From assembly GCA_963751515.1 (NCBI GenBank), contig CAVVUR010000008.1, positions 140,281 through 204,280 on the forward strand: 64,000 nt of DNA, given 5' to 3'. The DNA comes from an uncultured delta proteobacterium (lineage in GTDB: Bacteria; Desulfobacterota; WTBG01). Under the pieces are notes generated by a model. That model had not been told where the DNA came from. It did no database searches and saw only the letters and a list, made by a program, of their open reading frames with translations. Below are positions 1 to 64,000 of the stretch, one piece after another (positions within the stretch are counted from its first letter, which is position 1; each line of letters opens with the position of its first letter). Position numbers and translations under genes: made by a program.

Positions 1-69
1 GTAGCATGGAAAACAGTTTGTGGTGAGGAACTGTGTAGTCGATCACTTAACAGTAACAGACAAGTTGAA

Positions 70-792
70 ATGAAAAGTTATGAAAAAATCATGCAAACTG
101 ATATTTGTTGCTTTAGCCACTATTTATCTGTCAATGGGGTGTACCTCAACCAAAGTACCGACCGCCAGATGCTGGTACATGAAAAACTCCCCCGTCCCGA
201 TCACATCCTGGTGTACGACTTCATAGCCACTCCTGCCGATATTCCAGCTGACTCCTCCCTCGCCGACCGGCATGAAGAAAACCCTACGCCCCAAACCGCC
301 GATCAGATCGAGGCTGGGCGAAAGGCAGGTGCTGAAATTGCGGGTCAACTGGTCGAGCACATCCGCGGCATGGAACTGCCAGGAGAGCGGGCCTCGGCTC
401 AAACGAAGCCGCACATCAATGACATTGTTATCCGTGGCTATCTCCTCTCCCTAAAGGAGGGCAGCACCGACAAACGATTCGTAGTCGGATTTGGTTCCGG
501 GGCCTCTGACTTGCAGGCAGCGGTCGAAGGCTATCAGATGACGGACCGGGGCCTGAGCAAACTGGGTTCCGGCAAGGTGGATGCAGACGAAGGTAAAACC
601 CCGGGTGTGGCTGCGCCACTAGCCGCTGCCATTGCAAGTGGCAACCCGCTGGGTCTCATCGTCAGCGGCGGGATGAAATTGTATGGGGAAAAAAGCGGCA
701 GCAGTAAAATTGAGGGCCGAGTCAAACAGACTGCCAAGGAAATAGCCGACCCACTTAAGCTTAGGTTTCAGCAACAGGGCTGGATAAAGTGA
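70..792 (+). CDS. hypothetical protein (240 aa), no recognisable motif
   Basis: Complete ORF in track; followed by hairpin terminator; no domain signature recognised by eye. Confidence 0.4.
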   Translation: MKSYEKIMQTDICCFSHYLSVNGVYLNQSTDRQMLVHEKLPRPDHILVYDFIATPADIPADSSLADRHEENPTPQTADQIEAGRKAGAEIAGQLVEHIRGMELPGERASAQTKPHINDIVIRGYLLSLKEGSTDKRFVVGFGSGASDLQAAVEGYQMTDRGLSKLGSGKVDADEGKTPGVAAPLAAAIASGNPLGLIVSGGMKLYGEKSGSSKIEGRVKQTAKEIADPLKLRFQQQGWIK

Positions 793-927
793 GGCATGTT
801 ACTACCACAAATGTGAGATCCTGCATATGTAACTTAGCCTCTCAAACATGCGTAGATTGAGGGAGGTATTTTATTAACAGCTACCATAAACCTCACGTGG
901 GATTAAAGATATTTTCGCAAACTGCAA

Positions 928-980
928 AAGAAAGACGATAGCCACACAGAAGAACATTGTAATGGCTATCGTCTTTTCCA
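928..980. terminator. bidirectional rho-independent terminator hairpin between convergent genes
   Basis: 13-bp stem AAAGACGATAGCC / GGCTATCGTCTTT with T-runs on both strands (TTTTCCATT on +, TTTCTTTTGCAGTTT on -). Confidence 0.5.
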
Positions 981-1170
981 TTAAATTCCACAGCAGGTTT
1001 TCGACTGCTTTTTCACATCGCTAGGTCATTCTTTCCCCGCCTGCGGCGGCCGTTTCAAAGCGATCTCCGTCTCTACATAATTCCTGGCACAGAGCCCCCT
1101 CAGGTGTGTTATCGTGTGCCGTTCAGGAACCTGTCCACCCCCCCGGGTCACGTGGAGTCCCCAAAACGGT

Positions 1171-2631
1171 TTAGGCCACCTGTTTGCCGCTGGCCTTCTG
1201 CGCATATTCTTCCATACCTGCCATGTAGCTTTGAAAAATGGCCTTGCTGAACGGATGCAATACCGGGCTTGCAAGGACCCGCTCCACGCGGTTTTTCTTG
1301 CCGTAGAATTCCTGATTCGCCCAGACAGCCAACGCTCCGAGCTGCTCCCTGGTCAGATGCTTGGTGCGAACCACCGGCTGGTGAAAATCCCATTTTTTCA
1401 GGTCATGTACCTCGATGTAGTGCTTCAATTCCTCATACATGGGCATTCCGGGTACCGGCAGCAGCATCTGAAGTGACGAAACATCAGGGTCGATCTCATC
1501 CAATACCTGCAAACGGTGCTTTATTGTCCGTTCATCATCATCGGGGAAACCAATCATCCAGGTAATTACCGATGCAATTCCGAATTTCCTGAACTGCGCC
1601 GCAACCTCCCGCACCTCATCAACCGTTATGCCCTTGTTCATTCTTTTCAACTCGTCCTCATCCGCAACTTCCAGGCCGAACACGCCGGAAATAAAGCCGG
1701 TTGCATGCAGGTCCTCGAGCAGGTCCCTGTCCCGCACAAATGAATGGGCATTGCCCAGGAAGCAGTATTTGATGCCCAGCTTGCGCTTCTGCATTTCCTT
1801 GAGGAATTCTTCAACCCGGCTTCTCCTGGGATTAAAGTTGAGATCATAGATATGGACGCACTGTACCCCGTACTTTTTTTCCAGGAGCTCCAGTTCGTCC
1901 ACCACCCGCTCGGCTGACTTGATCCGGTACCGCTGCCAGTCCCTGTTTCCCCTCGGATCCATGGTAACCCAGTCGATGCAGAAACCGCATCCGAATGGAC
2001 ATCCCCGGGAGGTAAAGATCTCCTGATAGTGTTTGAGCGTGCTCCATCCCTGGTATTTATCCATGGGGAAGAGATCATATGCCGGCATGGGAAGGTCATC
2101 CAGATTCTTCATCAGGGGACGGTATTCATTCAGCTGCATCGTTCCATTCGGGCGGTAGAGCAATCCCTTAACCGAGGCTAGATCTGGTTTTGGTTTACTG
2201 AGCTCCTGGCACAGCTCGGTAAAGGTCATCTCCGGCTCTCCGGCGATCAGAAAATCAAACTCGGGTGTCTCTTCGGCAACACTTTGATAGTTTGCCGCGA
2301 TATAAAACCCTCCCACGCAAATGGGCGTGTGGGGACGCGCCTTTTTGATAAACTTCGCCGCGTTTTGATAGTGCGGCACGATGGCGATGGTCTCGGTCAT
2401 CTGGTAGGCATCGCCCATGTAGATCAAATCCGGGTTTATTTCCTCGATGGCCTTGAGCATTTGCTGAATATCCAGGCTTAAGGCGCGGCAATCAAGCACC
2501 CGCACATCCGCGTCCGGCACCCATTCCCGGACGCAGGCGGTCATCTGGGCGTGGCTCACATTAATTGGCTTATGATTGCCCCAGTACACCCATGATCCCA
2601 GTGGGGGCTGTAAAAAAAGTACTCTCATCAT
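1171..2631 (-). CDS. B12-binding-domain radical SAM protein
   Basis: CxxxCxxC radical SAM cluster motif in 'TSRGCPFGCGFCIDW'; N-terminal Rossmann-like region typical of cobalamin-binding radical SAM enzymes; 486 aa. Confidence 0.8.
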   Translation of the reverse strand: MMRVLFLQPPLGSWVYWGNHKPINVSHAQMTACVREWVPDADVRVLDCRALSLDIQQMLKAIEEINPDLIYMGDAYQMTETIAIVPHYQNAAKFIKKARPHTPICVGGFYIAANYQSVAEETPEFDFLIAGEPEMTFTELCQELSKPKPDLASVKGLLYRPNGTMQLNEYRPLMKNLDDLPMPAYDLFPMDKYQGWSTLKHYQEIFTSRGCPFGCGFCIDWVTMDPRGNRDWQRYRIKSAERVVDELELLEKKYGVQCVHIYDLNFNPRRSRVEEFLKEMQKRKLGIKYCFLGNAHSFVRDRDLLEDLHATGFISGVFGLEVADEDELKRMNKGITVDEVREVAAQFRKFGIASVITWMIGFPDDDERTIKHRLQVLDEIDPDVSSLQMLLPVPGMPMYEELKHYIEVHDLKKWDFHQPVVRTKHLTREQLGALAVWANQEFYGKKNRVERVLASPVLHPFSKAIFQSYMAGMEEYAQKASGKQVA

Positions 2632-2803
2632 CTCTTCTCCTTGTTGTCAGTGGTTCTTATAAAAGCTGTGATCTGCGATGTGTGCACCGGAGTATGCGAT
2701 GTGAGATGAAAACGGGCCATTATTGCTGTTGGATTCCCCTCCAAAATCACATTCCGCGTTGGGCATTCTGACGTTAGATGTCATCCCCTATTGCAGGTCG
2801 CAA

Positions 2804-2859
2804 ATCGCATATCACAGATCTCATATCCCACATCTCATATCGCAGATCCCACATTACAT
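2804..2859. repeat. four degenerate tandem 14-bp repeats (ATCNCATATCNCAN) in divergent intergenic region
   Basis: ATCGCATATCACAG / ATCTCATATCCCAC / ATCTCATATCGCAG / ATCCCACATTACAT read directly. Confidence 0.5.
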
Positions 2860-2969
2860 ATCCCCCTCTTCCACGGCATCATCTCTGCGTCGCCAGGAAA
2901 TCGTTTAAAATAGGGTCCTTATAGTATGAAATGGTTTATATGTCAACAATTTAACTATAAACTATTGCC

Positions 2970-2998
2970 TTGACACACCCAGGCAGTATTCCTATAAT
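2970..2998 (+). promoter_or_regulatory. consensus sigma70-type promoter TTGACA-17 bp-TATAAT upstream of O-methyltransferase gene
   Basis: TTGACA (2970-2975), 17-nt spacer, TATAAT (2993-2998); ~95-nt leader then AAAGGGA RBS before ATG 3099. Confidence 0.6.
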
Positions 2999-3098
2999 CG
3001 CCCCTTCTCTATGCAAACCGCACCATGGTGCTTTTAAGACCCTGTTTTCCAGTATACAACACTCCGCAGGGTAACAACTCAGCACGAAAGGGACACCA

Positions 3099-4319
3099 AT
3101 GAAGAAGGTTGGTCGTAAATCTGTTCATGTACCGCAGCCCGAGTGCGGCTGTTCAGATTATGCCCCGCCGGCAATACATCATAATAATCCGGCATGTGCA
3201 AACAGCGTGTCGAAGACTGTAATCCTTGAACCTGATGTTGCCGGGGCATGCCCGGATGACAGATCTGTTAATGATGCGCTGCGCGGTCTGCTACAGCAAT
3301 TCGGATACGGATTACAGCATGTTCCGCCTCCTATCATGCTGCATTACCTCATGAGAGGCTACTGGATATCCCAGGCGATTTATGTGGCGGCGCAGCTTCG
3401 CATTGCCGACCACCTTTCCCATGGACCGAAAAGCGCTGATGAGCTGGCACAGGACGCGGACGTTCACCCGGGAGCCCTTTACCGTCTTTTGCGTACCCTG
3501 GCGAGCGTCGGCATCTTTACCGAGGTCGAGCCCCTGCGCTTCGGGCTCACACCAATGGCAGAGCTCTTGCGGACAGGCAATGCCGGATCGGTGAACGCAC
3601 TGGCCCTGTGGAACATGGTGGACTGGAACGCCTGGGGACAGGTCCTGCACAGCATCAAGACAGGAAAGACCGCGTTTCAGCACGTGCATGGGGAGGAACC
3701 CTTCACCTACTTTGAGCACAATCCCGAGATTGGCGCCGTATTCAACAAAGCCATGACCGGGTATGCAACGTTGAGCAGTATGGCAGCAGTGGAGGCTTAC
3801 GACTTCACCCGGTTTACTGCGGTTGTAGATATCGGCGGGGGACACGGGGCGCTGATGGCTGCGATCCTGCGCTGCAGCCCGGCTACCCGCGGCATCCTCT
3901 TTGATATGCCGAACGTCATCGCAGCGTCACGCAAGATTTTGGAAGACGCCGGGCTTTCGCACCGCTGTGATTGCATTGCCGGGGATTTTTTCACGTCGGT
4001 TCCGCCCGGCGGCGACGCATACATCCTCTCATCGATCATTCATGACTGGGACGCTGAACGCAGCCTGGTTATCCTCAGGAACTGCCGCCGCGCCATGGAG
4101 GTGAACGCGACGCTCCTGCTGGTGGAGGCGGTCATTCCTCCCGGCAACGCACCCTCGTTCAGCAAGTGGCTCGACCTGGAAATGCTGGTCTGTTTCGGGG
4201 GATGGGAACGAACCGAAGCGGAATATCGGGAGCTTCTGGAACAGGCAGGATTCAGACTGACCCGCATCGTGCCGACCCGCACTGCCTCGAACATCATCGA
4301 GGCCGTACCTGTCCCATAA
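3099..4319 (+). CDS. class I SAM-dependent O-methyltransferase (COMT/ASMT-like) with Cys-rich N-terminal extension
   Basis: SAM motif I 'VVDIGGGHGALM', dimerisation-domain-like region 'MLHYLMRGYWISQAIYVAAQLRIADHL'; extra ~75 aa N-terminus with 4 Cys. Confidence 0.8.
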   Translation: MKKVGRKSVHVPQPECGCSDYAPPAIHHNNPACANSVSKTVILEPDVAGACPDDRSVNDALRGLLQQFGYGLQHVPPPIMLHYLMRGYWISQAIYVAAQLRIADHLSHGPKSADELAQDADVHPGALYRLLRTLASVGIFTEVEPLRFGLTPMAELLRTGNAGSVNALALWNMVDWNAWGQVLHSIKTGKTAFQHVHGEEPFTYFEHNPEIGAVFNKAMTGYATLSSMAAVEAYDFTRFTAVVDIGGGHGALMAAILRCSPATRGILFDMPNVIAASRKILEDAGLSHRCDCIAGDFFTSVPPGGDAYILSSIIHDWDAERSLVILRNCRRAMEVNATLLLVEAVIPPGNAPSFSKWLDLEMLVCFGGWERTEAEYRELLEQAGFRLTRIVPTRTASNIIEAVPVP

Positions 4320-4479
4320 ATAAATTAGCAGGTTTTTGAAAAAGTAGCTTTTACCAGGCTGTTCAAAAACATCCAGATGCAAGGCACGCGAAATCCTGAG
4401 GAATGAGGCGTACATGCAAGTACGTTGCAATGACGAGGGATGAGCGTAACGCAGCAGATGGGTATTTTTCAACAGCCTG

Positions 4480-5295
4480 TTAGGGAACGGGGGGTGCTTT
4501 TGCTTCCTGAGGCTGAGGAACTTGAAATGACTCGGCAAGGGTGAAATCCAGCCTGGTTTGAGCGGGTATCCTGATCTCCGGACCTTTGGTCAGTGCCTGA
4601 TATGCCAGGGTTCCACCTGCTCCAACGCTCGCTCCGATCGCCGCCCCCTTTCCTCCTCCGATAATGCCCCCAAGGATTGCGCCCGCCCCACCTACAATCG
4701 CGCTTCTTTTTGCAGTCTGCTTACCGCGGGATGCCCCCTTCTGTCTCACCGTGCTGCTGTCCAAAGGAATTGAATCACCCTGCGTCACCAGATGGTCCAA
4801 GATAACTTCCAGTTCGCTCGACCCCTTGATGCTCCCTGCCGACTTGGCATGAACCAGTTTTACATATACGTCTGTCCCACCAGGTATAATGACCTGATCA
4901 CCCGACGTAATAGGCAGATGCAGCGAGGAGCGAAACAGGGAGCCGACCTGGCTTGACTTGGAATTGATTGAGTCGATCATGGTGACCTGCACCTCGGTCC
5001 CCGCTGGGATGGTGATCATGACCTTCATCAGGTCATTGACCTTCCTGATCCCCTCAGTCACGCGCGCGGTTTCAAGTGCCTTCTGGCGAATGGCTTCACT
5101 TGATACCTCACCTGACAAGGTCGCCTCCCCCTTGGCCACCGCAATCTGAATCGAAGCGGCCTTCAATTGCGGTTCGGCATAAAACTTCGACTCAATCGAC
5201 TTGGTCAGCGTCTCGTCACTGGGCCCCAGGGAACAGGCGGAGACAACTAAAGTTGCAATAACCAGGACCAAACGGCATGCTGAAAAATGTTTCAT
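4480..5295 (-). CDS. BON-domain lipoprotein with C-terminal glycine-zipper segment
   Basis: Lipobox 'VVSACS'; BON-like 'KAASIQIAVAKGEATLSGEVSSEAIRQKALETA'; 'GGAGAILGGIIGGGKGAAIGASVGAGG' glycine zipper. Confidence 0.55.
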   Translation of the reverse strand: MKHFSACRLVLVIATLVVSACSLGPSDETLTKSIESKFYAEPQLKAASIQIAVAKGEATLSGEVSSEAIRQKALETARVTEGIRKVNDLMKVMITIPAGTEVQVTMIDSINSKSSQVGSLFRSSLHLPITSGDQVIIPGGTDVYVKLVHAKSAGSIKGSSELEVILDHLVTQGDSIPLDSSTVRQKGASRGKQTAKRSAIVGGAGAILGGIIGGGKGAAIGASVGAGGTLAYQALTKGPEIRIPAQTRLDFTLAESFQVPQPQEAKAPPVP

Positions 5296-5335
5296 TCTCG
5301 TATCCTTCCTTTTTTGTAATCAGATTCCGAAGACT

Positions 5336-6877
5336 CTAGTTCTTTACCGGTATGACCTGTTCACGTGCCTTGCCTGCCGCCTCCTGTACCTCAAGCTGCA
5401 ACTTGTACGCCGCGTAGTACTTGTAAATGTTCCGCACATACGTCGTGGTCTCCATGCCTATTTTCTCCGCGGTTATGACTTCCACGTTGTTGAACCATTT
5501 GTCCGGGTCGAGACCCCTCTTCTCGGCCTCTTTCCTCATTTTTGACATATTTCCCGGGCCGCAATTGTAGCTTGCAAAAGCGAACAGGGTACGATTGTTC
5601 TCGGTAAAGTTCGCATCGGAGAAGTACCGTGTCATGAGCTGATCCATGTACTTTGTGCCGGCATGAATATTGGGCTCGATGATCCTGATGTCGCCCACCT
5701 TCAATTCCTGACCGGTGGCCGGCATAAGCTGCATGATCCCGACGGCACCCACGGGGCTCTTCGCATCCTGGTTGAGTCTGGACTCCTGGTAGCCTTGCGC
5801 GGCAAGCATGAGCGGGTCAAAGTTGTATTTCTCCCCGTACCTTTGAAAGAGAAGGAGGGTCTGCTCGAAGCGCTGCCACTCCCCGGTGCCGGTGGGGTTC
5901 TTGATCTGCTTGATACGCGACATATATTTCTTCATGCGGTACGCATCAAGACCCTGCTTCTTGATGTGATTTTTGTAATAATCGAGCATCTCCGCCTCCA
6001 GTTTCGGACTTCCTTTCCGGATAGCGGTACCAACCCGTCCGCCCTCACGCACGGCAGCCTGTTCGTTAACCTTTATCTTGGGCAGAATCTGCGCCCACAT
6101 TTTTGCCTTCCAGTCATCCACCACAATGAGCGATAAAAGGCCGGCATTAAGCATCTCCATCATGTCTTCGTCCTCCAGCGCGTCCGGTACCAGCACCAGC
6201 TTCACGGGTGACTTCCCTTCTTTCTCAAACCGCTCGTTGAGTGCTTCCAGGCTTTGAAAATAGCTCGATGCCTGGCGAACGTGGACCGTCGTGCCGGAAA
6301 GATCATCAACTGATGCAATAGACGGGGACTGAGGTCCCGTGACGACCAGCTCCTTCATGATGCGCACACCTTCCGGGGAAACAAAATCGGCGACTTTCAG
6401 CCTTTCCTCGGTGACCGTGAGGTTTCCAATGGCAGCGTCTCCCAACCCGCTGACAAGCTCGGGGAGCAGCTTATCCCGGGTGGTGGGTATGATATAGACG
6501 GTGACCGGGCGTTTGCCGAGCGTCTTCGCATATTTCTTGTTAATCCAGCGCTCGAAGTCGCGCACCGTTTCAGCGGTTATTCCGCGTTCATGTCCTTTGT
6601 CATTAAAGTAAAGGGATCGACTATAGGGAGCCAACACCCGGATAATGCGACGCTCGAGCATCCGATCAAAATCACCCGTCCAAGGTTTGTTGGAAAGAGC
6701 CAGCTTACGCATGTCTTCCGTAGCATCCGGCTCGGATTGGGAAGCATCAGGCCCTTGTCCGGGAGCAGATGCCGAGAGAAGCGGCGAGGTGACACACCAG
6801 AACATGAGACTGGCGACAATGAGCATTTTCTTCATACAGCATTCTCCTTCTGTAATCTTGCCGGATCTCATTACCAT
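5336..6877 (-). CDS. mltF: membrane-bound lytic murein transglycosylase F-like (periplasmic solute-binding domain + SLT domain)
   Basis: SLT catalytic motif 'YQESRLNQDAKSPVGAVGIMQLMPATG'; N-terminal family-3 solute-binding-like domain; signal peptide. Confidence 0.8.
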   Translation of the reverse strand: MVMRSGKITEGECCMKKMLIVASLMFWCVTSPLLSASAPGQGPDASQSEPDATEDMRKLALSNKPWTGDFDRMLERRIIRVLAPYSRSLYFNDKGHERGITAETVRDFERWINKKYAKTLGKRPVTVYIIPTTRDKLLPELVSGLGDAAIGNLTVTEERLKVADFVSPEGVRIMKELVVTGPQSPSIASVDDLSGTTVHVRQASSYFQSLEALNERFEKEGKSPVKLVLVPDALEDEDMMEMLNAGLLSLIVVDDWKAKMWAQILPKIKVNEQAAVREGGRVGTAIRKGSPKLEAEMLDYYKNHIKKQGLDAYRMKKYMSRIKQIKNPTGTGEWQRFEQTLLLFQRYGEKYNFDPLMLAAQGYQESRLNQDAKSPVGAVGIMQLMPATGQELKVGDIRIIEPNIHAGTKYMDQLMTRYFSDANFTENNRTLFAFASYNCGPGNMSKMRKEAEKRGLDPDKWFNNVEVITAEKIGMETTTYVRNIYKYYAAYKLQLEVQEAAGKAREQVIPVKN

Positions 6878-6965
6878 GCAGCCTCACCTGCAGTAAACCC
6901 CTGTCACTTCCGTCCTGTTCACCCTCAGAAATATTCTCATTTCATCAAATTGCCGTATGTGTTTT

Positions 6966-7451
6966 TCAGAAGTCATCATCCTGGAGGTCAATAAATACGA
7001 GACCTGTTACAAAATCGACAATTTCAAACAGCCCGATGCCAAAGTTAGGACCGATAAGCAAGGGCTGCAGTTCAAGACCGATTTCGAGAGGATCGTAGTA
7101 GCATCCGGTTGCCGACGGATCGATAGGACCGACCTGTACACCTGAACGGCTTTCAACTCCAACAATCCAGGGAAAGGTGGCTTTTCCGCGTGGCCCGTGC
7201 AGTCCCGCCCAAACTGTAGCATGGGTACCCAAAAAGAGACTTGCCGCCTTTGTCGCATGCACACCGGCCGAAATACCCGGCCCCACCCGCAGTCGCAAGC
7301 GGATAATATCAAGAACATCGAACACACGATTAGGAATATACAGTACGATACTTTTAATCGGCCCTGCTTCGGCCTTCATGGGCAGAGCCGTCTGCATGAT
7401 TAAAATCAGACTTAAGCATAAAACGAACGTGGCAAGAAATGTTTTCCTCAT
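6966..7451 (-). CDS. secreted hypothetical protein
   Basis: N-terminal signal peptide 'MRKTFLATFVLCLSLILIMQTALPMKAEA'; no recognisable domain. Confidence 0.35.
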   Translation of the reverse strand: MRKTFLATFVLCLSLILIMQTALPMKAEAGPIKSIVLYIPNRVFDVLDIIRLRLRVGPGISAGVHATKAASLFLGTHATVWAGLHGPRGKATFPWIVGVESRSGVQVGPIDPSATGCYYDPLEIGLELQPLLIGPNFGIGLFEIVDFVTGLVFIDLQDDDF

Positions 7452-7574
7452 GCAATCCTCCTTTAGAAAAAGTTATTCAGCCTTGCTCACCAGGAGCACT
7501 TCTCTCAAAATTCTGTGGGCCAGCACAGATTTGATTCACTTTGTGAAGTCCTGCCGCAGATCAGGCACGGGTTG

Positions 7575-8852
7575 TCATCCCTCAGTCCTTTTATCCACCA
7601 CCCGGACTGCCTTGCCGGGCACGCGGGGAATGGTTCCCTCGGGGAGAAAGTCAAGCCGGTCAACGTGAAAACCCAGCAGGTCGTAGATTTCGGTGGAGAT
7701 TTCCTCCGAGAGATCCGCGCTTACCGGTCCACTGGTTTCGGCCATCACCGTAATGGTGTCCCGCCCCCTAATCTTTTCAAGCACGATCTGATAATGATTG
7801 CCGACTTCATCCCGTTGCATCAGGATGCTTTCAAGCTGCAGGGGGTAGAAGTTAACCCCTTTAATCTTGAGCATGTCATCATTTCGTCCCTTGAGCCGGC
7901 TTACGCGAAGCGATGTCCTGCCGCAGGCACAGGGTTCCCTGCTGATGATGGAGGTAATGTCCCGGGTGCGGTAACGGATCAGGGGAAGCCCTTCCCGGTT
8001 CAGCGTGGTCACCACCATTTCCCCTTCCCTGCCGTCCGGGATAACTTCTCCCGTCCCGGGGTTGATGATTTCGACTAGGTAATCGTCCTCCCATACATGA
8101 ATGCCGCTGTGGGCCGTGCAGTCGATGCCAAGCCCCACGCCTCCGGTTTCGGTCATCCCGATTATGTCAAAGGTTTCAATCCCCATCTTTTCTTCGATTC
8201 TCAAGCGCATCTCATCGCTCCACACCTCGGCACCGAAGATGCCCGCGCGCAGCGGCAATGCATGAAAATCAAATTGTTCCTTCTCGGCAACCTCTATCAG
8301 CCGCAACGGGTAAGAAGAGATAGCAGTCAGACAATTGACCTCGAAATCCCGCAGGAAACGGAGCTGCAACAACGTTCTTCCGGCGCCGAAGGGCACGATC
8401 ATCGCTCCCAGCCTTTCGGCGCCGTAATGGAAGCCGAAACCGCCGTTAAACAGGCCGAAGGAAGGGGTGATCTGCACCACGTCCCGCGAGGTGACGCCCG
8501 CCGCCACGTAGCACCGGGCCATGACATTCGCCCACTGTTCGATGTCCCTGCGGGTAAAGGGGTTGATGATGGGAGTGCCCGTGGTGCCTGAGCTCATGTG
8601 GATGCGCATCAGGTCTGCATGGTCCGCGCACGCATACTTGAGCGGATACCCGTCGCGCAGATCATCCTTGGTCATGAAGGGGAATGTCTCAATGTCGTCA
8701 ACCGTGGAAATATCCCCGGCGCGTAAGCCGCCAAAACGCTTCGCGTAGAACGGGTTGCGGGTATAAATCAGGCTGAGGGTTGCCTTGAGCCGCTCCCTTT
8801 GCAGCGCCTCCAAATCCGATCGCTTCATCGTCTCAAATTCGGGCTGAAACAT
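7575..8852 (-). CDS. paaK: phenylacetate-CoA ligase
   Basis: PaaK/F390-synthetase family N-terminus 'MFQPEFETMKRSDLEALQRERLKATL', AMP-binding core; RBS GAGAGGA before ATG at 8852. Confidence 0.85.
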   Translation of the reverse strand: MFQPEFETMKRSDLEALQRERLKATLSLIYTRNPFYAKRFGGLRAGDISTVDDIETFPFMTKDDLRDGYPLKYACADHADLMRIHMSSGTTGTPIINPFTRRDIEQWANVMARCYVAAGVTSRDVVQITPSFGLFNGGFGFHYGAERLGAMIVPFGAGRTLLQLRFLRDFEVNCLTAISSYPLRLIEVAEKEQFDFHALPLRAGIFGAEVWSDEMRLRIEEKMGIETFDIIGMTETGGVGLGIDCTAHSGIHVWEDDYLVEIINPGTGEVIPDGREGEMVVTTLNREGLPLIRYRTRDITSIISREPCACGRTSLRVSRLKGRNDDMLKIKGVNFYPLQLESILMQRDEVGNHYQIVLEKIRGRDTITVMAETSGPVSADLSEEISTEIYDLLGFHVDRLDFLPEGTIPRVPGKAVRVVDKRTEG

Positions 8853-8949
8853 GGAGGATCCTCTCACACTGGTGAGATGGGTTCGATGAACAGTGGATAC
8901 AACTCCGACACACTCTACTGAGCCGCCAAGGGCCCCGGGCTGATTGCAG

Positions 8950-9152
8950 TGGCATGGGGTTTTTTAAGCCACAACAAAAATGCTCAAGCCTTTAGAACGG
9001 CAGGTGCCTTGCGAATTTTATCATACCAGACCCCAGAGACTTGGGCTTTGTCGAAGTCTCTGTAAGCTGCCTGTTGAGGCACAACACGAAGGAGGGGGGC
9101 GTAACGTAAGTCGCAGACTATATTGTTGTGGCTTAAAAAAATCCCGTGCCAC
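8950..9152. mobile_element. MITE-like element, diverged copy, inserted between iorB and paaK
   Basis: Inverted ends GTGGCATGGGGTTTTTTAAGCCACAACAA ... TTGTTGTGGCTTAAAAAAATCCCGTGCCAC; internal AGAACGGC block shared with copies at 21.4 and 37.2 kb. Confidence 0.5.
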
Positions 9153-9221
9153 TGCCTAAGAATAATTATAAGATTCTTTGCGGAGCATGGCCCTCCATTA
9201 CTTAACTATTCGCTGCGATAT

Positions 9222-9752
9222 CTATGGCTGGGACTTTGCCCGCTTGTATCCTGCAGTCAACGCCCTCAGATTGCTATCCAGGACCCGGGGAGAGCTGATC
9301 CGCTTGAGCACTTTCTTCACTGCCGCGAAGACGAAGGGAAACTCCTTGTGCGCGCAGGCAAAGCCGAGCAGCACCAGGTTGCTGACGACCAGCGCGCCCA
9401 GCTCATGTGCTATCGCGGTCGCATCTATTGAACCCGCCCGAATCGCGGCGGAGTTCACGTACATCTGCCCCCCGGTCTTTTTCAAGAGGTGCATGTTCCT
9501 TTCCACTTCAGAGTCGGAGAGCGCCAGGATAATGTCGCCCTGCCCCGACCTGATGAGGGGCGAGGCAAAGGAACCGATCCTGATGTGGGAGACAACCGAT
9601 CCACCCCGCATGGCCATACCGTGGGTTTCTGAAGATATAACATTCTTCCCATCGGCGACTGCCGCTTCATCCAGGACCCTGGTAAGGAACAGGACGCCCT
9701 GCCCTCCCCGCCCGCAGATAACAACCTGTATGCCGTTTCTATTGCTCGCCAT
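9222..9752 (-). CDS. iorB: indolepyruvate ferredoxin oxidoreductase beta subunit
   Basis: 'IQVVICGRGGQGVLFLTRVL' IorB/2-oxoacid:ferredoxin oxidoreductase gamma-type fold; immediately downstream of iorA. Confidence 0.85.
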   Translation of the reverse strand: MASNRNGIQVVICGRGGQGVLFLTRVLDEAAVADGKNVISSETHGMAMRGGSVVSHIRIGSFASPLIRSGQGDIILALSDSEVERNMHLLKKTGGQMYVNSAAIRAGSIDATAIAHELGALVVSNLVLLGFACAHKEFPFVFAAVKKVLKRISSPRVLDSNLRALTAGYKRAKSQP

Positions 9753-9755
9753 GCT

Positions 9756-11576
9756 CTATTCCGCGACCTCAATTGCCCCCGCAGGGCAGGCATGCACACA
9801 CACCCCGCAGCCGGCACAGAGCAAATAGTTTATGGTAACACGCTCATTGCCTTCCGGAACCAGAGCCGGACACTCAAAATTTTTAATGCAGCTCCGGCAG
9901 CCGGTACACGTTTCCGTAACAGTCACCGTATATCGTTTTCCCTCCCTTAAGTTCATGATGCAGGGGTGGCGGGCGATGATCACCGCTATGCCGCCCCTTT
10001 CCGAACGGGTAAAGGCATGGGCATCGTGCAGCAGCAAGATAAATCCCGTAACATCGTAGGGGTCAATCACCTTGAGAAACTCAATGCCCATCCCCTCAAT
10101 CAATTTCTCAAGGCTGACACAGTTGCCCGCCGAGCCGTCGGCACGTATGCCGGTGGCCGCGGTCGGCTGATTGCCGGTCATGGCGGTAGTGCTGTTATCC
10201 AGGATGACCAGGATAAACCGGGCTTTGTTGTAAACGGCATTGATAAGGCCCGCACCGCCTGAATGAATGAAGGTTGAGTCGCCGATGGTGGCAACAATCG
10301 GGGGAAGTTCAGCGCCGCTGGCGACAAAAGAATGGTACAGTCCCGCCGCCTGGTTTATGGAGGCGCCCATGCAGAGACAGGTATCGACCCCTCCGATATT
10401 AATGCCCAGGGTATAGCAGCCGATATCCCCGGGATAGATTCCGCGGGGAAACGCCTTCCTGATGGAAAAATAAGATGCCCGGTGGGGGCATCCGGGACAG
10501 AGCGTCGGCCGCTGACCGCCCGGTGCCGGTTCCTTCACCCGCTTGAAAGGACGGCCCGAAAACCCGGCAATGATGGGATGCAAAATGTCCGGCGTAAGCT
10601 CACCCTCTTTGGGCACATGGCCGTTCAGCTTCCCTCTGACATTGCGACGGTCGGGGATCTGGAGCTCAATCACCGGGTAGGTTTCTTCAATGACCAGGAT
10701 CTGCTTAAAGCTCCCGGCAAGCCGATCCAGAAAAGCGGGAGCAATGGGATAGGGCATTGCCGCCTTATAGAGCGCAATCCGGTCAAGCAGCCCCAGCTCT
10801 CTCAGGATATCAAGGGTGGAGGCATACGCCGCCCCCGAGGAGATGATGCAAAGCCGGGCGGCCCCGGCACGTTTGTTGATGAGAACCGGTTTGTATTGTG
10901 CGCTTCTGCCTATGGCTTCAAGCTTCCGATTGAGTTCCTTATGGAGGGAAAATCTGAACTTCGGCGTTGCCGCCAGGCGGGAAGGATTTTTCACGAAAGA
11001 CGCTTTCCGCTTCAGCCTGATCAAGGTACCCGAAATGACATTCTGGCGGGCATGACAGACCATGGTGGTGGGCCGCAGCATCACCGGCAGTGAATATTGC
11101 TCGGAAAGCTCAAGCCCTACCCGGACCATCTCATATGCCTCCCGGGGTGACGATGGATCCAGCACCGGTATCTTGGCAAACATGGCCATGAAGCGGCTGT
11201 CCTGCTCGGTCTGGGAGCTGTGCGGCCCGGGGTCATCGGCGGAGACGAGCAGAAATCCCCCGATCACGCCGGTGTAAGCCGCGCTCATCAGCGAGTCGGA
11301 GGCGACGTTAAGCCCCACCTGCTTCATGGCAACGGCAGACCGGCAGCCGGCGTAGCTGTTGGTCAGCGCGACCTCGAACGCCGATTTTTCGTTGACCGAC
11401 CACTCCCGATAGACCGGCAGTCTTCCTTCCTGGGCAAACCGGTCAACAGCGGATAAAATCTCGGTTGCCGGCGTGCCGGGATAGGAGGTCACGACGGAGC
11501 AGCCGCAATCGATAATGGCGCGACCGATCGCCTCGTTCCCCAGCAGTATTTTTTCCCGCTTTCCAGTCCTTTTCAT
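9756..11576 (-). CDS. iorA: indolepyruvate ferredoxin oxidoreductase alpha subunit
   Basis: TPP-binding domains plus C-terminal 2x[4Fe-4S] 'CTGCRSCIKNFECP' and 'CAGCGVCVHACP'; 606 aa. Confidence 0.9.
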   Translation of the reverse strand: MKRTGKREKILLGNEAIGRAIIDCGCSVVTSYPGTPATEILSAVDRFAQEGRLPVYREWSVNEKSAFEVALTNSYAGCRSAVAMKQVGLNVASDSLMSAAYTGVIGGFLLVSADDPGPHSSQTEQDSRFMAMFAKIPVLDPSSPREAYEMVRVGLELSEQYSLPVMLRPTTMVCHARQNVISGTLIRLKRKASFVKNPSRLAATPKFRFSLHKELNRKLEAIGRSAQYKPVLINKRAGAARLCIISSGAAYASTLDILRELGLLDRIALYKAAMPYPIAPAFLDRLAGSFKQILVIEETYPVIELQIPDRRNVRGKLNGHVPKEGELTPDILHPIIAGFSGRPFKRVKEPAPGGQRPTLCPGCPHRASYFSIRKAFPRGIYPGDIGCYTLGINIGGVDTCLCMGASINQAAGLYHSFVASGAELPPIVATIGDSTFIHSGGAGLINAVYNKARFILVILDNSTTAMTGNQPTAATGIRADGSAGNCVSLEKLIEGMGIEFLKVIDPYDVTGFILLLHDAHAFTRSERGGIAVIIARHPCIMNLREGKRYTVTVTETCTGCRSCIKNFECPALVPEGNERVTINYLLCAGCGVCVHACPAGAIEVAE

Positions 11577-11695
11577 AAAGCTTTTGAGCGCTTAAATTAC
11601 GCGTGATTCCATTGTTCATTCTCTTTCACGTGGGGATAATAAAATAAAGCCGGCAAATAATCAATACAAGAATCGGCCTGCCTCCGGCTCGGACC

Positions 11696-11724
11696 TTGAC
11701 ACCCCCAAGGCAGTCAAGTATAAT
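11696..11724 (+). promoter_or_regulatory. consensus sigma70-type promoter TTGACA-17 bp-TATAAT upstream of lipoprotein gene 11823
   Basis: TTGACAcccccaaggcagtcaagTATAAT; near-identical over ~35 bp to the promoter at 2970. Confidence 0.55.
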
Positions 11725-11822
11725 TTCGCCAATAAACACTGTTTCTTATTCGCGGCGCAGTTGTCTCCGTCGAAACAGAATGCATACCGCTTACCACACA
11801 CATATGAGCAACAGAGGTTCAT

Positions 11823-12737
11823 ATGCCAATCAATAAAGCAAGCTTTTCTTCTTCCGCCTTCTGTTCCTGGCTCTTTTCGGCATTCATGCTTGTGATGTTC
11901 TCCTGTGCACAGCACCGTGAAGCTGAAATTGTGCCGGCAGCGCAGCCGGCGCCTCAGACCGAGATTGAGCGTCAGCTTGAGCAGGCGCGCTCCGACCTCT
12001 CCGTCAGCCAGGCCACCGAGAGGCGAATCACCTCCGAACTGAAGGCCCTGAAGGAGTCAGGAAAGGCGACTCCCGAAATGGTCAAGGATTATGAGATCTA
12101 CCTCAGCCGCGTGCAGTCCATGGTGGCTGAAAAGAAAAAAATCGCGGAGGAGATGGAAAAGGCGTACGCCAGGCACCAGGAGATGGAAAAAGCAGGCAAT
12201 GATTCAAAATCAGCCATACCAGCAGGCGCCCCTCCCGCGGCAGCGGCGCCGGGGCAAGAGGCCGGCGAACTCGGTACCCTGGACCGGGAACTCAGCGCAT
12301 CACTCTCTGAATTTGACCAGATGCTGCTGAAAGAAATGGATGAGATCCGCTCGAAATCTGAAAGCAGGATGAGTACCCTGGCACAGGAAGCCGCTTCGGC
12401 AGCACAAAGAATCGGGGAACAGGGCGAAGAAGCAGGCGGAACATCCGGGGAGCCCGCTTCATCTGAAGGGGGCGAAAAAGGCGGTCAGAAGGGAAGCGAA
12501 GGAGAAAGCGGCGGGAGCTATGAAAACGTGCCGACCACTGATGGGCCGGTCGCAGGGGGATCATCGGCAGGCGGTTCAGCTTCAGGGCAACAGGCGAAGC
12601 GGCCGTCCGGAAGCGACCAGGATGACGACATCGTGGCCCGCCAGCTCCGTGAAGCCGCGGAAAAAGAGACTGATCCGGAGCTCAAAAAAAAGCTCTGGAA
12701 GGAATACGAAGATTACAAGAAATCCACTCGCCAGTAA
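11823..12737 (+). CDS. acidic coiled-coil lipoprotein with Gly/Ser/Glu-rich low-complexity C-terminus
   Basis: Lipobox 'VMFSC'; heptad-like Glu/Lys-rich region; C-terminal 'GGTSGEPASSEGGEKGGQKGSEGESGGS'. Confidence 0.5.
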   Translation: MPINKASFSSSAFCSWLFSAFMLVMFSCAQHREAEIVPAAQPAPQTEIERQLEQARSDLSVSQATERRITSELKALKESGKATPEMVKDYEIYLSRVQSMVAEKKKIAEEMEKAYARHQEMEKAGNDSKSAIPAGAPPAAAAPGQEAGELGTLDRELSASLSEFDQMLLKEMDEIRSKSESRMSTLAQEAASAAQRIGEQGEEAGGTSGEPASSEGGEKGGQKGSEGESGGSYENVPTTDGPVAGGSSAGGSASGQQAKRPSGSDQDDDIVARQLREAAEKETDPELKKKLWKEYEDYKKSTRQ

Positions 12738-12821
12738 CACAATTCAGGGCGTATTTATAAACTGCGATTGCTTATAAATACGATAGCAAGCACCCTTCAC
12801 GTTTTCACCATAATCACAACC

Positions 12822-14024
12822 ATGCGCATTCATCATTGTTTAATCTGCATCTGCCTCTGTTCCATTGCCGCCTGCTCGACTCTCGACGGGGCGCGCCAGA
12901 CCGCACAAACCAAAATGGTGCAGGCGAAGCAGACCATCCCCGAATCCGAGTTGCTGGACGTGGATATCGCCATCTTTACGAGTGACGAGATCACCGAAAA
13001 AAGAGCCCGAAAAGAAGGCACCAATCCCGAGGTGAGAAAGGCTGAGAACCATTTTATTCCCTACCACCTGAAAAACACCCTGGAGGGGAGCGGTTACTGG
13101 GGCATGGTCCGGGTCACCCCGGTGATATCCGATGCGGCGGAAGTCATGGTGCGGGGTGAGATACTTGAATCGAACGGCGAGAACCTTGCCGTCAAGGTGA
13201 CCGTCAGCGACGCCACCGGCAGGGTGTGGCAGGAGAAGGAGTACGGGGCCTCGGCCACCGGCAGCGACTACCTGGGCACCACCCCCGGAGAAAAGGACGC
13301 GTTTCAGGGTCTCTACAACGCCATCTCCAATGACATGTCCCGCTTTCTTCAGGAGTTGCGCCCCGATGAGATACAGACGCTGCGCACCGTTTCAAACCTC
13401 CGCTTCGCGGGTGATTTCGCACCCCATGCCTTCGGGGACTATCTGCAGGAAAACAATGGCCGGTTTACCCTAAAGCGGCTTCCGGCCGACAATGATACCA
13501 TGATGGCCCGCATCCTGCAGATTCGCGAACGTCAATACATGTTTGAGGACGTCATCAACGAGCATTACGAAGGTTTCTACAATGAAATGTGGTCACCCTA
13601 CGAAGGCTGGCGCTCCTCAAACCTGACAGAGCGCCTTGCCCTGGAAAAGCAGCGACGCTCCGCCCTCCTCCGGGAGGCCGCGGGCGCGCTGCTGATAGCG
13701 CTGGCCATCCTGGGCGAAGTGGGCGATGTGCATGATTCCGGCGCCCTGACCGCAACGATGGTTATCATCGGCGGCCAGGTATTTTTAAGCGGCGTCAATA
13801 TCTCCAAGCAGGCCCAAATGCATTATGAAACGCTGGCAGAGCTGGGTGAATCATTCGGAAGCGAAATGAAGCCGGTGGTGATGGAATTTGAAGGAAAGAA
13901 GTATGAGCTGACTGGATCGGCGGAACAGCAATACAAGCGCTGGCGGGAGCTCTTGCGGGAAATATACTATGCCGAGACGGGGTTCCCAGCAGGAGGCGAA
14001 TCAATTGAGGTACAACCACAGTAA
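12822..14024 (+). CDS. hypothetical lipoprotein
   Basis: Probable start MRIHHCLICICLCSIAACS (lipobox IAAC); stop overlaps start of next gene (translational coupling). Confidence 0.5.
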   Translation: MRIHHCLICICLCSIAACSTLDGARQTAQTKMVQAKQTIPESELLDVDIAIFTSDEITEKRARKEGTNPEVRKAENHFIPYHLKNTLEGSGYWGMVRVTPVISDAAEVMVRGEILESNGENLAVKVTVSDATGRVWQEKEYGASATGSDYLGTTPGEKDAFQGLYNAISNDMSRFLQELRPDEIQTLRTVSNLRFAGDFAPHAFGDYLQENNGRFTLKRLPADNDTMMARILQIRERQYMFEDVINEHYEGFYNEMWSPYEGWRSSNLTERLALEKQRRSALLREAAGALLIALAILGEVGDVHDSGALTATMVIIGGQVFLSGVNISKQAQMHYETLAELGESFGSEMKPVVMEFEGKKYELTGSAEQQYKRWRELLREIYYAETGFPAGGESIEVQPQ

Positions 14025-15601
14025 TGGGCAGATCTTGTCTTCCACCGGAAAAACACATGCACGACCAAACGGGCACCACACCTACAGACCCGCGTGACAA
14101 AATCATAACCCCGCTCAAGGTGACCGCGAGAGAAGAAGGGGCCGGTCACGCTGACGGCAGGAAACAATCATTCCGGTATTACACCACGCTGGTTGGGGCT
14201 CTGGTAATCCTCACTGCGGGAGGTCTCTGGCTGTTCAGCTACCTGTCAAGGAACCCCCTGCCACCTGAAGCAGCGCGAAATCAAAAGCAGGCGTCGGAAG
14301 TGACTCCTGAAGCGGTGCCGTCAATCGTTCCTGTCACAACACAACCTCCGGCAGCGCAGGCGCAGTCGGCTGCGCAGAACAAAAAGGAAGAGGCGGAACA
14401 AAAGCTCGCTGATTTTTTGAAAGCAAAAAAAGAGCTTGATGAGAAGGGGGTCGCAGAGTGGGGCGGAGAGGGCTATCAGCGGCTGCTGCAGCTCGCTCAG
14501 GCTGCCGATGCCGCGCTCATGCGGGAAGAGTTTGCAGCCGCCGCAGAGGGCTACACTCAGGCCTCCGCTGTCGCGCTCAGCCTGAAAGCAGGTATGGTGG
14601 ATGCGCTCAGTGACATCCTTGAGCAAGGCCGGCGCGCGCTCAAGGAAGGCGACGGCAAGAAGGCTGAACGGCTCTTCAGACTCGCCCTGATGATAGAACC
14701 TGCGCACCCTGTGGCCCTGCGCAATCTCGATCGCGCCAAAAACTGCGGGAAGGTCTTGGAGCTGCTGCAATCCGCCGCGCGGCATGAAGAAGGCAACAGC
14801 CTTTCTTCCGCCCGTGATGACTACCAGGAGGCCGTTTGGCTGGACCCTGAATCGGAAGAGGCCCGGGCCGGCCTGGCACGCGTGACCGGCCTGATAGCTT
14901 CCCGGCAATTTGATGAATTGATGTCAGGGGGAATAACCGCGCTGCACGCGCACGACTACGGCCGCGCCCGGCAGCTGCTCCTCAAGGCGCGATCGATTAA
15001 GCCCGATTCCCCCGAGGTCAATGACGCTCTCGCTCAGGCGGATTCGGCCCTGAAAAGGGCCCGCATCGCTGGGCTGCAAAATGAGGCGGCTGCTGCCGAG
15101 CGCTCCGAGGACTGGAATGAGGCGCTTGCAGCCTATCAAAGCGCTCTTTCCCTGGATGGCTCCATTCAGTTTGCCCTGCAGGGCAAAGAACGGGCGCTCA
15201 AGCGTAAGGAAATGGAAGAAAGCATCAAAAGCTACCTGGCCCAGCCAGGCCAGCTGGAAACCGACGGATCCCTGAACAGGGCAAGGGCGTTGCTTGGTGA
15301 GGCGCGGCAGATGGAGCCGAGAGGTCCCCGCTTGAGCAGTCTTATACAGGAACTGGATGAGCTTGTTGCCGCCGCCCGCACCACTGTCCCGGTGATTATC
15401 GAATCGGACGGGGAAACCGAAGTGGCCGTTTACAAGGTGGGCAAGCTGGGCCGCTTCCAAAGCAAGGAACTGGCCCTCCGCCCGGGAACCTATACGGTCA
15501 CGGGGGCCCGATCCGGATACAAGGATGTGCGCCGCAGCCTCTCGGTCAAGGCCGGCAGCGCGTCGCTGCGCATAACCGTCAGCTGCACTGAAAAAATATG
15601 A
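14024..15601 (+). CDS. membrane-anchored TPR-repeat protein with C-terminal PEGA-like beta domain
   Basis: Single TM 'YYTTLVGALVILTAGGLWLFSYL'; repeated Ala/Leu-rich TPR-like helices; C-term 'LALRPGTYTVTGARSGYKDVRRSLSVKAG'; overlaps next gene by 4 nt. Confidence 0.6.
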   Translation: MGRSCLPPEKHMHDQTGTTPTDPRDKIITPLKVTAREEGAGHADGRKQSFRYYTTLVGALVILTAGGLWLFSYLSRNPLPPEAARNQKQASEVTPEAVPSIVPVTTQPPAAQAQSAAQNKKEEAEQKLADFLKAKKELDEKGVAEWGGEGYQRLLQLAQAADAALMREEFAAAAEGYTQASAVALSLKAGMVDALSDILEQGRRALKEGDGKKAERLFRLALMIEPAHPVALRNLDRAKNCGKVLELLQSAARHEEGNSLSSARDDYQEAVWLDPESEEARAGLARVTGLIASRQFDELMSGGITALHAHDYGRARQLLLKARSIKPDSPEVNDALAQADSALKRARIAGLQNEAAAAERSEDWNEALAAYQSALSLDGSIQFALQGKERALKRKEMEESIKSYLAQPGQLETDGSLNRARALLGEARQMEPRGPRLSSLIQELDELVAAARTTVPVIIESDGETEVAVYKVGKLGRFQSKELALRPGTYTVTGARSGYKDVRRSLSVKAGSASLRITVSCTEKI

Positions 15602-17697
15602 AAATGTCTGCAGAGCCTCCGGCGCAACAAATCATTGAACCCATACCATTCAAACCGGTCGACTCCCGTCGTCCGCACGGTGGCCTATCCCGCGGACGAT
15701 GGCTGTTCATTGCGCTTCTTGCATGCTTCCTTTTCTTTTTCCTCTACGCGATCCTGTTTGTCTTTACCGCCCGTCAGGTATCAATACAAATACATCCCGA
15801 CCCCGATCGGGTCTCCGTCAAGGGGTCGCTCTTCAGCATCCACATTGGCAGCAGCTACCTCCTGCGCCCCGGAAACTATCGTGTGCACGCCTTTAAATCC
15901 GGGCACAAAGCGCTGGAGCTGCCGTTGCTTGTCACCGGGGAGTCAAACCAGAAACTGGTCGCCGTCATGGAAAAGCTTCCCGGCCGCTTAACCGTAACCG
16001 CTTATCCGCAGGAGCGGCCCGCTGAAACCGTTGCAGGGGCCGAGGTCTCTATCGACGGTCAAAAGGCCGGTGTCACTCCCCTTGCCGTCATCGAGGTCAA
16101 GGCCGGTCCCAGGGAAGTGCTCATCAGGGCAGACCAGTACCAGGACTTCAAAACCTCCCTGGAGGTAGAAGGCATGGGCACCTTGCAGACACTAAACGCG
16201 GCGCTGGTATCAGCATCGGGCGGTATCACCGTTGATTCCATTCCATCAGGCGCGGACGTTGCCATCGATGGAACAGTACGGGGAAAAACCCCCTTGCAGC
16301 TCAAGCTCGGCGCAGGAACCTATGGCTTGGAGATACGCGCCCCCCATTACAAAAGCTGGCAGGACCGCCTTGAGTTAAAGGAAGGTCAGCAGGAGGTGCT
16401 GGATACGGTCACGCTGCTTCCTGCCGACGGCACCATACAAGTGCGGACGAACCCTCCGGGGGCCATTGTGACAGTTGATAAAACCTTCTTCGGACGCACG
16501 CCCGCAAGCATTCCGCTTTCGCCGGAGGCTGATCACGCGCTTCACATCTCCAAGGCGGGCTACGAAAATATTGAAGAAAAGGTGCGTGTGGCCAGCGAAG
16601 AGGTCCGGGAACTCAGCCTGGAGCTGAAACCCGCCACCGGGACCATCCACTTCAGCGTAACACCTGAGAACGCAGAGCTTTACATTAATGCCATGCCTCA
16701 AGGCCCTGTGCCTCCGAGCCTGATCCTCCCATCCGCGCCACAGAAGCTCAAAATAGTAAAAGAAGGTTACGAGACGTATCAAACAGAGATAACGCCGCAG
16801 CCCGGCGTTGCAAAGGAAATAAACGTAACCCTCCTCAAAAAAATCCCGGCCCCGGCGGCAGCGGGTTCAGCAGCGAGCATCAGAGCTGCGAACGGATACC
16901 CCCTGCTCCTGGTCCGGCTTTCCTCCTTTACCATGGGTTCTTCGCGGCAGGAACAGGGACGCAGATCCAACGAAACGCTCCGAGAAATCGTTTTCACCCG
17001 GCCATTTTACATGGGCCTCAAGGAAGTGAGCAACGCTGAATTCCGGGCATTTCTCCCCGGCCATGATTCCGGCTCTCTTCAAGACCACAGCCTCAATCAG
17101 GACGCGCAGCCGGTTGTCAATATTACCTGGGAGGAGGCCGCCTCATACTGCAACTGGTTAAGCGGGAAGGAAAAGCTCCCGCCGGTGTATAGCCTCCGGG
17201 GAGGCAGGTTGATTGCCGGGGGACCCCTGGCAAGCGGCTACCGGCTGCCGACAGAGGCGGAATGGGAATACTGTGCACGCGTGACCGGAAAGACGGCTGA
17301 CTCACTCTATCCCTGGGGCAGCGGCTTTCCGCCCCCGACACGAACCGTTAACATTGCCGACCTCTCCGCCCGGGATCTGCTTCCCGGGTACTTTGACAAC
17401 TATGAGGACGGCTATCCTGTTTCAGCTCCGCCCGCCACCTTCGCTGCCAACGCACTCGGCATCTACGATCTCGGCGGCAATGTTGCCGAGTGGTGCCATG
17501 ACTATTATTCAATATACTCTTACAACCCCGGCCAACGCTACCAGGACCCCGCGGGCCTTCAGGAAGGAACGCATCACCTTATAAGAGGGTCAAGCTTCAG
17601 GCACGCGAGCATCAGCGCCCTGCGATCCGCTTTCCGGGATTACAGCAGTGAAAAAAGACCGGACGTGGGATTTCGCGTCTGCCGGTACGCCGATTAA
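15598..17697 (+). CDS. membrane protein with multiple PEGA domains and C-terminal FGE-sulfatase (SUMF1/formylglycine-generating enzyme-like) domain
   Basis: PEGA motifs e.g. 'SIPSGADVAIDGTVRGKTPLQLKLGAGTYGLEI'; FGE signature 'GYRLPTEAEWEYCAR', 'NVAEWCHDYY'; N-terminal TM. Confidence 0.75.
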   Translation: MKMSAEPPAQQIIEPIPFKPVDSRRPHGGLSRGRWLFIALLACFLFFFLYAILFVFTARQVSIQIHPDPDRVSVKGSLFSIHIGSSYLLRPGNYRVHAFKSGHKALELPLLVTGESNQKLVAVMEKLPGRLTVTAYPQERPAETVAGAEVSIDGQKAGVTPLAVIEVKAGPREVLIRADQYQDFKTSLEVEGMGTLQTLNAALVSASGGITVDSIPSGADVAIDGTVRGKTPLQLKLGAGTYGLEIRAPHYKSWQDRLELKEGQQEVLDTVTLLPADGTIQVRTNPPGAIVTVDKTFFGRTPASIPLSPEADHALHISKAGYENIEEKVRVASEEVRELSLELKPATGTIHFSVTPENAELYINAMPQGPVPPSLILPSAPQKLKIVKEGYETYQTEITPQPGVAKEINVTLLKKIPAPAAAGSAASIRAANGYPLLLVRLSSFTMGSSRQEQGRRSNETLREIVFTRPFYMGLKEVSNAEFRAFLPGHDSGSLQDHSLNQDAQPVVNITWEEAASYCNWLSGKEKLPPVYSLRGGRLIAGGPLASGYRLPTEAEWEYCARVTGKTADSLYPWGSGFPPPTRTVNIADLSARDLLPGYFDNYEDGYPVSAPPATFAANALGIYDLGGNVAEWCHDYYSIYSYNPGQRYQDPAGLQEGTHHLIRGSSFRHASISALRSAFRDYSSEKRPDVGFRVCRYAD

Positions 17698-17718
17698 TCC
17701 TTTAGAAAAAAAATCAAT

Positions 17719-18063
17719 ATGTGCTATACCATAACCATACTGGGTCTGCTCTGCTGCACGTGCCTTCCTGCACCATCATTCAGGGGCGCAAGCGATACGG
17801 TCAGGTGGCAACACATCGGATGGGAAAGCTGTTTCATCCTCACTGACGGCGCTCACCATCCAGGCTTGCTTGCCCAGCGGAGTCAAACCACCATTCCTGA
17901 CAGAAAAGAGCCGGCACCTGAAAAGCAGGATGCCAAGCCCCAAGCGGCAGAACAGAACAAAGAAGTGTCTCAGCAGAAAGATAAAACACCAGCTCCTAAA
18001 GACTTTGTTCCCTCTGAAAAGATTGATGCTGATAAGGCGGTGGATTTTCCGGCAGATATTTAA
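17719..18063 (+). CDS. small Lys/Pro/Gln-rich hypothetical protein (possibly not expressed)
   Basis: ORF only; low-complexity C-terminus; no RBS evaluated. Confidence 0.2.
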   Translation: MCYTITILGLLCCTCLPAPSFRGASDTVRWQHIGWESCFILTDGAHHPGLLAQRSQTTIPDRKEPAPEKQDAKPQAAEQNKEVSQQKDKTPAPKDFVPSEKIDADKAVDFPADI

Positions 18064-18075
18064 GAGGAGTCCGAC

Positions 18076-18879
18076 ATGAAAAAATCGTTTTCTTTATCCT
18101 TTGAGTTCCTGTACCAGTTGTTCTCGCTTATCATCAGCGTTATCCTGGTGCATGCAGTCTACGTGGGGATCATCTGGCCCGCCTCGGATGCATTTCTGGC
18201 CGAACAGGCTGCCCTGATGAAACAGGACCCATCGCACGTAGCCAAGCAGTCCGTCTACGTGGTATTGGTTGACTATGAACAGGAGACAGAAATCATCCTC
18301 ATGTTCTGGGCATTGGCCATCATGATCTACAAAGGCATTGTAATCACCAGAAACCGCACCCTGCTGCAGGAGGACCTGATACCCATGGCGGAGGGAATGA
18401 AAATATTGCCTGAGGATGTCCACGATATCTCCCGGCAGATACAGTCATTGCCGGCGGCGCAGAAGGGTGCCCTGCTTTCCCGGGTTTTGCTTGCCGCATT
18501 GCAGCGTTTCAGTTCAACCCGCAACATTCAGGATGTATCCAATGCCACCAATGCCTATTGTGCTTCTGAAGGAGACCGCCTGGACTCCGAGCTTTCCATG
18601 ATCAGATACGTCCTGTGGGCCATTCCCTCCATCGGTTTTCTGGGCACGGTGCGGGGCATCAGCCTGGCGCTGGGCTATGCCCACCGGGCGGTCGAAGGGG
18701 ACATCTTTGATGTCACCAAAAGCCTGGGGACGGCATTCAACTCAACCCTGATCGCCCTGCTGATAAGTCTCGTGCTGATGTTTTTCCTGCACCAGCTTCA
18801 GCTGCTTCAGGAGCGTTACGTGCTGGATACTGAAACATACTGCGAAGAGAAGCTCATCAGTCGTCTCCACGCCCGTTAG
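18076..18879 (+). CDS. MotA/TolQ/ExbB-family proton-channel protein (stator A-type subunit)
   Basis: Family signature across last two TM helices 'IPSIGFLGTVRGISLALGYAHRAVEGDIFDVTKSLGTAFNSTLIALLISLVLMFF'; 4 predicted TM; AGGAG RBS 7 nt upstream. Confidence 0.75.
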   Translation: MKKSFSLSFEFLYQLFSLIISVILVHAVYVGIIWPASDAFLAEQAALMKQDPSHVAKQSVYVVLVDYEQETEIILMFWALAIMIYKGIVITRNRTLLQEDLIPMAEGMKILPEDVHDISRQIQSLPAAQKGALLSRVLLAALQRFSSTRNIQDVSNATNAYCASEGDRLDSELSMIRYVLWAIPSIGFLGTVRGISLALGYAHRAVEGDIFDVTKSLGTAFNSTLIALLISLVLMFFLHQLQLLQERYVLDTETYCEEKLISRLHAR

Positions 18880-18890
18880 GAGTATAGATC

Positions 18891-20321
18891 ATGACACTGC
18901 TGGGAATCGAGTTGAGTGACGCCGGCATAATGGCAGCTGCAGGAGATCCGCCACTGCTCCTCGACACAGATGGGGCAGAAAAATCAAGCCCCGGTTTTGC
19001 CCTCAGCACCAACGATGGACTCATCATGGGACGAGTTGCCTTAAGCAGGTTTCGTCTCAATCCCCGCTCATACAACAATCGTTTCTGGGACGAGCTGAGC
19101 ACTGAACCGATTAAACAGCCGGGGTTTGAAGGGAAAAGCTATGCGGAGCTGGCATATCGTCACCTGTCAAAGCTATGGGACATCCTCAGGAATAAAGCAG
19201 ACGAGGTTGTCATCGCTGCCCCCGGTTTTTATACCCCGCATCAGCTGGGCATTCTCTTGGGGATTGCGGATGAATTATCCATACCCGTCAAAGGATTTGC
19301 CTCGATCGCACTGGCAGGATCGTCGGCCCCCCATCCTGAGCACCCCCTCCTGCACTTGGACATTCACCTGCACCGGATTGAAATAACCTTTCTCGAGCAG
19401 GGTGACCGCCTTATCCAGAAAGAAGTGAAGACTATTCCGGGTAGAGGTTTCAACTATCTGTACACGGAATGGGTGAAGATGGTTGCAGACGAGTTTGTGC
19501 GAACAACACGTTTTGACCCCTTTGATCAGGCCGCATACGAACAGGAGTTGTACAACCGCCTTCCCCCGGCAATTGAAAGCCTGCAGCCGCATTCATCCAC
19601 GACATTTACCTTACAAGCCGGGGCACACAGCCACCGCGCAACCTTAACCCATGACCTTTTTGCTCAAAAAACCGAAGCCGTGCTTTCAGAGGTGCGCCGG
19701 ATCATCGAGGATATGATGCTCAGTGCAGGCTTCCATGAAAAAGCCCCCGTTCTTTCGATCACTCAACGCATCCGTCACCTGCCCGGCTTCAAAGAATCCA
19801 TATGCAAAATACCCGGTCTCACCATCGTTGAACTTGCGCCGGGATCGGGTGCCCTGGGAGTACTCAAGCTGCGGGACCGATTCACCAGCCAGCACGAAAG
19901 ACAGGGTATCACACTTTTAAACAGCCGCCCCTGGCCGCCCAAATCAGCCGGCGGCCATGCCCCCACCCCACCTGTCCGGGCCATCATGCAGCCCAATCAT
20001 ATCCTGCACGAGGATTGTGCCTACCCCATTACCGCTGAGCCTCTCATCATTGGTCAGAGTAACCATGACGGTGAGACCACCCTGTGCATCAGCAGCAACC
20101 CTTCAGATTTCTCTCAACGATACTGTACCATTCAGCGTGAAAGGGATGATATCGTACTCGTCAATGAGTGTTCGGCCGGCACCCTTGTGAATGAACAAAA
20201 GGTTTTAAAAACATGTGTTCTCAGCCTGGGCCAGAAAATCAGAGTGGGGACACAATCAGATGAGCTCAAACTGATCGCTTGTGTGGGCACTGATGAAAAA
20301 GAGAGACGTAACCGTATTTAG
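18891..20321 (+). CDS. Hsp70/actin-fold ATPase domain fused to C-terminal degenerate FHA domain
   Basis: DnaK-like phosphate-1 'LLGIELSDAGIMAA' and 'VVIAAPGFYTPHQLGILLGIADELSIPVKGFASIALAGS'; C-term FHA-like 'IIGQSNHDGETTLCISSNPSDFSQRYCTIQRERDDIVLVNECSAGTLVNEQKV...LSLGQKIRVG' (Arg->Gln, His->Tyr at canonical positions). Confidence 0.6.
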   Translation: MTLLGIELSDAGIMAAAGDPPLLLDTDGAEKSSPGFALSTNDGLIMGRVALSRFRLNPRSYNNRFWDELSTEPIKQPGFEGKSYAELAYRHLSKLWDILRNKADEVVIAAPGFYTPHQLGILLGIADELSIPVKGFASIALAGSSAPHPEHPLLHLDIHLHRIEITFLEQGDRLIQKEVKTIPGRGFNYLYTEWVKMVADEFVRTTRFDPFDQAAYEQELYNRLPPAIESLQPHSSTTFTLQAGAHSHRATLTHDLFAQKTEAVLSEVRRIIEDMMLSAGFHEKAPVLSITQRIRHLPGFKESICKIPGLTIVELAPGSGALGVLKLRDRFTSQHERQGITLLNSRPWPPKSAGGHAPTPPVRAIMQPNHILHEDCAYPITAEPLIIGQSNHDGETTLCISSNPSDFSQRYCTIQRERDDIVLVNECSAGTLVNEQKVLKTCVLSLGQKIRVGTQSDELKLIACVGTDEKERRNRI

Positions 20322-21384
20322 CATCTCCTTCATTGACTGCATCACCTGCGGCCTGGGCGCGATGCTCCTGCTGTTTGTGATTGTGAATGCCAGGAGCGTG
20401 GCCAGCAGGAGCGAGATCACCTCGGACATCCGGGGAGAAGTTGACCGGATGGAAAAAGAGGTGCTCCAGGGGAAAAAGGACCTGGTGGAAGCCCGCAATA
20501 CAATGGAGCAGACCCTGGAGGAACTGGTGAAAACGCAGGGGCTCTCGCGCAGGGTTATAGCAACCATTACGGAAAAAAAGACCGAGCTTTCCAGTTATGA
20601 CAACGATACCCTCGCCTCCAGGGAACACATCAACCGCTTGAAGGCGGATCTCAAGGCGAAGGAGGAGGCGCTCAAGCGGCTCGAAGGCGGGAGCACCTCC
20701 CGCGACGACCACGGCTCGAAGGTGAGGCAATTCACCGGAGAGGGTGACCGCCAGTACCTGACCGGCCTCAAGATGGGAGGCCAGCGGGTCTTCATCCTTG
20801 TCGATGCCTCGGCCAGCATGCTTGATGATACCGTCGTGGGCATCATCCGCAAAAGGAATATGGCCGACGCGGACAAGCGAAAGGCAGACAAGTGGCGGCA
20901 TGCGGTGAAGTCCATCGACTGGCTGACCACCCAGCTACCCCTCACCGGCTCCTACCAGGTTTACAGCTTCAATGAGACCGCTGCCCCTGTCCTCGAGGGG
21001 ACCGCCGGAAAGTGGCTGGACGGCAACAATTCCCTGCAGCTTAATGAGATAGTCAACCGTTTGCACCTGATGGTGCCGCAGAACGGAACCAGCCTCATCA
21101 ATGCCATTGCCGCCATGCACGCCATGTCACCGCCGCCCGACAACATCTTCCTGCTCACCGACGGACTGCCCACCATGGGAAGAGAAAAGCCCTGGGGCAA
21201 AAAGGTATCCGGGGAAAAGCGCCTGGCCCTGTTTAACGAAGCAACGCGCCAGCTTCCGCCCCAGGTTCCGGTAAATGCAATTTTATATCACATGGAAGGG
21301 GATCCTGCCGCCGCCAGCGCCTTCTGGCGACTGGCCATGGCAACCGGCGGCTCCTTTTTTTCTCCGTCCCGGGACTGGCCCTAA
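20293..21384 (+). CDS. ExbD/TolR-like N-terminal TM helix (conserved Asp) + coiled coil + vWA domain protein, paralog 1
   Basis: TM 'VTVFSISFIDCITCGLGAMLLLFVIV' (cf. TolR 'EINIVPLLDVLLVLLLIFM'); long Glu/Lys heptad region; vWA MIDAS 'RVFILVDASASM', 'NGTSLINAI', 'IFLLTDGLP'; start overlaps upstream gene. Confidence 0.7.
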   Translation: MKKRDVTVFSISFIDCITCGLGAMLLLFVIVNARSVASRSEITSDIRGEVDRMEKEVLQGKKDLVEARNTMEQTLEELVKTQGLSRRVIATITEKKTELSSYDNDTLASREHINRLKADLKAKEEALKRLEGGSTSRDDHGSKVRQFTGEGDRQYLTGLKMGGQRVFILVDASASMLDDTVVGIIRKRNMADADKRKADKWRHAVKSIDWLTTQLPLTGSYQVYSFNETAAPVLEGTAGKWLDGNNSLQLNEIVNRLHLMVPQNGTSLINAIAAMHAMSPPPDNIFLLTDGLPTMGREKPWGKKVSGEKRLALFNEATRQLPPQVPVNAILYHMEGDPAAASAFWRLAMATGGSFFSPSRDWP

Positions 21385-21420
21385 CCGGTTGTTGAAAAAG
21401 GAGTGGCGCATGAATAGCAT

Positions 21421-21457
21421 GTGACTCAAAGGGGGAGGGGTTTTTTAGCCACAACAA
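21421..21457. repeat. partial (left-end only) copy of MITE-like repeat
   Basis: GTGACTCAAAGGGGGAGGGGTTTTTTAGCCACAACAA followed by AGAACGGC block; no right inverted end. Confidence 0.45.
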
Positions 21458-21511
21458 AATTATACGGAGCCTGGAGAACGGCTCTTTTTCTCACAGGTGT
21501 TCATGATGAAT

Positions 21512-21563
21512 GGTAGGAGCGGCTTTAAGCCGCGATCATATCGCACCTGAAGGTGCTCCTACC
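21512..21563. repeat. REP-like imperfect palindrome (GGTAGGAGCGGCTTTAAGCCGC...GCTCCTACC)
   Basis: Arms GGTAGGAGC/GCTCCTACC; related perfect palindrome at 46332. Confidence 0.5.
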
Positions 21564-21601
21564 GACCCATGCATTTTGCTTGCTGCACATTTAAAAAACC
21601 C

Positions 21602-22603
21602 ATGAGAACGCGAAGAAGAGAACTCGAGATATTCAGCCTCTCATTTCTGGACTGCATCTGCTGCGGCTTCGGCGCCATTATCCTGCTCTTTGTCCTGTCG
21701 AAATTCGGCCAGCCCATCAAGATAGAGGAAGTGAAGCAGGATTTGACGGCGCTTCTGGCAAAGCGCGAAGAAGAGCTGTTTGTTATCCGGGGTGAAGTAC
21801 AGGTGCTCAACCGTGAGCTGGAAGGAAAAAAGGAGCAGCTCTCGCGGGAGAAGGAGAGCCTGGCGCGCCTCCAGGGCGACCTCTCAAAATTACAGGGGGA
21901 GTTTGCCGCATCACAGCAAAATGCCGCGGTACAAAACACCATTGAGGGCAAGCTCGCTCAGGCCCAGCAGGAGCTTACCGAGGAGATGAAGCGTCTGCAG
22001 AAGGACCGGCCGGTGGTGCGCGACGGCTCGGTGGGAGGCATCCCCGTCGACAGCGAGTACATTATTTTCATCATCGACACCTCGGGGAGCATGCAGCGCA
22101 ATGCCTGGCAGCTGCTGCAGAAAAAGCTCCGCGAAACGCTGGATGTCTACCCCCGGGTCAAGGGCATCCAGGTCATGAACGACGAAGGCACTTATTTATT
22201 TCCCGAGTACCGCGGCAGCTGGATCCCCGACACCGCGGGCCGCCGAAAGGTGATCATCAACACCTTAAGCGGCTGGACACCCTTCAGCAACAGCAGCCCC
22301 GTGGAAGGGATCAACGAAGCCATCTCCACCTATTACGATCCCGGCAGGAAGATCAGCCTCTATGTCTTCGGCGATGAGTTCAGCGGATATGACATGCAGG
22401 GGGCAATCGATACCGTGGACCGGTTAAATAAAGCGGACAGGACTGGCGCGCGGCGGGTGAGGATCCACGCGGTGGGATTTCCCACGGTGCTCAAAGATAT
22501 CCGCGATGAGATGAATACAGGGGTTCGCTTTGCCGCCCTGATGCGCGTCCTCTGCCAGCGAAACGGGGGCACGTTTGTCGGGCTCAACACCACCAGGCCT
22601 TAG
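21602..22603 (+). CDS. ExbD/TolR-like N-terminal TM helix (conserved Asp) + coiled coil + vWA domain protein, paralog 2
   Basis: TM 'LEIFSLSFLDCICCGFGAIILLFVLS'; coiled coil; vWA 'YIIFIIDTSGSM', 'LYVFGDEFSG'; ORF in track begins at 21569, the Met at 21602 is preferred by homology to paralog 1. Confidence 0.7.
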   Translation: MRTRRRELEIFSLSFLDCICCGFGAIILLFVLSKFGQPIKIEEVKQDLTALLAKREEELFVIRGEVQVLNRELEGKKEQLSREKESLARLQGDLSKLQGEFAASQQNAAVQNTIEGKLAQAQQELTEEMKRLQKDRPVVRDGSVGGIPVDSEYIIFIIDTSGSMQRNAWQLLQKKLRETLDVYPRVKGIQVMNDEGTYLFPEYRGSWIPDTAGRRKVIINTLSGWTPFSNSSPVEGINEAISTYYDPGRKISLYVFGDEFSGYDMQGAIDTVDRLNKADRTGARRVRIHAVGFPTVLKDIRDEMNTGVRFAALMRVLCQRNGGTFVGLNTTRP

Positions 22604-22673
22604 TGCGGTGCGTGTACCAGTTCTTTACCCATTGTTGTTACCTGAACGGAGTGACAAGCCTCTTGTAGAAAAA

Positions 22674-22700
22674 GCAGCCCCCTGCGTCGCAGGAGGCTGC
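22674..22700. terminator. bidirectional terminator hairpin between convergent genes
   Basis: GCAGCCCCCTGCGTCGCAGGAGGCTGC stem; TTTTTCT run on minus strand side. Confidence 0.5.
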
Positions 22701-22754
22701 TTCATACTTCCCATTCTGCCAACCTCTTTACCGCTTATGTGACAGCAAAACCCT

Positions 22755-23186
22755 TCAGTACCGCCACTTGCCTCTGGAAAATGAGAAGATCTCGGTTACC
22801 GGGCATTCCTGTTGAAGCTTGAACTGCCCGTTTACCGCTTCTTCATAGGTCTTGGCCTTACTGACGAAGGTCTGCTCCTGATAATTGAGGATCCCGACAT
22901 AGGGAGTCTCTTTGCTTGCAGTCTTTTTGGTTCTTCCGCTATAGGTTCTGCTGTAGCCGGTATATTCAGCAACGAAGCAATCATCAACCTTCTTGCAGGC
23001 AATATTGATCTTGCTTTTTTCTTCCCGGCTATACAGATGCTCCATCCACTGCTGATTGAAAAGCTGAAAGCTCGCCTCCACGTCCTGGCTTTCATCTATC
23101 GCATACAGCGCAGGATGTGGTACCAGCACGCCGAGGCACAGGGCCACCGCATAAACGGCAACAAGGTATCTCATGGCCGCACTCAT
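22755..23186 (-). CDS. secreted hypothetical protein
   Basis: Signal peptide 'MRYLVAVYAVALCLGVLV'; no recognisable domain. Confidence 0.4.
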   Translation of the reverse strand: MSAAMRYLVAVYAVALCLGVLVPHPALYAIDESQDVEASFQLFNQQWMEHLYSREEKSKINIACKKVDDCFVAEYTGYSRTYSGRTKKTASKETPYVGILNYQEQTFVSKAKTYEEAVNGQFKLQQECPVTEIFSFSRGKWRY

Positions 23187-23845
23187 TCGCCGTTCATGAC
23201 CTTGAACTCAACCCTGCGGTTCATTTCCCGGCCCTGACGGGTTTCATTGTCGGCAACGGGGTTCGCTTCACCATACCCCATCGTGCTCAGTTTTTCAGCG
23301 GCAATGCCCTTCTCCACCATATAGGCCTTCACTGCTTCCGCCCGCTTTTCAGAGAGACGCAGGTTGTAATCCTCGGCCCCGATGCTGCAGGTATAACCCT
23401 CAACCGCAACACTTTTCTCGGGATGCTTTGCTAAAGCGGCAATCCCCTCATCAAGGATTGGATAATATTGATCCTTAATGACCGCCTTGTCGAAGTCGAA
23501 CTGTATGCCATTGAGAACGATCTTTTCAACCACCTTGGGCGGCGGTGGCGGTTCTTCTGCTACTGGCTCAGGTACCGTCGTCGTTGTCGTCGGCGGCGGT
23601 TCCTCTTTGCACACCACTGCACCGATTATTCCTCCGACGACTAAACCAGCTGCCGCACCGACAGCGGCCCCCTCTGCGGTATCTTCATCACCCTGGTGAC
23701 CAACAACAGCACCAGCACCGGCTCCTATAGCTGCACCGGCTACAGCACCTGCTGCTATACATTTTGCCCGCTTGGACGCCGTCGAGCAACCAGCGGCCAG
23801 CACAACTACCAGAATTAAGACCATCGCCTTCGCAAATACTTTCAT
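23183..23845 (-). CDS. OmpA-family peptidoglycan-binding lipoprotein with glycine-zipper and Pro/Thr linker
   Basis: Lipobox 'LAAGCS'; 'AGAVAGAAIGAGAGAVVG' Gly-zipper; OmpA_C-like 'NGIQFDFDKAVIKDQYYPILDE...NRRVEFKV'. Confidence 0.8.
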   Translation of the reverse strand: MKVFAKAMVLILVVVLAAGCSTASKRAKCIAAGAVAGAAIGAGAGAVVGHQGDEDTAEGAAVGAAAGLVVGGIIGAVVCKEEPPPTTTTTVPEPVAEEPPPPPKVVEKIVLNGIQFDFDKAVIKDQYYPILDEGIAALAKHPEKSVAVEGYTCSIGAEDYNLRLSEKRAEAVKAYMVEKGIAAEKLSTMGYGEANPVADNETRQGREMNRRVEFKVMNGE

Positions 23846-23996
23846 CGTACCTCCTCCTTTCTCATCACATCATAAAATGTTAACCAACCTGACAATCAAC
23901 TGTCGCTTCCACATCTGCCGTAACAATCCAGGAATTTCATCACCTCCTTTGCATCCGCCGGGTCTGGGTTAAAAAAACAGATTTATAAATGTCAAA

Positions 23997-24389
23997 CTAT
24001 TCTTTCTCCGGCTGGGCAGCCTCCATGGCTTTATCAGCTTCACCGGCTGCTTTTTCCTGTGCTGTGCCCATGAGCTCGGCGCCTTTGTCCTTGGCCTGTT
24101 CCGCGACTTCACCTGCTGCTCCTTTAACTTCTCCCGCTGCTTCCTCTACTACTTCCTTGGCTTCGCCCGCCGCTTCCTGTGCCTCCTCCACAACCGGGGC
24201 AGCAGCTTCCTCCACCGCCTGTTTCGCTTCTCCTGCCGCTTCTTTCGCTTCATCCATCACCGGTGCCGCTTGTTCTTCAATCTTCTGCTCCATCGTCGTC
24301 GCAGGCTTTTCCTCGGATTTCTTGCAGCCTGGGGCACCAATCATGAGAGCCAGAATGACAATCCCGAAGATGAACCACATGCTTTTCAT
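23997..24389 (-). CDS. acidic repeat lipoprotein (EEAAGEAK-type repeats)
   Basis: Start MKSMWFIFGIVILALMIGAPGC with GGAGGAAGGG RBS; repeated 'EEAAGEAK/EAAGEVK' units. Confidence 0.5.
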   Translation of the reverse strand: MKSMWFIFGIVILALMIGAPGCKKSEEKPATTMEQKIEEQAAPVMDEAKEAAGEAKQAVEEAAAPVVEEAQEAAGEAKEVVEEAAGEVKGAAGEVAEQAKDKGAELMGTAQEKAAGEADKAMEAAQPEKE

Positions 24390-24585
24390 AGCCCTTCCTC
24401 CTTTCAAGAATGTACTGCCCGTTGAAAAAACAAAGCGACTGTCCCGCATCCTTCAATTAATACATTTACTTATAATGCTATTCCTCAAAAATGTCAAAGC
24501 AAAACTGCGTACGCCATGCATTTTTTAGACCGCCGTGGGCACCCCATAAAATTATGCCACCGTGCAACTCAATAACAGCAAGACA

Positions 24586-25473
24586 TTACGGAACTATTTC
24601 ATACCCATACCGCTTCATTTCTTCACCGCACAAAGTAATAAACGTATCTTTATCCGACCGGCTCCATTCCGGCCATTTGGGAAAAAGAAATGTCCTGGTA
24701 ATGTTCTTGGGCTTTCCGACAAATTCAAGCCACTCCTGTTCTACATTGAACTTCATATCCGTTATCGTAAGCAGCATGGATTCAAATGCGGCGTAATTGC
24801 TGATCATGTCCTCAAATCGTATGGTTGCATCAGCATGTTCCCGCATGTACGAGTTTTCATAGGTCCACAGCCAGCAGAGCTTTTCGAACCGTGTAAAGCG
24901 CGACCACCGATGAGGATCAATGTCTTTACGGGGAGGGACAAAATCGTAATAGTCCTTATCCTCCGGGGTATACGCTCTCCTGCTCATGACCGACCGCACC
25001 CCATCTCTTCCGTCACGGATGACATGAATAATTTTCATGGCCGGGAGATGCTTCTTAAACGCCGCTATGTGTCGGCGCAAATGGCTGTTGACTTCACCAT
25101 ACATGCTAGCCCTGTTCGCAACACACCGCAGGGCCATCTCCCCAAGGCGAAAATCAAGGAGATACTTCTCCGCTTCGGCGGGATTCATAACTGCTTTCTT
25201 GTGGAAGGGATTTTCCCTTGGAACCGGCTCATGCATGACGCACAAACCGTCAACACGCCTGTTTAAAAAATGTGCCAGCCAGGCGGTTCCTGTTCTTCCG
25301 GTGCTGGTGATCAAAAAAAGCTTTCGCTGCTTCAGAATGGCAAGCGCTTCACCCGTTCCGGGAATTATCCAGCGAAGGGCGGCGCGATACGCAAATCCCT
25401 TATCAATGCCGATTTTACCGGCCTTGCGGCTCACCTGGTAAATAAAGCGTGTCCAATCAAATGTGCTGTTCAT
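24586..25473 (-). CDS. sulfotransferase-family protein
   Basis: PAPS 5'-phosphosulfate-binding-like 'FLITSTGRTGTAWLAHF'; 295 aa. Confidence 0.65.
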   Translation of the reverse strand: MNSTFDWTRFIYQVSRKAGKIGIDKGFAYRAALRWIIPGTGEALAILKQRKLFLITSTGRTGTAWLAHFLNRRVDGLCVMHEPVPRENPFHKKAVMNPAEAEKYLLDFRLGEMALRCVANRASMYGEVNSHLRRHIAAFKKHLPAMKIIHVIRDGRDGVRSVMSRRAYTPEDKDYYDFVPPRKDIDPHRWSRFTRFEKLCWLWTYENSYMREHADATIRFEDMISNYAAFESMLLTITDMKFNVEQEWLEFVGKPKNITRTFLFPKWPEWSRSDKDTFITLCGEEMKRYGYEIVP

Positions 25474-25506
25474 ACGTGCGCTCCCATACCCAGGCGACCT
25501 CTAAAA

Positions 25507-25575
25507 TTGTTGTGGCTAAAAAGCCCCTCCCCCTTGAGCCACATATAAATAAAGAAATCAATGACGCACTACACT
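25507..25575. repeat. half copy of MITE-like element (inner plus outer inverted-repeat module), reverse orientation
   Basis: TTGTTGTGGCTAAAAAGCCCCTCCCCCTTGAGCCACATATAAATAAAGAAATCAATGACGCACTACACT matches the reverse complement of 37128-37198. Confidence 0.5.
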
Positions 25576-26427
25576 GAATGATGTCTGAGAAATAACTGGC
25601 CAAAACAAGGGCAGGTGTCAATTTGACAGGGCTGCGCTTCCCTGTCAAAGGTGATGCCCTTGGAGATATGACCCAAAACGGTTTTGTCACCGACACATCT
25701 CGTAACCCTGCCGTCGGGCGATATGCGGATAAATAATCTGCCGGCATCGCATTTAATGCCCCTGGATTTTACCGGGATTTCCTCAAGGAAACAGGGGTTG
25801 TATTCTGAAAGCAGCTTTTTTTCCTCCCCGGCATAAGCCTGGGGGTACCGTTTCCCCTGGAACTCCCCCTTGAAAGGCTTGGGCATGATTGGACCCCTCT
25901 TGATCGGAAGTAGTCATAGTCCTTCATGAATCTGCTGATCAGGCTCGGCTGTAAAACATAGCTCACCCGGCAATTAAATCCCTTTTCCTGCAACAACAAA
26001 ATATTGCCTATAAAATCATCGACCTGATTTCCTCTTTCGCGCTCCGCGATATGCGTCCGATATGTAAAGGAGTCTACTGGTCTGGGTATGATTTTTTTGC
26101 AAACTCCGCCACCCTTCTGTTGATGCTTAAATTTGTATCTACATAAATGCAAAAGTGCTCCGTAAGCGTTTCGCACAATTGGACAAACCGGGGGTACGTG
26201 AAAGGTTCTCCGCCGGTTAAGCCGATCGTCCACTTTTTCCCCTCCTCGTTTTTCAACAGCTTAATTATCTTGCTGCTTCCCTCCAGGGGGTCCGCGGGAA
26301 GGCCGGTAAGCCTGTGCATATTTTTTTGCCCATGGTGCTGAAACGTCGCGCAATCCCGTGGTCGGAGTTTGCCCTTCCAATCTTGCAATACGGGCAGTGA
26401 AAATTGGATTCCCTGGTAAAATACCAC
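25569..26427 (-). pseudogene. radical SAM / SPASM-domain protein split over three reading frames
   Basis: Radical SAM 'GLTGGEPF' in ORF 26074-26427, middle and SPASM-like Cys-rich C-terminus ('CFLEEIP...CVGDK...CQIDTCPC') in two other frames. Confidence 0.45.
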
Positions 26428-26470
26428 AAGGCCAGGGCCTGTGTATCTTCGCTTGAACTCTGAGCAAATT

Positions 26471-27097
26471 TCATAAGGCGTTATGGGCTCTGATTCGTTT
26501 GTCCGCCCGCTCCATGAGCGGTTTCAGGCGCTTAAAAATTCTGCGCCACTTAAAATAGCTGGAGATGGAATCATACGCGGACACCGCTCCGTGTGTCAGG
26601 TAGAGGTATAATGCCGACAGGCGGGTCTCATCGGTATAGGCATACACCCTGTCATAACCGGCTGCCGCAAAAAAAGCCAGGCTTCGGTAGGTAAGCGCAA
26701 CGGCCAATCTTTTTTTCCCGCGGTGGGAGGAATCAAGTACAAGCCACAACCCGACTCCTATTTTTTTTCCCGCCGTGGACTTGTCAGACGTGGCGCTGCA
26801 TCCCACCAGGCGACCCTTATAGTACAGCAGCGACCCTGCATCCGGCGCGATCATCTGATCTACCAGGGCCTTTTTCACCCGTTCCGCTGTCCAGACACCA
26901 ACTCACTCATCACGATTTAAAAGATCGCTCCACTCATTAAGATCCGTTTCCTGACCCGGCGAGACGATGGTGTATCCCTCAGGCAAATCCCATTGCCGGC
27001 CCACATATTCTGCAAACGTGGCTACAGGAAATTCCAGTTTAACCTGCTTGGGGAAGAATATTCTGAAAAATTTTTTAATTTTTCTCTTGGACAGCAT
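26471..27097 (-). pseudogene. GNAT-family N-acetyltransferase interrupted by in-frame TGA (26903-26905)
   Basis: Two same-frame ORFs; downstream part has GNAT motif A-like 'HRGKKRLAVAL' and motif B region. Confidence 0.35.
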
Positions 27098-27546
27098 GAT
27101 TAAGGAGGTACGGGGAAGTCAGCAAGCACCGTCGCAGGGCACAGTCATTGATGGTTACTGTGCAGTCCGCAACACCCGCGCAAAAGCGCTGACAGGGTAA
27201 CACCAATGAATACAAATAGCAATGCGAATCTATTACCTGCTGCGGGGCACAGGTTGTGACGGAACAACCCGAAAGGGGGCGCCCATGCCCCGAAACGCCG
27301 TGTGCTATGCATGAAAGCATACAGCAGTGACCCCGTTAATCATCATCCGGTCTCCGCATCATTGTGACGGGTGAGCAAAAAAAACAACGATTGACAATTA
27401 CGGCAATAGCAGCTATATACCCCCTAATTTCAAATGGTTTTTCAGACGGGCACAAACGCCGATTGCTCCTTTCACATCACACAAGGGCGGCCCGAACCTC
27501 TTAAGAAATTGAGCAGAAACAGGGCATTATTAAAAGAGTTGCGCTG

Positions 27547-28692
27547 ATGTCTAACGTAGTAGCCCATTCGATAAAATCCTACCTGTTTCGCACGGGAAGC
27601 TGGATCTACGCTCAGATAAGTCACCTCAAGCGATTTCATCCCCTGGTCATTACCGATAAAAAAAGCAATCTCGATATTTTTCCCGTTGCTGAAATATACT
27701 CCCTCACGGACCTTAACCCATTCAATCGCTTTGCGCAGCAGCAGTATGTTAAGATCACCGGATCATCCTATCCTTTTTTCGGCAGGGTTCTTCGGAATAA
27801 GGGGGCTGTCCTCATCCACTCTCACTTTGGAAATCGCGGCTACTTTGATCTCCCCCTCAAGCAAAAGCTTGATATCCCCCTGGTCACCACATTTTACGGC
27901 CATGATGTTTCACTGCTTCCCCAGGAAGAGCGCTGGCAAAGGAGATTGAAGCAGCTTTTTGACGATGGCGACCTTGTGCTGGCAGAGGGACATTACATGA
28001 AAAAGACCCTGATGGAGCTGGGCTGCCCCGAGCATAAAGTGAAGGTGCAGCATCTCGGGATCAACCTGGACAGCATACCTTTTATCCCCCGCAAACCGGA
28101 CGGCGGTCACAGGATCAAGGTTCTGGTTGCGGGCACGTTTCGGGAAAAGAAAGGAATCACCTACGCGCTGGAGGCATTCGCCCGGGTTGCCTCCCGCCAT
28201 AAAAACCTCGAGCTTACACTCGTCGGTGACGCGGGACGCAGTCAGCGGGAAGTAGACTACAAAAAAGAGATTCTTTCACTTATCGGGGCCCGAAACATCG
28301 CCGCCCTGGTCAACTACCTGGGGTTCCTCCCTTATCCCGCATTTATCCGAGAGGCCCAGAACAATCACATTTTCCTCTCCCCCAGCATTCACCCTTCCGA
28401 CGGGGAGACGGAAGGCGGCGCCCCGGTGGCCCTTATAGAAATGTCCGCCTACGGCATGCCCATTGTTTCCACCTTCCACTGCGACATACCGGAGGTGGTG
28501 GTTGACGGGGCAAGCGGATTCCTGGTCCCGGAGAAGGATATCAACGCGCTCGCTGAACGGCTGGAATATCTCATCACCAATCCCGAGCTCTGGGAATCCA
28601 TGGGGCGTGCCGGACGGAGCCACATCGAGAAAAACTTCAACATCGAGCTTCAGGCGGCACGGCTCGAGGAGCACTATGACAGTCTCTTGTAA
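27547..28692 (+). CDS. glycosyltransferase family 4 (GT-B)
   Basis: 'EGGAPVALIEMSAYGMPIVSTFHCDIPEVVVDGASGFLVPEKD' GT4 C-terminal signature. Confidence 0.85.
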   Translation: MSNVVAHSIKSYLFRTGSWIYAQISHLKRFHPLVITDKKSNLDIFPVAEIYSLTDLNPFNRFAQQQYVKITGSSYPFFGRVLRNKGAVLIHSHFGNRGYFDLPLKQKLDIPLVTTFYGHDVSLLPQEERWQRRLKQLFDDGDLVLAEGHYMKKTLMELGCPEHKVKVQHLGINLDSIPFIPRKPDGGHRIKVLVAGTFREKKGITYALEAFARVASRHKNLELTLVGDAGRSQREVDYKKEILSLIGARNIAALVNYLGFLPYPAFIREAQNNHIFLSPSIHPSDGETEGGAPVALIEMSAYGMPIVSTFHCDIPEVVVDGASGFLVPEKDINALAERLEYLITNPELWESMGRAGRSHIEKNFNIELQAARLEEHYDSLL

Positions 28693-28920
28693 TGATACAT
28701 GATGCAGGATGCATGATGCAGGACAAGTCTTTAACATGAAGCGAGGGAAACAGGGCACATCCGAAATCCGAACAGAGAAACCAAGAGCCGGGGTTTTGAA
28801 CATTTGGTATGCTGATTTTGAATTTGTTTCGTGCTTCGGATTTGACACCCGAAACGACTGCACCTCAAAACCAATTATTACCAGTATGAACCATCTTTTG
28901 ATGCACCTGAAAGGCTCCCG

Positions 28921-29775
28921 ATGAGCATGGTCAGCGTTGTCATTCCCACATTCAATCGAAGAAATCATGTCACCGTTGCCATAGATTCAGTGCTGGCACA
29001 AACCTACAAGGACCATGAAATTATTGTGGTTGACGACGGTTCAACCGACGACACCAAGGATGTGCTTATACCCTATCAGAATAAGATCAGATATTTTTAT
29101 CAGGCAAACCGCGGCATTCCGGCAACACGGAATAAAGGAATCAAGGAGGCACTGGGAACATATGTCGCCTTCCTTGACTCGGATGATTACTGGCGCCCCG
29201 GCAAGCTCGAGCGACAGATCGACTGCTTCAGGAAAAATCCCTCCTATGGCATGGTTGCAACCCGCTGCTCATCGTTCACCCCTGATGGGGCATTCCGTAA
29301 ACAGAACCGGCCCGGCAAATCCGGCTGGATTCTCAATGACCTTTTCAAGGAAAACTTCATCCGCACCTCCTCGGCGATGATCAAAAGAGAGTGCTTTCAA
29401 AAAGTCGGACTTTTTGACGAATCACTGTTCCAGGTCCAGGAATATGATTTGTGGCTCAGGCTGGCGCTGCACTATCCCATTGGTTTCATCAATGATCCGT
29501 TAACCGTTTACCTTGACAACCCGCAGGGAATCAGCACCGATGGTCTGATCGGACGGTGCTATCGGTTGAGAGTGCTGGAGAAGCCATACCTGCAGGATGC
29601 CATTCCGCCGCCACTCTACCGTGAACGGATGGCAAGCAGCTACCATTACATCGGCCGGCACCTGCTGAAGCGCGGCGAAACAGTTGAAGGGCGCAAATAT
29701 CTTACGCACGCGCTTTCGCTCAAACCCGTCAATCTGAAAAATCTCTTTTATTACATCGTAAGCATTTTGAGATAA
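28921..29775 (+). CDS. glycosyltransferase family 2
   Basis: 'VSVVIPTFNRRNHVTVAIDSVLAQTYKDHEIIVVDDGSTDDT' GT2 N-terminal DXD-region. Confidence 0.85.
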   Translation: MSMVSVVIPTFNRRNHVTVAIDSVLAQTYKDHEIIVVDDGSTDDTKDVLIPYQNKIRYFYQANRGIPATRNKGIKEALGTYVAFLDSDDYWRPGKLERQIDCFRKNPSYGMVATRCSSFTPDGAFRKQNRPGKSGWILNDLFKENFIRTSSAMIKRECFQKVGLFDESLFQVQEYDLWLRLALHYPIGFINDPLTVYLDNPQGISTDGLIGRCYRLRVLEKPYLQDAIPPPLYRERMASSYHYIGRHLLKRGETVEGRKYLTHALSLKPVNLKNLFYYIVSILR

Positions 29776-29913
29776 TCACCATCCTTCCCGCCGCAATCAT
29801 TCGCGATACAATCCGGCCGCTTTTCGACGGTTCGACAGCACAGCTGAAAATAATGCGCGGGAAATGTGACAGGAGAAGCATCCCTTACCGTTTTTTGACC
29901 GGATGATAATGGT

Positions 29914-31452
29914 ATGCCCGTTAAACGTTACACGACATGTAATCTCGGCGATATTCGGTGGATGGTGAGCGACGACATGCCCGCACCACTGAGGGAAACA
30001 CTGCTGCCCCTTGTTTCCTCCCCCGGTTTTGTTGCGGACGGCACCCTTCTCAAGCAGGGAACCTATAAATCCATCTGGCGGTACCGCCTGTCGGCACATC
30101 AGGATGAGCAGGGCTACCTGATCAAACGCTACCAAAACAGACGCCTCCTTGATCGTCTTATCTCACTCTTCCGGCCGTCGAAGGCACGCCGGGAATGGGA
30201 AGCCGCATGCGGGGTAAGTCAAAGAGGTGTTCCCACACCAGTGCCCCTCGCCATCGGGGTGCGGAAGCGGCGGGGCATGGTGATGGAAAGCTTTGTCATA
30301 TTGGAAGAGATGAAAGACTGCCAGGACCTCAACCGGTTTTTTCTGGTCGCGTGTGCCCCGGGCGCACCGGCGTTGAAGGTTTCCGAAAAATGGAACATCA
30401 TCAAAGCGCTGGGGGCACTGGCGCGCAAGGCGAATGAGGCCGGTGTGCATCAATCCGACTTTGCGCTGAATAACTTTCTCCTCGAACGGGACGCCCGGGG
30501 CGAAGCAAGGCTCTACCTCAGCGATTTTGAGAAAATCACCCTCAGGCGCTCCCTCACCTTTGATCAGGAGATAACCTGCCTGGCCAAGTTAAATCGCGTG
30601 GGCCGGGAGGTGAGTCTTGCCGACCGGATGCGTTTTCTCAAATCCTACGCGGGAGCGGAACCGCGCAGCCCGCAGTTGCGAGCCCTCTCGCAGGCCGTAC
30701 AGGAGCAAACCCGTACCATCCTGCTGCAGGATCATGCGCGGGGGCGAAAAACAAGCGTGTACACCGATGCCCTCTATGACAGGATCAGCCGGGGCACTCT
30801 TACCGGATTCATCCGCAAGGGGTACGATATCGATGACATCCTTGCCGTGGTCGGCCGGTTCGATCTGCTGGCCGGAAATCTTCCCCTCCGTGAGATAAAA
30901 GAGAGGGAAGAGATAGCGGTGGATCTCCGCTGCGATGACGGCAGCCACCGCCTCAACGCGGTACGATACACCGTCCACGGCGGAAGCCTTTCCGCGGGCC
31001 GCATCTGGAGCAGCATCTGCACCCTCGCCCTTGCCGGTTTTCCGATCAGCCTCCCCCCTGTTTTCCTGGAAAACCGGGCGCAGCATGACGAGGGGGGACA
31101 CCTCTTCTACCGGCAACGGGACGGTGAAATGCCGCTCGGCGGTTTCTGCCTGCCCTCCCGGGGAACAAAGGAAATCGGGGAAGCTCTGGAGCTGCTGGTG
31201 AACCTGCTGAGAAAACTCCACCGCTTCGGCGCCTTCGCTGACACGCTGACCGAATCCACCTTTACCGTGGTGGAAAAAAAAGAGGGCAAGCCGTCCCTCT
31301 ACCTCAGCAACCCGGAGTCGTTTATGCTTAAGAGCGAAGTAACGCTCAATGAGAAGAAAAGGAATCTTATCCTGCTGAACGCGCTGGTTAAAAAGCACTA
31401 CCCCACCCTGGAGTACGATCTCGTCCAGCGATATTTCAGGGGACCGTCCTGA
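29914..31452 (+). CDS. Kdo/WaaP (lipopolysaccharide kinase)-family kinase-like protein
   Basis: 'VHQSDFALNNFLLERDARGEARLYLSDFEKI' catalytic-loop-like HxD...N...D arrangement; in LPS cluster. Confidence 0.55.
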   Translation: MPVKRYTTCNLGDIRWMVSDDMPAPLRETLLPLVSSPGFVADGTLLKQGTYKSIWRYRLSAHQDEQGYLIKRYQNRRLLDRLISLFRPSKARREWEAACGVSQRGVPTPVPLAIGVRKRRGMVMESFVILEEMKDCQDLNRFFLVACAPGAPALKVSEKWNIIKALGALARKANEAGVHQSDFALNNFLLERDARGEARLYLSDFEKITLRRSLTFDQEITCLAKLNRVGREVSLADRMRFLKSYAGAEPRSPQLRALSQAVQEQTRTILLQDHARGRKTSVYTDALYDRISRGTLTGFIRKGYDIDDILAVVGRFDLLAGNLPLREIKEREEIAVDLRCDDGSHRLNAVRYTVHGGSLSAGRIWSSICTLALAGFPISLPPVFLENRAQHDEGGHLFYRQRDGEMPLGGFCLPSRGTKEIGEALELLVNLLRKLHRFGAFADTLTESTFTVVEKKEGKPSLYLSNPESFMLKSEVTLNEKKRNLILLNALVKKHYPTLEYDLVQRYFRGPS

Positions 31453-32534
31453 TGGGAGAACAGGGCATGAAATGTTCCTCTTTCCGCCCGGAGGTGATAC
31501 CGGTTAAAAAAATCATCTCCATGCTGATAAGCATTCCGTTGAGCTTTCTTTGCTGTCTCTCCGTTTTTGCGGAAGCGAATGAGCTGGTTGTCCGTTCCCG
31601 GCCCATGCTCCATACCCTGGTGGAAATAAAGGCATGGGGCGCGGGAGCCGAACAGGCCATTGAGGAGGCCTTTGCCGAGATGGAGCGCGTCAACAGCCTT
31701 CTCAACAATTACGATCCGCAGAGCGAAGTCTCCTCCATCAATCGGCAGGCGGGAGATGGTCCGGTCAGAATCGGCAAGGAGACCATGGAGGCACTTACCC
31801 TTGCCGTGAAGTATGGGGATCTAACCGGCGGGGCGCTTGATATTACCATCGGGCCGCTGCTCCGCCTGTGGGGATTCGGGAAAGATGATGTGGGGCTTGA
31901 AGGGGATGAGCCGGATCCCGCCTCGCTGGCGCAGGCACAGGCGCTGGTTGATTACCATGCCCTGGAACTTTCCCGGCGAAGGTCATGGAAGGGAACGGCC
32001 AGGCGCTCGGCCCGCCTTGCAAAGCAGGGGATGTGGATTGATGTCGGCTCTTTTTCAAAAGGATACGTGGCTGACAGGGCGGTTGCGCTGCTGAAAAAGC
32101 GCCGCCTTAAAAATGCCCTGGTCATTGCCGGCGGAACGGTATGCGCGCTGGGGGCAAAACCTGACGGCACGCCCTGGCAGGTGGGCGTGCAGCATCCCCG
32201 TGACCCGGGCAGGCTGTTAACCGCCATAGCCCTTAAAGACTGCTCCATTTCCACCTCCGGCGATTACGAAAACTTTTATCTTAAGGATGGCAAGCGCCGG
32301 GCGCACATCATCGATCCCCGCACCGGACTGCCCGTCTCCCACCTTCAATCGGTGAGCGTTATCGCGCCCGACGGGGTTACCAGTGATCTGCTGGACACAC
32401 CCTTGTTCGTGCTCGGACCGGAAAAAGGGATGGAAGTGGCGCGCGGCATCAAAGGAGTTGAGATTCTTATGGTTGCAGAAAGCGGAAAGATAGTGTATAC
32501 AGAAGGGTGGCCGGAAAAGCATATAGCCTATTAA
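31452..32534 (+). CDS. apbE: FAD:protein FMN transferase (ApbE family) lipoprotein
   Basis: ApbE signature 'GSFSKGYVADRAV', 'DPRTGLPV'; signal/lipoprotein N-terminus. Confidence 0.8.
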   Translation: MGEQGMKCSSFRPEVIPVKKIISMLISIPLSFLCCLSVFAEANELVVRSRPMLHTLVEIKAWGAGAEQAIEEAFAEMERVNSLLNNYDPQSEVSSINRQAGDGPVRIGKETMEALTLAVKYGDLTGGALDITIGPLLRLWGFGKDDVGLEGDEPDPASLAQAQALVDYHALELSRRRSWKGTARRSARLAKQGMWIDVGSFSKGYVADRAVALLKKRRLKNALVIAGGTVCALGAKPDGTPWQVGVQHPRDPGRLLTAIALKDCSISTSGDYENFYLKDGKRRAHIIDPRTGLPVSHLQSVSVIAPDGVTSDLLDTPLFVLGPEKGMEVARGIKGVEILMVAESGKIVYTEGWPEKHIAY

Positions 32535-32749
32535 ACCGCATGCCTTTCCGGTGCGCCACATCCTTTTCGATGGCCGTCTTAGGTCAATCATGCAAGTTGA
32601 GGTGCGCCCGGATGGAATGGAGGAGGTTGTTTTTCCGACAAAAACACAGAAAATATTTGACAATCGCAAATAGTGGGATACACATAAACACTTTTTGTCA
32701 ATAACAATAATTGTATAAGGATTTCAAACCAATCAGGGAAGTGTTGATA

Positions 32750-33583
32750 ATGCAAACAGAACGGATTTCAAAGCTCTACTGCTGGTTGTTAGCCGCGGCC
32801 TTTTTCGCCGGGCTGATATGGATTTCACCGGCTCTTGCCGCTTCAGGAATTAATATGGGATGGCTGGGCACAATCGACTTCAGCTGGGATTTTTGCCTGG
32901 GATTTTTAAGCATCGTGCTCATCGACCTGGTCCTGGCGGGTGACAATGCAGTGGTCATCGCCTTGGCGGTTAAAACCCTCCACGGAAAGCAGAGGAGAAT
33001 CGGGATCATTTTAGGAGCCGGGGGGGCGGTGGCTTTGCGGGTGTGCCTTACCTTCTTCGTTTCCCACCTCCTGGAGATCAGCTTCATTAAATTATTCGGG
33101 GGGATGTTAATCCTCTGGATTGCCGTAAAGCTCTTCATCGAAGGCGCCCCCGAGGACAAATTTAAACAAGAGGCGACGACTTTCTGGCAGGCCATCCGAA
33201 TTATCGTGATCGCCGACCTCATCATGAGCACCGACAATATTCTGGCCGTGGCCGGGGCGTGCAAAGGAAATTTCTTCCTCCTCCTCTTCGGGCTCGCCCT
33301 GAGCATCCCCTTCGTGGTCTTCACCAGCTCCCTCCTATCCATGCTCATGGATAAATACCCGATCATCGTCTGGATCGGGGCCGCGGTCCTGGGACGGGTC
33401 GGCGGGGAGATGATTATCACCGATCCATGGGTAGTAGAAAAAATCGCTCCCGGCCATGTCCTCAAATATGCCTGCGAAATCATAGGAGCTGCGGGAGTTC
33501 TCGTCGTGGCGAAATTATACATGCGATGGAAGATTGCCCGCCAGGGCGGGGCTCCGGCCGAAGAGGCTGAACCTGCCAATTGA
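32750..33583 (+). CDS. TerC-family integral membrane protein
   Basis: 'LAGDNAVVIALAV' and second 'STDNILAVAGA' DN-motif helices typical of TerC/YkoY. Confidence 0.8.
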   Translation: MQTERISKLYCWLLAAAFFAGLIWISPALAASGINMGWLGTIDFSWDFCLGFLSIVLIDLVLAGDNAVVIALAVKTLHGKQRRIGIILGAGGAVALRVCLTFFVSHLLEISFIKLFGGMLILWIAVKLFIEGAPEDKFKQEATTFWQAIRIIVIADLIMSTDNILAVAGACKGNFFLLLFGLALSIPFVVFTSSLLSMLMDKYPIIVWIGAAVLGRVGGEMIITDPWVVEKIAPGHVLKYACEIIGAAGVLVVAKLYMRWKIARQGGAPAEEAEPAN

Positions 33584-33628
33584 CTTTCAAACCTCCATCC
33601 ACATCCCATTCCTGATTGATTTCCCAGT

Positions 33629-33664
33629 GGCCGCTTTTCCCAAAAGGGCGGCCTCCTTTTTTTT
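33629..33664 (+). terminator. rho-independent terminator after TerC gene
   Basis: GGCCGCTTTTCCCAAAAGGGCGGCC stem-loop followed by TCCTTTTTTTT. Confidence 0.6.
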
Positions 33665-33955
33665 AACGCTCCTCAACGTTTTTGCAGTAAGTCTGCCTCT
33701 CTTGTCAGGCTCCAATGATCAACAGTAGACGCGGAAATCACCAAGGTAGATATGTGCAGCCGGGCGGCACGGGCAGCCGCCACCGCTGTTTGAGAGGGTG
33801 TTTATTTCCGGTTGACAAACCGGGCAATACTTTTCTATACTTTATACATGCGCTGCCCGCATACCATCCGATTGCAAAAAAGGCCCTTGATCTTTACGGT
33901 TAGTACCGGTTGACATTTGAAACCCGCAACCTAACGCCAGGGAAAGGAGGGGCTT

Positions 33956-34138
33956 ATGAATCTGGAGCTCTCAAAAGAAGATATATCACTGCTCAAGGCG
34001 CTGTTGGACAAGGAACATGGTGTCATCGGGGTGCAGATACATCACTGCCGGACGCACGATTTCAAGGATCTTTTAAAACAGTCGGCAAAGCAGATTGAGT
34101 CAATACTGGAGCGGATAAACGCAGCGCTGGGTACATGA
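33956..34138 (+). CDS. small hypothetical protein (60 aa)
   Basis: Strong GGAGG RBS 7 nt upstream; TTGACA-18-TATACT promoter at ~33812; followed by terminator. Confidence 0.35.
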   Translation: MNLELSKEDISLLKALLDKEHGVIGVQIHHCRTHDFKDLLKQSAKQIESILERINAALGT

Positions 34139-34189
34139 CTAAGGCCCGGCAGTAATACACGTCGGATCACACTGACTGCATAACCTAAA

Positions 34190-34219
34190 GCCCCCTCATA
34201 CGGTCTCGTATGAGGGGGC
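34190..34219. terminator. bidirectional terminator hairpin (11-bp perfect stem)
   Basis: GCCCCCTCATA-cggtctcg-TATGAGGGGGC flanked by T-rich runs on both strands. Confidence 0.65.
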
Positions 34220-34264
34220 TTGTATCATTTCATACCCTCTATCACCCAGGATTCCGATGGATCC

Positions 34265-36744
34265 TTACCTCACTTCGGCTTCCTTGGGAGGTATCCGCAT
34301 GGCGTAGAAGGAACGCCACACGAAGACAAGGCCGATGATAAAGAGCGGAACCGCAAAATAAGGGGCATAGTTGGTGGATTGTGTTTCACTGGCGCGCACC
34401 GACATCTCGATGGCAATTTCGGTTGCCAGCAGCCCGAACAGCGTCGAGAACTTGATGATGGGGTTCAGGGACACCGATGAAGTATCCTTGAAGGGGTCGC
34501 CCACGGTGTCGCCGATGACGGTCGCGGCATGAAGGGCGGTACCCTTCTCCCTGAGATCCACCTCAACAAGCTTCTTGGCATTGTCCCAGGCACCGCCGGC
34601 ATTGGCCATGTAAATAGCCTGGAACAGGCCAAAGACGGCAATGGAAATCAGGTAGGCAACGAAGAAGTTGGGATCAAGCAGCGCAAAGGCAAGCGTAATG
34701 GATCATAAGCGCGATGAAGATGTTCCACATGCCGGTCTGGGCATACTGGGTGCAGATTTTGACCACCGTCTTTGAATCCTCGATGTCGGCCTCTTTCTTG
34801 TCCAGATTCATGTTCTTTTTGATAAACTCGACCGCCCGGTAGGCGCCGGTGGTAACCGCCTGCATGGAGGCGCCGCAGAACCAGTAAACCACCGCCCCGC
34901 CGCAGATCAGGCCGAGAATGATCGGGGCATCGGTAAGCTGCACCTGCAGCATGTTTTTGCTCTGGAGCAGCAGGATGATGGAGAAGATCATGGTGGTGGC
35001 CCCGCAGACAGCGGTCCCGATGAGCACCGGCTTGGCCGTGGCCTTGAAGGTATTCCCTGCCGAGTCATTGGCCTCAAGGTAGTGCTTGCCTTCCTCGAAG
35101 TCGGGATCAAATCCGAAATCCCTTTTGATCTCTTCTTTGATGCCGGGAATGGTTTCGGTCTGTGCAAGTTCGAAAATGGACTGGGCGTTGTCGGTGACCG
35201 GGCCGTAGCTGTCCACCGCGATGTTGACCGGACCCATGCAGAGAAACCCGTAGGCAACCAGCCCGAAGGCGAAGATTGACGGATAGTTGATCACCTCCAC
35301 AGGTATATAAAGGCTGGTAAAGTAACCGATAGCCATCAGGCCGGTGATCAGCATGCCCTTGTAAAAAGCGCTGAAGTTACCGGCCACGATGCCGGACAGG
35401 ATGGTGAGCGAGGCGCCGCCCTCGCGGGATGCGGTCACAATCTCCTGCACGTGCTTGGACTTGGAGCTGGTGAAGATCTTGGTAAACTCGGGGATGAGCA
35501 CCGCCGCCAGCGTGCCGCAGCTGATGATCATGGCCAGCTGCCACCACACGTGAGGCATGGCGGTGAGCACGCCGTCTTTTATAACCTCAAGATCGCTGAT
35601 CAGCAGGTAGCTCATGATGAAGGAAGTGCTGATGCACAGGGTGGCGGCGATCCAGATGAGGCGCGTCAGGGGCTCCTCGAAATCGATTTCCTTCTTGCCG
35701 CGTATATTTGGCACTGAGATGGCCTGATTGACAAAATAGGAAATCCCCGAGCAAAAGTCCATCAGGAACCGCATGGCAAAAATCCACACGATGAGCTTGC
35801 CCTGAATGGCCTCTTTTACGGCGCTGTCGGGACTCATCACCGCCAGGGTGATAAACGAAATCAGCGCAACGCCGGTAACCCCGTAGGTTTCAAAGCCGTC
35901 CGCGGTGGGTCCCACGCTGTCGCCCGCGTTGTCGCCGGTGCAGTCGGCGATAACGCCCGGGATTGCGCGGATCGTCTTCCTTGACCTTGAAGACGATCTT
36001 CATCAGGTCGGAGCCGATGTCCGCAATCTTGGTGAATATGCCTCCGGCGATACGCAGCGCCGACGCACCCAGCGACTCACCGATGGCGAACCCGAGGAAG
36101 CAGTAACCGACGATATCCCGCGGCACAAAAAGCAAAATGATGACCATCATGACCAGTTCAAGAGAAATGAGGAACAGCCCGACACTCATCCCGGCGCGGA
36201 GGGGAATGTTCACCACGTCCCAGGGCTGTCCCGCCAGGGAGGCGAAGGCGGTGCGGGCATTGGCATAGGTATTGACCCGGATGCCGTACCATGCAACTAT
36301 GTAGGATCCTCCCATGCCGACGATTGAGAAGAGCAGCACCAGCAGCAGGGTGGGCACGCCTTCTCCCTTCAGGGCAAGAAAGTAAAAGGCCATGGCTGCG
36401 GCAATGAACAGGAAGAGCATGATGAGAAATTTACCCTGCTGCACCAGATAGGTACGGCAGGTCTGGAAGATGATTTCCGCCACCTTGAGCATGGAATCAT
36501 GTGCCCGTAATTTTCTTATCTGGGTGCGCAGATACAGGCTGATGCCCAGCGTGCCGGCGATGATCATCGCGCCGTAGAACAGCAGATCCCACGGCTTGAT
36601 GCCGCCCAGCAGGGTATAGGGGGCGCCCTTGTGCAGGTCAGGTATGGCAAGATCCGCCTCGCTCGCCCACGCGACCAGCGGGCCGAGCAGATAGGCGGCC
36701 GCCATAAGCACCGTTTGCAACCACTTGACACTTTTTTGTTTCAT
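34265..36744 (-). pseudogene. hppA: membrane-bound H+-translocating pyrophosphatase, split into three frames by two 1-bp indels
   Basis: 'MANAGGAWDNAKK' signature; 'CTGDNAGDSVGP' recoverable by removing one G in CCCGGGCG (~35945); second shift near 34655 ('IFIALM|ITLAFALLDPNFFVAY'). Confidence 0.85.
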
Positions 36745-37127
36745 AACACCTTCTCCTCATTTAAAAATATGTTGTTAGGTTGGTAATAATATATAAGCCG
36801 CGCATTCCCGGCGGTCTTAATATAATGAGCAGCTCGAAGTGCCGCTGTTCATCCACCGTATAGACAATCTCGTAAAGGATAGTTACTGAGCAGGCTTTAT
36901 GGTGTGGATGTTCTGCTGCGCCCTCTTTTGGAAAGCAGTTTCGGTACAACCGGTGTGATGCTGCTGGCTAGTCCCGGGGAAATTGAGTACATGATATACG
37001 GTAAAGAAGAATCCGAGTCAAGAAAAAAACATGCAAAAGAACACAATCAAACGGGCTGCATATGTATGGAGCAGCCGCATAGTATAATTTATAATCCAGG
37101 CTATACGTTGCTCCCGCTGTTAACCCG

Positions 37128-37463
37128 CTAGTGTAGTGCGTCATTGATTCCTTTATTTATATGTGGCTCAAGGGGGAGAGGCTTTTTAGCCACAACAAAA
37201 TTATTCTGAACCGGTAGAACGGCAGCATCTCTTTAACTTTGTCCGACAGACCCGCATGGCAACAGCCTGTATCGAAGCCTCTGCAAAGCTGCCTGTCTGC
37301 GGTTTAAGTCACAAGGCACCGGGTCGTGCCGTAAGCCTAAAGACACATTGTTGTGGCGTCAAAAGCCCCTCCCCCTTGAGCCACTGAACCTCTTCTACAG
37401 CATGGCATTCGCAACGCACAGGAGCCTTTCATACGTAAAGAAGTGTTGGACGCACTACACTAG
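37128..37463. mobile_element. MITE-like element with nested inverted repeats (full copy)
   Basis: Outer IR CTAGTGTAGTGCGTC (37128-37142) / GACGCACTACACTAG (37449-37463); inner IR GTGGCTCAAGGGGGAGAGGCTTTTTAGCCACAACAA (37163-37198) / TTGTTGTGGCGTCAAAAGCCCCTCCCCCTTGAGCCAC (37348-37384); no ORF. Confidence 0.6.
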
Positions 37464-38887
37464 TTCAGGATGACGCTTCCTTCAAGCACCCGACCGTCAG
37501 GGATGCTCATCTGTCGTCCGCTCTTATTGGTAATGCGGACAATACCTTTCATAACCACATCCCCTCCGAAAAGCACGTCGCCTTCCACTACCAGCTTCTC
37601 GCAGGCCACCAGCGAGGGCGCCCCCCGGCTGAAACGGGCTTTCATCTGGTCGATGTGCCGGTAGTAACGTGGATCAAGCTCTATGACGATCTGCCCGTAC
37701 CTTCTCCCCGGGTTCTGCACCAGCCGGGCATCTTCGGTTAAAACATAGGCATCCGACCACAAACCCAACAGATCATTGCAGGCCTTGACCGGAGCGAAGC
37801 GAACCCTCGGTACCCTGACAGCCGCGGCGCCGGGAAAGACCGAAAGAGCCGAGCCCATTGCGGTCTCAAGCTGATACACAGCAGGTGAACCGGCATCCCT
37901 GGGATCAACCGTCTTGCTGTTTATGATCAGGGGCAGCGGAAGCACATGGCCATGCTTCTTGAGCAGTTTTTCCAGGGAGACCAGGTTGATCCAGAGGGTG
38001 TTGGTATTAAAGTACCTGTACAGCGAGATATCCTGAAACATCTCCTTCTCTTCCTCGGGACACTGCGCCAGCTCCCGCAGCACAAGGGTTCCGTTTTTCG
38101 CGCGGGCCAGATGCCCGCCCTTTCGGTCTGCCTCGGTGCGGTCGGCAACTTCCATCACCAAGGGGATCTTCAGGGAAGCGCAGTAACCCAATATCCCGAC
38201 GTCCATGACTGCGCCGAGGTTATCCGCGTTGGATACAAAGGCATACTCAAACCCCTCAGCCAGCAGGAGTGCAAGCATGCCGGAGGTTACCAACGCGCAA
38301 TAAATATCCCCGTGGCCGGGAGGACACCACTCCATCGCGGGATGAGCGGGCCAGGAAACGGGAGCCAAACTTCCCTGCTCAATCTTGGGAATGCTGTGCT
38401 GTAAAAAATCCGGGGGTATCGAACCCGTCAGTTCGGGGTAGCGCCGGAGCAGCTCGCAGGATTCCTTCCGGGTGCCGTCGCTGTTCATGAGGATTAGGGG
38501 CAGTCGGCAGTTATGGGTCCGGCGAACGTGCAGCACCTGGCGGGCAATGATGTCAAGGAATGAAAGGTTGTTTTTCACCTCCAGCAGCGATTTCGCCCGC
38601 TCCATTCCCATGCCGGTGCCGAGACCCCCGTTAAGCTTGATGACCACCGCCTTGTCCAGGGCTCTGATACCTTCAGGGGAGTAGTTATCAAGCTGCTCCA
38701 GGTCGGGCACCTCATCAAGGGGATCGATCTCGCGCCGGGTTATAAGCCCGGTACCCCCCGCCAGCAGCTGTAGGTAATGCCGCCGGAACTGCTCAATGAC
38801 CAGCTTGTCCATGCCGGCACTTCTCATCCGTTCCCCAAACGGCCTGAACCGTTCGTCAGCACATGCGGCCGATTCATCTTGCATCAA
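37460..38887 (-). CDS. UDPGP-family sugar-1-phosphate uridylyltransferase (UTP-glucose-1-P / UDP-GlcNAc pyrophosphorylase type)
   Basis: 'VVIKLNGGLGTGMGMERAKS' UDPGP signature; 475 aa. Confidence 0.75.
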   Translation of the reverse strand: MMQDESAACADERFRPFGERMRSAGMDKLVIEQFRRHYLQLLAGGTGLITRREIDPLDEVPDLEQLDNYSPEGIRALDKAVVIKLNGGLGTGMGMERAKSLLEVKNNLSFLDIIARQVLHVRRTHNCRLPLILMNSDGTRKESCELLRRYPELTGSIPPDFLQHSIPKIEQGSLAPVSWPAHPAMEWCPPGHGDIYCALVTSGMLALLLAEGFEYAFVSNADNLGAVMDVGILGYCASLKIPLVMEVADRTEADRKGGHLARAKNGTLVLRELAQCPEEEKEMFQDISLYRYFNTNTLWINLVSLEKLLKKHGHVLPLPLIINSKTVDPRDAGSPAVYQLETAMGSALSVFPGAAAVRVPRVRFAPVKACNDLLGLWSDAYVLTEDARLVQNPGRRYGQIVIELDPRYYRHIDQMKARFSRGAPSLVACEKLVVEGDVLFGGDVVMKGIVRITNKSGRQMSIPDGRVLEGSVILN

Positions 38888-39169
38888 TGATTACCCCTTC
38901 CCTTACTACCTGTATAGAATTAATGTGGCACTCTACCCTATTGGCGAAACGATTACAAATTATTTGTTGCCCGGGAGAACCTCCTGCGCAGACCGCGTTC
39001 ATTGGTTTTCATTGACATGGTCCCCGGTTCTTACTACAATCCTAACCGGTGTGAAGGCATTACTTCCATGTTTCACATACCTGCAGGACGTGAGCATATA
39101 AGTCACTGCTCACCTGTTTACGATTCGGGCTGCGGACAGCAGCCGGCACCTTCCCGGTCACAACATCGA

Positions 39170-40021
39170 CTCATGGACGTCTCAATCATTATTGTCAACT
39201 GGAACACCCGGGAGCTTCTGCTCAATTGTCTTTCCTCGGTTTTTGCCACCGCGTCCGGTCTTGACGTCGAGATCATCGTGGTTGACAACGGTTCAGAGGA
39301 TGGGAGTGTCAGGGCCGTACAGGAACAGTTCCCGGGGTAACCATCATTCAAAATAACCTGAACCTGGGTTTCGCCCGGGCCAACAACCAGGCCCTTGCCC
39401 GGGCCGCGGGGCGCTACTTTCTCCTGCTCAACTCCGATGCGGCGCTTACCGAGGGGTCTCTCCAGGGACTTGTTGCCTTTATGGATCAAACACCGGGGCG
39501 GGGATCGCCGCCTGCCAGTACATCGACATCGACGGAAGCAGACAGAATTCCTTTGACAGCTTTCCCACCCTGGCGACAGAAGCTCTTCAATAAAACCATC
39601 CTGAAAACATTGTTTCCCGCCCGCTATCCCAGCAAGCGAAGGGATTACCGGGAACCGCTTGAGGTGGACTCGGTCATCGGCGCCTGCATGCTGGTTCGTG
39701 CCGAGGCGGTGAGGAAGGTGGGCGGCCTTGACGAAGACTACTTCTTTTTCCTGGAAGAAACCGACTGGTGCTTCCGCATGAGGAGGGCCGGCTGGCACGT
39801 TTATCATCTTCCCCACATCCGCGTCTACCATTTGCAGGGCAAGAGCAAAGAGAAAAGCCCAGTCAAGCGCATGGATCGAATACTACCGCTCGCTTTACAT
39901 ATTTTTTAAAAAAAACCGCAGCGCCCTGAGTTACTATGTCCTCCGGACGGGAAAAGTGTCTCAAGCTCGTTGTCAACCTGCTCCTGGTTTCTGCGGGCAT
40001 CGGTGCACCCTCGGGATGAAT
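39170..40021 (+). pseudogene. family-2 glycosyltransferase with >=4 frameshifts
   Basis: 'MDVSIIIVNWNTRELLLNCLSSVF...VEIIVVDNGSEDGS', then 'YFLLLNSDA', 'DSVIGACMLVRAEAVRKVGGLDEDYFFFLEETDWCFR' in shifted frames; shifts at G-runs (~39338, ~39497) and ~39590, ~39870. Confidence 0.6.
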
Positions 40022-40205
40022 AAAGGGATTCGTGCGCCACTTCCGCATTTACGGTGGGCTCCTCAGTGGCACCTGAAGGGATGCCCAAAGGATGGCGGTC
40101 TGGCAGTTGGTGAGAGATCTGCACATAATGCGATTTAAAATCAGGCTGGTACTGAGCGAAATAAGAGGGATTTTCTCAGCCACAACACCGGCTTTTTCCC
40201 ATACC

Positions 40206-41369
40206 ATGAAAATCGCGCTGATCAGGAAAGAGTACACGCTCAGGTGGGGAGGAGCGGAAAGCTACGTGGTAAACCTGGCCCGGCTTTAGCCGCCCGGGGC
40301 CACGAGGTGCATGTCTTTGCCAATTCCTGGGACCTGCCCGCCGATGCGCGCATCACCTTTCATAAGGTGCCCATGATTTCCTGGTACTCACCCTTAAAAA
40401 ATCTTTCCTTCGCACTGAACGCAGGCGGCTGCTTAAAGGCGCGCAGTTCGATATCGTGAACGGTTTTTCCCAGGTGTTTCCCCAGGATGTTTATCGGGCT
40501 GGAGACGGCTTGCATCGCTTCAACCTGGAGGTGCGGTCGTCCTCCGCCCTCGCAAGGACCCTGAACCGTCTCAATCCGCGGCACTCATAATTCTCTCCAT
40601 AGAAAAACAGATTTTCAAACCGTACCATTACAGGTATATAATTGCCAACTCCGAGTTATGCAAACAACAGCTTCTGAATTACTATAATGTACCTGAGGAC
40701 AGGGTTGAAGTTATTTATAACGGCGTGGACCTGAACCGCTTTAATCCCGGGGTAAAAGCAGGTATCGCACAGAGGTGCGCAAAAACTCGGCCTAAGCGAC
40801 GATACACGGGTCATGCTCTTTGTGAGCCGGAACTATAAAAGGAAGGGGCTGAGCAGCTCATTGGAGCTTGCGCCTGGGAAAAAAAAAGCATTCATAAAGC
40901 TGGTCGTGGTGGGCAGGGGAACTTCCCGGCCCTATCGGCGACTTGCCGCCGGGCTGGGTAGGCGTGGCGGACAGGGTCATCTTCACCGGGGAAGACACCG
41001 GCGGTGGAGGATACTATGGGGCAAGTGATTTCCTGATACTCCCTACCCTCTACGATCCTTTCTCCAACGTCTGCCTGGAGGCCCTGGCCTGCGGCCTTCC
41101 GGTCATTACCACCCGTAACAACGGGGCGGCGGAATTGATCAATGAAGGGGTAAATGGCTGTGTCCTCGAAGATGCCAACCGCCTGGAAGCGATGGCGGAA
41201 AAAATTTCCCGCATGATCCCCGAGGGTATCTGTGAAACCATGGGGGAACATGCCGCGGCATCGCGCGGCAGTACACCCTGGAGGAAAATCTTGAAAAGAC
41301 CCTGGAGATCTACGATAAGGTCGATCACCGCCAGGAAGGCGCTTTGCCTTCTCGCGGCAGAACGGTATA
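40206..41369 (+). pseudogene. family-4 glycosyltransferase (WaaG-like) with multiple frameshifts
   Basis: 'MKIALIRKEY', '...FIKLVVVGRG', 'VGVADRVIFTGEDTGGGGYYGASDFLILPTLYDPFSNVCLEALACGLPVITTRNNGAAELI' in different frames; A9 tract at ~40877. Confidence 0.6.
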
Positions 41370-41505
41370 ATCATCAACCGGGAGGCAGCGGAGCTGCTGG
41401 AGAAAAACAATCTACTCGACTTCGACGCGGTCATGCGCTGCCCCCGCGGCACAACCGTAAAGCAGGTCTAGATCTGCGCTCAACCGTCAGGATAGCTCAA
41501 AGAAA

Positions 41506-42150
41506 CATGGTGAAGCAGGCGTGTATCTCAAGCGCTACCACAGGGGCGGCATCAAAGGCCTGGCCGGCATGGGTTTCAGACCGGAACAGCCATGGACGAG
41601 TGGAAACGATCCTCACCTTTCACCGCTTCGGGATCCCCACCATGATTCCCATTGCCGCGGGTACACGCAAAACCGGTCCGGCGAATGCGAATCGTTTCTC
41701 ATGACCAGGGAGCTTGAGGGACAGAGCGACTGGACCACTACCTGGCCCGTGAGATGATCCGTCCCCTCACCCGCATCAGGTAAGCGGACAAGCGGCAATT
41801 GCTTAAGGAGCTTGCCGTCCTGATCGGGCGGATGCACGGGTCCGGGATCAATCACCGGGATCTGTACCTCTGTCACCTGCTGGTAAAAAAAGCCGCGGAT
41901 CAGCCCGGAACATCTATCGTCGCGGATCTCCACCGGGTTGATCGGAGGAACCGAATGACCTCTCAGGTGGAAAGTAAAGGATCTCGCGGCCCTCAACTAC
42001 TCGGCTGATCTTCAATGCCTCACCAGAACCGACCGGCTGAGATTCGTGCGCCATTACCGGGACGAGGGGGAACGCCGGACATTACCCTCAAGCCGCTTTA
42101 TCCGGAAGGTGCTGCGCAAAACCGAGAGAATCCGCCTGCATGACGGCCGG
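41506..42150 (+). pseudogene. Kdo kinase / InaA-like lipopolysaccharide kinase, multiply frameshifted
   Basis: 'VYLKRYHRGGIKGLAGMGF', 'LAVLIGRMHGSGINHRDLYLCHLLVKK...IVADLHRVDRR' family motifs in separate frames. Confidence 0.5.
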
Positions 42151-42194
42151 CTGCGGCAAAAAAAATCAAACCATCCACACAGAGGGAACGCGCT

Positions 42195-43355
42195 ATGCGA
42201 AAAGATTTTTTAGTTTTTGGAAGCCCCCGGATCGAGGAGGATGAAATCAGCGAGGTGGTGGATTCCCTCCGCTCGGGATGGATCTCCACCGGCCCCAAGG
42301 TCGGGCGGTTTGAAGCGCTTTTCAGGGAGTATACCGGGGCCCGGCACGCGCTCGCGCTCAACTCCTGCACGGCGGGGCTTCACCTGTCCATGGTGGTTGC
42401 CGGATTAAAGGCGGGCGACGAAATCATCACCACCCCCATGACCTTCGGCGCCACCGCCAATGCCATCATTCACAGCGGCGCGACCCCGGTGTTCGCCGAC
42501 ATCAGCCTCCCCGGAATGAACATTGATCCCCAAAAAATCGAGGAAAAGATCAGCACCAAGACCAGGGCCATCGTCCCCGTTCACTTCGCGGGCAGGCCCT
42601 GCCCCATGGATGACATAACCGACATCGCGCGCAGGCATAACCTCATCATCATCGAGGATGCGGCCCACGCGCTGGAGGCCGTGTACCGGGGCAGGAAGAT
42701 CGGCGTCATCGGCGACCTGACGGTGTTCAGCTTTTACGTCACCAAAAACCTGGTGACCGGCGAGGGAGGCATGATCACCACCGCCGACGACCGCTACGCG
42801 GAGATGATCCAAACCTACGGACTGCACGGCATGAGCAAGGGCGCCTGGAAGCGCTACTCCGATGAGGGGTTCAAGCACTACCAAATCATTTTCCCCGGCT
42901 TCAAATACAACATGATGGACCTGCAGGCGGCACTGGGCATTCCCCAGATACGAAAGGTGGGTGACTACCTCAAGCGGCGCGAGGAAATCTGGCAGCGCTA
43001 CGATGAAGCCTTCAGGAACCTGCCCCTCGATACCCCCCCACCGGCAGAGGCAAACACAACCCATGCCCGGCACCTGTACACCATCCTGCTGCGTCTGGAT
43101 GAGCTTACCGTCGGCCGCGATACCGTCCAGCAGGCCCTCTACGAAGAAAACATCGGCACCGGTATTCACTTCATTTCCCTGCACCTCCAGCCCTACTACG
43201 TGCAGCGCTTCGGATTTGCCCCCGGTGATTACCCCAATGCCGCCTGCGTTTCAGACAGGACCATCTCCCTGCCGCTTTCTGCAAAGCTCACCGACCGGGA
43301 TGTGAATGACGTCATCGATGCCGTCAGCAGGGTGCTGAAGAAATATAAAAAGTAA
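42195..43355 (+). CDS. DegT/DnrJ/EryC1/StrS aminotransferase, ArnB-like (UDP-4-amino-sugar:oxoglutarate aminotransferase)
   Basis: Near-colinear with ArnB: 'FLVFGSPRIEEDEISEVVDSLRSGWISTGPKV', 'IIEDAAHALEA', 'SFYVTKNLVTGEGGMITT' (PLP lysine region). Confidence 0.85.
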   Translation: MRKDFLVFGSPRIEEDEISEVVDSLRSGWISTGPKVGRFEALFREYTGARHALALNSCTAGLHLSMVVAGLKAGDEIITTPMTFGATANAIIHSGATPVFADISLPGMNIDPQKIEEKISTKTRAIVPVHFAGRPCPMDDITDIARRHNLIIIEDAAHALEAVYRGRKIGVIGDLTVFSFYVTKNLVTGEGGMITTADDRYAEMIQTYGLHGMSKGAWKRYSDEGFKHYQIIFPGFKYNMMDLQAALGIPQIRKVGDYLKRREEIWQRYDEAFRNLPLDTPPPAEANTTHARHLYTILLRLDELTVGRDTVQQALYEENIGTGIHFISLHLQPYYVQRFGFAPGDYPNAACVSDRTISLPLSAKLTDRDVNDVIDAVSRVLKKYKK

Positions 43356-43361
43356 CTTCGC

Positions 43362-45023
43362 TTGGAAACCATGTCCCGGCACCAGCCAACCTGGCTCGTC
43401 AAAGACGCATACCGCAACACCCTTTCTCCCGCGGTGCTCAACCGCCTGATCACAGGGGAAGGGGTGAGGCACGCCCTGCTCAAACGGGAGCTGCCTTCAC
43501 GGACGGTCGCGCTCCTGAATCCGGAATCCCCGGAGCTGCCCGCCCTCTACCTCAAGCAATACCGCTTCCCTCATTTCACCAGCCGGCTCAAACACATGTT
43601 TCACTCGCCCGCCGACCGGGAGTGGAAAACCTCCTTTCGGATCGCGGCGAAGGGAATACCCACCTTTGAACCTCTTGCGGTCGGAACCCTGCGGCGATTC
43701 GGCCTGCCCGCCGCAAGCTATCTCATATCGCGGGAAATTGATAATGCGCGATCACTCAAAGATTGCCTGCTGGATCGGCAGTCACTTGATGCGCAAACGT
43801 CACGGGTGGCCGGAAAAACGATCATATGCAGCCTGGCCCGATTTGTCCGGGACCTGCACCGCAAGGGAATACTGCATCGGGACTTCCACTGGGGGAACAT
43901 ACTCATCGACGCCCGGGACCTGAACAACATCAGGTGGTATCTCATGGACCTGCACCGCGTGCGGCTGATGTCCCGGCTTAATGACCGTGACCGGGTTAAC
44001 AACCTTGCGGCACTCGGCACCGCCTTCCGCTTCACTGCCCGGGGGGAAGAGCGCTTCCGCTTTCTTGCACAGTATGCGCGGGGCGACGCGCGGTGGGAAA
44101 ATCGTCTTCAGCATTTTGCCCGGCGCATTGAAAGCCGGTCGGACAGGCTGCTGAAAAGGATCTGGGCCGGAAAAGCGCGAAGGTGCCTGAAGCATAACCG
44201 GTACTTCACCCCCTTCCGCTTCCCTGCCTGCCGGGGATTTCTCAGGGGAGAGATCTCCTCACCGCCGCTCCTGGAACTGCTTCAGGACCCCGGACGAGCA
44301 TTCGCGGATCCCGCCTGCAGTATTGTAAAAAATTCACACACCACCTCTTCCTGCACCCTGCCGCTGATCATGGCAGGCAAACCCGCTTCCATCTTCATCA
44401 AGCGATACAATTATCAGAACAGCCTCTATGCCATGAAAAACCTCTTCCGCAGCTCCCGGGGTAAACGGACCTGGAAGACGGCGCATGCCCTGCTGGCCAG
44501 AGAGATCCCCACTCCGTTGCCGGTTGCCTTTGCGGATAAGAGATGGGTGCGGGTGTTGAGAGCGAGCTTTTGCATCACGCAAAATATTACGCAGGCCGTT
44601 CCATTGAGCAGGCTCTTCCCGGAAGCAGGGTCGCCGATAAATCCCGGACACACCGTTGACAAAAACAATCTCATTCGCGAGGCAGCACTGCTGGTGCAGA
44701 TGATGCATGAACGCGGCATCTGGCACCGGGATCTCAAGGCGGCAAATATACTGGTGCAGCGCACACCGGGCGGCGGCACAAAACTCTATCTGACCGATTT
44801 AGACGGCATCCGGATCAGGCACACTGTCGGCACCGGGGAGCGGATGAGGGACCTGTCGCGGCTCAACCGCTCCCTGCTCAGCATCCCGGCCCTTTCCACC
44901 CGGGACCGGCTCCGCTTTCTGCGATGCTACCTCCACACCGGCAGCAGAAAGGATAAAACCCTTCGGGCGTATTGGGAAGGGATCAGGAGCGAAACCGCTA
45001 AAAAGCTTGCCAAAAATATTTAA
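43362..45023 (+). CDS. protein with two tandem Kdo/WaaP-family kinase-like domains
   Basis: 'GILHRDFHWGNILID' and second 'GIWHRDLKAANILVQRTPGGGTKLYLTDLDGIRI' catalytic-loop/DFG-like motifs. Confidence 0.65.
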   Translation: METMSRHQPTWLVKDAYRNTLSPAVLNRLITGEGVRHALLKRELPSRTVALLNPESPELPALYLKQYRFPHFTSRLKHMFHSPADREWKTSFRIAAKGIPTFEPLAVGTLRRFGLPAASYLISREIDNARSLKDCLLDRQSLDAQTSRVAGKTIICSLARFVRDLHRKGILHRDFHWGNILIDARDLNNIRWYLMDLHRVRLMSRLNDRDRVNNLAALGTAFRFTARGEERFRFLAQYARGDARWENRLQHFARRIESRSDRLLKRIWAGKARRCLKHNRYFTPFRFPACRGFLRGEISSPPLLELLQDPGRAFADPACSIVKNSHTTSSCTLPLIMAGKPASIFIKRYNYQNSLYAMKNLFRSSRGKRTWKTAHALLAREIPTPLPVAFADKRWVRVLRASFCITQNITQAVPLSRLFPEAGSPINPGHTVDKNNLIREAALLVQMMHERGIWHRDLKAANILVQRTPGGGTKLYLTDLDGIRIRHTVGTGERMRDLSRLNRSLLSIPALSTRDRLRFLRCYLHTGSRKDKTLRAYWEGIRSETAKKLAKNI

Positions 45024-45097
45024 AACCTATAAAGAACTTTTACGAGCGACGCTTCACATGCGGGAAACCTGTTTATTAACGATCCTGAGGAGAACCC

Positions 45098-46297
45098 ATG
45101 AACGTACCCATGCTCAATTTAAAACTTCAGTATGCGCAGATCAAAGACGAGATGCGGCGTGCTGTTGATGATGTCTTCGAAAGCCAGCAGTTTATCCTGG
45201 GCCCAACCGTCGAGTCGTTCGAAAAGGAAATCGCCCTATACACGAACACACCATGCTCGGTCGGCGTATCATCCGGTACGGACGCGCTGCTTCTGTCCCT
45301 GATGGCGCTTGGCATAGGAAGGGATGACCTGGTGATTACCACGCCCTTCACCTTTTTCTCCACTGCCTCCTCCATCTCCCGCGTGGGGGCCATTCCTCTC
45401 TTTTGCGACATCGATCCGCACACCTACATCATGGATCCGGGCAGGCTCGAGGAAACCATCGCGTCCCTGGCAACGGAAAAGCGCCGCCGGCTCAAGGCCG
45501 TTATTCCGGTCCACCTCTACGGGCAATGCGCGGACATGGAGTCGCTGGCGGCCATAGCCGATCGCCATCAACTGCGGATAATAGAGGATGCCGCCCAGGC
45601 GCTCGGCGCGCATTATATGCAGGATGGCACGGCGATCAAACACCACGCGGGCAGCAGGGGCGATTGCGGGTGCTTTTCCTTCTTTCCCACAAAAAATCTC
45701 GGCGCCTGCGGTGAGGCGGGCATGGTGGTAACCGGAGACGAGTCCCTGGCGGAAAAATTACGGAGCCTGCGCCATCACGGCTGCAGATCGCAGCACGAAC
45801 AGTACTACTACGACACCATCGGCATCAACGGCAGGCTGGACGCCCTCCAGGCGGCCGTGCTCAAAGTGAAACTCAAACACCTTGACCGATGGAACACCCG
45901 GCGGCGCTCAAACGCCGATACTTACAACCGGCTCTTCAGGGAAAGGGGGCTTGCCTCGCCGCAGGGCGGGCCGGGAGGGCAGGAAACGCCTCTCCGTCTC
46001 CCCCGCGAAGGGAGGGGGAATTATCACATTTACCACCAGTATGTCATCCGTGCGCGCAACCGCGACGGGCTGAAGGCATTTCTTGACACGCGGGGTATAG
46101 GGTGCGGCATCTACTACCCGGTCCCCGTTCATCTGCAGCCCTGTTACGCGTATCTGGGTGTAAGGCAAGGGAGCCTCCCGGAATCCGAGCGGGCTTCGCG
46201 CGAGGTGCTGGCACTGCCCATTTATCCGGACTTAACCCGTGATCAGCAGGAGGCGGTGGTGAATGCTGTGGAAGATTTTTATCGTGGCAAAAGCTGA
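45098..46297 (+). CDS. DegT/DnrJ/EryC1/StrS-family PLP-dependent sugar aminotransferase
   Basis: 'MLNLKLQYAQIKDEMRRAVDDVFESQQFILGPTVESFEKEIA', 'IIEDAAQALGA', 'FSFFPTKNLGACGEAGMVVT'. Confidence 0.85.
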   Translation: MNVPMLNLKLQYAQIKDEMRRAVDDVFESQQFILGPTVESFEKEIALYTNTPCSVGVSSGTDALLLSLMALGIGRDDLVITTPFTFFSTASSISRVGAIPLFCDIDPHTYIMDPGRLEETIASLATEKRRRLKAVIPVHLYGQCADMESLAAIADRHQLRIIEDAAQALGAHYMQDGTAIKHHAGSRGDCGCFSFFPTKNLGACGEAGMVVTGDESLAEKLRSLRHHGCRSQHEQYYYDTIGINGRLDALQAAVLKVKLKHLDRWNTRRRSNADTYNRLFRERGLASPQGGPGGQETPLRLPREGRGNYHIYHQYVIRARNRDGLKAFLDTRGIGCGIYYPVPVHLQPCYAYLGVRQGSLPESERASREVLALPIYPDLTRDQQEAVVNAVEDFYRGKS

Positions 46298-46331
46298 CTA
46301 TGAGGGACAAATCCCGCAGATATGCTAATAC

Positions 46332-46382
46332 GGTAGGAGCGGCTTCAGCCGCGATTAATTTGCGGCTGAAGCCGCTCCTACC
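46332..46382. repeat. REP-like perfect palindrome GGTAGGAGCGGCTTCAGCCGC-gattaattt-GCGGCTGAAGCCGCTCCTACC
   Basis: 21-bp perfect arms; same family as 21512-21563; at 3' end of aminotransferase gene. Confidence 0.6.
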
Positions 46383-46406
46383 GGAATTCCGAACCTGTTT
46401 ACTTAA

Positions 46407-46958
46407 TCAAAAGCCGATACCCTTGTCAAAACTTAAACCGCCCCCTCTCTTCTTCCTGCCGACGGCCTGAAGGATGAGGGCGGTTATGCAGCCCAGCAAA
46501 AATATGCCGCCACCTGAAAGCAGCAGCATAAGCCGGTAGGGCTCCTGCTTAAGCTTCTGGTTTTCCGCGGAGAGGGTGTTGAGTGTCTGATCGAAGGTAA
46601 GCTTTTCCTGTTTAAGCGACAGGTTTTCCCTGTCCAGCGCGGTAATGCGCGCCGCCTGTTCCTGCAACTGCTTCTCCAGGTCGGCTATCCGCACTGTCTT
46701 TGGCTGCTCGGCCGTCAAATATTGATCCCGCACCCACCCTTCCAGGCCGCCTTTGAAGGAGATCTTCGCCCACGGCTTCTGCGTTTCCAGCACTTGAACC
46801 GTATCGTCGGCGGCAAGCTGATCCATGATCCTGTATTCCTCGCCGGGCTGCACCCGCACATTGATTGTGCAGGTGTCGGTTACGAACATGGTTGTGGCCT
46901 GCACTGCAGAACAAACCGCCATCACGCTTGCGAACACCGCCACGATGCACATTCTCAT
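46407..46958 (-). CDS. SH3b-domain / coiled-coil / C-terminal TM protein (TIGR04211-like)
   Basis: Signal peptide, SH3b-like 'YRIMDQLAADDTVQVLETQKPWAKISFKGGLEGWV', coiled coil, TM 'LLLSGGGIFLLGCITALILQAV'. Confidence 0.55.
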   Translation of the reverse strand: MRMCIVAVFASVMAVCSAVQATTMFVTDTCTINVRVQPGEEYRIMDQLAADDTVQVLETQKPWAKISFKGGLEGWVRDQYLTAEQPKTVRIADLEKQLQEQAARITALDRENLSLKQEKLTFDQTLNTLSAENQKLKQEPYRLMLLLSGGGIFLLGCITALILQAVGRKKRGGGLSFDKGIGF

Positions 46959-47157
46959 ATCGCCGTCTCCTTGGGTTATTAACCGGTGTGCAGTGCATAA
47001 ACCGTCCTTTCACGTTCCGGGGCGTGCCGCCCGCACAGCGCTTATGCACTAATGGCTTTACATTTGCTTACCTATACTATAAATAAAATGAAATGAAAAG
47101 CGGATATCGCTCATCGTGCGCGGCACGGCATCAACGGGGATGAGCGGCAGAGGTACT

Positions 47158-47853
47158 ATGGCCGGTTCAGAGATAGAAAGAAATCTGGAACACATCCGAG
47201 AGAGAATGGAGCGGGCAGCGGGAAGGGCCGGCAGGAGTCCTGATGATATCAGGCTGGTAGCGGTTTCAAAAATGGTCGGGGTTGATGCCATGCGTGAAGC
47301 CATTGCCTCGGGGGTGACCATATTCGGGGAAAGCTACATCCAGGAGGCGCGTTCAAAAGTACCGGAGATCGCCGGCACGGTTCGATGGGATTTTATCGGA
47401 CACCTGCAACGAAATAAAGTGAGGCCTGCCGTCGGCCTTTTTGAAATGATCCACTCGGTTGACTCGCTGGCGCTAGCGCAGGAAATGGATCGCACAGCCA
47501 TGCAGAGCGGAAAAAGGCTCAGGGTTTTAGTCGAAGTAAATCTGTCAGGTGAAAAAGCAAAATCGGGCATTGACCCCGCGGGCGCAGTTGATCTTGTCAG
47601 GGAAATGGCATCATTGCCGCATCTTTCCCTTGAAGGGCTGATGACCATGCCCCCTTACAGCGATGATCCGGAGAACTCCCGGTCTTACTTCCGGACCCTG
47701 AGAAATCTCAGGGACAGCCTGAATGAAGAGTGCAGGGGAGCAATCGCGCTCAAGGAGCTTTCCATGGGCATGTCTTCGGATTTTGAAGTCGCCATTGAGG
47801 AAGGGGCCACATTCGTTCGCATCGGAACGGCCATTTTCGGGGAACGGGCTTGA
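47158..47853 (+). CDS. yggS: YggS-family pyridoxal-phosphate homeostasis protein
   Basis: 'IRLVAVSKMVGVDAMREAIASGVTIFGESYIQEA' (PLP Lys region), alanine-racemase N-domain fold, ~230 aa. Confidence 0.85.
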   Translation: MAGSEIERNLEHIRERMERAAGRAGRSPDDIRLVAVSKMVGVDAMREAIASGVTIFGESYIQEARSKVPEIAGTVRWDFIGHLQRNKVRPAVGLFEMIHSVDSLALAQEMDRTAMQSGKRLRVLVEVNLSGEKAKSGIDPAGAVDLVREMASLPHLSLEGLMTMPPYSDDPENSRSYFRTLRNLRDSLNEECRGAIALKELSMGMSSDFEVAIEEGATFVRIGTAIFGERA

Positions 47854-48413
47854 TCAACGCGTCAAGGCAAAGCGAAAAAAAAGGAACGCTCTTCTTCGAC
47901 CTGGAGACGCAGCACTCATTTGATGAGGTGGGCGGAATAAACTACGTGGAGCAGCTGCATGTTTCGGTCGCGGTCACCTACTCCTCATTGACCAACACCT
48001 TTAAAAGCTATACCGAACCCCAGGTCTTTTTCCTGATTGAGGACCTGTTCCAGGCTGAGACCGTCATCGGGTTCAACATCATCGATTTTGATTACCGTGT
48101 ACTCAAGCCCTATACCGCCAAGGATTTCACCCAACTGCACACCATTGACATGCTCGCGCACATAAAGGGAAAGCTCGGCCACCGGCTCAGCCTCAATGCC
48201 CTGGCCCAGGCCACCCTGGCCGCGGACAAGAGCGCCGATGGCCTGCAGGCCGTCACCTGGTACCGGGAAGGAAAGATCCAGGAGCTCATCTCTTATTGCA
48301 AGGATGATGTGGACCTGACCAGGAGGCTCTACGAATTCGGCAGGCAGAACGGCTTTCTCTTTTACAACGACCGGTTCTCGGGGGAGAAGAAAAAGGTGGC
48401 GGTGGACTGGTAA
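47850..48413 (+). CDS. RNase H-like fold protein, possible DEDDy 3'-5' exonuclease
   Basis: 'LFFDLETQ' Exo I-like DxE and 'YCKDDVDLTRRLY' Exo III-like Y-x3-D; weak. Confidence 0.4.
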   Translation: MINASRQSEKKGTLFFDLETQHSFDEVGGINYVEQLHVSVAVTYSSLTNTFKSYTEPQVFFLIEDLFQAETVIGFNIIDFDYRVLKPYTAKDFTQLHTIDMLAHIKGKLGHRLSLNALAQATLAADKSADGLQAVTWYREGKIQELISYCKDDVDLTRRLYEFGRQNGFLFYNDRFSGEKKKVAVDW

Positions 48414-48562
48414 TGCGCCTCTTCGGCATCGTTGGTGTCAAGCAATCATCGCGGGTGTTAAAAGCGGGAAGGTGCCGGCAGGTTGATGTGACGGGCTTTT
48501 TGTGTTAACCATTTCATGACCGTTGTTGCTGCTATCAATACAAACGGGAGCAGAGCAATACC

Positions 48563-49510
48563 ATGTCAAACATTAAAAAGATGACCCGGAGGGATTTCCT
48601 GAAAGCTTCAGCGCAAACAGGCCTCCTGCTTGCCGCCGGCGGCGGTGCAATTGCCGGGGCAGGTAAAGCATGGGCGATCGAGAGTTCATCGGCTCCCGAT
48701 CTGGCGGTAGTGACCGGCAGCCCGGAAAAGGCGGTGGCACGGGCCATCGAACTGCTGGGCGGCATGAAGCGTTTTGTCAAGCAGGGACAGCGGGTGGTCA
48801 TCAAACCGAACATGTCCTTTGCCAAAACGCCCGATGAGGCGGCCAACACCAGCCCCGCAGTTGTTGCCGCCGTGGCCGAGAGCTGTGTTGCCGCAGGCGC
48901 CAAAGATGTGCTCATTCTCGATCATACCATCCAGAAGGATACGCTCTGTCTGGAGCTTTCCGGCATAGCCAAATCCTGCGCCTCCCTTGAAAGGACCCAT
49001 GTGCTCGCGCTGAATGACGAGCGGTTCTATCAGTCAGTATCCATTCCCGGAGGCAAGGCGCTCACCACGGTAAAGGTCATGAAGGAGATCATGGAGTGCG
49101 ATGTCTTGATCAATCTGCCCGCTGCCAAATCACACAGCGCCACGGGGGTCAGTTTCGGCATGAAGGGACTGATGGGGGTAATCTGGGACCGGGGATATTT
49201 CCACTCACGGGTCGATTTGCATCAGGCCATAGCCGACCTGTGCTCGGTCGTCAAACCCACTGTAATCATTCTGGATGCTTCACGGGCGCTCCTGACCGGC
49301 GGACCATCGGGGCCGGGCACCATCGATCCCCTCAACACCATTGTCGCGGGAACGGATCCGGTGGCGGTCGACGCCTACGGGGTGCAGATGGCACCCTGGT
49401 ATAATAAGCAATTTGAAGTAAAGCACATAAAGCACATTGTGGCAGGCGAGCAGATGGGGCTGGGCACTGCCCGCCTGGATGGACTCCGGATTGCCAAGGT
49501 GCAGGCGTGA
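48563..49510 (+). CDS. Tat-signal DUF362-domain protein
   Basis: Twin-arginine 'MTRRDFLKASAQTGLLLAAGGGAIAGAGKAWA'; DUF362-like 'QRVVIKPNMSF...AAGAKDVLILDHT'. Confidence 0.65.
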   Translation: MSNIKKMTRRDFLKASAQTGLLLAAGGGAIAGAGKAWAIESSSAPDLAVVTGSPEKAVARAIELLGGMKRFVKQGQRVVIKPNMSFAKTPDEAANTSPAVVAAVAESCVAAGAKDVLILDHTIQKDTLCLELSGIAKSCASLERTHVLALNDERFYQSVSIPGGKALTTVKVMKEIMECDVLINLPAAKSHSATGVSFGMKGLMGVIWDRGYFHSRVDLHQAIADLCSVVKPTVIILDASRALLTGGPSGPGTIDPLNTIVAGTDPVAVDAYGVQMAPWYNKQFEVKHIKHIVAGEQMGLGTARLDGLRIAKVQA

Positions 49511-51069
49511 GAAGGATCATACAGCTTCTCTTTCTCGGTTTTTTCATCTATCTTTTTTTCTCCGCGCGCTATCCCCTTACCTCGTTCATTCCCGTTGACC
49601 TTTTTCTGAGAGCGGACCCCCTGGTCGCTCTCATCACCTCCATCTCCTCAAGAGCATTGGTGCCGCACCTGCTGCTCCCGGTCGCCCTGCTGCTGCTCAC
49701 CCTTGTCCTGGGCAGATTTTTTTGCGGCTACCTCTGTCCCCTGGGCACGGTGCTGGACCTCTCCGCAGGCCTGTTCTCCCGCGCCAGGGTAAGGTTTACC
49801 GAGCGTCTGAGGAACCTGAAGTTTTACCTCCTCATCGGGCTGGTTGCCGGGGCGCTGGCCGGCGCCAACCTGGTGTACTTTTTCGATCCCATAATCATCC
49901 TCACCCGGACGTGCACCATCCTTCTTTATCCGTTGACGGTGCTTTTTGCCAACCTGTCCCTGGATGTTCTGCGGCCGGTTGCAGGGCAGATGGGTTGGAT
50001 CAGGCTCACCTATCTCAGCCTTGATGAACCTCTCTTTTCCACCGCGATCATAACCGCCGTCATATTCACCGGAATCGTCATGCTCAACCTCATCACCCCC
50101 CGGTTCTGGTGCAGATACCTTTGCCCTCTCGGGGCTCTTCTGGGGTTGATCTCCCGCTTCGGCATTTTCAAGCGGGTGGTAAATAATCAGTGCAGTGGCT
50201 GCGCCAGATGTCAGGAGAAGTGCCCGATGGGGGCCATCACTGATGACCCGCGGACAGTAAAGGCAGCCGAGTGCCTGCAGTGCAGAACCTGCCGGTTTAT
50301 CTGTCCCACTGAAGCCATATCCTTCAAGGCCATTTATTCGCCCTTCCGTGAGGATGCCACGCTTTCGCTGGATATTCGCCGCCGGGGATTTCTCCTGGCT
50401 TGCACGAGCGGGCTGGCCGCGGGCTACCTCTTCACCCGCGATCCGCTCAGGCGATTACGTCCTGACACTCTCATTCGCCCTCCCGGCGCCCTTCCCGAGG
50501 AAGCGTTTCTCACCACCTGCATTCGCTGCGGCGCCTGCATGAAGGTATGCATAACCAACACACTTCAGCCCGGCCTTTTCGAGTGCGGGGTTGAGGGCCT
50601 GTTTACACCGAAGGCGCTGCTCCGGTACGCTGCCTGCGAGCAGACCTGCAATCTCTGCGGAAGGGTCTGCCCGACCCAGGCCATCCGCAACCTCGAGCTG
50701 GAAGAAAAGAAATACGCCAAAATGGGCACCGCGGTCATTCTCAAGGAAAAGTGCCTGGTCTGGGAACAGGACAAGCCATGCCTGATCTGCGATGAGCAGT
50801 GCCCGTACAACGCCATCGTCTTTAAAATGGTGGAGGGGTTTCGAAGGCCCTTCGTACTTGAGAACAAGTGCAACGGATGTGGATTCTGCGAGAACAAGTG
50901 CCCGGTAGAGGGAGGCGCTGCAATCGTGGTCACCCCGCTGGGAGAGGTACGGATTCCCGAGGGTTCCTACCGCGAGGCTGCGCTGGCAAGCGAGCTGACA
51001 CTTCAGGAAGACAAGGGGTACGACGATTTCATGCTTGAGGGGGAAAGCCCCGGACCTGGGGACAAATAA
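49507..51069 (+). CDS. NapH/MauN-type membrane polyferredoxin (multiple 4Fe-4S)
   Basis: TM helices with 'FFCGYLCPLG' and 'FWCRYLCPLG' plus six CxxCxxCxxxCP motifs (e.g. 'CSGCARCQEKCP','CNGCGFCENKCP'). Confidence 0.75.
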   Translation: MRRIIQLLFLGFFIYLFFSARYPLTSFIPVDLFLRADPLVALITSISSRALVPHLLLPVALLLLTLVLGRFFCGYLCPLGTVLDLSAGLFSRARVRFTERLRNLKFYLLIGLVAGALAGANLVYFFDPIIILTRTCTILLYPLTVLFANLSLDVLRPVAGQMGWIRLTYLSLDEPLFSTAIITAVIFTGIVMLNLITPRFWCRYLCPLGALLGLISRFGIFKRVVNNQCSGCARCQEKCPMGAITDDPRTVKAAECLQCRTCRFICPTEAISFKAIYSPFREDATLSLDIRRRGFLLACTSGLAAGYLFTRDPLRRLRPDTLIRPPGALPEEAFLTTCIRCGACMKVCITNTLQPGLFECGVEGLFTPKALLRYAACEQTCNLCGRVCPTQAIRNLELEEKKYAKMGTAVILKEKCLVWEQDKPCLICDEQCPYNAIVFKMVEGFRRPFVLENKCNGCGFCENKCPVEGGAAIVVTPLGEVRIPEGSYREAALASELTLQEDKGYDDFMLEGESPGPGDK

Positions 51070-51086
51070 ACTATCCCGCAAAAGGA

Positions 51087-51467
51087 TTACTGCTGGATGT
51101 TCATGCTGAGCGTCGGGCCCACAACCGGTTCATCCCGCCCGACAAATTCCAGGCATCTTTCCCCGGTCAGCACCCGGGGAGAAACAATCCAATCTCCGTT
51201 CACCGCCTGCGTGCCGATGGTGGTCCCGTAATCCTGGGCGTAACCGAGGGTAGAGATGTTAAGGTACCCGGCCACCAGACTCCCGGTTAAGGCATAGGCC
51301 ATTTTTGCCACAAAGTAGGGCACGCTTACAATTGCTGATGTCGTAGCCAGGCAGCACTGCGACGTCGGCGAGCGCTCATCAAAGGTTTTGTTTTCAGCCT
51401 GCACAGGCCAGCTCAACAGCAGGAGTGAAACCGCCAGGACCGCTATCACCACTTTTAAACCCTTCAT
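51087..51467 (-). CDS. secreted hypothetical protein
   Basis: Signal peptide 'MKGLKVVIAVLAVSLLLLSWPVQA'. Confidence 0.4.
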   Translation of the reverse strand: MKGLKVVIAVLAVSLLLLSWPVQAENKTFDERSPTSQCCLATTSAIVSVPYFVAKMAYALTGSLVAGYLNISTLGYAQDYGTTIGTQAVNGDWIVSPRVLTGERCLEFVGRDEPVVGPTLSMNIQQ

Positions 51468-51819
51468 AGCAGACTCCTCAGGAAATTGATGGACATCACA
51501 TCCGTTTTGACGCCCCGAGCAGTACCTCATGCCAGGGCGAAACCGCCACTCGTTTCACTGATCACGAGACATAACTATACTACACGCTACACACGGAAGT
51601 AGTCAACTGCTATTATTGCGGCAGCACTTGAAAAATGGGACCAGGCAGCCTCAGGCCTCCCGGTTTTATGCTTGACAACAATAAAATATATGCTACTTAC
51701 TTACCTACCACGGGCAGGAAGAATGGGGGGCCACGCTCTGTCGTGGCCGCACGTTATAACCGGCCGCAACGAATTGCGTCCCTCCACACAATCTATTCTC
51801 GTTTCACACATACCCCATT

Positions 51820-54611
51820 ATGAACTACAAGGACACCCTCAATTTACCCCGCACTGATTTTCCCATGAAGGCCAACCTGGCACAGCGGGAACCGGAAATC
51901 CTCAAGGCATGGGAGAACAAGGACCTGTACGCAAAAATCCAGGCTGCCTCCCGGGGGCGGGAAAAGTTTGTGCTTCATGACGGACCGCCGTACGCCAACG
52001 GCCACATTCACCTCGGCACGGCGCTGAACAAGATCCTGAAGGACATCATCATCAAGTCCAAGACCATGGCGGGCTTTTCCTGCACCTATCGGCCGGGCTG
52101 GGACTGTCACGGACTTCCCATCGAACACCAGGTGGATAAGGAACTCGGCGAACGCAGGAAGTCGGTGTCCATCCTGGAAAAGAGGCAGCTCTGCCGCGCC
52201 TATGCCCACAAATTCATAGACATTCAGCGCGGAGAATTCAAGCGCCTCGGCGTTTTCGGAGAATGGGACCGCCCCTATCTCACCATGGATAAAAGCTATA
52301 CAGCGACCATCATCAGGGAATTCGGCAAATTCGTCGCTGCCGGCAGCGTGTACAAGCGGAAAAAGCCCATCCAGTGGTGCGCCTCCTGCAAAACCGCCCT
52401 GGCGGAGGCCGAAGTGGAATATCAGGACGAATCCTCCCCCTCCGTTTACGTCAAGTTCCTGCTGGTTTCCGATGCCGCACCGAAGCTTCCGGCCCTCAAG
52501 GGGAAAAAGGTTTTCGTGGTCATCTGGACAACCACTCCCTGGACCATCCCCGCCAATCTCGCCATTAGTCTCCATCCCGAATTTACCTACGCCGCGGTAG
52601 AGGTGGGAAATGAAGTCTACGTCATTGCCGAAGGCCTGCTGCTGAGAACGCTTGCGGCGCTGGACATCGACCGCTATCAGATTCTCGGCACCTTCCCCGG
52701 GTCACAGCTCGAGGGATTTGTCTGCCGCCATCCCTTCATCGAAAGGGATTCCCTCCTCATCACCGGTACCCACGTTACCCTGGAGGCCGGTACCGGCTGC
52801 GTGCACACCGCGCCGGGACACGGGCAGGAAGACTACGAGATGGGGCTCAAGTACAACCTGGATATTTACGCCCCGGTTGACGATGACGGCAAGTTTACCG
52901 CGGATGTGGATTTCTTTGCCGGGCAGTTTGTGTTTTCAGCCAACAAGGCGGTCATCGAAAAGCTCAAAGCGGTTAACGCGCTGCTGAAGGAGGAAAAGTT
53001 CTCCCACTCCTATCCACACTGCTGGCGCTGTAAGAACCCCATCGTCTTCCGGGCCACCGAACAGTGGTTTATATCCCTGGAGGGGAGCCGGCTGAGGGAG
53101 CGGGCACTGAAGGCCATCATGGACGTGCAGTGGATCCCGCCCTGGGGCCGGGAACGGATCTACCTCATGGTCGAACACCGCCCCGACTGGTGCATCTCCC
53201 GTCAGCGCTCCTGGGGTGTTCCCATCCCGGTCTTCTACTGCAGGCAGTGCGGCCATATGCTCATGAGCCAGGAGATTATCAATGGCGTGGCCGACCGCTT
53301 CGAGGGGGAAGGGGCTGACACCTGGTTCGCCGAAGAAGCGGCCAACCTGCTGCCCCCCGGCACCGGCTGTCCCGCGTGCGGCGCCCGGGACTTCGAAAAG
53401 GAACACGACATACTTGATGTCTGGTTTGATTCGGGTGTAAGCTTCGCGGCCGTGCTCGAAACAACAGAGGGCCTGGCATTTCCCGCCGACATGTACCTGG
53501 AGGGAAGCGACCAGCACCGGGGCTGGTTCCACAGCGCCCTGCTCACCTCGGTGGAGACGAGAAACCGCGCGCCCTACAAGTCGGTTCTGACCCACGGCTT
53601 TGTCGTCGACGGCAAGGGTGAAAAGATGGCCAAGTCCAAGCAGAACGTGATCGCCCCCGAAGAGGTGATCAAAAGCTACGGGGTCGAGGTGCTCCGGCTG
53701 TGGGTGGCCTCAGAGGACTACCGCGAGGACATCACCATCTCGGATGAAATTCTCAAGCGCCTCTCCGAATCCTACCGCAAGATCAGGAACACCTGCCGGT
53801 TCCTGCTGGGCAACCTCCATGACTTCAAGCCCGAAGAGGCCGTGGGTTATGAGGGGCTGGCGGAGATTGACCGGTGGGCGCTCCACCGGCTTTATCAGCT
53901 CGCCGGCAAGGTAACCGCCGCCTACGCCGCCTGCGAGTTTCACACCATCTACCATCTGCTGCACAATTTCTGCGTCACCGACTTAAGTGCGGTCTACCTG
54001 GATATTTTAAAGGATAACCTCTACTGCTCCCTGCCGGAAGGTGGCTCGCGAAAGGCAAGCCAGACCGTCTTTCACACCATTCTCACCACGCTTATCAAGC
54101 TTATGGCGCCCCTCCTGCCCTTTACCGCCGACGAGATGTGGGGCTACCTCCCCCCGACCGGTCGCGGGAAGAGAGCGTTCATCTTTCCCGCTTCCCCGGG
54201 CTCGATGCCCAGTATGTGGCGGACGAGCTCCACGAAAAGTGGCAGCTGCTCTTTCAGGTGCGCAACCGGGGGCTGAAAGTGCTGGAGGAAAAGCGCGCGG
54301 AAAAGCTTTTGGGAAACTCACTGGAGGCGGAAGTCATACTCGAGGCCCCTGAACGGCTGTTCAACCTGCTCAGCGATAATCAATCGGTACTGGAAGATCT
54401 CTTCATTGTCTCACGCGTCACCCTGCGCAGGGCGCCGGAAGGACAGGAGCTGACGCCCGAGGCTGCCCTGGATAAGCTCCAGGTATCCGTGGCGAGGACA
54501 TCCGCCGGCAAGTGTGAGCGCTGCTGGAAATACAGCGAAACGGTGGGGGAATCCCCGGACCATCCCTCCATCTGCCGCCGGTGCGCCCGGGTCATACAAC
54601 ACCAACAGTAA
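51820..54611 (+). CDS. ileS: isoleucyl-tRNA synthetase (one apparent 1-bp deletion at ~54175 splits the frame)
   Basis: '[23 protein letters not shown]' HIGH, 'KMAKSKQN' KMSKS, C-terminal Zn 'CERCW...CRRC'; frame restored by adding one base in 'CGCGGG|AAGAGAGC'. Confidence 0.9.
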
Positions 54612-54617
54612 CCCACC

Positions 54618-55115
54618 ATGCCCACAAGGCCCACTCATAAATATCTCATCGCCGGCATTATAGCTCTCGCGGTGGTCATTCTTGACCAGTACACCAAATA
54701 CCTCATCGCCCAGCACATTCCGCTTCACCACTCGCTGGAGATCATCGGACAGTACCTTACCATCCTGCACACCAGAAACAAGGGCATAGCCTTCGGTATC
54801 TTTTCCGGGCAGGTAAGCACCCTTCAAACCGTTCTGCTCATCCTTACCTCCCTTGCTGCGATTGGCTTTATTTTTTATCTCCTGAGCGGACTCGGGACGC
54901 GGTGCCTCTATGCCACCATTACCCTTGCCCTCATTCTCGGGGGTGCCATCGGCAACCTGATCGACCGGATCCGGTGGGGGGAGGTGATCGATTTTATCGA
55001 CCTCCACTGGCACGGCTACCACTGGCCGGCCTTTAACTGCGCCGATTCGGCAATTTCCGTCGGCATGGTATTGCTGGTCATGGGGATGTTCACCAAAAAG
55101 TTTCCGCTCCGCTGA
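54618..55115 (+). CDS. lspA: lipoprotein signal peptidase II
   Basis: Classic ileS-lspA synteny; LspA TM pattern and 'NKGIAFG', 'IDFIDLHW' motifs. Confidence 0.9.
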   Translation: MPTRPTHKYLIAGIIALAVVILDQYTKYLIAQHIPLHHSLEIIGQYLTILHTRNKGIAFGIFSGQVSTLQTVLLILTSLAAIGFIFYLLSGLGTRCLYATITLALILGGAIGNLIDRIRWGEVIDFIDLHWHGYHWPAFNCADSAISVGMVLLVMGMFTKKFPLR

Positions 55116-55146
55116 CGCATACATGCCCGCTGCAATGTGAGACACC

Positions 55147-55956
55147 ATGTATCCTGACCTGGTAAGCATTGGGAATTTTACCCTCCATACCTACGGCCTC
55201 TGCATAGCGCTGGGCGCCCTGCTGGGCATCCTGTTCGTATCCCGCCGGACACAGAGGGAGGGATTGAATCAGCAGCTTCTTCTGGACCTGGTGTTCTATC
55301 TGCTCATCGCCGCCATTGTCGGGTCTCGTGTATTTTACATAATCTTGAATCCCGGCTACTACCTGCGGCATCCGCTGGAAACGCTGATGATCTGGCGGGG
55401 AGGGCTGGTGTTTTACGGGGGGTTTCTTTTTGCGTTTCCCACCTGCTATCTCTACCTGAAAAAGCACGGACTCCCTTTTCTCAAAACATGCGATATCCTT
55501 GCACCGGGGCTTGCCCTCGGAGAATCCCTGGGCAGAATCGGCTGCTTCTTTGCCGGCTGCTGCTACGGCACGCCCACCGACCTTCCTTGGGGAGTGACCT
55601 TCACCCATCCCAACAGCCTGGCGCGGCTGGGCGTTTCCCTTCACCCCACCCAGCTCTACGCATCAGTACAGGCCATGGTGATGTTCATCATTCTGGTGAG
55701 TTGCCGGCGGTTTAAGCGCGCAGACGGGCAGATCGTCTTTCTCTACATCCTGCTGTACGCCCTGGGGCGCCTGATCACTGAAAACTTCAGGGGAGATGAG
55801 CGGGGAATGCTCGTCGGGGGATACCTGACCCTCACCCAGACCATTGCCATGGTGCTTATTCCCGTCGCCATCGGCATGATCATCTACCTGGGCAGGAGAA
55901 ACACTCCATCCCGGCAATCGCATACCCGTCAAACCAAAAGGGCAGACCGGCTATGA
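55147..55956 (+). CDS. lgt: prolipoprotein diacylglyceryl transferase
   Basis: 'IWRGGLVFYGGFLFAFP', 'RIGCFFAGCCYGTPTDLPWGVTF' Lgt signature. Confidence 0.9.
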   Translation: MYPDLVSIGNFTLHTYGLCIALGALLGILFVSRRTQREGLNQQLLLDLVFYLLIAAIVGSRVFYIILNPGYYLRHPLETLMIWRGGLVFYGGFLFAFPTCYLYLKKHGLPFLKTCDILAPGLALGESLGRIGCFFAGCCYGTPTDLPWGVTFTHPNSLARLGVSLHPTQLYASVQAMVMFIILVSCRRFKRADGQIVFLYILLYALGRLITENFRGDERGMLVGGYLTLTQTIAMVLIPVAIGMIIYLGRRNTPSRQSHTRQTKRADRL

Positions 55957-56474
55957 CGACTCGAATCATTATTGACGGCTATAATCTCATCAGGCAATCT
56001 CCCGCCCTTCGTCAATATGATTATGAAGACGTCGCCCGGGGCAGAGAAAAGCTCATCGCCATGCTCTCTTCCTACCGCGCCATCAAGCCGTCCCCCATGA
56101 CGGTGGTATTTGACGGGTGGGAAGCGGGAGAACTTTCGGAGCGTCACTTCCGGGAAAAGGGGATAGACGTCATTTACTCCAGGAGGGGTGAGAAGGCGGA
56201 CGAGGTAATGAAACGGCTGGTTTCCCAATCGCGTGATGCGCTGATCGTTGTCACCTCGGACAGCGAAATAGCCCATTTCTGCAGGGGGAGGCGGTGCGAA
56301 GTCATCCCCTCGCCGCTCTTTGAAGAAAAAGTCGCATTTGCAGGGTATGCCGCTCAAAAAGGCTGCCTGGAAAACGAAGAGACCCTCCCTCCCCGCAGCA
56401 CCAGGAAAAAAGGGCCCGCAAAAAAACTTCCCAAAGCGAAGAGACGGCAGCTGGAATGTCTTAAAAAGCTGTAA
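55953..56474 (+). CDS. NYN-domain (YacP/Rae1-like) predicted ribonuclease
   Basis: 'IIIDGYNLIRQ' and 'LIVVTSDSEI' PIN/NYN acidic residues. Confidence 0.7.
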   Translation: MTTRIIIDGYNLIRQSPALRQYDYEDVARGREKLIAMLSSYRAIKPSPMTVVFDGWEAGELSERHFREKGIDVIYSRRGEKADEVMKRLVSQSRDALIVVTSDSEIAHFCRGRRCEVIPSPLFEEKVAFAGYAAQKGCLENEETLPPRSTRKKGPAKKLPKAKRRQLECLKKL

Positions 56475-56507
56475 TGATCTTCCTCGTAAAAGGCATCGCC
56501 GTTATCC

Positions 56508-57104
56508 TCAGCCACCTCGCATCTTCTTCTCCGACCCCGCGCGCAGCCGTTGGATATTATCCTTGTGCCGGTAAAAAATGAGGCAGGCTGTGGCCAGGCT
56601 GAGGATGACCAACGGCAATGAATAACCGGCAGCGCCGAGCAGGAACGGCATCGCCAGCGAGGCAGTGAGCGACCCGAGAGAAACATATTTCCACTTCAGC
56701 ACCACCCCCAGGAACAGTGCCGCCGCGCAGGCAACCATGGCCGGGGAAATGACTAAAAAAACCCCCAGGGCAGTCGCGACACCCTTGCCCCCGCGGAATG
56801 TAAGAAAGACCGGGAACAGGTGACCGCAGAAGGTAAAGAAAGCAACCCATGCGACGCCCGCATCGTGGGCCAGAAGCGTGCGCGCCGCCAGGACGGGCAG
56901 AACACCCTTGAGCACGTCCCCGAGAAGCGTCAGCACACCAAGCTTCAACCCCAGCACGCGATACACATTGGTTGCCCCGATGTTGCCGCTCCCCTCAGCA
57001 CGGATATCCCTGGCGCTGAAAAGCCGCGATAAAACCACCCCGGTGGGAATGGAGCCCGCGAGATACCCCGCGACAATCAGCAGTATGGTTTCAATTGTGA
57101 TCAA
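56508..57104 (-). CDS. plsY: glycerol-3-phosphate acyltransferase PlsY
   Basis: 'GSGNIGATNVYR' PlsY signature. Confidence 0.9.
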   Translation of the reverse strand: MITIETILLIVAGYLAGSIPTGVVLSRLFSARDIRAEGSGNIGATNVYRVLGLKLGVLTLLGDVLKGVLPVLAARTLLAHDAGVAWVAFFTFCGHLFPVFLTFRGGKGVATALGVFLVISPAMVACAAALFLGVVLKWKYVSLGSLTASLAMPFLLGAAGYSLPLVILSLATACLIFYRHKDNIQRLRAGSEKKMRGG

Positions 57105-57250
57105 TCATCTGCTCCCATGCCTAAACGGAACGCTTTACTGTACAGCAGTTACCCATGCTTATAGCATAAATGCCGATTCCCTTACAACTCACTTTTGGAT
57201 TTTCGTGTCCGCAGGAATGACCTGTGTAACACGAAAATAGATGTAGGCTG

Positions 57251-57384
57251 CCCCCTCACCCCATCCCTCTCCCCAAAGGGGCGAGGGGGTAGATAATACT
57301 TTTATCTTCTTGTTACGGCGAGCAGCAAACCTTTGATCCCCTCTCCCCGCTGGGGAGAGGGTTAGGGTGAGGGGACATCATGTA
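57251..57384. repeat. nested GC-rich palindromic element in plsY/rsmI divergent intergenic region
   Basis: CCCCCTCACCCC..GGGGCGAGGGGG hairpin, AT-rich 55-bp spacer, CCCCTCTCCCC-GCT-GGGGAGAGGG perfect palindrome, terminal GGGTGAGGGG complementary to first arm. Confidence 0.5.
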
Positions 57385-57469
57385 AATACGGTTGCCTTAA
57401 AATACATTTGATAAAAGGTTGATAAGATGGTAGTGCATTAAGCCGGGTCAGAAAGAGGAATAAAACATC

Positions 57470-58222
57470 ATGCATACTGGAACGAAACAGGACGCATCCG
57501 GGCGGAACACCGGCACCCTCTACCTCGTGGCCACACCGATAGGCAACCTGGAGGACATAACCCTGCGTGCCGTCAGAACACTCAAAGAAGTGGACCTGAT
57601 CGCGGCCGAAGACACCCGCCGGGCGCGAACGCTGCTGGTTCACTACGGGATAAGCACACCCCTTACCAGTTACTTTGCTCACAGCAGCATCAGGAAAACG
57701 GGCGCGCTCCTGGCACAGCTCGAGGAAGGTAAAAATATTGCCCTCATCTCCGAGGCCGGCACCCCTTCCATATCCGACCCCGGCTATATCCTCACCAGGC
57801 TTGCCATCGATCGGCGGATACCGGTGCTCCCCATTCCCGGCCCCGCGGCACTGATTGCCGCCCTGTCCGTTTCCGGCCTGCCTACCAGAAGCTTCATCTT
57901 TGAGGGGTTTCTTCCCCGCAAAGCGGGCAGGCGAAAAAATCTCTTTCTTGCCCTGCGCGATCAGCATCGCACCTTTATATTTTACGAATCGCCGCGCAGG
58001 CTCATGGCAACTCTTGAAGACCTTCGTGCCGTTCTGGGGGAAAACCGGCAGATGGTTGTCGCCCGGGAAATGACCAAGCTGTACGAAGAGGTGATCCGCG
58101 GTACCATTGCTGAAGTGATGGCCACCCTGGGGGATAAAAGCATCAAAGGCGAAGTCACTATCGTGGTATCGGGAGACACGCCGGAGGAAAGCAGCTACAT
58201 TGACAGCCCTGACAGGATATGA
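57470..58222 (+). CDS. rsmI: 16S rRNA (cytidine1402-2'-O)-methyltransferase
   Basis: 'LYLVATPIGNLEDITLRAVRTLKEVDLIAAEDTRR' RsmI N-terminus; GAAAGAGGAA RBS. Confidence 0.9.
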   Translation: MHTGTKQDASGRNTGTLYLVATPIGNLEDITLRAVRTLKEVDLIAAEDTRRARTLLVHYGISTPLTSYFAHSSIRKTGALLAQLEEGKNIALISEAGTPSISDPGYILTRLAIDRRIPVLPIPGPAALIAALSVSGLPTRSFIFEGFLPRKAGRRKNLFLALRDQHRTFIFYESPRRLMATLEDLRAVLGENRQMVVAREMTKLYEEVIRGTIAEVMATLGDKSIKGEVTIVVSGDTPEESSYIDSPDRI

Positions 58223-58245
58223 TACAAGGTGATCAAAATTCGGGC

Positions 58246-58557
58246 ATGGACGAGGTGATCAGCAGGCAATTTATAATTGCCAATGAACTCGGGCTTCATC
58301 TGAGGCCGGCCGGATTACTGGTAAAAACGGCCAATCAATACAAGGCCGCCATCACCATTGAAAAGGATGGCGTGGAGGCTGACGGCAAGAGCATCATTCA
58401 AATCGCCACTCTCAACGCGGCACACAACTCCACCATTACCATCAAGACCTGCGGCCCCGATGCCTGCCGGGCAATGGAGGCACTGGGGAATCTCATCTTG
58501 AACAACTTCGGGGAACCGCACAGCGATGGAAACAGCCCAGAAGAACCTCTTGCTTAA
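58246..58557 (+). CDS. ptsH: phosphocarrier protein HPr
   Basis: 'ANELGLHLRPAGLLV' active-site His region; size ~100 aa; precedes ptsI. Confidence 0.8.
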   Translation: MDEVISRQFIIANELGLHLRPAGLLVKTANQYKAAITIEKDGVEADGKSIIQIATLNAAHNSTITIKTCGPDACRAMEALGNLILNNFGEPHSDGNSPEEPLA

Positions 58558-60301
58558 AGGAACCGGTGTCTCCCCGGGCATCATCATCGGGAAGGCATTT
58601 TTGTTTGTTCCCGACGATATCGAGATACCTGTCATCACCCTTGCCGGCAAGGCTGAAATCAACGGGGAAATTGAACGTTTCAAGCAGGCCCTTGCCAGGT
58701 CCAGGGAGAATCTCCGCGCGGTGAAAAAAGAAGTGGAGCGCAAAAAGCAGAAGGAGGCACGCTACATCATCGATGCCCAGCTTCTGATCCTGGAAGACAA
58801 ACTCCTGGTGGATAATATCATCAAGACCATCCGGGAGAAGGGGATTGATGCCGCATCGGCGGTTAAAGAGACCGTCCGGAAACTGAGCCGGGGCTTCGAC
58901 GATGTGAGCGACGAATATCTGAAGGAGAGAAAGACCGACCTCGATTATATCGGCGAACGCATCGTACGCAACATCCTGGGCACAAAACGTCACGACCTGT
59001 CCACCATACATGAGCCGTCCATCATCGTTGCACACGATCTTTCTCCCGCTGATACCGCGCATCTGGACACCAGCGTGGTCGTCGGCTTTGTAACCAATAC
59101 CGGGGGCAAAACATCCCATACGGCGATCATGGCCAGGGCACTGGAAATACCCTCTGTGGTCGGTCTGGAAAAAGTGACCAAAGAGGTGAAGAACGGCGAT
59201 GTGATCATCATTGACGGGGCTATAGGCGTGGTCATCGTCCGGCCAACCGCTGAAACCCTGCGCAGCTATTCTGAAAAGAAGCAGATGTATGAACAGCTCA
59301 AAAAGGAGCTTTTTCAATATAAAGACCTGCCCGCGGAAACACCGGACGGATTTCATATCAGGCTTCTGGCCAACGTTGAGCTGGTGGAAGAAGTTTCCGC
59401 CATCCTGGAACACGGGGCGGAAGGCATTGGGCTCTACCGTACCGAGTTCCTCTATCTTAACCGGAAAGAGCTTCCCTCTGAAGACGAGCAATTCAACATC
59501 TACAAAAAGGTTATCAAAACCATTGCCCCCTATCCCGTTACCATACGCACCCTGGATCTCGGGGGGGATAAGTTCCTCTCCCACCTTGATCTGGTGGAAG
59601 AAATGAACCCTGTCCTGGGATTGCGGGCAATCAGGCTGTGCTTAAAAGAGGTGGGCATCTTCAAAACCCAGTTGCGGGCATTGCTCAGGGCCAGCGCGTT
59701 CGGCGAGCTCAAGATGCTCTTCCCCATGATTTCCGGAATGCAGGAAATTTACCAGATAAAAGTAATCTTAGACGAAATCAGGCATGACCTTACGGTTTCA
59801 GGCATTCCCTTCAATCCCCATGTTCAGATCGGGATCATGATCGAAATCCCCTCTGCGGCAACCATTGCGGATCTGCTGGCGCGAGAAGTCGACTTTTTCA
59901 GCATAGGAACCAATGACCTTATACAATATACCCTTGCCATCGACCGGGTGAATGAGCACGTATCTTATCTGTACAATCCGCTCCACCCATCCGTGATCAG
60001 ACTGATAAAATCTGTAATAGAGTCGGCCCATAGCAATGGCATAGAGGTGGTGATGTGCGGAGAAATGGCGGGAGAACCTCTCTACCTTCCCATCCTGCTG
60101 GGACTGGGTATTGACGAGCTGAGCATGAATCCGCTTTGCATACTCAAAATAAAAAAAGTAATGAGATCATTAGGTTATCGACAATGCCGCGATTTTGTCA
60201 AGACCATTGATCACTTAAAAACTGCCGAGGAAATCGAAGCGTTTATGAGGCTGGAAATGAAAAAGCTATTTCCGGCGGCATTTGAAATGACCGAGGCATA
60301 A
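58526..60301 (+). CDS. ptsI: phosphoenolpyruvate-protein phosphotransferase (Enzyme I)
   Basis: 'TNTGGKTSHTAIMARALEIPSVVG' phospho-His region; 'GLYRTEFLYL'; 'CGEMAGEP'. Confidence 0.9.
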   Translation: METAQKNLLLKGTGVSPGIIIGKAFLFVPDDIEIPVITLAGKAEINGEIERFKQALARSRENLRAVKKEVERKKQKEARYIIDAQLLILEDKLLVDNIIKTIREKGIDAASAVKETVRKLSRGFDDVSDEYLKERKTDLDYIGERIVRNILGTKRHDLSTIHEPSIIVAHDLSPADTAHLDTSVVVGFVTNTGGKTSHTAIMARALEIPSVVGLEKVTKEVKNGDVIIIDGAIGVVIVRPTAETLRSYSEKKQMYEQLKKELFQYKDLPAETPDGFHIRLLANVELVEEVSAILEHGAEGIGLYRTEFLYLNRKELPSEDEQFNIYKKVIKTIAPYPVTIRTLDLGGDKFLSHLDLVEEMNPVLGLRAIRLCLKEVGIFKTQLRALLRASAFGELKMLFPMISGMQEIYQIKVILDEIRHDLTVSGIPFNPHVQIGIMIEIPSAATIADLLAREVDFFSIGTNDLIQYTLAIDRVNEHVSYLYNPLHPSVIRLIKSVIESAHSNGIEVVMCGEMAGEPLYLPILLGLGIDELSMNPLCILKIKKVMRSLGYRQCRDFVKTIDHLKTAEEIEAFMRLEMKKLFPAAFEMTEA

Positions 60302-60475
60302 CCCCTGCCGAAACCGGTCGTCCCTGCCCGGCAGCACCTGTAACCCCGGGAATGAGGGAAAAAGTCCGCAGTCATGTACTTTTAGATTGACTTGGCAGTT
60401 ATAATAAACTATAATTGTGAATTCCAAACAGCTGTAGTAGCTTCAACCAATTCTCAAGGGAGGGAGGGGATATGG

Positions 60476-60682
60476 ATGCCAGGTATTAAGGTTAACGAAG
60501 ACGAGCCTTTTGAAATCGCGCTGCGAAGATTTAAAAAACAGTGCGAAAAGGCCGGGATACTGTCAGAAGTAAAGAAGCGGCAGTATTATGAAAAGCCCAG
60601 CATTAAAAGAAAGAAGAAATCGATAGCCGCACGCAAAAGAGCTATAAAGACCACACGGCGTTACAGATCGCCTTTTGAATAA
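60476..60682 (+). CDS. rpsU: 30S ribosomal protein S21
   Basis: '[42 protein letters not shown]' ; strong GGGAGGGAGGGGA RBS. Confidence 0.9.
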
Positions 60683-60727
60683 GCTGTTCCGCGCTTATGA
60701 TTTCGAACTGATAGGAAGGGGATACCC

Positions 60728-60756
60728 GCAGGAGCGGGCATTCCCGCTCTGCTTTT
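60728..60756 (+). terminator. rho-independent terminator after rpsU
   Basis: GCAGGAGCGGG-catt-CCCGCTCTGC followed by TTTT. Confidence 0.55.
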
Positions 60757-60896
60757 CGGGCATGAGCGTTTCTATTCAATGTAACCGTTGCACGCTTTCC
60801 CGTAACCATTGCGTTCCTTAGCATATCCGCTCCGCAAGCAAAGTTCATGGTCATGACGTTTGATTCCCTTTGCCGTTGTCTGGATGCCTGAGGGAG

Positions 60897-62699
60897 ATGA
60901 GCCGGGTGTCAATCTCTATTCCGGATGACAAGATAGCTGAAATAAAAGGCGCCTGCAATATCGTCCACCTCATATCCGAATATGTTTCACTGAAAAAATA
61001 TGGGGTAAATTACCGGGGCCTCTGCCCGTTCCACGCAGAAAACGACCCTTCGTTCACGGTAAGCGAGGCAAAGCAGATATTCCACTGCTTCGGCTGCAAC
61101 ACCGGGGGCAATGTTTTTACCTTCCTGATGAAGTTTGAACATCTCTCCTTTCCCGAGGCGGTAAAAAAGGTGGCCGGGAAATACGGCATCGAAATCCCCA
61201 GCCGGGAAATCACCCCCCGGCAAAAGCAGATTGCCGGTGAAAAAGAGGTGCTGTTTTCGCTCAATGAGCTTGCCGCGTCCTATTACAGCGGCCTCCTGAA
61301 CGCGCGGGAAGGAGAAAAGGCGCGCGCCTACCTGGCCGGGCGCCACATGGCACAGGAGACCATACGCGACTTCAGGCTGGGATACGCCACACCCGCGTGG
61401 GACGGACTGCTGCTCTGCCTGAAAGCGAAGGGGGCATCGCTCGATGCGGCTCACAAGCTGGGGCTCATCAAGCAGGGCAGAAACAACAGCTGGTATGACG
61501 GCTTCAGAAACAGGATCATTTTCCCCATTACCGATTATAACGGGAGGATTATCGGCTTCAGCAGCCGGGCGCTGGATAATGACGGTGCAAAATACATCAA
61601 CTCTTCCGATTCGCTCATCTATAAAAAGAGCGCGAGCCTTTTCGGACTCAACGCGGCCCTGCCTTCCATCCGCAGGGAAGATATGGCCATACTGGTTGAA
61701 GGCAATTTCGATCTCATAAGCCTGCACCAGCACGGCATAACCAACGCGGTTGCCACCTTGGGAACAGCGCTTACCGACAGCCACGTCAAGCTGCTCAAGC
61801 GCTTCACCGTCACCATTGTCATCGCCTTTGACGGCGACGAGGCGGGGAGGAAGGCGGCGATGAAATCTCTGCCGCTCTTCCTGCAAAACGGTATTTCGCC
61901 CAGGCTGCTTGAGCTTCCTGCCGGGACCGATCCGGACTCATTCATTCACCGGGAAAAGGAGGAGGCATTCAGAGCGCGGATCAACCGCTCGCTTCCCCTG
62001 GTGGAATGCTTCATCACCCGGGCACTCAGGAAGAGCAACCCTTCGAACATCGGAGGCACCCTGGCCGTCATCCGGGAAACCACGCCGGTGCTCTCCCAGA
62101 TTAAGGACGACACCGAGAGAAACCTGTACATTCAAAAATTGTCGCAGGACCTCAAGGTGCCGGAGCATATTATCAGGGCCGACCTTTCCTCAGCCGGGCG
62201 GCCCACGGATGAATCGTCCGGCCAGGCTGCCGGTACACCTTCCAGCCGCAACCGGGCGGAAGAGCTGCTGCTGCAGGTGATGCTCCTGCATCCCGACCTC
62301 ATCCCCCGGGTCAGGCAGACACAGATACTGGCCGATCTCAAGGAACCCGAATTGAAGCGGGTCGCCCTGTGCCTGGTGGAGCTGTTCGACACCAACCGAT
62401 CCATGGAGGTCGACTCCCTGATGGACGGCGTGGAAGATGGGACGCTCAAAAGCATCATCTCCGAGCTGGTAATGAAAGGCGAATGCATTGTCGACCCCCT
62501 CAAGACCTTGAACGGGAGCATTCAGAAAATCAAGTCGGCCACCATAGAAAGGGAAATAAAGCTGGTAAACAACAAAATCAGGGAGGCCGAGGAGGGAAAT
62601 GATCTAACCGCCATTCAGCACTTCCTGACCTGCAAGCAGCAACTCCTCGAACAAAAGAAGGCCTGTGCAGCAGATCACGCTTCTGTTCACGTACCCTAA
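60897..62699 (+). CDS. dnaG: DNA primase
   Basis: CHC2 zinc finger 'CPFHAENDPSFTVSEAKQIFHCFGC'; TOPRIM 'ILVEGNFDLIS'; start could alternatively be GTG 60906. Confidence 0.9.
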   Translation: MSRVSISIPDDKIAEIKGACNIVHLISEYVSLKKYGVNYRGLCPFHAENDPSFTVSEAKQIFHCFGCNTGGNVFTFLMKFEHLSFPEAVKKVAGKYGIEIPSREITPRQKQIAGEKEVLFSLNELAASYYSGLLNAREGEKARAYLAGRHMAQETIRDFRLGYATPAWDGLLLCLKAKGASLDAAHKLGLIKQGRNNSWYDGFRNRIIFPITDYNGRIIGFSSRALDNDGAKYINSSDSLIYKKSASLFGLNAALPSIRREDMAILVEGNFDLISLHQHGITNAVATLGTALTDSHVKLLKRFTVTIVIAFDGDEAGRKAAMKSLPLFLQNGISPRLLELPAGTDPDSFIHREKEEAFRARINRSLPLVECFITRALRKSNPSNIGGTLAVIRETTPVLSQIKDDTERNLYIQKLSQDLKVPEHIIRADLSSAGRPTDESSGQAAGTPSSRNRAEELLLQVMLLHPDLIPRVRQTQILADLKEPELKRVALCLVELFDTNRSMEVDSLMDGVEDGTLKSIISELVMKGECIVDPLKTLNGSIQKIKSATIEREIKLVNNKIREAEEGNDLTAIQHFLTCKQQLLEQKKACAADHASVHVP

Positions 62700-62720
62700 C
62701 CCAGAAGGAGCACACCGCCG

Positions 62721-64000
62721 ATGTCAAAAAAGGAAGCCATTGACCAGGTAAATCAGCTTATTGACATGGGAAAGGAAAAGGGATTTTTAACCTACGAGGA
62801 AGTCAACGATATGCTCCCTTCGGACATCGTTTCTCCGGACCAGATTGACGACCTGATGATCATGTTCGGGGAAATGGACATCGAGATCGTCGAAGGAGTG
62901 CAAAAAGTAAAAATTTTCAAGCGCAAGCTCCAGAAGTCCCCTGAAGAGGCGGAAGGGGAATCAGAAGAGGAGCTCGACCAGGCTCCCTTCGAAAAGTTTA
63001 ACGACCCCGTCAGGATGTACTTGCGGGAGATGGGCTCGGTGTCCCTGCTCAACCGGGAAGAAGAGGTGGAAATTGCCAAGCGCATCGAGGAGGGCGAGAA
63101 GGAGATTGTCAGGGTCATCGTCCACGCGCCGTTTACCATACAGGAGCTGATCTCCATCGGGGAAAAATTACAATCCGAAAAGATGTCGGTGCGGGAAGTG
63201 ATCGGTGACCTGGAGGACGAGGAGACGGAGATCGATGAAGCATATTACTCCAAGAAGGTGCTCAACCTGATCGGAAAAATCAAGAGCTGCGATCAAAAGA
63301 GGACGCAGCTTCTGAAACAGGTAACACAGAAAAGCGTAAGCGAGACCCGGCGAAAGGACATCGGTAAGAAAGTCGATGAAACAAGTGAAAAAATAGGCGC
63401 CCTGCTGCAGAAGGTCAACCTGAACAAGAACCAGATCGAACATATCACGGAAAAATTAAAGCGCTTCCTCGAAAAGCTGAAGAAGGCGGAGGCGGAAATC
63501 AAATATTGCGAGGAAAAGGCGGGCATACGCCTGGAAGAGCTCAGGAAATGCTTCCGCCAGATCAGGAAGGGCCACCAGGAGGAGCGCAAGGTGGCCAAGA
63601 AAATCGGCATCAGCGGCAAGGAGCTGCTGGAGTATGAGAAAGTCATCCAGGGCGCGCAGAAGAAGATAAAGCGCATTGAAGCCGAATCCACCTTTGATGC
63701 CCAGGCCCTAAAAAAGGCGGTGAAGTCCATCGAGGAAGGCGAGATGAAGGCCAAGCTGGCGAAGGATGAACTGGTTAAGGCCAACTTGCGCCTGGTGGTA
63801 AGCCTGGCGAAGAAATACACCAACCGCGGGCTGCAATTTCTGGACCTGATCCAGGAGGGCAACATAGGGCTCATCAAGGCGGTCGACAAGTTTGAGTACC
63901 AGCGCGGCTACAAGTTCAGCACCTACGCCACCTGGTGGATCAGGCAGGCCATAACCAGGGCCATAGCCGACCAGGCCCGGACCATACGCATACCGGTGCA
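62721..64000 (+). CDS. rpoD: RNA polymerase sigma factor RpoD (5' part; runs off window)
   Basis: Region 1.1 acidic N-terminus, '[54 protein letters not shown]' region 2; GAAGGAG RBS; rpsU-dnaG-rpoD operon order. Confidence 0.9.

Follow-up and report, generated by a model that had tools for sequence, protein, structure and literature searches.

Do the lipoprotein, TPR and PEGA/FGE genes that lie immediately upstream of a stator-like vWA module belong to that module, and if so, what do they build together? The question is raised by a 64,000-nt stretch of DNA from an uncultured delta proteobacterium (GCA_963751515.1, contig CAVVUR010000008.1), referred to here as the window. The initial annotation had placed four same-strand genes behind a consensus promoter and suggested that the TPR and PEGA/FGE products could serve the vWA proteins as scaffold or substrate. 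We analyzed these genes (g1–g4) together with the five that follow (g5–g9) (Table 1).

Table 1 Features of the gene cluster and its surroundings (window positions).
Feature	Position	Strand	Description	Basis
Promoter	11696–11724	+	sigma-70 consensus, TTGACA-17-TATAAT; probable operon promoter	score 12/12
g1	11823–12737	+	secreted acidic coiled-coil protein, 304 aa, possibly a lipoprotein here (MFSC)	ORF
g2	12822–14024	+	lipoprotein, ~400 aa	ORF (opens at TTG 12768); lipobox Cys conserved
g3	14024–15601	+	N-in single-pass inner-membrane TPR protein	ORF, Pfam, alignment
g4	15598–17697	+	N-in single-pass inner-membrane protein, PEGA and FGE-sulfatase fold	Pfam
g5	17719–18063	+	small secreted or signal-anchored protein, 114 aa, disordered	alignment
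g6	18076–18879	+	MotA/TolQ/ExbB-family proton-channel subunit, 267 aa	PF01618
g7	18891–20321	+	cytoplasmic Hsp70-NBD-like domain and FHA, 476 aa	Pfam, model
g8	20281–21384	+	TolR/ExbD-like transpore helix, coiled coil, vWA; start GTG 20281 or ATG 20293	
g9	21569–22603	+	g8 paralogue: transpore helix, coiled coil, vWA; probable start ATG 21602	
OmpA gene	23183–23845	−	OmpA domain	Pfam, E 4.3e-24

Promoter and probable transcription unit

The promoter held, both on direct reading and in a scan. The −35 hexamer (11696–11701) and the −10 hexamer (11719–11724) are separated by a 17-nt spacer and form the sole 12/12 site within 9–25 kb. Exact matches occur only twice in the whole window, at 2970 and 11696, and allowing up to one mismatch gives 6 matches against 0.13 expected by chance. 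Both hexamers are kept in the closest relative, where the flanks diverge. A promoter scoring at least 10/12 lies within 300 nt upstream of g1 in 17 of 33 orthologous loci, compared with 2 of 99 coding controls, and a −35 element, (C)TTGACAC, recurs upstream of g1 at other loci.

The four annotated genes are real and all on the forward strand, with open reading frames as listed in Table 1 apart from g2, which had been given as 12768–14024. The overlaps also held as described: TAATG (14022–14026) joins the g2 stop to the g3 start and ATGA (15598–15601) joins the g3 stop to the g4 start. The g8 start, whichever of the two candidates is used, overlaps the g7 stop. Gaps of 21, 12 and 11 nt separate g4 from g5, g5 from g6 and g6 from g7, respectively, and our scan of the window sequence found no terminator-like site between g4 and g6. 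The short gaps from g4 to g6 and the lack of such a site favor a single transcript; this is inferred from sequence alone, without RNA data, and co-transcription is not demonstrated. The g8–g9 spacer is long in the window (~185–217 nt) and contains a terminator-like hairpin, so g9 may be partly uncoupled from the rest of the operon. It is likely that the operon is transcribed from the consensus promoter, although no transcript data exist.

Conservation of the gene cluster

Orthologous clusters without the upstream genes would have refuted a link to the vWA module, and we searched for these among relatives in two sets. The first comprised 40 genome loci with at least 8.5 kb of upstream DNA, drawn from Desulfobacterota, Planctomycetota (anammox), Nitrospinota, Nitrospirota, Acidobacteriota and Pseudomonadota. 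Here g3 and g4 were each present in 39 loci, g2 in 38 and g1 in 37, with gene order and orientation never varying. Of the three exceptions, two have 100-N gaps in their assembly. At one locus, L049, the motor genes sit beside unrelated housekeeping genes and the upstream genes are missing. The second set comprised 30 distant metagenome relatives with enough upstream DNA, whose second vWA protein (g9) is 33–58% identical. All 30 carry g4, 29 carry g2 and g3, and 27 carry g1. Across the two sets, the MotA/TolQ-like gene and two vWA genes follow the PEGA/FGE gene in 39/40 genome loci and 30/30 distant metagenome loci. The arrangement of g1–g4 with g6, g8 and g9 is also found in a Brocadiaceae genome. 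The link survived and is strongly supported by this co-conservation.

The conserved unit does not stop at the four annotated genes. In 36 of 40 distant loci, the interval from g4 to the motA-like gene holds an ORF whose product terminates in FP.[DN]I, showing that g5 is part of the unit despite lying outside the interval originally flagged. By contrast, 18 of 44 distant loci lack g7 yet retain all of the envelope parts, which makes g7 an optional, accessory component. The initial annotation also pointed to an OmpA-type lipoprotein on the opposite strand. Its domain was confirmed, but the gene occurs near the cluster only in the three closest relatives, which places it outside the conserved unit. 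That unit is a probable nine-gene operon of ~10.9 kb (11823–22603), intact across several phyla.

The cluster could instead be two unrelated operons that merely adjoin. In favor of this, co-transcription is not demonstrated and L049 has the motor genes alone. Against it, adjacency, order and strand are kept in ~70 loci over several phyla, with g4 down to 26–28% identity, while the genes flanking the cluster change (the commonest flanking family is found in 13 loci). We regard this explanation as all but excluded. Across loci, g4 diverges in step with g8 and g9 (rho 0.87–0.89), as closely as g8 and g9 do with each other (0.88); such a correlation would arise among any genes inherited together and is no proof of contact.

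The upstream proteins g1–g3

The initial annotation of g1 as an acidic coiled-coil lipoprotein held in part. The protein has a signal peptide and a mature pI of 4.8, but its lipobox (MFSC) is non-canonical and is inconsistent among orthologues, many of which have a plain signal peptide without the Cys. A low-complexity middle region is followed by an invariant C-terminal helix motif, DDDIVARQLREAAEKETDPELKKKLWKEYEDYKK, conserved at >90% in the alignment. No real Pfam match was found for g1.

The call of g2 as a second lipoprotein held, with its start most likely moved to ATG 12822 (MRIHH...SIAAC) from the opening of the ORF. The lipobox Cys is kept in >90% of homologues. None of 1165 homologues contains a Pfam domain and there is no PDB match by sequence. 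The structural model (pLDDT 79.7) consists of an N-terminal α/β domain, a long hairpin of helices whose tip is hydrophobic and Gly-rich, and a small β unit. Foldseek comparison of the model indicates that the α/β domain resembles the TolB N-domain (E 9e-4) and LptE (E 7e-3).

The TM-TPR call for g3 was confirmed by Pfam (TPR_11, 30.7 bits against a cut-off of 26.8). A cytoplasmic tail bearing the conserved motif E[IV]I[TA]P[LI] precedes a TM helix (~56–74), a periplasmic helical/TPR region and a C-terminal PEGA-like β-sandwich, the last supported only weakly by Pfam (CarboxypepD_reg, E 0.005).

PEGA repeats and a non-catalytic FGE fold in g4

The call of a TM helix with PEGA and FGE domains also held in Pfam. 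The cytoplasmic tail of g4, with the motif I[EK]P[VI][SP]F[RH], leads into a TM helix (~37–55), PEGA domains and a C-terminal FGE-sulfatase-fold domain. Four PEGA copies are scored by Pfam (E 2.7e-49), with room for ~5 β-sandwiches. The FGE-like domain (residues 443–695, E 6.1e-39) is a full-length match, as in FGE/SUMF1 enzymes, and is more strongly conserved than any other part of g4. However, inspection of the active site was negative: the catalytic Cys pair is absent in all ~95 orthologues examined, and in the window protein His and Ala stand in place of the two cysteines. In an alignment to the human FGE sequence, RGSSF-R-H-ASIS-A-LR stands opposite GGSYM-C-HRSY-C-YRYR. The best match to a solved structure by sequence is PorK, a ring protein of the T9SS (E 3e-18), by a marginal edge over solved catalytic FGEs (E 7e-16, range about 1e-16 to 1e-14). 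GldK is the best NCBIfam match, yet reaches only 107 bits where the cut-off is 350.

In both g3 and g4, a basic N-terminal tail followed by a single TM segment fits the earlier suggestion that these proteins face the periplasm, which remains an inference. Whether these proteins are scaffold or substrate is likewise inferred. One alternative is that the upstream proteins are cargo, with the motor/vWA module exporting or displaying the PEGA/FGE and TPR proteins on the surface. The signal peptides of g1 and g5 look cleavable, and PEGA domains are known from surface-layer proteins (Pfam family). However, the long basic tail and single strongly hydrophobic helix of g3 and g4, without a cleavable signal, are anchor-like and favor structural partners over cargo. 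An N-terminal, cytoplasmic FHA-like domain sits immediately ahead of the g4 TM helix in many lineages, which is incompatible with export, and the genes occur in the one-to-one ratio of subunits. We consider the cargo model very unlikely.

The putative motor genes and their neighbors

The small protein g5 has a near-invariant C-terminus, F.PSEKI.AD.AVDFP.DI in the alignment (the FPxDI end), and shrinks to 45–65 aa in the most distant clade. The channel subunit g6 matches PF01618 above the cut-off (E 1.9e-12, 47.5 bits against 22.9), and P184, G190-T191-V192 and S223-T224 are invariant over 76 sequences.

The transpore helix of g8 contains an invariant D19 and leads into a coiled coil of ~100 residues and a vWA domain with the MIDAS residues D175-x-S177-x-S179, T270 and D294. 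The corresponding residues of g9 are an invariant D28 in the helix and D170-x-S172-x-S174 and D269 in the vWA domain. The two proteins are paralogous (hhalign 99.6%, E 7.5e-24), and the TM Asp and the DxSxS...D pattern are invariant in both even at 27–41% identity. The most conserved protein of the cluster is g9, 58–73% identical across phyla and related to 1653 clusters at 50% identity. The vWA proteins of the window fall below the Pfam gathering cut-off (20.8 against 27 bits) and g9 alone gives no match, whereas VWA_2 is matched in 19 of 20 g8 orthologues and 8 of 21 g9 orthologues. Pfam detected no ExbD, TolR or MotB domain in the cluster, and g6, g8 and g9 show no sequence match to any solved motor.

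The model of g7 (pLDDT 82) matches DnaK and Hsp70 NBD structures (E 1e-18, TM ~0.7), and its FHA domain was found by Pfam (E 5e-4). On reading the sequence, we observed D-I-H-L-H-R where the Hsp70-like domain should have its phosphate-2 loop.

These domains allow for a trans-envelope signaling device, in which the periplasmic TPR, PEGA, FGE-lectin and vWA domains would sense a ligand in the envelope or outside the cell and signal via the cytoplasmic tails to the FHA/Hsp70-like protein, with the MotA-like protein as a gated channel instead of a force generator. The conserved cytoplasmic tail motifs of g3 and g4, the FHA modules in g7 or fused to g4, and the altered phosphate-2 loop, suggestive of a non-chaperone role, support this. 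However, g7 can be lost while the envelope parts are kept, domain scans found no kinase, phosphatase or transcription factor in the cluster, and the invariant Asp/Thr proton path and both MIDAS sites are a better fit to an energized mechanical device. The signaling model is therefore improbable.

It is also unlikely that the cluster is a Zorya-type anti-phage or conflict system, of the vWA-centered kind described by Kaur et al. 2020, in which the motor would sense envelope perturbation and the vWA, FHA, PEGA and FGE-fold domains would be sensor and scaffold parts. As in ZorAB, a MotA-family channel occurs outside flagella with an unusual partner, and g6 weakly matches ZorA (E 5e-4, 17 bits). 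FGS/FGE-fold, PEGA, vWA and FHA domains recur in catalogued conflict systems (PMC7159879), and the varying flanks and scatter across phyla hint at lateral mobility. Against this, ZorB, ZorC, ZorD and ZorE are lacking, no PADLOC family is matched beyond generic MotA similarity, and the cluster has no nuclease, toxin, STAND or MoxR NTPase, or peptidase effector. The architecture is fixed with very high conservation, as seen for g9; the FGE-like domain of g4 is its most conserved part and has no DGR template repeat; the window neighbors are metabolic and envelope-biogenesis genes rather than a defense island; and there are no plasmid copies.

A putative envelope-spanning machine

On balance we favor the view that the nine genes encode one proton-motive-force-driven, envelope-spanning apparatus, in the absence of experimental data. 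A trans-envelope force machine similar to Tol, Ton or Agl-Glt is our preferred reading, with moderate confidence, and its function is unknown. The motor core would be the channel g6, with the paralogue pair g8 and g9 as its central partner instead of TolR, ExbD or MotB, each providing a TolR-like TM helix with a proton-carrying Asp, a coiled coil and a periplasmic vWA head whose metal-ion-dependent adhesion site (MIDAS) is complete. The periplasmic parts of g3 and g4, perhaps long enough to cross the periplasm, would take the architectural place of TolA, TonB or GltG. The TolB-N/LptE-like lipoprotein g2 and the secreted coiled-coil g1 would lie distally, on the outer-membrane side, and the acidic C-terminal FPxDI peptide of g5 is a candidate ligand of the MIDAS site or the TPR domain.

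We propose that proton flow would turn the g6 ring relative to a g8/g9 dimer, and that the vWA heads may latch onto a partner, replacing the peptidoglycan-binding domain of TolR or MotB. Force would then pass to the g3/g4 scaffold and on to an outer-envelope target. The motor reading is supported by the PF01618 score of g6 with invariant T191 and T224 and by the invariant TM Asp of g8 and g9. Against the machine reading, it has no experimental backing, whether from transcripts, interactions, structures or phenotypes. The low vWA scores in the window, the lack of a solved-motor match for g6, g8 and g9, the narrow margin of PorK over catalytic FGEs, locus L049 and the long g8–g9 spacer also weigh against it. 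TolA and TonB bind their motors by means of an SHLS/His motif (PMC12204202), which on sequence reading is absent from the TM helices of g3 and g4. While gene content, order, conservation and motifs are shown, the 5:2 stoichiometry, physical contacts, direction of force and biological output are inferred only; outer-membrane tethering, secretion or surface movement are possible outputs.

Comparison with known systems

Comparison with Tol-Pal (TolQ-TolR-TolA-TolB-Pal-CpoB) reveals a shared TolQ-family channel, a TM Asp partner, lipoprotein partners, single-pass N-in proteins with long periplasmic parts, a TPR/coiled-coil protein like CpoB, and the TolB-N-like g2. However, the conserved block lacks the TolR periplasmic domain, TolA domain III, the TolB β-propeller and Pal; vWA heads stand in place of the peptidoglycan-binding domain, and an OmpA lipoprotein is nearby only in the closest relatives.

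Myxococcus Agl-Glt with the CglB vWA adhesin likewise has a TolQR-type motor, TPR proteins and a MIDAS vWA protein. GltG places an FHA domain directly ahead of its TM helix, as does g4 in many relatives, and both GltG elements have been modelled docking on the TolQ-like AglR pentamer (PMC11761067). Here, by contrast, the vWA domain is fused to the Asp-bearing helices of the motor and not to an outer-membrane lipoprotein. The TonB-C domain, GltABHK barrels and MglA/MreB-linked parts are lacking, and 8–9 genes replace at least 17.

The T9SS/gliding core (PorL/GldL-PorM/GldM, PorK/GldK-PorN) shares a proton-driven inner-membrane motor, a dimeric periplasmic shaft and a non-catalytic FGE-fold protein. 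It differs in that g4 is TM-anchored with PEGA repeats, not a lipoprotein, and the motor belongs to the MotA/TolQ rather than the GldL/GldM type; Pfam and NCBIfam scans found no PorN-type match among the nine proteins.

A 2025 study, 'Origin and Evolution of Bacterial Periplasmic Force Transducers' (Mol Biol Evol, PMC12204202), describes putative TolQ-like/TPH-vWA (transpore-helix-vWA) motors and independently predicts a TolQ-like pentamer with a vWA dimer from exactly the g6/g8/g9 type of gene arrangement. Common to both are a tolQ-like gene without tolR or exbD, two heterologous TM-tethered vWA genes and the TolR-like helix Asp; the likeness rests on gene arrangement, without a sequence identity figure to the Idiomarina exemplar of that paper. 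PEGA, FGE-sulfatase, Hsp70 and formylglycine are not mentioned there, FHA occurs only within the word FhaC, and its TPR neighbor belongs to another, TolA-like vWA family. The PEGA/FGE, TPR and lipoprotein partners appear in no paper of the literature searched, this one included. Thus, the universal g1–g5 and the optional g7 are additional to that description.

Conservation of the upstream genes with the motor/vWA genes

We compared nine forward-strand genes, g1 to g9, with orthologous loci from other genomes and metagenomes. They encode an acidic coiled-coil protein (g1), a lipoprotein (g2), a TPR protein (g3), a PEGA/FGE-fold protein (g4), a small protein (g5), a MotA/TolQ/ExbB-family protein (g6), an Hsp70-like/FHA protein (g7) and two vWA proteins (g8 and g9). 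For the first set of loci, g7 was used as a neutral mid-cluster probe, which gave 80 loci from one-genome-per-species contigs onto which the window proteins were mapped by tblastn. The 40 loci with at least 8.5 kb 5' of the probe contained g3 and g4 (39/40 each), g2 (38/40) and g1 (37/40) in constant order and strand, and g8 and g9 come next in 57 of 58 loci. Of the three exceptions among the 40, two contain 100-N gaps and only one locus, L049, truly has unrelated housekeeping genes upstream. Within L049 (1–9100), the motA-like gene, g7, g8 and g9 adjoin ChaN-like, NUDIX, ProC and GGDEF genes and not g1–g5; this could be a split cluster or a chimeric MAG contig.

The second set was derived from g9 relatives collected by exhaustive HMMER searching (1653 related 50%-identity clusters), from which a metagenome scan gave 80 further loci. 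Those with enough upstream DNA (n = 30) contained g4 (30/30), g2 and g3 (29/30 each) and g1 (27/30), and this gene content persists even at 26–28% g4 identity. Relatives of g9 that are 27–41% identical to one another retain the FLDxxxC helix and the IDTSGSM motif. The Pfam order in one distant locus, L094, is TPR, four PEGA copies plus FGE, MotA_ExbB and vWA, with an MFS transporter gene and ssb as flanking genes. Divergence of g4 follows that of g8 and g9 (Spearman 0.87–0.89), as tightly as g8 follows g9. Chance adjacency, whereby two separate gene sets merely happen to be neighbors, is all but excluded.

Thus gene content, order and strand in both sets define a conserved unit, g1-g2-g3-g4-g5-g6-(g7)-g8-g9, in which g7 is optional. 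The initial annotation had placed g1–g4 with the motor/vWA genes, a grouping that would have been refuted if orthologous clusters lacked them; g1–g4 precede the motor/vWA genes in nearly all loci, and these "upstream" genes are more constant than one gene of the "stator module", g7. The hosts are mainly Desulfobacterales, with others in Brocadiaceae and Kuenenia (Planctomycetota), Nitrospinia, Thermodesulfovibrionia, Acidobacteriota and Gammaproteobacteria. Flanking genes differ between loci, the most frequent flanking family occurring in 13, and no g9 match was found on plasmids by tblastn. Database names of the cluster proteins are all "hypothetical protein" or "FHA domain-containing protein", and cluster members of the distant relatives, from uncultured organisms, are all "hypothetical protein".

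Inferred operon layout and promoter

The four same-strand genes first described, g1–g4, with start/stop overlaps at 14024 and 15598, and the consensus promoter preceding them were confirmed, the latter by reading the sequence and by a promoter scan. The Pfam searches likewise upheld the domain calls for g3 (TPR), g4 (PEGA and FGE-sulfatase) and the nearby OmpA gene, and placed MotA_ExbB, FHA and VWA_2 proteins downstream. The small gene g5, just beyond that interval, belongs to the same unit.

Features of the operon and its surroundings (window positions)
Feature	Position	Strand	Description
Second promoter	2970–2998	+	Perfect TTGACA-17-TATAAT, 5' of the O-methyltransferase gene
Opposite-facing promoter	2946–2918	-	One mismatch
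O-methyltransferase gene	3099–4319
A/T-rich block	11651–11678		27 nt, CCGGCAAATAATCAATACAAGAATCGG
Operon promoter	11696–11724	+	Sigma-70, cc-TTGACA-cccccaaggcagtcaag-TATAAT, hexamers 17 nt apart, read off the sequence
Leader hairpin	11801–11825		Within the 99-nt leader
g1	11823–12737	+	ORF, acidic coiled coil
g1-g2 junction			84 nt
g2	12768–14024	+	ORF, lipoprotein; ATG 12822 almost certain start; lipobox Cys (SIAAC) kept in nearly all homologues
g2-g3 junction	14022–14026		Overlap, TAATG
g3	14024–15601	+	ORF, TPR
g3-g4 junction	15598–15601		Overlap, ATGA
g4	15598–17697	+	ORF, PEGA/FGE
g4-g5 junction			21 nt
g5	17719–18063	+	ORF, small protein
g5-g6 junction			12 nt
g6	18076–18879	+	MotA/TolQ/ExbB
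g6-g7 junction			11 nt
g7	18891–20321	+	Hsp70-like/FHA
g7-g8 junction			Overlap, 29–41 nt
Antisense ORF	20266–20901	-	Example of long ORFs (up to 211 aa) overlapping operon genes
g8	20281–21384	+	vWA
g8-g9 junction	21385–21601		~185–217 nt
Promoter-like site	21392–21420		9/12, in g8-g9 spacer
Terminator-like hairpin	21466–21485		In g8-g9 spacer
g9	21569–22603	+	vWA
143-aa ORF	22755–23186	-	Converges on operon end
OmpA-domain lipoprotein	23183–23845	-	Glycine-zipper segments; converges on operon end
Envelope/polysaccharide genes	24586–31452		Sulfotransferase, GT4 glycosyltransferase, Kdo/WaaP-family kinase

The operon promoter scored 12/12, is the sole perfect site within 9–25 kb and sits 99 nt 5' of the g1 ATG. 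Sites with at most one mismatch to the consensus number six in the 64-kb window, two of them exact, against 0.13 from dinucleotide shuffles. The hexamers are kept in L002, the closest relative, within otherwise divergent DNA. A promoter scoring at least 10/12 lies 5' of g1 in 17 of 33 loci versus 2 of 99 coding controls, usually as (C)TTGACAC-17-TAxxxT about 100 nt from g1. This recurrence identifies g1 as the first gene of the operon.

The spacer of the second perfect promoter is similar to that of the operon promoter (TTGACAC.CCCA.GGCAGT), and the two possibly have a promoter style or an operator in common. The A/T-rich block is identical in L002, where its flanks have diverged; it occupies the position of an UP-element or activator site relative to the operon promoter and partly coincides with a promoter-like site of the divergent iorA gene. 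In the leader hairpin, which is of modest stability (z = -2.0), the g1 start codon is paired and an AGAGG Shine-Dalgarno sequence lies in the loop. Rfam gave no match within 11.4–23 kb at E <= 1, so the region holds no known riboswitch or leader.

No terminator-like site was found between g4 and g6. Co-transcription through to 22.6 kb is inferred from this and from the gene spacing, without RNA data. The only terminator-like site in the block is in the g8-g9 spacer, which is unusually long in the window (orthologue median 61 nt) and might be an internal attenuation or re-initiation point. The long antisense ORFs were taken as by-products of G+C-rich coding frames because the forward-strand genes have conserved homologues.

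The OmpA gene at the operon end, listed by the initial annotation as a neighbor, is present but kept only in the three closest relatives (L002–L004), and was rejected as a system part for this reason. The adjacent 143-aa ORF has no Pfam match. Upstream of the operon are genes for an indolepyruvate:ferredoxin oxidoreductase and a PaaK-like ligase.

The putative motor proteins

The g6 protein matches PF01618 at 47.5 bits (gathering score 22.9). Across 76 sequences P184, G190-T191-V192 and S223-T224 are invariant. This fits the conserved pore-lining Thr expected in the final two TM helices of such channels, and we take T191/T224 to be equivalent to TolQ T145/T178.

The g8 and g9 proteins are paralogues (hhalign 99.6%) which share a basic N-terminus, a single TM helix with an invariant Asp, a coiled coil of ~100 residues and a vWA domain. 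The TM Asp (D19 in g8, D28 in g9) is invariant, including in relatives at 27–41% identity. So are the DxSxS ... (T) ... D residues of the metal-ion-dependent adhesion sites (MIDAS), D175, S177, S179, T270 and D294 in g8 and D170, S172, S174 and D269 in g9. The window g8 scored 20.8 bits against the Pfam VWA model, under the gathering score of 27, and the window g9 gave no match. Among orthologues, VWA_2 was matched by 19 of 20 g8 proteins (best E 1e-6) and 8 of 21 g9 proteins, and g8 of L094 exceeds the Pfam VWA cut-off with 37.2 bits. Pfam and NCBIfam revealed no ExbD/TolR periplasmic or OmpA-like peptidoglycan-binding domain in g8 or g9, which have the coiled coil and vWA domain instead, and no ExbD, TolR or MotB domain was found in the cluster. 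Sequence searches of the PDB gave no significant match for g6 and only chance coiled-coil matches for g8 and g9 (E >= 0.009).

The PEGA/FGE-fold protein

The g4 protein begins with a cytoplasmic tail of ~35 residues bearing the conserved motif I[EK]P[VI][SP]F[RH], followed by a single very hydrophobic helix ending WFVFTARQV, approximately five beta-sandwich (PEGA) units and an FGE-fold domain. The PEGA match (PF08308, four copies, 165 bits, E 2.7e-49) is above the gathering score and recurs in the distant L094, while the FGE-sulfatase match is full length (E 6.1e-39, 134.7 bits against 23.3). No lipoprotein signal or lipobox was found in g4; it has the TM anchor and cytoplasmic tail instead.

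The FGE fold is non-catalytic. In a BLAST comparison with human SUMF1 (an approximate sequence), similarity ends at RGSSF/KGGSY, just ahead of the Cys336/Cys341 loop. No Cys occurs at either position of the catalytic pair (human C336/C341) in ~95 g4 orthologues, and the matching stretch, RGSSF-R-H-ASIS-A-LR in the window, is free of Cys in all of them. A catalytic FGE, whose active-site Cys residues the initial annotation had marked for inspection, was rejected accordingly. The best match among solved structures is PorK, a ring protein of the type IX secretion system (T9SS; E 3e-18), with true FGEs at E 7e-16 and weaker; the best NCBIfam match is GldK. No region of g4 is better conserved than the FGE-fold domain; on that ground, and for want of a template repeat, the idea that a diversity-generating retroelement acts on it was rejected.

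The g4 protein of many relatives, that of the Brocadiaceae locus among them, is ~810–825 aa long because a further cytoplasmic domain, which the window g4 lacks, sits at the N-terminus immediately ahead of the TM helix. The top PDB matches of a profile of this domain are all FHA domains (E 8e-4 to 0.02), and Pfam recognises FHA in 6 of 17 members. Examples of the FHA-like extension are found in L001 (6323–6682), L117, L124, L143 and other loci.

The g1, g2, g3, g5 and g7 proteins

The cytoplasmic tail of g3 measures ~55 residues and carries the motif E[IV]I[TA]P[LI]; a single TM helix follows, then a helical/TPR region, and the protein closes with a PEGA-like sandwich. TPR_11 scored 30.7 bits against a gathering score of 26.8, and other TPR models fell slightly under their cut-offs. 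A phospho-Thr in the tail as an FHA target is unsupported, since the Thr is frequently Ala. It has been considered that g3 and g4 are cargo of the machine rather than parts of it; their TM anchors and the cytoplasmic FHA domain make this very unlikely.

The proposal that g2 is a lipoprotein held, with its start almost certainly at ATG 12822. Its lipobox is SIAAC in the window; nearly all orthologues have LSGC, FTGC or a like sequence there, and the Cys is >90% conserved. The family exceeds 1000 proteins, has no Pfam domain, and gave no match in a PDB sequence search. In the AlphaFold model (pLDDT 80) a predicted alpha/beta domain, similar to the TolB N-domain (Foldseek E 9e-4) and to LptE (E 7e-3), precedes a helical hairpin of ~75+40 residues with a predicted hydrophobic and glycine-rich tip.

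The g1 protein, described initially as an acidic lipoprotein, is an acidic coiled coil (pI 4.8) plus low-complexity sequence, with a signal peptide and an invariant C-terminal helix. The lipoprotein assignment is less secure: the signal peptide ends MFSC, a non-canonical lipobox, and most orthologues have a plain signal peptide, many plainly not being lipoproteins. The g5 product is a signal-peptide or signal-anchor protein conserved only at its C-terminus, F.PSEKI.AD.AVDFP.DI. The terminal FP.[DN]I recurs in 36 of 40 distant loci, and the whole protein is 45–65 aa in the most distant clade.

The g7 protein is predicted to have an Hsp70 nucleotide-binding-domain fold (pLDDT 82; DnaK Foldseek E 3e-18; TM 0.70–0.77 versus NBD-only chains), followed by an FHA domain. 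The Gly-rich phosphate loop of Hsp70 is D-x-G-G-G-T or D-L-G-G-G-T. This loop of Hsp70/DnaK is absent from g7, where a conserved D157-I-H-L-H-R stands at the phosphate-loop position (residues 153–166); in the first phosphate motif, E7 and D10 do not vary. The domain is likely not a conventional ATPase. As g7 is absent from 18 of 44 distant loci, it was rejected as a core component. Where it is missing (loci within L082–L161, for example L094 6582–8432), the motA-like gene abuts the first vWA gene. A reading of the cluster as a signaling device is unlikely, since g7 is dispensable and a kinase or regulator is absent.

A proposed trans-envelope machine

The fixed gene set, conserved proton-path residues, MIDAS sites and short motifs are shown by the data; the remainder of our model is inference, drawn from parallels with Ton, Tol and Agl-Glt. 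On balance, we lean towards a single machine in which g1–g5 are structural partners of the motor. By analogy, the g6 ring and g8/g9 heterodimer would form the proton-driven core, with the vWA heads at the place of the peptidoglycan-binding domain of TolR, ExbD or MotB. These heads would probably grip a partner via an acidic residue, the obvious candidates being the invariant g5 C-terminus and the g1 C-terminal helix. In this model g3 and g4 are built like TolA, TonB or GltG: a tail or FHA domain in the cytoplasm leads through one TM helix to a long periplasmic spacer that ends in a globular head. The link to the outer membrane or wall would be made by the lectin fold of g4, which lacks the cysteines, together with the TPR domain and the two distal proteins. 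Tethering, secretion and surface movement are all possible outputs, and which of these is not established.

A Zorya-like defense system was considered as an alternative and is unlikely, given the lack of an effector, the fixed architecture, the extreme conservation and the non-defense neighborhood; the surroundings of the operon are a housekeeping context and not a defense island. There was no PADLOC match beyond weak generic ZorA and LmuB matches, and a known defense system was rejected on this basis.

A bolder reading of the single machine, which we are marginally more inclined to doubt than to accept, is that it belongs to a class of trans-envelope nanomachines, proton-driven and so far unrecognised, to be set alongside the flagellar stator, Ton, Tol-Pal, Agl-Glt, T9SS PorLM and Zorya. 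Such a class would carry two MIDAS heads on the Asp-bearing dimer of the motor and have fixed partners: the stalk would be g4, with its PorK-like lectin fold and PEGA units, joined by the TPR protein g3, the TolB-N/LptE-like lipoprotein g2, the acidic coiled-coil protein g1 and the tiny FPxDI peptide g5. It would be laterally spread (Desulfobacterota, anammox Planctomycetota, Nitrospinota, Acidobacteriota and marine Gammaproteobacteria) and serve an undescribed envelope function.

Comparison with known systems

Most of the energy-requiring processes known at the Gram-negative outer membrane run on proton-driven 5:2 motors, and a field has grown from every output that came to be understood (Ton, Tol, gliding, T9SS, Zorya). 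The cluster is of a known kind, a trans-envelope apparatus around a MotA/TolQ-family motor. Unlike Tol-Pal, it lacks TolA, the TolB beta-propeller and Pal domains, and the nearby OmpA gene is not conserved. Unlike Zorya, it shows just 17-bit ZorA matches and no other Zor protein. Relative to PorK/GldK, g4 lacks the lipoprotein signal of the T9SS ring protein and does not reach the TIGR03525 cut-off (107 bits against 350). The FHA-like-TM arrangement of g4 in relatives parallels Myxococcus GltG and T3SS YscD-type proteins; the GltG FHA domain, beside its TM helix, has been modeled as docking onto the TolQ-like AglR pentamer (PMC11761067).

In gene arrangement the cluster matches the predicted transpore-helix-vWA motor (published exemplar from Idiomarina), a "second family" of vWA force transducers of unknown function, made up of tolQ-like genes and heterologous transpore-helix vWA pairs with a proton-binding Asp (Mol Biol Evol 2025, PMC12204202). 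A tolQ-like gene, the absence of tolR/exbD and a heterologous pair of Asp-helix vWA genes are all present in g6/g8/g9; the motor/vWA core was already predicted there. The text of that paper never mentions PEGA, FGE/sulfatase or Hsp70, and its sole "FHA" match is the word FhaC. The constant partnership with the g1–g5 types and the optional Hsp70-like/FHA module was not found in the literature searched, where the whole cluster is undescribed. The carriers are environmentally important and poorly tractable groups (sulfate reducers, anammox bacteria and Nitrospinota nitrite oxidisers), in which the system may bear on envelope upkeep. The TolQ-like/vWA motor class flagged in 2025, then without known partners or function, now has a constant set of parts, eight core genes and an optional ninth. 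Specific conserved motifs open to mutation come with it: the TM Asp residues, both MIDAS sites, the C-terminal FPxDI of g5, the motifs in the cytoplasmic tails and the FGE fold without its cysteines. From all these a concrete Tol/GltG-like architecture can be proposed.

Follow-up and report, generated by a model that had tools for sequence, protein, structure and literature searches.

The window, which is the whole stretch of 64,000 nucleotides of DNA from an uncultured delta proteobacterium that was analysed, contains on its forward strand a conserved operon of 7-8 genes built around a pair of vWA genes, and this operon is the new element described here. The cluster begins with a lipoprotein of about 400 aa (12768-14024), for which there was no Pfam or NCBIfam match and whose lipobox reads IAAC in the window and L-S-G-C in its orthologues. 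Its synteny is conserved, as is that of the two single-pass membrane proteins that follow. One is a TPR protein of 525 aa (14024-15601) that matches Pfam TPR families and has one hydrophobic segment (residues 56-74) and a beta-sandwich-like C-terminal region, and the other is a protein of 699 aa (15598-17697) in which Pfam recognises four PEGA domains (E 2.7e-49) and a C-terminal FGE-sulfatase-type domain (E 6e-39) and which matches GldK/PorK in part (TIGR03525; 107 bits, cutoff 350). A small, low-complexity secreted protein of 114 aa with an N-terminal signal-like segment (17719-18063) is detectably conserved in some loci only, with tblastn matches in about 13 of them. The remaining genes encode a MotA/TolQ/ExbB-family membrane protein of 267 aa (18076-18879), a soluble Hsp70-like/FHA protein of 476 aa (18891-20321) and the two vWA proteins themselves, vWA1 (363 aa, 20293-21384) and vWA2 (333 aa, 21602-22603), with the 3' end of the Hsp70-like/FHA gene overlapping the start of vWA1 by 29 nt. 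A scan of 17600-23300 for promoters and terminators gave counts no higher than those in shuffled sequence. The vWA/FGS/PEGA conflict systems (eLife 2020) were considered and found to be unrelated to this cluster.

Related loci were found in Desulfobacterota, Gammaproteobacteria, Kiritimatiellia and Acidobacteriota. vWA2 lies after vWA1 in 64 of 65 loci, a 1:1 co-occurrence, and the MotA-like gene, which is two genes upstream of vWA1 in the window, is found less than 2 kb upstream of it in 69 of 70; the exceptions, both of them MAG loci, are L056, without vWA2, and L050, without the upstream MotA-like gene. The Hsp70-like/FHA gene is present in 53 of 70 loci and missing from many of those of gammaproteobacteria. 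Its product has no hydrophobic segment and combines an N-terminal part like an Hsp70/actin-like nucleotide-binding domain with a C-terminal FHA domain (Pfam E 5e-4), and a profile of its orthologues matched in the PDB the FHA domain of EmbR (E 1e-6) and the Hsp70 NBDs of SSB1/DnaK (E 3e-5 to 1e-4). It is probably an accessory component with a regulatory role.

The 267-aa membrane protein is assigned to MotA_ExbB (PF01618) at E 1.9e-12 (47.5 bits, cutoff 22.9) and is presumed to form a pentameric ion-channel 'wheel'. Its pore residues P184, T191 (18646-18648) and T224 (18745-18747) are invariant in 35 orthologues. A phmmer search of PDB sequences with the protein alone produced no match at E<=1 and TolQ was reached only with a profile of the 35 orthologues, which aligned with TolQ 8odt at E 1.1e-3 and placed P184, T191 and T224 on P138, T145 and T178 of E. 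coli TolQ. The P-x6-T and T pore positions are essential in TolQ and ExbB, and Thr145 and Thr178 of TolQ are essential residues together with Asp23 of TolR (PMC12905483). An earlier sequence-only reading of this DNA, which likened the vWA helices to a proton-relay helix, had allowed that the pore residues of the MotA-like protein might prove incompatible with such a role, and the alignment with TolQ answers that doubt. TolQ E173 is not conserved, V219 being aligned there, and since the protein has four hydrophobic segments and its match to TolQ reaches only E 1e-3, the details of the channel may differ. No ExbD/TolR gene was found in the 64-kb window, nor within 10 kb at any of 80 related loci, and no ExbD/TolR/MotB homologue was present in independent gene calls of a close relative, so that without the vWA proteins the MotA-like protein would be an orphan. 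The gene context is not flagellar.

vWA1 starts with an ATG at 20293 (protein MKKRDVTVFSISFIDCITCGLGAMLLLFVIV), which is taken to be the true start because its homologues are likewise 363 aa long. vWA2 starts with an ATG at 21602 (protein MRTRRRELEIFSLSFLDCICCGFGAIILLFVLS) and its homologues are also of 333 aa. In vWA1 a basic stub of 8 residues, annotated as cytoplasmic, leads into a TM ('transpore') helix at residues 9-31 (20317-20385) that is the sole strongly hydrophobic segment of the protein, and this is followed by a helical stalk of some 100 residues, a conserved linker motif, FxGxGDRQYLT, and the vWA domain. vWA2 has a basic stub, a TM helix at residues 11-33 (21632-21700), a helix at 41-134, which gives a stalk of similar length, and a vWA domain with a DTSGS MIDAS. 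The MIDAS of vWA1 is complete (D171-A-S173-A-S175, T266 and D290) and invariant in 19 sequences, and the MIDAS residues of vWA2 (D159, T160, S161, S163 and D258) are invariant among its homologues. A single-chain AF2 model of vWA1 has a pLDDT of 85-93 over residues ~160-358, and a Foldseek search of the PDB with this domain retrieved vWA folds at E 7e-9 to 1e-5, including 4fx5, BatB 3ibs and CLCA1; as modelled, vWA1 has a vWA fold with a MIDAS, despite a Pfam VWA_2 score (20.8 bits) that falls below the cutoff of 27. Single-sequence AlphaFold2 prediction for vWA2 gave helices at 15-34 and 41-134 and a poor globular domain (mean pLDDT 56), so the model is informative for helix boundaries only, and among PDB sequences the vWA2 family profile found coiled coils and, weakly, an integrin I-domain (E 0.28), but nothing else. 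Whereas BLASTP aligns vWA1 and vWA2 over the N-terminal 97 aa only (E 3e-13), comparison of the two family profiles with hhalign extends over 247 columns with the MIDAS motifs aligned (Prob 99.6%, E 7e-24), and on these alignments the proteins are true paralogues over the TM helix, the coiled coil and the vWA domain.

The N-terminal peptides quoted in the sequence-only reading are present in both proteins as it stated, and the helix pattern that they have in common after the basic stub is FS-x-SF-[IL]-D-x-I-x-C-G-x-G-A. The Asp is D15 in vWA1 (GAC, 20335-20337), where C19 (20347-20349) and G22 (20356-20358) follow it, and D17 in vWA2 (21650-21652), where C21 (21662-21664) follows. Orthologue sets of 80 vWA1 and 69 vWA2 sequences from several phyla, with an overall identity of 45-71%, retain the Asp without exception (80/80 and 69/69), which bears out the claim that a conserved Asp-containing N-terminal TM helix follows a basic stub in both paralogues and disposes of the objection that homologues might lack the Asp. 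Phe at D-2 and Gly at D+7 occur in 100% of orthologues in both families. In vWA1 F13, D15, C19 and G22 are each found in 80/80, and in vWA2 S14, F15, L16, D17 and G24 are each found in 69/69. What had been described as vicinal Cys pairs flanking the Asp must be revised, as all of the Cys residues lie C-terminal to it and the pair is not conserved: only the Cys at D+4 is invariant or nearly so (80/80 in vWA1, 67/69 in vWA2), while D+3 is variable and D+1 is a Cys in 35-46% of orthologues and I, V, A or T in the rest.

In each protein conservation peaks in the TM segment, whose mean top-residue frequency is 0.72 and 0.84 in the two families; the coiled coil and the vWA domain reach 0.55-0.71. 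As judged from the alignments, conservation of the helix far exceeds chance, and with its invariant F, D and G and near-invariant C it does not behave as the generic signal-anchor that the earlier reading had named as an outcome that would count against its proposal. When a 45-position profile of the helix was used to search 1.84 billion proteins (50% identity clusters), 2,226 cluster representatives were found at E<=1e-3, and both the Asp and the D+4 Cys are kept in all of the best 150 of these. The best 150 were mostly short metagenomic fragments and no new architecture with this helix was seen among them, since the few in which the helix appeared to be internal were vWA1-vWA2 gene calls with read-through or a wrong start. 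Within the 19-residue window of highest hydrophobicity the Asp occupies position 3-5, as it does in ExbD and TolR, and an N-in topology is favoured by the basic stubs, with their consensus of MKRR and MxRRRR. The C-G-x-G-A positions make up a small-residue face suited to tight packing, and His is absent from the helix in every orthologue of vWA1 and vWA2.

The profile comparisons of the helix with ExbD/TolR/MotB were negative throughout. Pfam searches at E<=10 with the N-terminal 50 aa and with the full vWA proteins gave no match to ExbD (PF02472), TolR or MotB_plug (PF13677), but only coiled-coil noise and VWA_2, and the helix profile at E<=10 found no ExbD/TolR/MotB/PomB chain among PDB sequences; its lone match there, to NDUFB4, was discarded as a chance CGFG match. 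With hhalign the probabilities were 0.7% for ExbD, 0.8% for TolR and 2.9% for MotB, none of them significant (the ExbD query was checked against 6tyi_Y, with 140/141 residues identical), whereas in a control E. coli ExbD found a TM-only peptide of TolR at E 2e-6. The best local alignments put Asp on Asp for E. coli ExbD, TolR and MotB (D32 in MotB), which at probabilities of only 0.7-2.9% is not counted as evidence of homology. The small alpha/beta periplasmic domain of the ExbD/TolR type is not present, its place being taken by the helical stalk and vWA domain, and no OmpA-like peptidoglycan-binding domain was matched by Pfam in the vWA proteins. In view of these negative searches the likeness of the helix to ExbD, TolR and MotB is one of position, context and function with no demonstrable homology, and it is best regarded as a functional analogy rather than family membership. 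The resemblance that had been claimed thus holds for the placing of the Asp, the gene context and the TolQ-like neighbour and fails for detectable homology, and in that form the proton-relay reading of the helix is supported.

Pairs of vWA proteins encoded beside orphan tolQ genes have already been proposed as a 'transpore-helix vWA' class (Mol Biol Evol 2025, PMC12204202), on the basis, according to the available text, of synteny and of AlphaFold 3 models that place the Asp pair in the Thr ring; the work is computational only and takes an Idiomarina loihiensis locus as its reference. As that text describes them, these are TM-tethered vWA proteins with a conserved helix Asp and no SHLS/His motif, forming a heterologous pair tightly linked to a tolQ homologue without a tolR/exbD/motB gene, and the Thr ring of the pentamer lumen is kept, here as T191 and T224. 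The distribution given, Proteobacteria and the Verrucomicrobia/PVC group, is consistent with the present loci, and no Alteromonadales were found among the 80 best loci. By these sequence features the vWA pair of the window belongs to the class predicted in PMC12204202, the match resting on the published description. The same portion of the paper makes no mention of the D+4 Cys, the G-x-G-A face or the coiled-coil stalk, nor of the Hsp70-like/FHA protein and the lipoprotein-TPR-PEGA/FGE genes. A search of the literature for experimental work with this gene cluster returned nothing beyond PMC12204202.

Taken with the MotA/TolQ-like neighbour, the vWA proteins are likely to be the inner axle subunits of an ion-driven rotary motor of the 5:2 type in which that neighbour supplies the ring. 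What follows on how the helices fit into the pentamer, in which stoichiometry and pairing, with which topology, coupling ion and ligand, and to what end in the cell, is inferred. Each vWA protein would be anchored N-in, C-out by its single helix, and two helices, most likely one from each paralogue, would lie inside the pentamer pore with D15 and D17 facing the invariant Thr ring T191/T224. With the two Asp residues protonated and deprotonated in turn under the proton-motive force (or a sodium gradient), the ring would be driven to rotate relative to the axle, in a relay such as that of ExbBD, TolQR and MotAB. The vWA heads would stand in the periplasm on stalks of some 95-100 helical residues per chain, which as a continuous coiled coil would measure roughly 14 nm, and there the MIDAS-competent heads would bind an acidic ligand on a partner. 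Candidates for the partner are the lipoprotein, TPR and PEGA/FGE-sulfatase proteins conserved in the same cluster, and through this binding force or rotation would reach the envelope. The Hsp70-like/FHA protein, on the cytoplasmic side, may be an optional regulator.

It is unlikely, though worth weighing, that the helices are ordinary signal-anchors for periplasmic vWA adhesion or scaffold proteins, as in BatA/BatB, with an Asp that plays no part in ion relay or serves helix association and a MotA-like protein that acts alone or with an unlinked partner. The failure to detect homology of the helix to ExbD/TolR/MotB would fit such an arrangement, as would the structural nearness of the vWA domain to BatB (3ibs, 4jdu), among others, and polar residues are generally known to drive the association of TM helices. 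Anchors evolve fast, however, whereas this helix is better conserved than any other segment, and four of its positions are invariant or nearly so in both paralogues and in different phyla. The near-obligate linkage to a MotA/TolQ-family gene that lacks its cognate partner, and the retention of the pore Thr that pairs with the axle Asp in known motors, also speak against ordinary anchors.

A role as force transducers of the TolA/TonB kind, docked outside the pentamer with the true axle encoded elsewhere, is only about half as probable as ordinary anchoring. A TM helix joined by a long linker to a globular domain in the periplasm does recall TolA/TonB, and vWA transducers of this sort have been proposed, as the first vWA family in the available text of PMC12204202. 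Those transducers accompany tolR-like genes, however, of which none were found here, the SHLS/His docking motif is missing from both helices, and an invariant membrane-embedded Asp is not a feature of TolA/TonB. Least probable by some way is a cleavable signal peptide that would leave soluble, periplasmic mature vWA proteins. In vWA1 the basic n-region and hydrophobic core have that appearance and a V-N-A motif follows the hydrophobic stretch, with N32 and A33 conserved in 94% and 65% of orthologues. The stretch is, however, ~23 residues long and has an Asp within it, an AxA-type site is missing from vWA2, which reads SKFxEP at this point, and signal peptides do not normally keep their individual residues, as this segment does more than any other in the protein.

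The inner axle remains the preferred reading and may be set against the systems already described. To our knowledge only a handful of 5:2 ion-driven rotary motors have been characterised (MotAB, ExbBD, TolQR, AglRQS, GldLM and ZorAB), and in each of them it is the axle protein that sets the task of the motor. The ring protein belongs to the same Pfam family as ExbB and TolQ and keeps the residues aligned with P138, T145 and T178, and the vWA proteins resemble ExbD and TolR in that a basic stub leads into one N-terminal helix whose Asp lies close to the cytoplasmic side. They differ in lacking any HMM or profile match to them, in carrying a long helical stalk with a vWA/MIDAS head and in being two distinct paralogues rather than a homodimer, and the locus differs from Ton and Tol in having no transducer of the TolA/TonB SHLS type and no equivalent of TolQ E173. 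With MotA-MotB and PomA-PomB there is in common the concept of a single Asp-bearing helix of the B subunit inside a pentamer of A subunits, and the four hydrophobic segments of the A-like protein are as in MotA, but there is no MotB_plug or OmpA-like domain and no flagellar context. BatA and BatB of the Bacteroides aerotolerance system are likewise inner-membrane-anchored vWA pairs encoded with TPR proteins; the Bat operon, however, has a MoxR ATPase in place of a MotA/TolQ-like protein, and we know of no Asp-bearing conserved helix described for Bat proteins, which by description sets them apart. In the gliding machinery of Myxococcus xanthus, AglR-AglQ-AglS, a TolQ-like protein is combined with a pair of distinct TolR-like axle paralogues, a precedent for a hetero-dimeric axle, although neither AglQ nor AglS, both small and of the TolR type, has a vWA domain. 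This motor is named in PMC12204202 and PMC11761067, and the vWA protein of the Agl system, CglB, is an outer-membrane lipoprotein and not an axle (PMC9946355). PADLOC gave only partial matches to ZorA (E 5e-4 to 1e-2, about 60-85 residues) and no match to ZorB or any other defence system, and a Zorya (ZorA/ZorB, ZorC/D/E) defence role was rejected on these grounds.

A more far-reaching proposal, put forward tentatively and with the odds against it, is that the whole cluster is an uncharacterised trans-envelope machine present in thousands of Desulfobacterota, Gammaproteobacteria, Kiritimatiellia and Acidobacteriota, in which a hetero-dimeric coiled-coil axle would be turned by the rotary ion motor while its MIDAS heads grip a GldK/PorK-like (FGE-fold) module in the periplasm or outer membrane. 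If this were so, it would be a new energised envelope function, for which surface motility, secretion or envelope remodelling may be considered, distinct from the Ton, Tol, flagellar, Agl-Glt, T9SS and Zorya systems. The vWA family is large and has members in cultured strains, among them Steroidobacter agaridevorans SA29-B and Peristeroidobacter agariperforans KA5-B, which opens the proposal published from computation to direct test, and D15, D17, the D+4 Cys, the G-x-G-A face, T191, T224, the MIDAS and the partner genes offer specific targets. If the axle reading is correct, a long-stalked axle made of two vWA/MIDAS proteins would link the energy of the membrane directly to a periplasmic metal-dependent adhesion module, and would point to a new energised process in the envelope.

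The sequence-only reading had drawn attention to an N-terminal transmembrane helix bearing an Asp in both vWA paralogues, and this observation is confirmed. The peptides that it quoted match the sequence exactly, and the homologue lengths of 363 aa and 333 aa place the starts at the ATG codons at 20293 (vWA1, 20293-21384) and 21602 (vWA2, 21602-22603), with D15 of vWA1 encoded by the GAC codon at 20335-20337. In a BLASTP comparison the similarity of vWA1 and vWA2 is confined to the first 97 residues (E 3e-13). When profiles of their orthologue families are compared, the alignment (Prob 99.6%, E 7e-24) extends over 247 columns, from the helix through the stalk to the globular domain, and brings the MIDAS motifs DASAS and DTSGS into register; the two proteins are paralogous along their whole length, and both carry a vWA head. 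Against Pfam VWA_2, vWA1 is sub-threshold (20.8 versus 27 bits) and vWA2 marginal. An AlphaFold2 model of vWA1 from an input of 19 sequences has a pLDDT of 85-93 at residues ~160-358, and Foldseek matched it to vWA domains including TFIIH p44, 4fx5, BatB 3ibs and CLCA1 (E 7e-9 to 1e-5). The invariant MIDAS residues are D171, S173, S175, T266 and D290 in vWA1 and D159, S161, S163 and D258 in vWA2. The stalk between transmembrane helix and head is ~95-100 residues of predicted helix, the helical prediction running from 41 to 134 in vWA2 and, with breaks, from 13 to 131 in vWA1.

Stalk and vWA domain are joined, in vWA1 only, by a strongly conserved linear motif, F-x-G-x-G-D-R-Q-Y-L-T (residues 147-157, window 20731-20763), in which F147, G149, G151, R153, Q154, Y155 and T157 are invariant among 19 sequences. 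It is not found in vWA2, where hhalign leaves a gap, and it lies in a low-confidence region of the AlphaFold2 model; it might serve for docking or as a kind of plug. For two vWA1 homologues (P0005 and P0020) precomputed annotation lists PF27881 and PF24161, neither of which was matched by a Pfam scan of these proteins at E<=10.

A scan of a genome collection yielded 80 loci with 45-71% identity to vWA1, from Desulfobacterales, Kiritimatiellia, Acidobacteriota and many Gammaproteobacteria (Steroidobacteraceae, Woeseiaceae, Lysobacterales, Methylococcales and Thiotrichales). Cultured carriers among them are Steroidobacter agaridevorans SA29-B (locus L073) and Peristeroidobacter agariperforans KA5-B (locus L069). 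The helix Asp is present in 80/80 vWA1 and 69/69 vWA2 sequences, Phe at D-2 and Gly at D+7 are found in 100% of both, and Gly/Ala at D+5 and Ala/Ser at D+8 are likewise conserved in both. The vicinal Cys pair of the sequence-only reading has to be divided: the Cys at D+4 is kept in 80/80 vWA1 and 67/69 vWA2 sequences, the two exceptions having moved it to D+3, whereas the Cys at D+1 occurs in just 35-46% of orthologues. In each paralogue the transmembrane segment is the best-conserved portion of the protein. When a 45-position helix profile was run against 1.84 billion proteins, representatives of 2,226 clusters passed E<=1e-3 and 640 of them E<=1e-10, and both the Asp and the D+4 Cys were kept in all of the best 150 of the 2,226. 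This pattern, as read from the sequences, is unlike the evolution of a plain membrane anchor or signal peptide.

It had also been proposed that the helix resembles the proton-relay helix of ExbD and TolR, and here homology and analogy give different answers. Neither Pfam ExbD nor MotB_plug matched at E<=10, the helix profile found no ExbD, TolR, MotB, PomB or ZorB chain at E<=10, and the profile comparison with ExbD/TolR/MotB that the same reading had suggested gave nothing significant, hhalign Prob being 0.7% against E. coli ExbD, 0.8% against TolR and 2.9% against MotB. The top local hhalign alignments, which are not significant, set the family Asp on ExbD D25, TolR D23 and MotB D32. As a control, ExbD found a TolR peptide restricted to the transmembrane segment at E 2e-6, and true ExbD/TolR helices are therefore detectable at such a length. 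What the helix has in common with ExbD, TolR and MotB is position and context: a short basic cytoplasmic stub precedes it, its Asp falls at position 3-5 within the hydrophobic core, and the presumed partner gene, of the MotA/TolQ type, encodes a matching Thr ring. With no demonstrable sequence homology but with these features in common, the helix is filed as axle-like in function and as a non-member; the functional half of the proposal is thus supported, by analogy, and the vWA helix would work like the axle helix of ExbD, TolR or MotB.

The presumed partner, the 267-aa product of 18076-18879, belongs to the MotA_ExbB family (Pfam PF01618, E 1.9e-12, exceeding the cutoff). As a single sequence it found no match in the PDB; a profile of 35 orthologues matches E. 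coli TolQ (8odt, 9kpz) at E 1.1e-3. P184, T191 and T224, invariant among the 35 orthologues, align ungapped with TolQ P138, T145 and T178, and these TolQ pore residues are kept. Thr145 and Thr178 with TolR Asp23 are described as essential residues of the TolQ-TolR motor, as are Thr148 and Thr181 with ExbD Asp25 of the ExbD motor (PMC12905483). TolQ E173 is, in contrast, replaced by V219. Four hydrophobic segments (15-33, 73-91, ~176-200 and 220-238) suggest a topology with 4 TM segments, as in MotA, and not with 3, as in TolQ/ExbB, and an invariant D66-x-E68-Q69-E70 motif lies just N-terminal of the second segment. A phmmer search at E<=10, whose positive controls recovered every operon protein, found no ExbD/TolR homologue in the window (64 kb) or beside any of the related loci, whose flanks were covered over at most 10 kb or as far as the contig ran, and in a 91%-identical relative independent gene calls with precomputed Pfam annotation show MotA_ExbB and no ExbD. 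Without the vWA proteins as partners, the MotA-like protein would therefore be an orphan.

Both vWA genes belong to a conserved + strand operon. It begins with a lipoprotein without family match (12768-14024), followed by a single-pass TPR protein (14024-15601), a single-pass protein that combines four PEGA domains with one of FGE-sulfatase type (15598-17697), a small secreted low-complexity protein (17719-18063), the MotA-like protein, a soluble protein with a C-terminal FHA domain (18891-20321), vWA1 and vWA2. When the window proteins were compared with the 80 loci by tblastn the common order was lipoprotein, TPR, PEGA/FGE, (small protein), MotA-like, (Hsp70-like/FHA), vWA1, vWA2. In 64/65 loci with enough sequence to hold it, vWA2 follows vWA1, and the MotA-like gene lies <2 kb upstream in 69/70 loci. 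The exceptions are on MAG contigs, one lacking vWA2 after vWA1 (L056, 11089-13500) and one with the vWA pair but no upstream MotA-like gene (L050, 1-4950), and may reflect either errors of assembly or binning, or genuine variation. The two vWA genes abut or overlap in most related loci; in the window they are separated by a 217-nt spacer (21385-21601), in which neither a weak hairpin with T-run (21466-21485) nor a promoter-like match (21392-21420) exceeds the level of shuffled sequence.

The 476-aa product of 18891-20321 has an Hsp70/actin-like nucleotide-binding-domain-like region matching SSB1 and DnaK (E 3e-5 to 1e-4), an FHA domain matching EmbR (E 1e-6) and no membrane segment, and its gene shares its last 29 nt with the beginning of vWA1. 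The protein occurs in 53/70 loci and is missing from one block of gammaproteobacterial loci, and is therefore accessory; it looks like a cytoplasmic regulator. The PEGA/FGE protein partly matches GldK/PorK, a ring lipoprotein of the T9SS (TIGR03525, E 1e-30, 107 versus a cutoff of 350 bits). An FGE fold beside a 5:2-type motor brings to mind PorK with PorLM, but the match may merely reflect the generic FGE domain and is a lead, short of evidence.

Adjoining the 3' end of the operon on the - strand are a 143-aa secreted protein (22755-23186) and a convergently oriented lipoprotein of the OmpA family that has a glycine-zipper region (23183-23845; Pfam OmpA, E 4e-24). The same pair lies 3' of the operon in a close relative (loci L081 and L082), and three loci of Woeseiaceae type (L052, L066 and L074) likewise have OmpA-like matches downstream. 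Further downstream in the relative (L081, 13253-19587) are a methyltransferase, a FemAB-like acetyltransferase, a hexapeptide transferase, GT4 and GT2 glycosyltransferases and a Kdo/WaaP-family kinase, which look like an LPS-core or surface-polysaccharide cluster. By analogy its counterpart in the window would lie at about 24500-33600, where a 381-aa ORF (27547-28692) equals the relative's GT4 gene in length.

The axle-helix interpretation is already anticipated in the literature. TPH-vWA ("transpore-helix vWA") proteins have been described as "predominantly found in heterologous pairs", chiefly in Proteobacteria and Verrucomicrobia, and AlphaFold 3 predicts that their paired Asp residues lie within the Thr ring (PMC12204202). 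The window pair has each testable stated feature of this class; the comparison is with the published description, as the accession of the Idiomarina loihiensis reference pair is not given. Experimental work on any member of this kind of vWA motor was not found in the literature. To the published proposal the present analysis adds the negative homology tests, conservation quantified over ~80 loci and 2,226 clusters with its invariant Cys and Gly positions, a residue-level mapping of the MotA-like protein onto TolQ, and a conserved operon of 7-8 genes that includes the accessory Hsp70-like/FHA protein.

The best-supported reading is a 5:2-type motor in which a vWA1/vWA2 heterodimer would form the axle within a MotA-like pentamer, in place of ExbD2 or TolR2. 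That the two paralogues strictly co-occur 1:1 and have stalks of similar length suggests a heterodimer, and the basic character of the stubs, whose consensus sequences are MKRR and MxRRRR, suggests an N-in, C-out topology. One and two turns past the Asp, the helix has a small-residue face, C-G-x-G-A, that would suit close packing in a narrow pore. At the Thr ring the coupling ion would bind to and leave the two Asp, and the helical stalks would hold the MIDAS heads out in the periplasm, where these would grip a partner, for which the co-conserved lipoprotein, the TPR protein and the PEGA/FGE-sulfatase protein are periplasmic or outer-membrane candidates. Judged from its sequence, the window carries a further instance of a computationally predicted kind of 5:2 motor.

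What the first reader, a model, noticed from the sequence alone, without database searches (positions are those of the whole stretch)
18891..20321. Hsp70-like nucleotide-binding domain fused to a degenerate FHA domain
The N-terminal half follows the DnaK nucleotide-binding-domain pattern (phosphate-1 'LGIELSDAG', 'VVIAAPGFYTPHQLG...IALAGS'). It lacks a substrate-binding domain. The C-terminus has the FHA beta-sandwich pattern, but the canonical phosphothreonine-binding Arg and His appear replaced (GQ for GR, SQRY for SxxH). This suggests a non-phospho-dependent or altered-specificity FHA. The gene sits between the MotA-like gene and the vWA genes and could couple ATP hydrolysis or nucleotide state to the membrane module.
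Basis: partly seen in the sequence, partly recalled or inferred. Interest (0 to 1): 0.6.

Follow-up and report, generated by a model that had tools for sequence, protein, structure and literature searches.

The report
Hsp70-fold/FHA adaptor of an envelope motor
This gene encodes a soluble protein with the fold of an Hsp70 ATPase domain, but with the ATP-binding motifs replaced, joined to an atypical FHA domain; it is a fixed, undescribed cytoplasmic part of a widespread operon for a proton-driven envelope machine.

Summary
ORF 18891-20321 (+, 476 aa) has an N-terminal Hsp70 nucleotide-binding-domain fold: all top 50 PDB matches are Hsp70/Hsp110. A disordered linker joins it to a C-terminal FHA beta-sandwich: all top 50 PDB matches are FHA domains. 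There is no substrate-binding domain.

The interpretation needs correcting. The ATP-site motifs are replaced family-wide, by residues that are themselves conserved. DLGTTNS becomes ELSDAGI. DLGGGT becomes DIHLHR. GG becomes (T/S)HR (Q-R in this protein). K70 and E171 are lost. A canonical ATPase is therefore unlikely.

The FHA lacks the GR arginine and the NG asparagine across most of the family. This protein's subclade has also lost the histidine.

The fusion is conserved in at least 1,000 clusters at 50% identity. The gene always lies between a MotA/TolQ-like gene and two vWA genes. These vWA proteins carry an ExbD-like helix with an invariant Asp. The operon has nine collinear genes.

In a sister clade, the upstream TPR protein carries a Ser/Thr kinase domain. 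That domain is absent here.

Best reading: a cytoplasmic adaptor or regulator of a proton-driven 5:2 motor, ancestrally read through phosphothreonine and probably phospho-independent here. I found no description of this component.

The parts
18891..20321 (+). g7: the 476-aa Hsp70-NBD-fold + FHA protein. Soluble and cytoplasmic, with no signal peptide or TM segment.
18891..19895 (+). Residues 1-335: Hsp70-type NBD fold with a remodelled nucleotide pocket (E7, D10, D157, H159, H161, R162, R293) and a conserved FVRTTRFDP...EQ motif (res 202-218).
19905..19937 (+). Residues 339-349: the conserved post-NBD segment G-x-x-(L/F)-L-x-S-R-P-W, modelled as short strands. A disordered linker follows (res 353-365).
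19989..20285 (+). Residues 367-465: FHA beta-sandwich with non-canonical binding-loop residues (G388-Q389, S408-Q-R-Y411, A429-G430).
18076..18879 (+). g6: MotA/TolQ/ExbB-like proton-channel subunit (267 aa, four predicted TM segments). T191 and T224 in the TM helices are invariant, as is T148 in the cytoplasmic loop.
20293..21384 (+). g8: an ExbD/TolR-like N-terminal TM helix (SFIDC, Asp invariant), a coiled coil and a vWA domain with an intact DxSxS MIDAS motif. The start overlaps the end of g7. The ORF list gives GTG at 20281; orthologues favour ATG at 20293.
21602..22603 (+). g9: paralogue of g8 (SFLDC helix, coiled coil, vWA). The ORF list starts it at 21569; the orthologue length of 333 aa favours 21602.
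14024..15601 (+). g3: bitopic TPR protein. Its roughly 50-aa cytoplasmic N-tail carries the conserved KIITPLKV motif. In sister clades the same gene position encodes a Ser/Thr kinase-TM-TPR fusion.
15598..17697 (+). g4: bitopic protein with PEGA repeats and an FGE-sulfatase (GldK/PorK-like) domain. Its cytoplasmic N-tail carries the conserved IIEPIPFKP motif.
17719..18063 (+). g5: small, poorly conserved, low-complexity protein (114 aa) with a probable lipoprotein-like N-terminus.
11823..12737 (+). g1: predicted lipoprotein with coiled-coil and low-complexity regions. First gene of the collinear block.
12768..14024 (+). g2: predicted lipoprotein of unknown fold (418 aa), conserved in the block.

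Best explanation
The gene encodes the only dedicated soluble cytoplasmic subunit of a conserved envelope-spanning machine.

The machine, shown or strongly implied:
- Its core is a MotA/TolQ-like proton channel (g6).
- Its ExbD/TolR-type 'B' subunits are two paralogous proteins (g8, g9). Each has an Asp-bearing trans-pore helix, a periplasmic coiled coil and a vWA domain.
- Two bitopic proteins accompany them: TPR (g3) and PEGA/FGE-sulfatase (g4). Lipoproteins g1 and g2 and the small g5 complete the block.

The protein (g7), shown:
- It uses an Hsp70-NBD fold whose phosphate- and adenosine-binding glycine loops have been replaced by conserved Asp, His and Arg side chains.

Inferred:
- It works as a rigid adaptor or switch module, not as a canonical ATPase or chaperone.
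- It docks on the cytoplasmic face of the motor and/or on the conserved [IV]-x-P-[IVL]-x-[FIV]-[RK] peptides in the cytoplasmic tails of g3 and g4. This would resemble the way actin-fold PilM binds the N-terminal peptide of PilN.
- The FHA domain is the signal-reading arm. In sister lineages the g3 protein carries an active-looking Hanks Ser/Thr kinase on its cytoplasmic side, so the FHA there probably reads a phosphothreonine made by that kinase. This would gate assembly or activity of the motor.
- In the lineage of this window the kinase domain is gone. In this particular subclade the FHA has also lost His411, and close relatives have lost Ser408. Binding here is probably phospho-independent or constitutive.
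For: Fold assignments:
- NBD fold.
- FHA fold.

ATP-site replacement, with strong conservation of the replacing residues:
- In 140 representatives at a median 31% identity to the query, D10 is present in 138/140 and H161 in 137/140.
- E7 is present in 127, D157 in 126 and R293 in 121 of the 140.
- The motifs ELSDAGI and LDIHLHR are near-identical across 82 loci.

Conserved fusion and gene position:
- Searches show the fusion is kept.
- Where the contig reaches that far, all nine genes are collinear in the 82 loci. MotA was found in 80 loci and both vWA genes in 78.
- The same core order is seen in the few distant gammaproteobacterial and unclassified loci sampled.

Motor features:
- The trans-pore-helix Asp is present in 75/75 (g8) and 67/68 (g9) orthologues.
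- MotA T191 and T224 are present in 77/77.
- The MIDAS DxSxS motif is invariant in both vWA proteins.
- This matches the published 'tolQ + heterologous TPH-vWA pair, no tolR' class (PMC12204202).

Cytoplasmic docking motifs:
- Conserved motifs occur in the g3 and g4 tails and in the kinase juxtamembrane region.

Kinase in sister operons:
- Kinase-TM-TPR occupies the g3 position in L087, L089, L090 and L091.
- 101 such proteins have conserved VALK, HRDxKxxN and DFG motifs.

FHA erosion tracks kinase loss in a small sample:
- S-R-x-H is kept in the kinase-bearing loci whose FHA motifs were read (L087, L089) and in the pseudokinase locus L083. L090 and L091 were not read.
- It is eroded in three kinase-less lineages: this window's subclade, L085 and L088.

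Precedent:
- An FHA domain of GltG is predicted to sit on the cytoplasmic face of the TolQ-like AglR pentamer (PMC11761067).
Against: - No physical interaction was tested or predicted here.
- The pocket residues are so conserved that the site is clearly under selection. It may still bind a nucleotide in an unusual way, or another ligand or a metal.
- Most kinase-less Desulfobacterales orthologues keep S-x-K-H. Kinase loss and FHA erosion are therefore not tightly linked.
- The GR arginine is missing even in kinase-bearing operons, so classical pThr binding is uncertain there too.
- The Thr of the g3 motif is not invariant and does not covary with FHA residues.
- The biological output of the machine is unknown.
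Confidence: 0.55

Rival explanations
1. It is an active Hsp70/actin-like ATPase. ATP hydrolysis or nucleotide state drives or gates the membrane module.
For: - The NBD fold is genuine.
- The two acidic positions that hold Mg2+ in Hsp70 are kept as E7 and D157.
- The pocket is under strong purifying selection.
Against: - There is no Pfam HSP70 hit.
- The glycine-rich phosphate-1, phosphate-2 and adenosine loops are replaced by S-D-A, H-L-H-R and (T/S)-H-R.
- The K70 equivalent is deleted and the E171 equivalent is hydrophobic.
- The operon contains no DnaJ or GrpE partners.
Confidence: 0.12
2. The remodelled cleft is a new ligand or metal sensor. The conserved Glu/Asp/Asp/His(+Arg) cluster binds a divalent metal, a phosphorylated ligand or a second messenger, and this sets the state of the motor.
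For: E7, D10, D157 and H161 are 90-99% conserved across about 30%-identical relatives. R162 and R293 are 76-86% conserved. Such conservation is not expected for a dead pocket.
Against: - Nothing is known about the ligand.
- The same residues could simply lock the two lobes together.
- No coordinates were available to check the geometry.
Confidence: 0.2
3. It is a phospho-dependent FHA effector of a trans-acting Ser/Thr kinase encoded elsewhere in the genome. The Hsp70-like domain is the regulated output; for example, it could bind or release the MotA loop that carries invariant T148.
For: - Sister operons carry a kinase.
- S408 is retained here.
- MotA T148, in T-R-N-I-Q-D, is invariant.
Against: - Q389 replaces the phosphate-binding Arg, Y411 replaces His and A429 replaces Asn.
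- The closest relatives also lose Ser408.
- No kinase or PP2C gene was found among the ORFs scanned around the operon. The only kinase-like gene seen is a Kdo/WaaP-family LPS kinase about 10 kb downstream.
Confidence: 0.13

Closest known systems
Hsp70/DnaK nucleotide-binding domain, including non-hydrolysing relatives such as Ssz1 and Hsp110
   Same: It shares the two-lobed NBD fold. All best PDB matches are Hsp70-family, with TM about 0.7 against isolated NBDs. The beta1 'IGIDLG', 'VITVPAYF' and phosphate-2 strands align.
   Different: - No SBD and no J-protein or GrpE partners.
- No Pfam HSP70 match.
- Catalytic and phosphate-binding residues are replaced.
- It is fused to an FHA domain and embedded in a membrane-motor operon.
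ASKHA-fold scaffolds of envelope machines: PilM (binds the PilN N-terminal peptide), FtsA, and the GspL cytoplasmic domain (established knowledge, not tested here)
   Same: It is a soluble actin/Hsp70-superfamily domain encoded next to bitopic membrane proteins that carry short conserved cytoplasmic N-terminal peptides. A scaffolding role rather than an enzymatic one is proposed.
   Different: The structural neighbours are Hsp70, not PilM or FtsA. The partner machine is a MotA/TolQ-type motor, not a pilus, T2SS or divisome. Peptide binding is only inferred.
TolQ-like motors with paired trans-pore-helix vWA proteins (PMC12204202, Mol Biol Evol 2025)
   Same: A tolQ/motA-like gene lies with two heterologous vWA genes whose N-terminal helix carries the essential Asp. 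No tolR/exbD gene is present.
   Different: That paper does not mention an Hsp70-like or FHA gene, or the PEGA/FGE-sulfatase gene. Here g7 sits between the motor gene and the vWA genes in every locus whose contig reached them.
FHA domains attached to envelope machines: GltG of Myxococcus Agl-Glt (PMC11761067), the T6SS Fha1/PpkA threonine-phosphorylation pathway, and the phospho-independent FHA-like domains of T3SS YscD/PrgH (the last two from general knowledge)
   Same: A cytoplasmic FHA is associated with a trans-envelope apparatus. A membrane Ser/Thr kinase with a periplasmic sensor part occurs in sister operons. FHA binding residues are degenerate in some lineages.
   Different: The FHA is carried by a soluble Hsp70-fold protein rather than by the membrane component. 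The GR arginine and NG asparagine are absent in most of the family.

Membership tests
Hsp70/DnaK family | Two-lobed NBD fold (IA/IB/IIA/IIB) | tested here: met
   The top 50 Foldseek PDB matches are all Hsp70/Hsp110, with E from 1e-18 to 1e-15. The model has pLDDT 87.
Hsp70/DnaK family | Sequence-level membership (Pfam PF00012 or an NCBIfam DnaK/HscA model) | tested here: not met
   No HSP70 hit at E<=0.1 in Pfam or NCBIfam. Only weak profile hits to Ssb1, at E=8e-4.
Hsp70/DnaK family | ATP-binding and hydrolysis motifs: D8, G-T-T, K70, E171, D194-L-G-G-G-T199, G-G-x-T-R-x-P | tested here: not met
   The equivalents are E7, S-D-A, a deletion, I/x, D157-I-H-L-H-R and T-Q/H-R...L-P-G.
Hsp70/DnaK family | C-terminal substrate-binding domain and lid | tested here: not met
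   After residue ~335 there is only a short conserved segment, a disordered linker and an FHA domain.
FHA domain (PF00498) | 11-stranded beta-sandwich fold and a profile match | tested here: met
   Pfam scores 20.9 bits against a cut-off of 20.7. The profile hits Ki-67 at E=1.4e-5 and more than 30 other FHA structures. The top 50 Foldseek matches are all FHA.
FHA domain (PF00498) | Phosphothreonine-binding residues: Gly-Arg, Ser-x-x-His, Asn-Gly | tested here: not met
   The query has G388-Q389, S408-Q-R-Y411 and A429-G430. In the family, Arg is present in 16%, Ser in 73% and His in 82% of 140 representatives, and Asn is not among the four commonest residues at that position. Asn was seen in 2 of 246 in a wider sample.
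FHA domain (PF00498) | Partner Ser/Thr kinase or phosphatase in the same system | tested here: not met
   None was found in this operon or among the flanking ORFs scanned. A kinase is fused to g3 in sister-clade operons.
TolQ-like / TPH-vWA motor systems (PMC12204202) | A tolQ-like gene adjacent to two heterologous vWA genes, with no tolR/exbD gene | tested here: met
   g6 matches MotA_ExbB at 1.9e-12. g8 and g9 are vWA paralogues. No ExbD or MotB hit occurs in the operon.
TolQ-like / TPH-vWA motor systems (PMC12204202) | An N-terminal trans-pore helix with a conserved Asp, and conserved Thr in the channel helices | tested here: met
   Asp is present in 75/75 and 67/68 orthologues. T191 and T224 are present in 77/77.
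TolQ-like / TPH-vWA motor systems (PMC12204202) | Assembly as a 5:2 complex | not testable with these tools
   No multimer prediction was available.
PilM/FtsA-type ASKHA scaffolds | Binds the cytoplasmic N-terminal peptide of a bitopic partner | not testable with these tools
   Conserved candidate peptides exist in g3 and g4. Binding was not tested.
Known anti-phage defence systems (PADLOC) | A match to any defence-system protein model | tested here: not met
   g7 has no hit. MotA shows only weak ZorA-like similarity, at E about 5e-4.

The most novel reading that the evidence does not exclude
The Hsp70 fold has been turned into a new kind of sensor. Its former ATP cleft, now lined by near-invariant Glu7, Asp10, Asp157 and His161 plus less conserved Arg162 and Arg293, binds a metal or a non-nucleotide ligand. 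Together with the FHA arm, which reads a kinase signal in sister lineages, it acts as a clutch on the cytoplasmic face of a previously unrecognised class of proton-driven 5:2 motors. The stators of these motors are vWA proteins.
Probability: 0.15. Interest if true: 0.8.

Novelty: new variant of a known kind. Interest (0 to 1): 0.6.

Why it matters
MotA/TolQ/ExbB-type 5:2 motors power flagella, Ton and Tol transport, gliding and the Zorya defence system. Apart from the flagellar motor, their cytoplasmic partners are mostly poorly known.

This family is a conserved cytoplasmic partner for a recently noticed motor class whose stator subunits are vWA proteins. It is widespread, with at least 1,000 clusters at 50% identity. 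Members occur in Desulfobacterota, Planctomycetota (anammox Brocadiaceae), Nitrospinota, Acidobacteriota and Gammaproteobacteria such as Steroidobacteraceae.

It also gives a clear example of an Hsp70 fold that has lost its ATP-site motifs while its cleft stays under selection. Within one orthologous system it shows a series running from active kinase, through pseudokinase, to no kinase.

The kinase-bearing form occurs in Steroidobacteraceae MAGs. That family has cultured members, which were not checked here. If they carry the operon, the regulatory link between Ser/Thr phosphorylation and a proton-driven motor could be tested by experiment.

Tried and rejected
- Single-sequence search against PDB sequences gave only noise: endonuclease V and GrpE at E>0.3.
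- PADLOC found no defence-system membership.
- The Hsp70-containing conflict systems of Kaur et al. 2020 (PMC7159879) combine Hsp70 with GTPases, tubulin, GrpE or DnaJ. This is a different context and was rejected.
- I tested whether the Thr in the g3 'IITPLKV' motif covaries with the FHA binding residues. It does not.
- A preprint on Ferrigenium, found through a search for TolQ and von Willebrand, was irrelevant.
- Literature searches for the Hsp70/ASKHA + FHA + MotA/ExbB + vWA combination found no description.
- The exact protein P0001 is not in the contig index.
The full-length A1 was used instead.
- Cluster names for distant members gave only 'hypothetical protein'.
Full report
**1. The observation**

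The window has an ATG-initiated ORF at 18891-20321 (+) of 476 aa. An AGGAG site overlaps the stop codon of the preceding gene, 7 nt before the start. The 3' end overlaps the start of the next gene, so the genes are probably translationally coupled.

**2. N-terminal domain**

Pfam and NCBIfam find no Hsp70 model, and a single-sequence PDB search finds nothing. The protein has 462 homologues of about 470 aa.

- A profile of 28 N-terminal domains hits the ATPase domain of yeast Ssb1 at E=8e-4. Other Ssb and Ssz1 chains follow.
- An AlphaFold2 model built on 36 sequences has mean pLDDT 87.
- Its 50 best Foldseek matches in the PDB are all Hsp70 or Hsp110 proteins. E-values run from 1e-18 to 1e-15, and TM is 0.70-0.75 against isolated NBDs.

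The Hsp70-type fold is therefore established.

**3. The ATP site is not kept**

The alignments place the query residues against DnaK and Ssb1 as follows.

| Hsp70 element | Hsp70 residues | This protein |
|---|---|---|
| Phosphate-1 | I-G-I-D8-L-G-T-T-N | L-G-I-E7-L-S-D10-A-G |
| Lys70 | present | falls in an 8-residue deletion |
| N-E171-P-T | present | S-I-P-V |
| Phosphate-2 hairpin | D-L-G-G-G-T | D157-I-H159-L160-H161-R162 |
| Adenosine motif | G-G-S-T-R-I-P | T-Q-R293-I-R-H-L-P (family consensus S/T-H-R) |

The substituting residues are among the most conserved in the family. In 140 representatives of 50%-identity clusters (median 31% identity to the query), conservation is as follows:

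- D10: 138/140
- H161: 137/140
- E7: 127/140
- D157: 126/140
- R293: 121/140
- R162: 106/140

The motifs are almost letter-identical in 82 genomic loci. I conclude that canonical ATP binding and hydrolysis are unlikely. The cleft has been remodelled and is under selection. It may be a lobe-locking network or a new binding site; I could not tell which without coordinates.

Other near-invariant features are the motif F202-V-R-T-T-R207-F-D209-P210 ... E217-Q218 and a post-NBD segment G339...R346-P-W348. The latter is confidently modelled as short strands. I infer these are interaction surfaces.

**4. C-terminal domain**

- Pfam FHA just passes its cut-off in this protein, at 20.9 against 20.7 bits. 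Most homologues carry PF00498.
- A profile of the last 113 residues hits more than 30 solved FHA domains. Examples are Ki-67 at 1.4e-5, Rv0020c at 4e-4 and Rad53 at 7e-4.
- The separate model (pLDDT 84, 11 strands) returns only FHA domains in its top 50 PDB matches.

The binding-loop residues are atypical. The query has G388-Q389 for Gly-Arg, S408-Q-R-Y411 for Ser-x-x-His, and A429-G430 for Asn-Gly. Across the family, in 140 representatives:

- Arg follows the Gly in only 16%.
- Ser is kept in 73% and His in 82%.
- Asn is not among the four commonest residues at that position. It was seen in 2 of 246 sequences in a wider sample.

The family as a whole is therefore non-canonical. The subclade of this window is more degenerate still; its closest relatives read VLQRCC or IPQQCC.

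**5. Context**

The gene is the seventh of nine collinear genes:

1. g1: lipoprotein with a coiled coil.
2. g2: lipoprotein of unknown fold.
3. g3: bitopic TPR protein.
4. g4: bitopic protein with PEGA repeats and an FGE-sulfatase domain (GldK/PorK-like).
5. g5: small low-complexity protein.
6. g6: MotA/TolQ/ExbB-like channel.
7. g7: this gene.
8. g8: vWA protein.
9. g9: vWA protein, a paralogue of g8.

Where the contig reaches far enough, the order is identical in 82 loci. These come from Desulfobacterota, Planctomycetota (Brocadiaceae, Kuenenia), Nitrospinota, Acidobacteriota and others. The g4-to-g9 core order is also kept in the eight distant loci sampled (L083-L091).

g8 and g9 begin with an ExbD/TolR-like helix (SF[IL]DC). 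Its Asp is invariant, in 75/75 and 67/68 orthologues. MotA T191 and T224 are invariant, and both vWA domains keep DxSxS.

This is the class that a 2025 paper described as tolQ homologues tightly linked to heterologous pairs of vWA proteins with a trans-pore helix and no tolR (PMC12204202). That paper mentions neither an Hsp70-like or FHA gene nor the PEGA/sulfatase gene. Further literature searches found no description of the architecture.

**6. A kinase in sister operons**

In four distant loci the gene at the g3 position encodes a protein of about 780 aa. It has an N-terminal Pkinase domain, a TM segment and TPR repeats.

A search with the non-kinase part found 587 relatives. Nearly all full-length proteins among the best 120 carry Pkinase, and many are from Steroidobacteraceae. 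In 101 of them the VALK, HRDxKxxN and DFG motifs are conserved.

The kinase state varies between loci:

- L083 has a pseudokinase: HRS, and GFA in place of DFG.
- L087 and L090 have partly degenerate kinases.
- L085, L088 and the whole clade of this window have none.

The FHA motif was read for five of these loci. S-R-x-H is present in kinase-bearing L087 and L089 and in pseudokinase L083. It is eroded in kinase-less L085 and L088 and in this window's subclade, yet it is retained in most kinase-less Desulfobacterales. L090 and L091 were not read. This is a suggestive trend from a small sample.

**7. Candidate docking peptides**

The cytoplasmic N-tails of g3 (KIITPLKV) and g4 (IIEPIPFKP) carry conserved motifs of the form [IV]-x-P-[IVL]-x-[FIV]-[RK]. 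The juxtamembrane segment of the kinase-bearing g3 carries a similar motif, I-R-I-E-P-P-S-I-R.

g7 is the only dedicated soluble cytoplasmic protein of the operon. I infer that these peptides, and/or the strongly conserved MotA cytoplasmic loop (invariant T148), are its ligands. Two analogies support this:

- PilM binds the N-terminal peptide of PilN (general knowledge).
- The GltG FHA domain is predicted to dock on the AglR pentamer (PMC11761067).

**8. Mechanism proposed**

- Shown: the folds, the motif replacement, the conserved fusion, operon membership, the stator-like vWA pair, and the kinase in sister operons.
- Inferred: g7 is a non-ATPase adaptor or switch on the cytoplasmic face of a proton-driven 5:2 motor. 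Its FHA arm ancestrally read a phosphothreonine produced by the g3 kinase. In this lineage, which has no kinase and an eroded FHA, binding is phospho-independent or constitutive.
- Rivals: an active ATPase (unlikely); a ligand or metal sensor (open); a phospho-dependent effector of a kinase encoded elsewhere (less likely for this particular protein).

**9. Novelty and score**

Each domain is known, and the motor class has been noted. However, I found no description of this Hsp70-fold/FHA family, of its fixed place in the motor operon, of its remodelled cleft, or of the kinase/pseudokinase/no-kinase series. I rate it a new variant of a known kind, with interest 0.6.

The window's closest relative is an uncultured 'delta proteobacterium' MAG, at 93% identity for g7.

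Noticed in passing
window 20293-21384 and 21602-22603: Two paralogous proteins, each with an ExbD/TolR-like N-terminal helix (invariant Asp), a long coiled coil and a vWA domain with an intact MIDAS DxSxS. They look like the 'B' subunits of the adjacent MotA-like channel. No ExbD or MotB gene is present.
   Followed up: partly
window 14024-14180 and 15598-15690 (N-termini of g3 and g4): Short conserved cytoplasmic motifs, KIITPLKV and IIEPIPFKP, precede the single TM helix of two bitopic periplasmic proteins. A similar IRIEPPSIR motif lies between the kinase domain and the TM helix in sister-clade g3 proteins.
   Followed up: partly
L087:4039-6375, L089:2912-5275, L090:2968-5292, L091:3145-5448: In sister operons the TPR gene carries an N-terminal Hanks-type Ser/Thr kinase domain. 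L083:4205-6484 looks like a pseudokinase version (HRD to HRS, DFG to GFA).
   Followed up: partly
window 18076-18879 (MotA-like protein, residue T148): An invariant Thr (77/77) sits in the conserved cytoplasmic-loop sequence RFS(S/T)TRNIQDV. It is a possible phospho-site or contact site.
   Followed up: no
L077:9992-11098: In one MAG chromosome (Deltaproteobacteria bin435) the g7 orthologue is a 368-aa ORF that ends after the NBD, with no FHA. The two vWA genes are missing downstream. This may be a decayed operon or an assembly artefact.
   Followed up: partly
window 15598-17697: The PEGA-repeat/FGE-sulfatase protein scores 1e-30 against the T9SS ring lipoprotein GldK/PorK model, far below that model's cut-off. 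This hints at a ring-forming periplasmic component analogous to the T9SS.
   Followed up: no
window 23183-23845 (-): A lipoprotein with a glycine zipper and an OmpA-family peptidoglycan-binding domain lies just downstream on the opposite strand. It is not conserved next to the operon in other loci.
   Followed up: no
window 24586-31452: A cluster of envelope or LPS-type genes lies here: a sulfotransferase, a GT4 glycosyltransferase and a Kdo/WaaP-family kinase. It is unrelated to the operon in other genomes.
   Followed up: no
window 1171-11576: The upstream genes are metabolic or otherwise unrelated to the operon: a B12-binding radical SAM protein, an O-methyltransferase, an SLT transglycosylase with a solute-binding domain, an AMP-binding enzyme, and a pyruvate:ferredoxin-oxidoreductase-like protein with 4Fe-4S domains. 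This is consistent with an anaerobic Desulfobacterota-like host.
   Followed up: no
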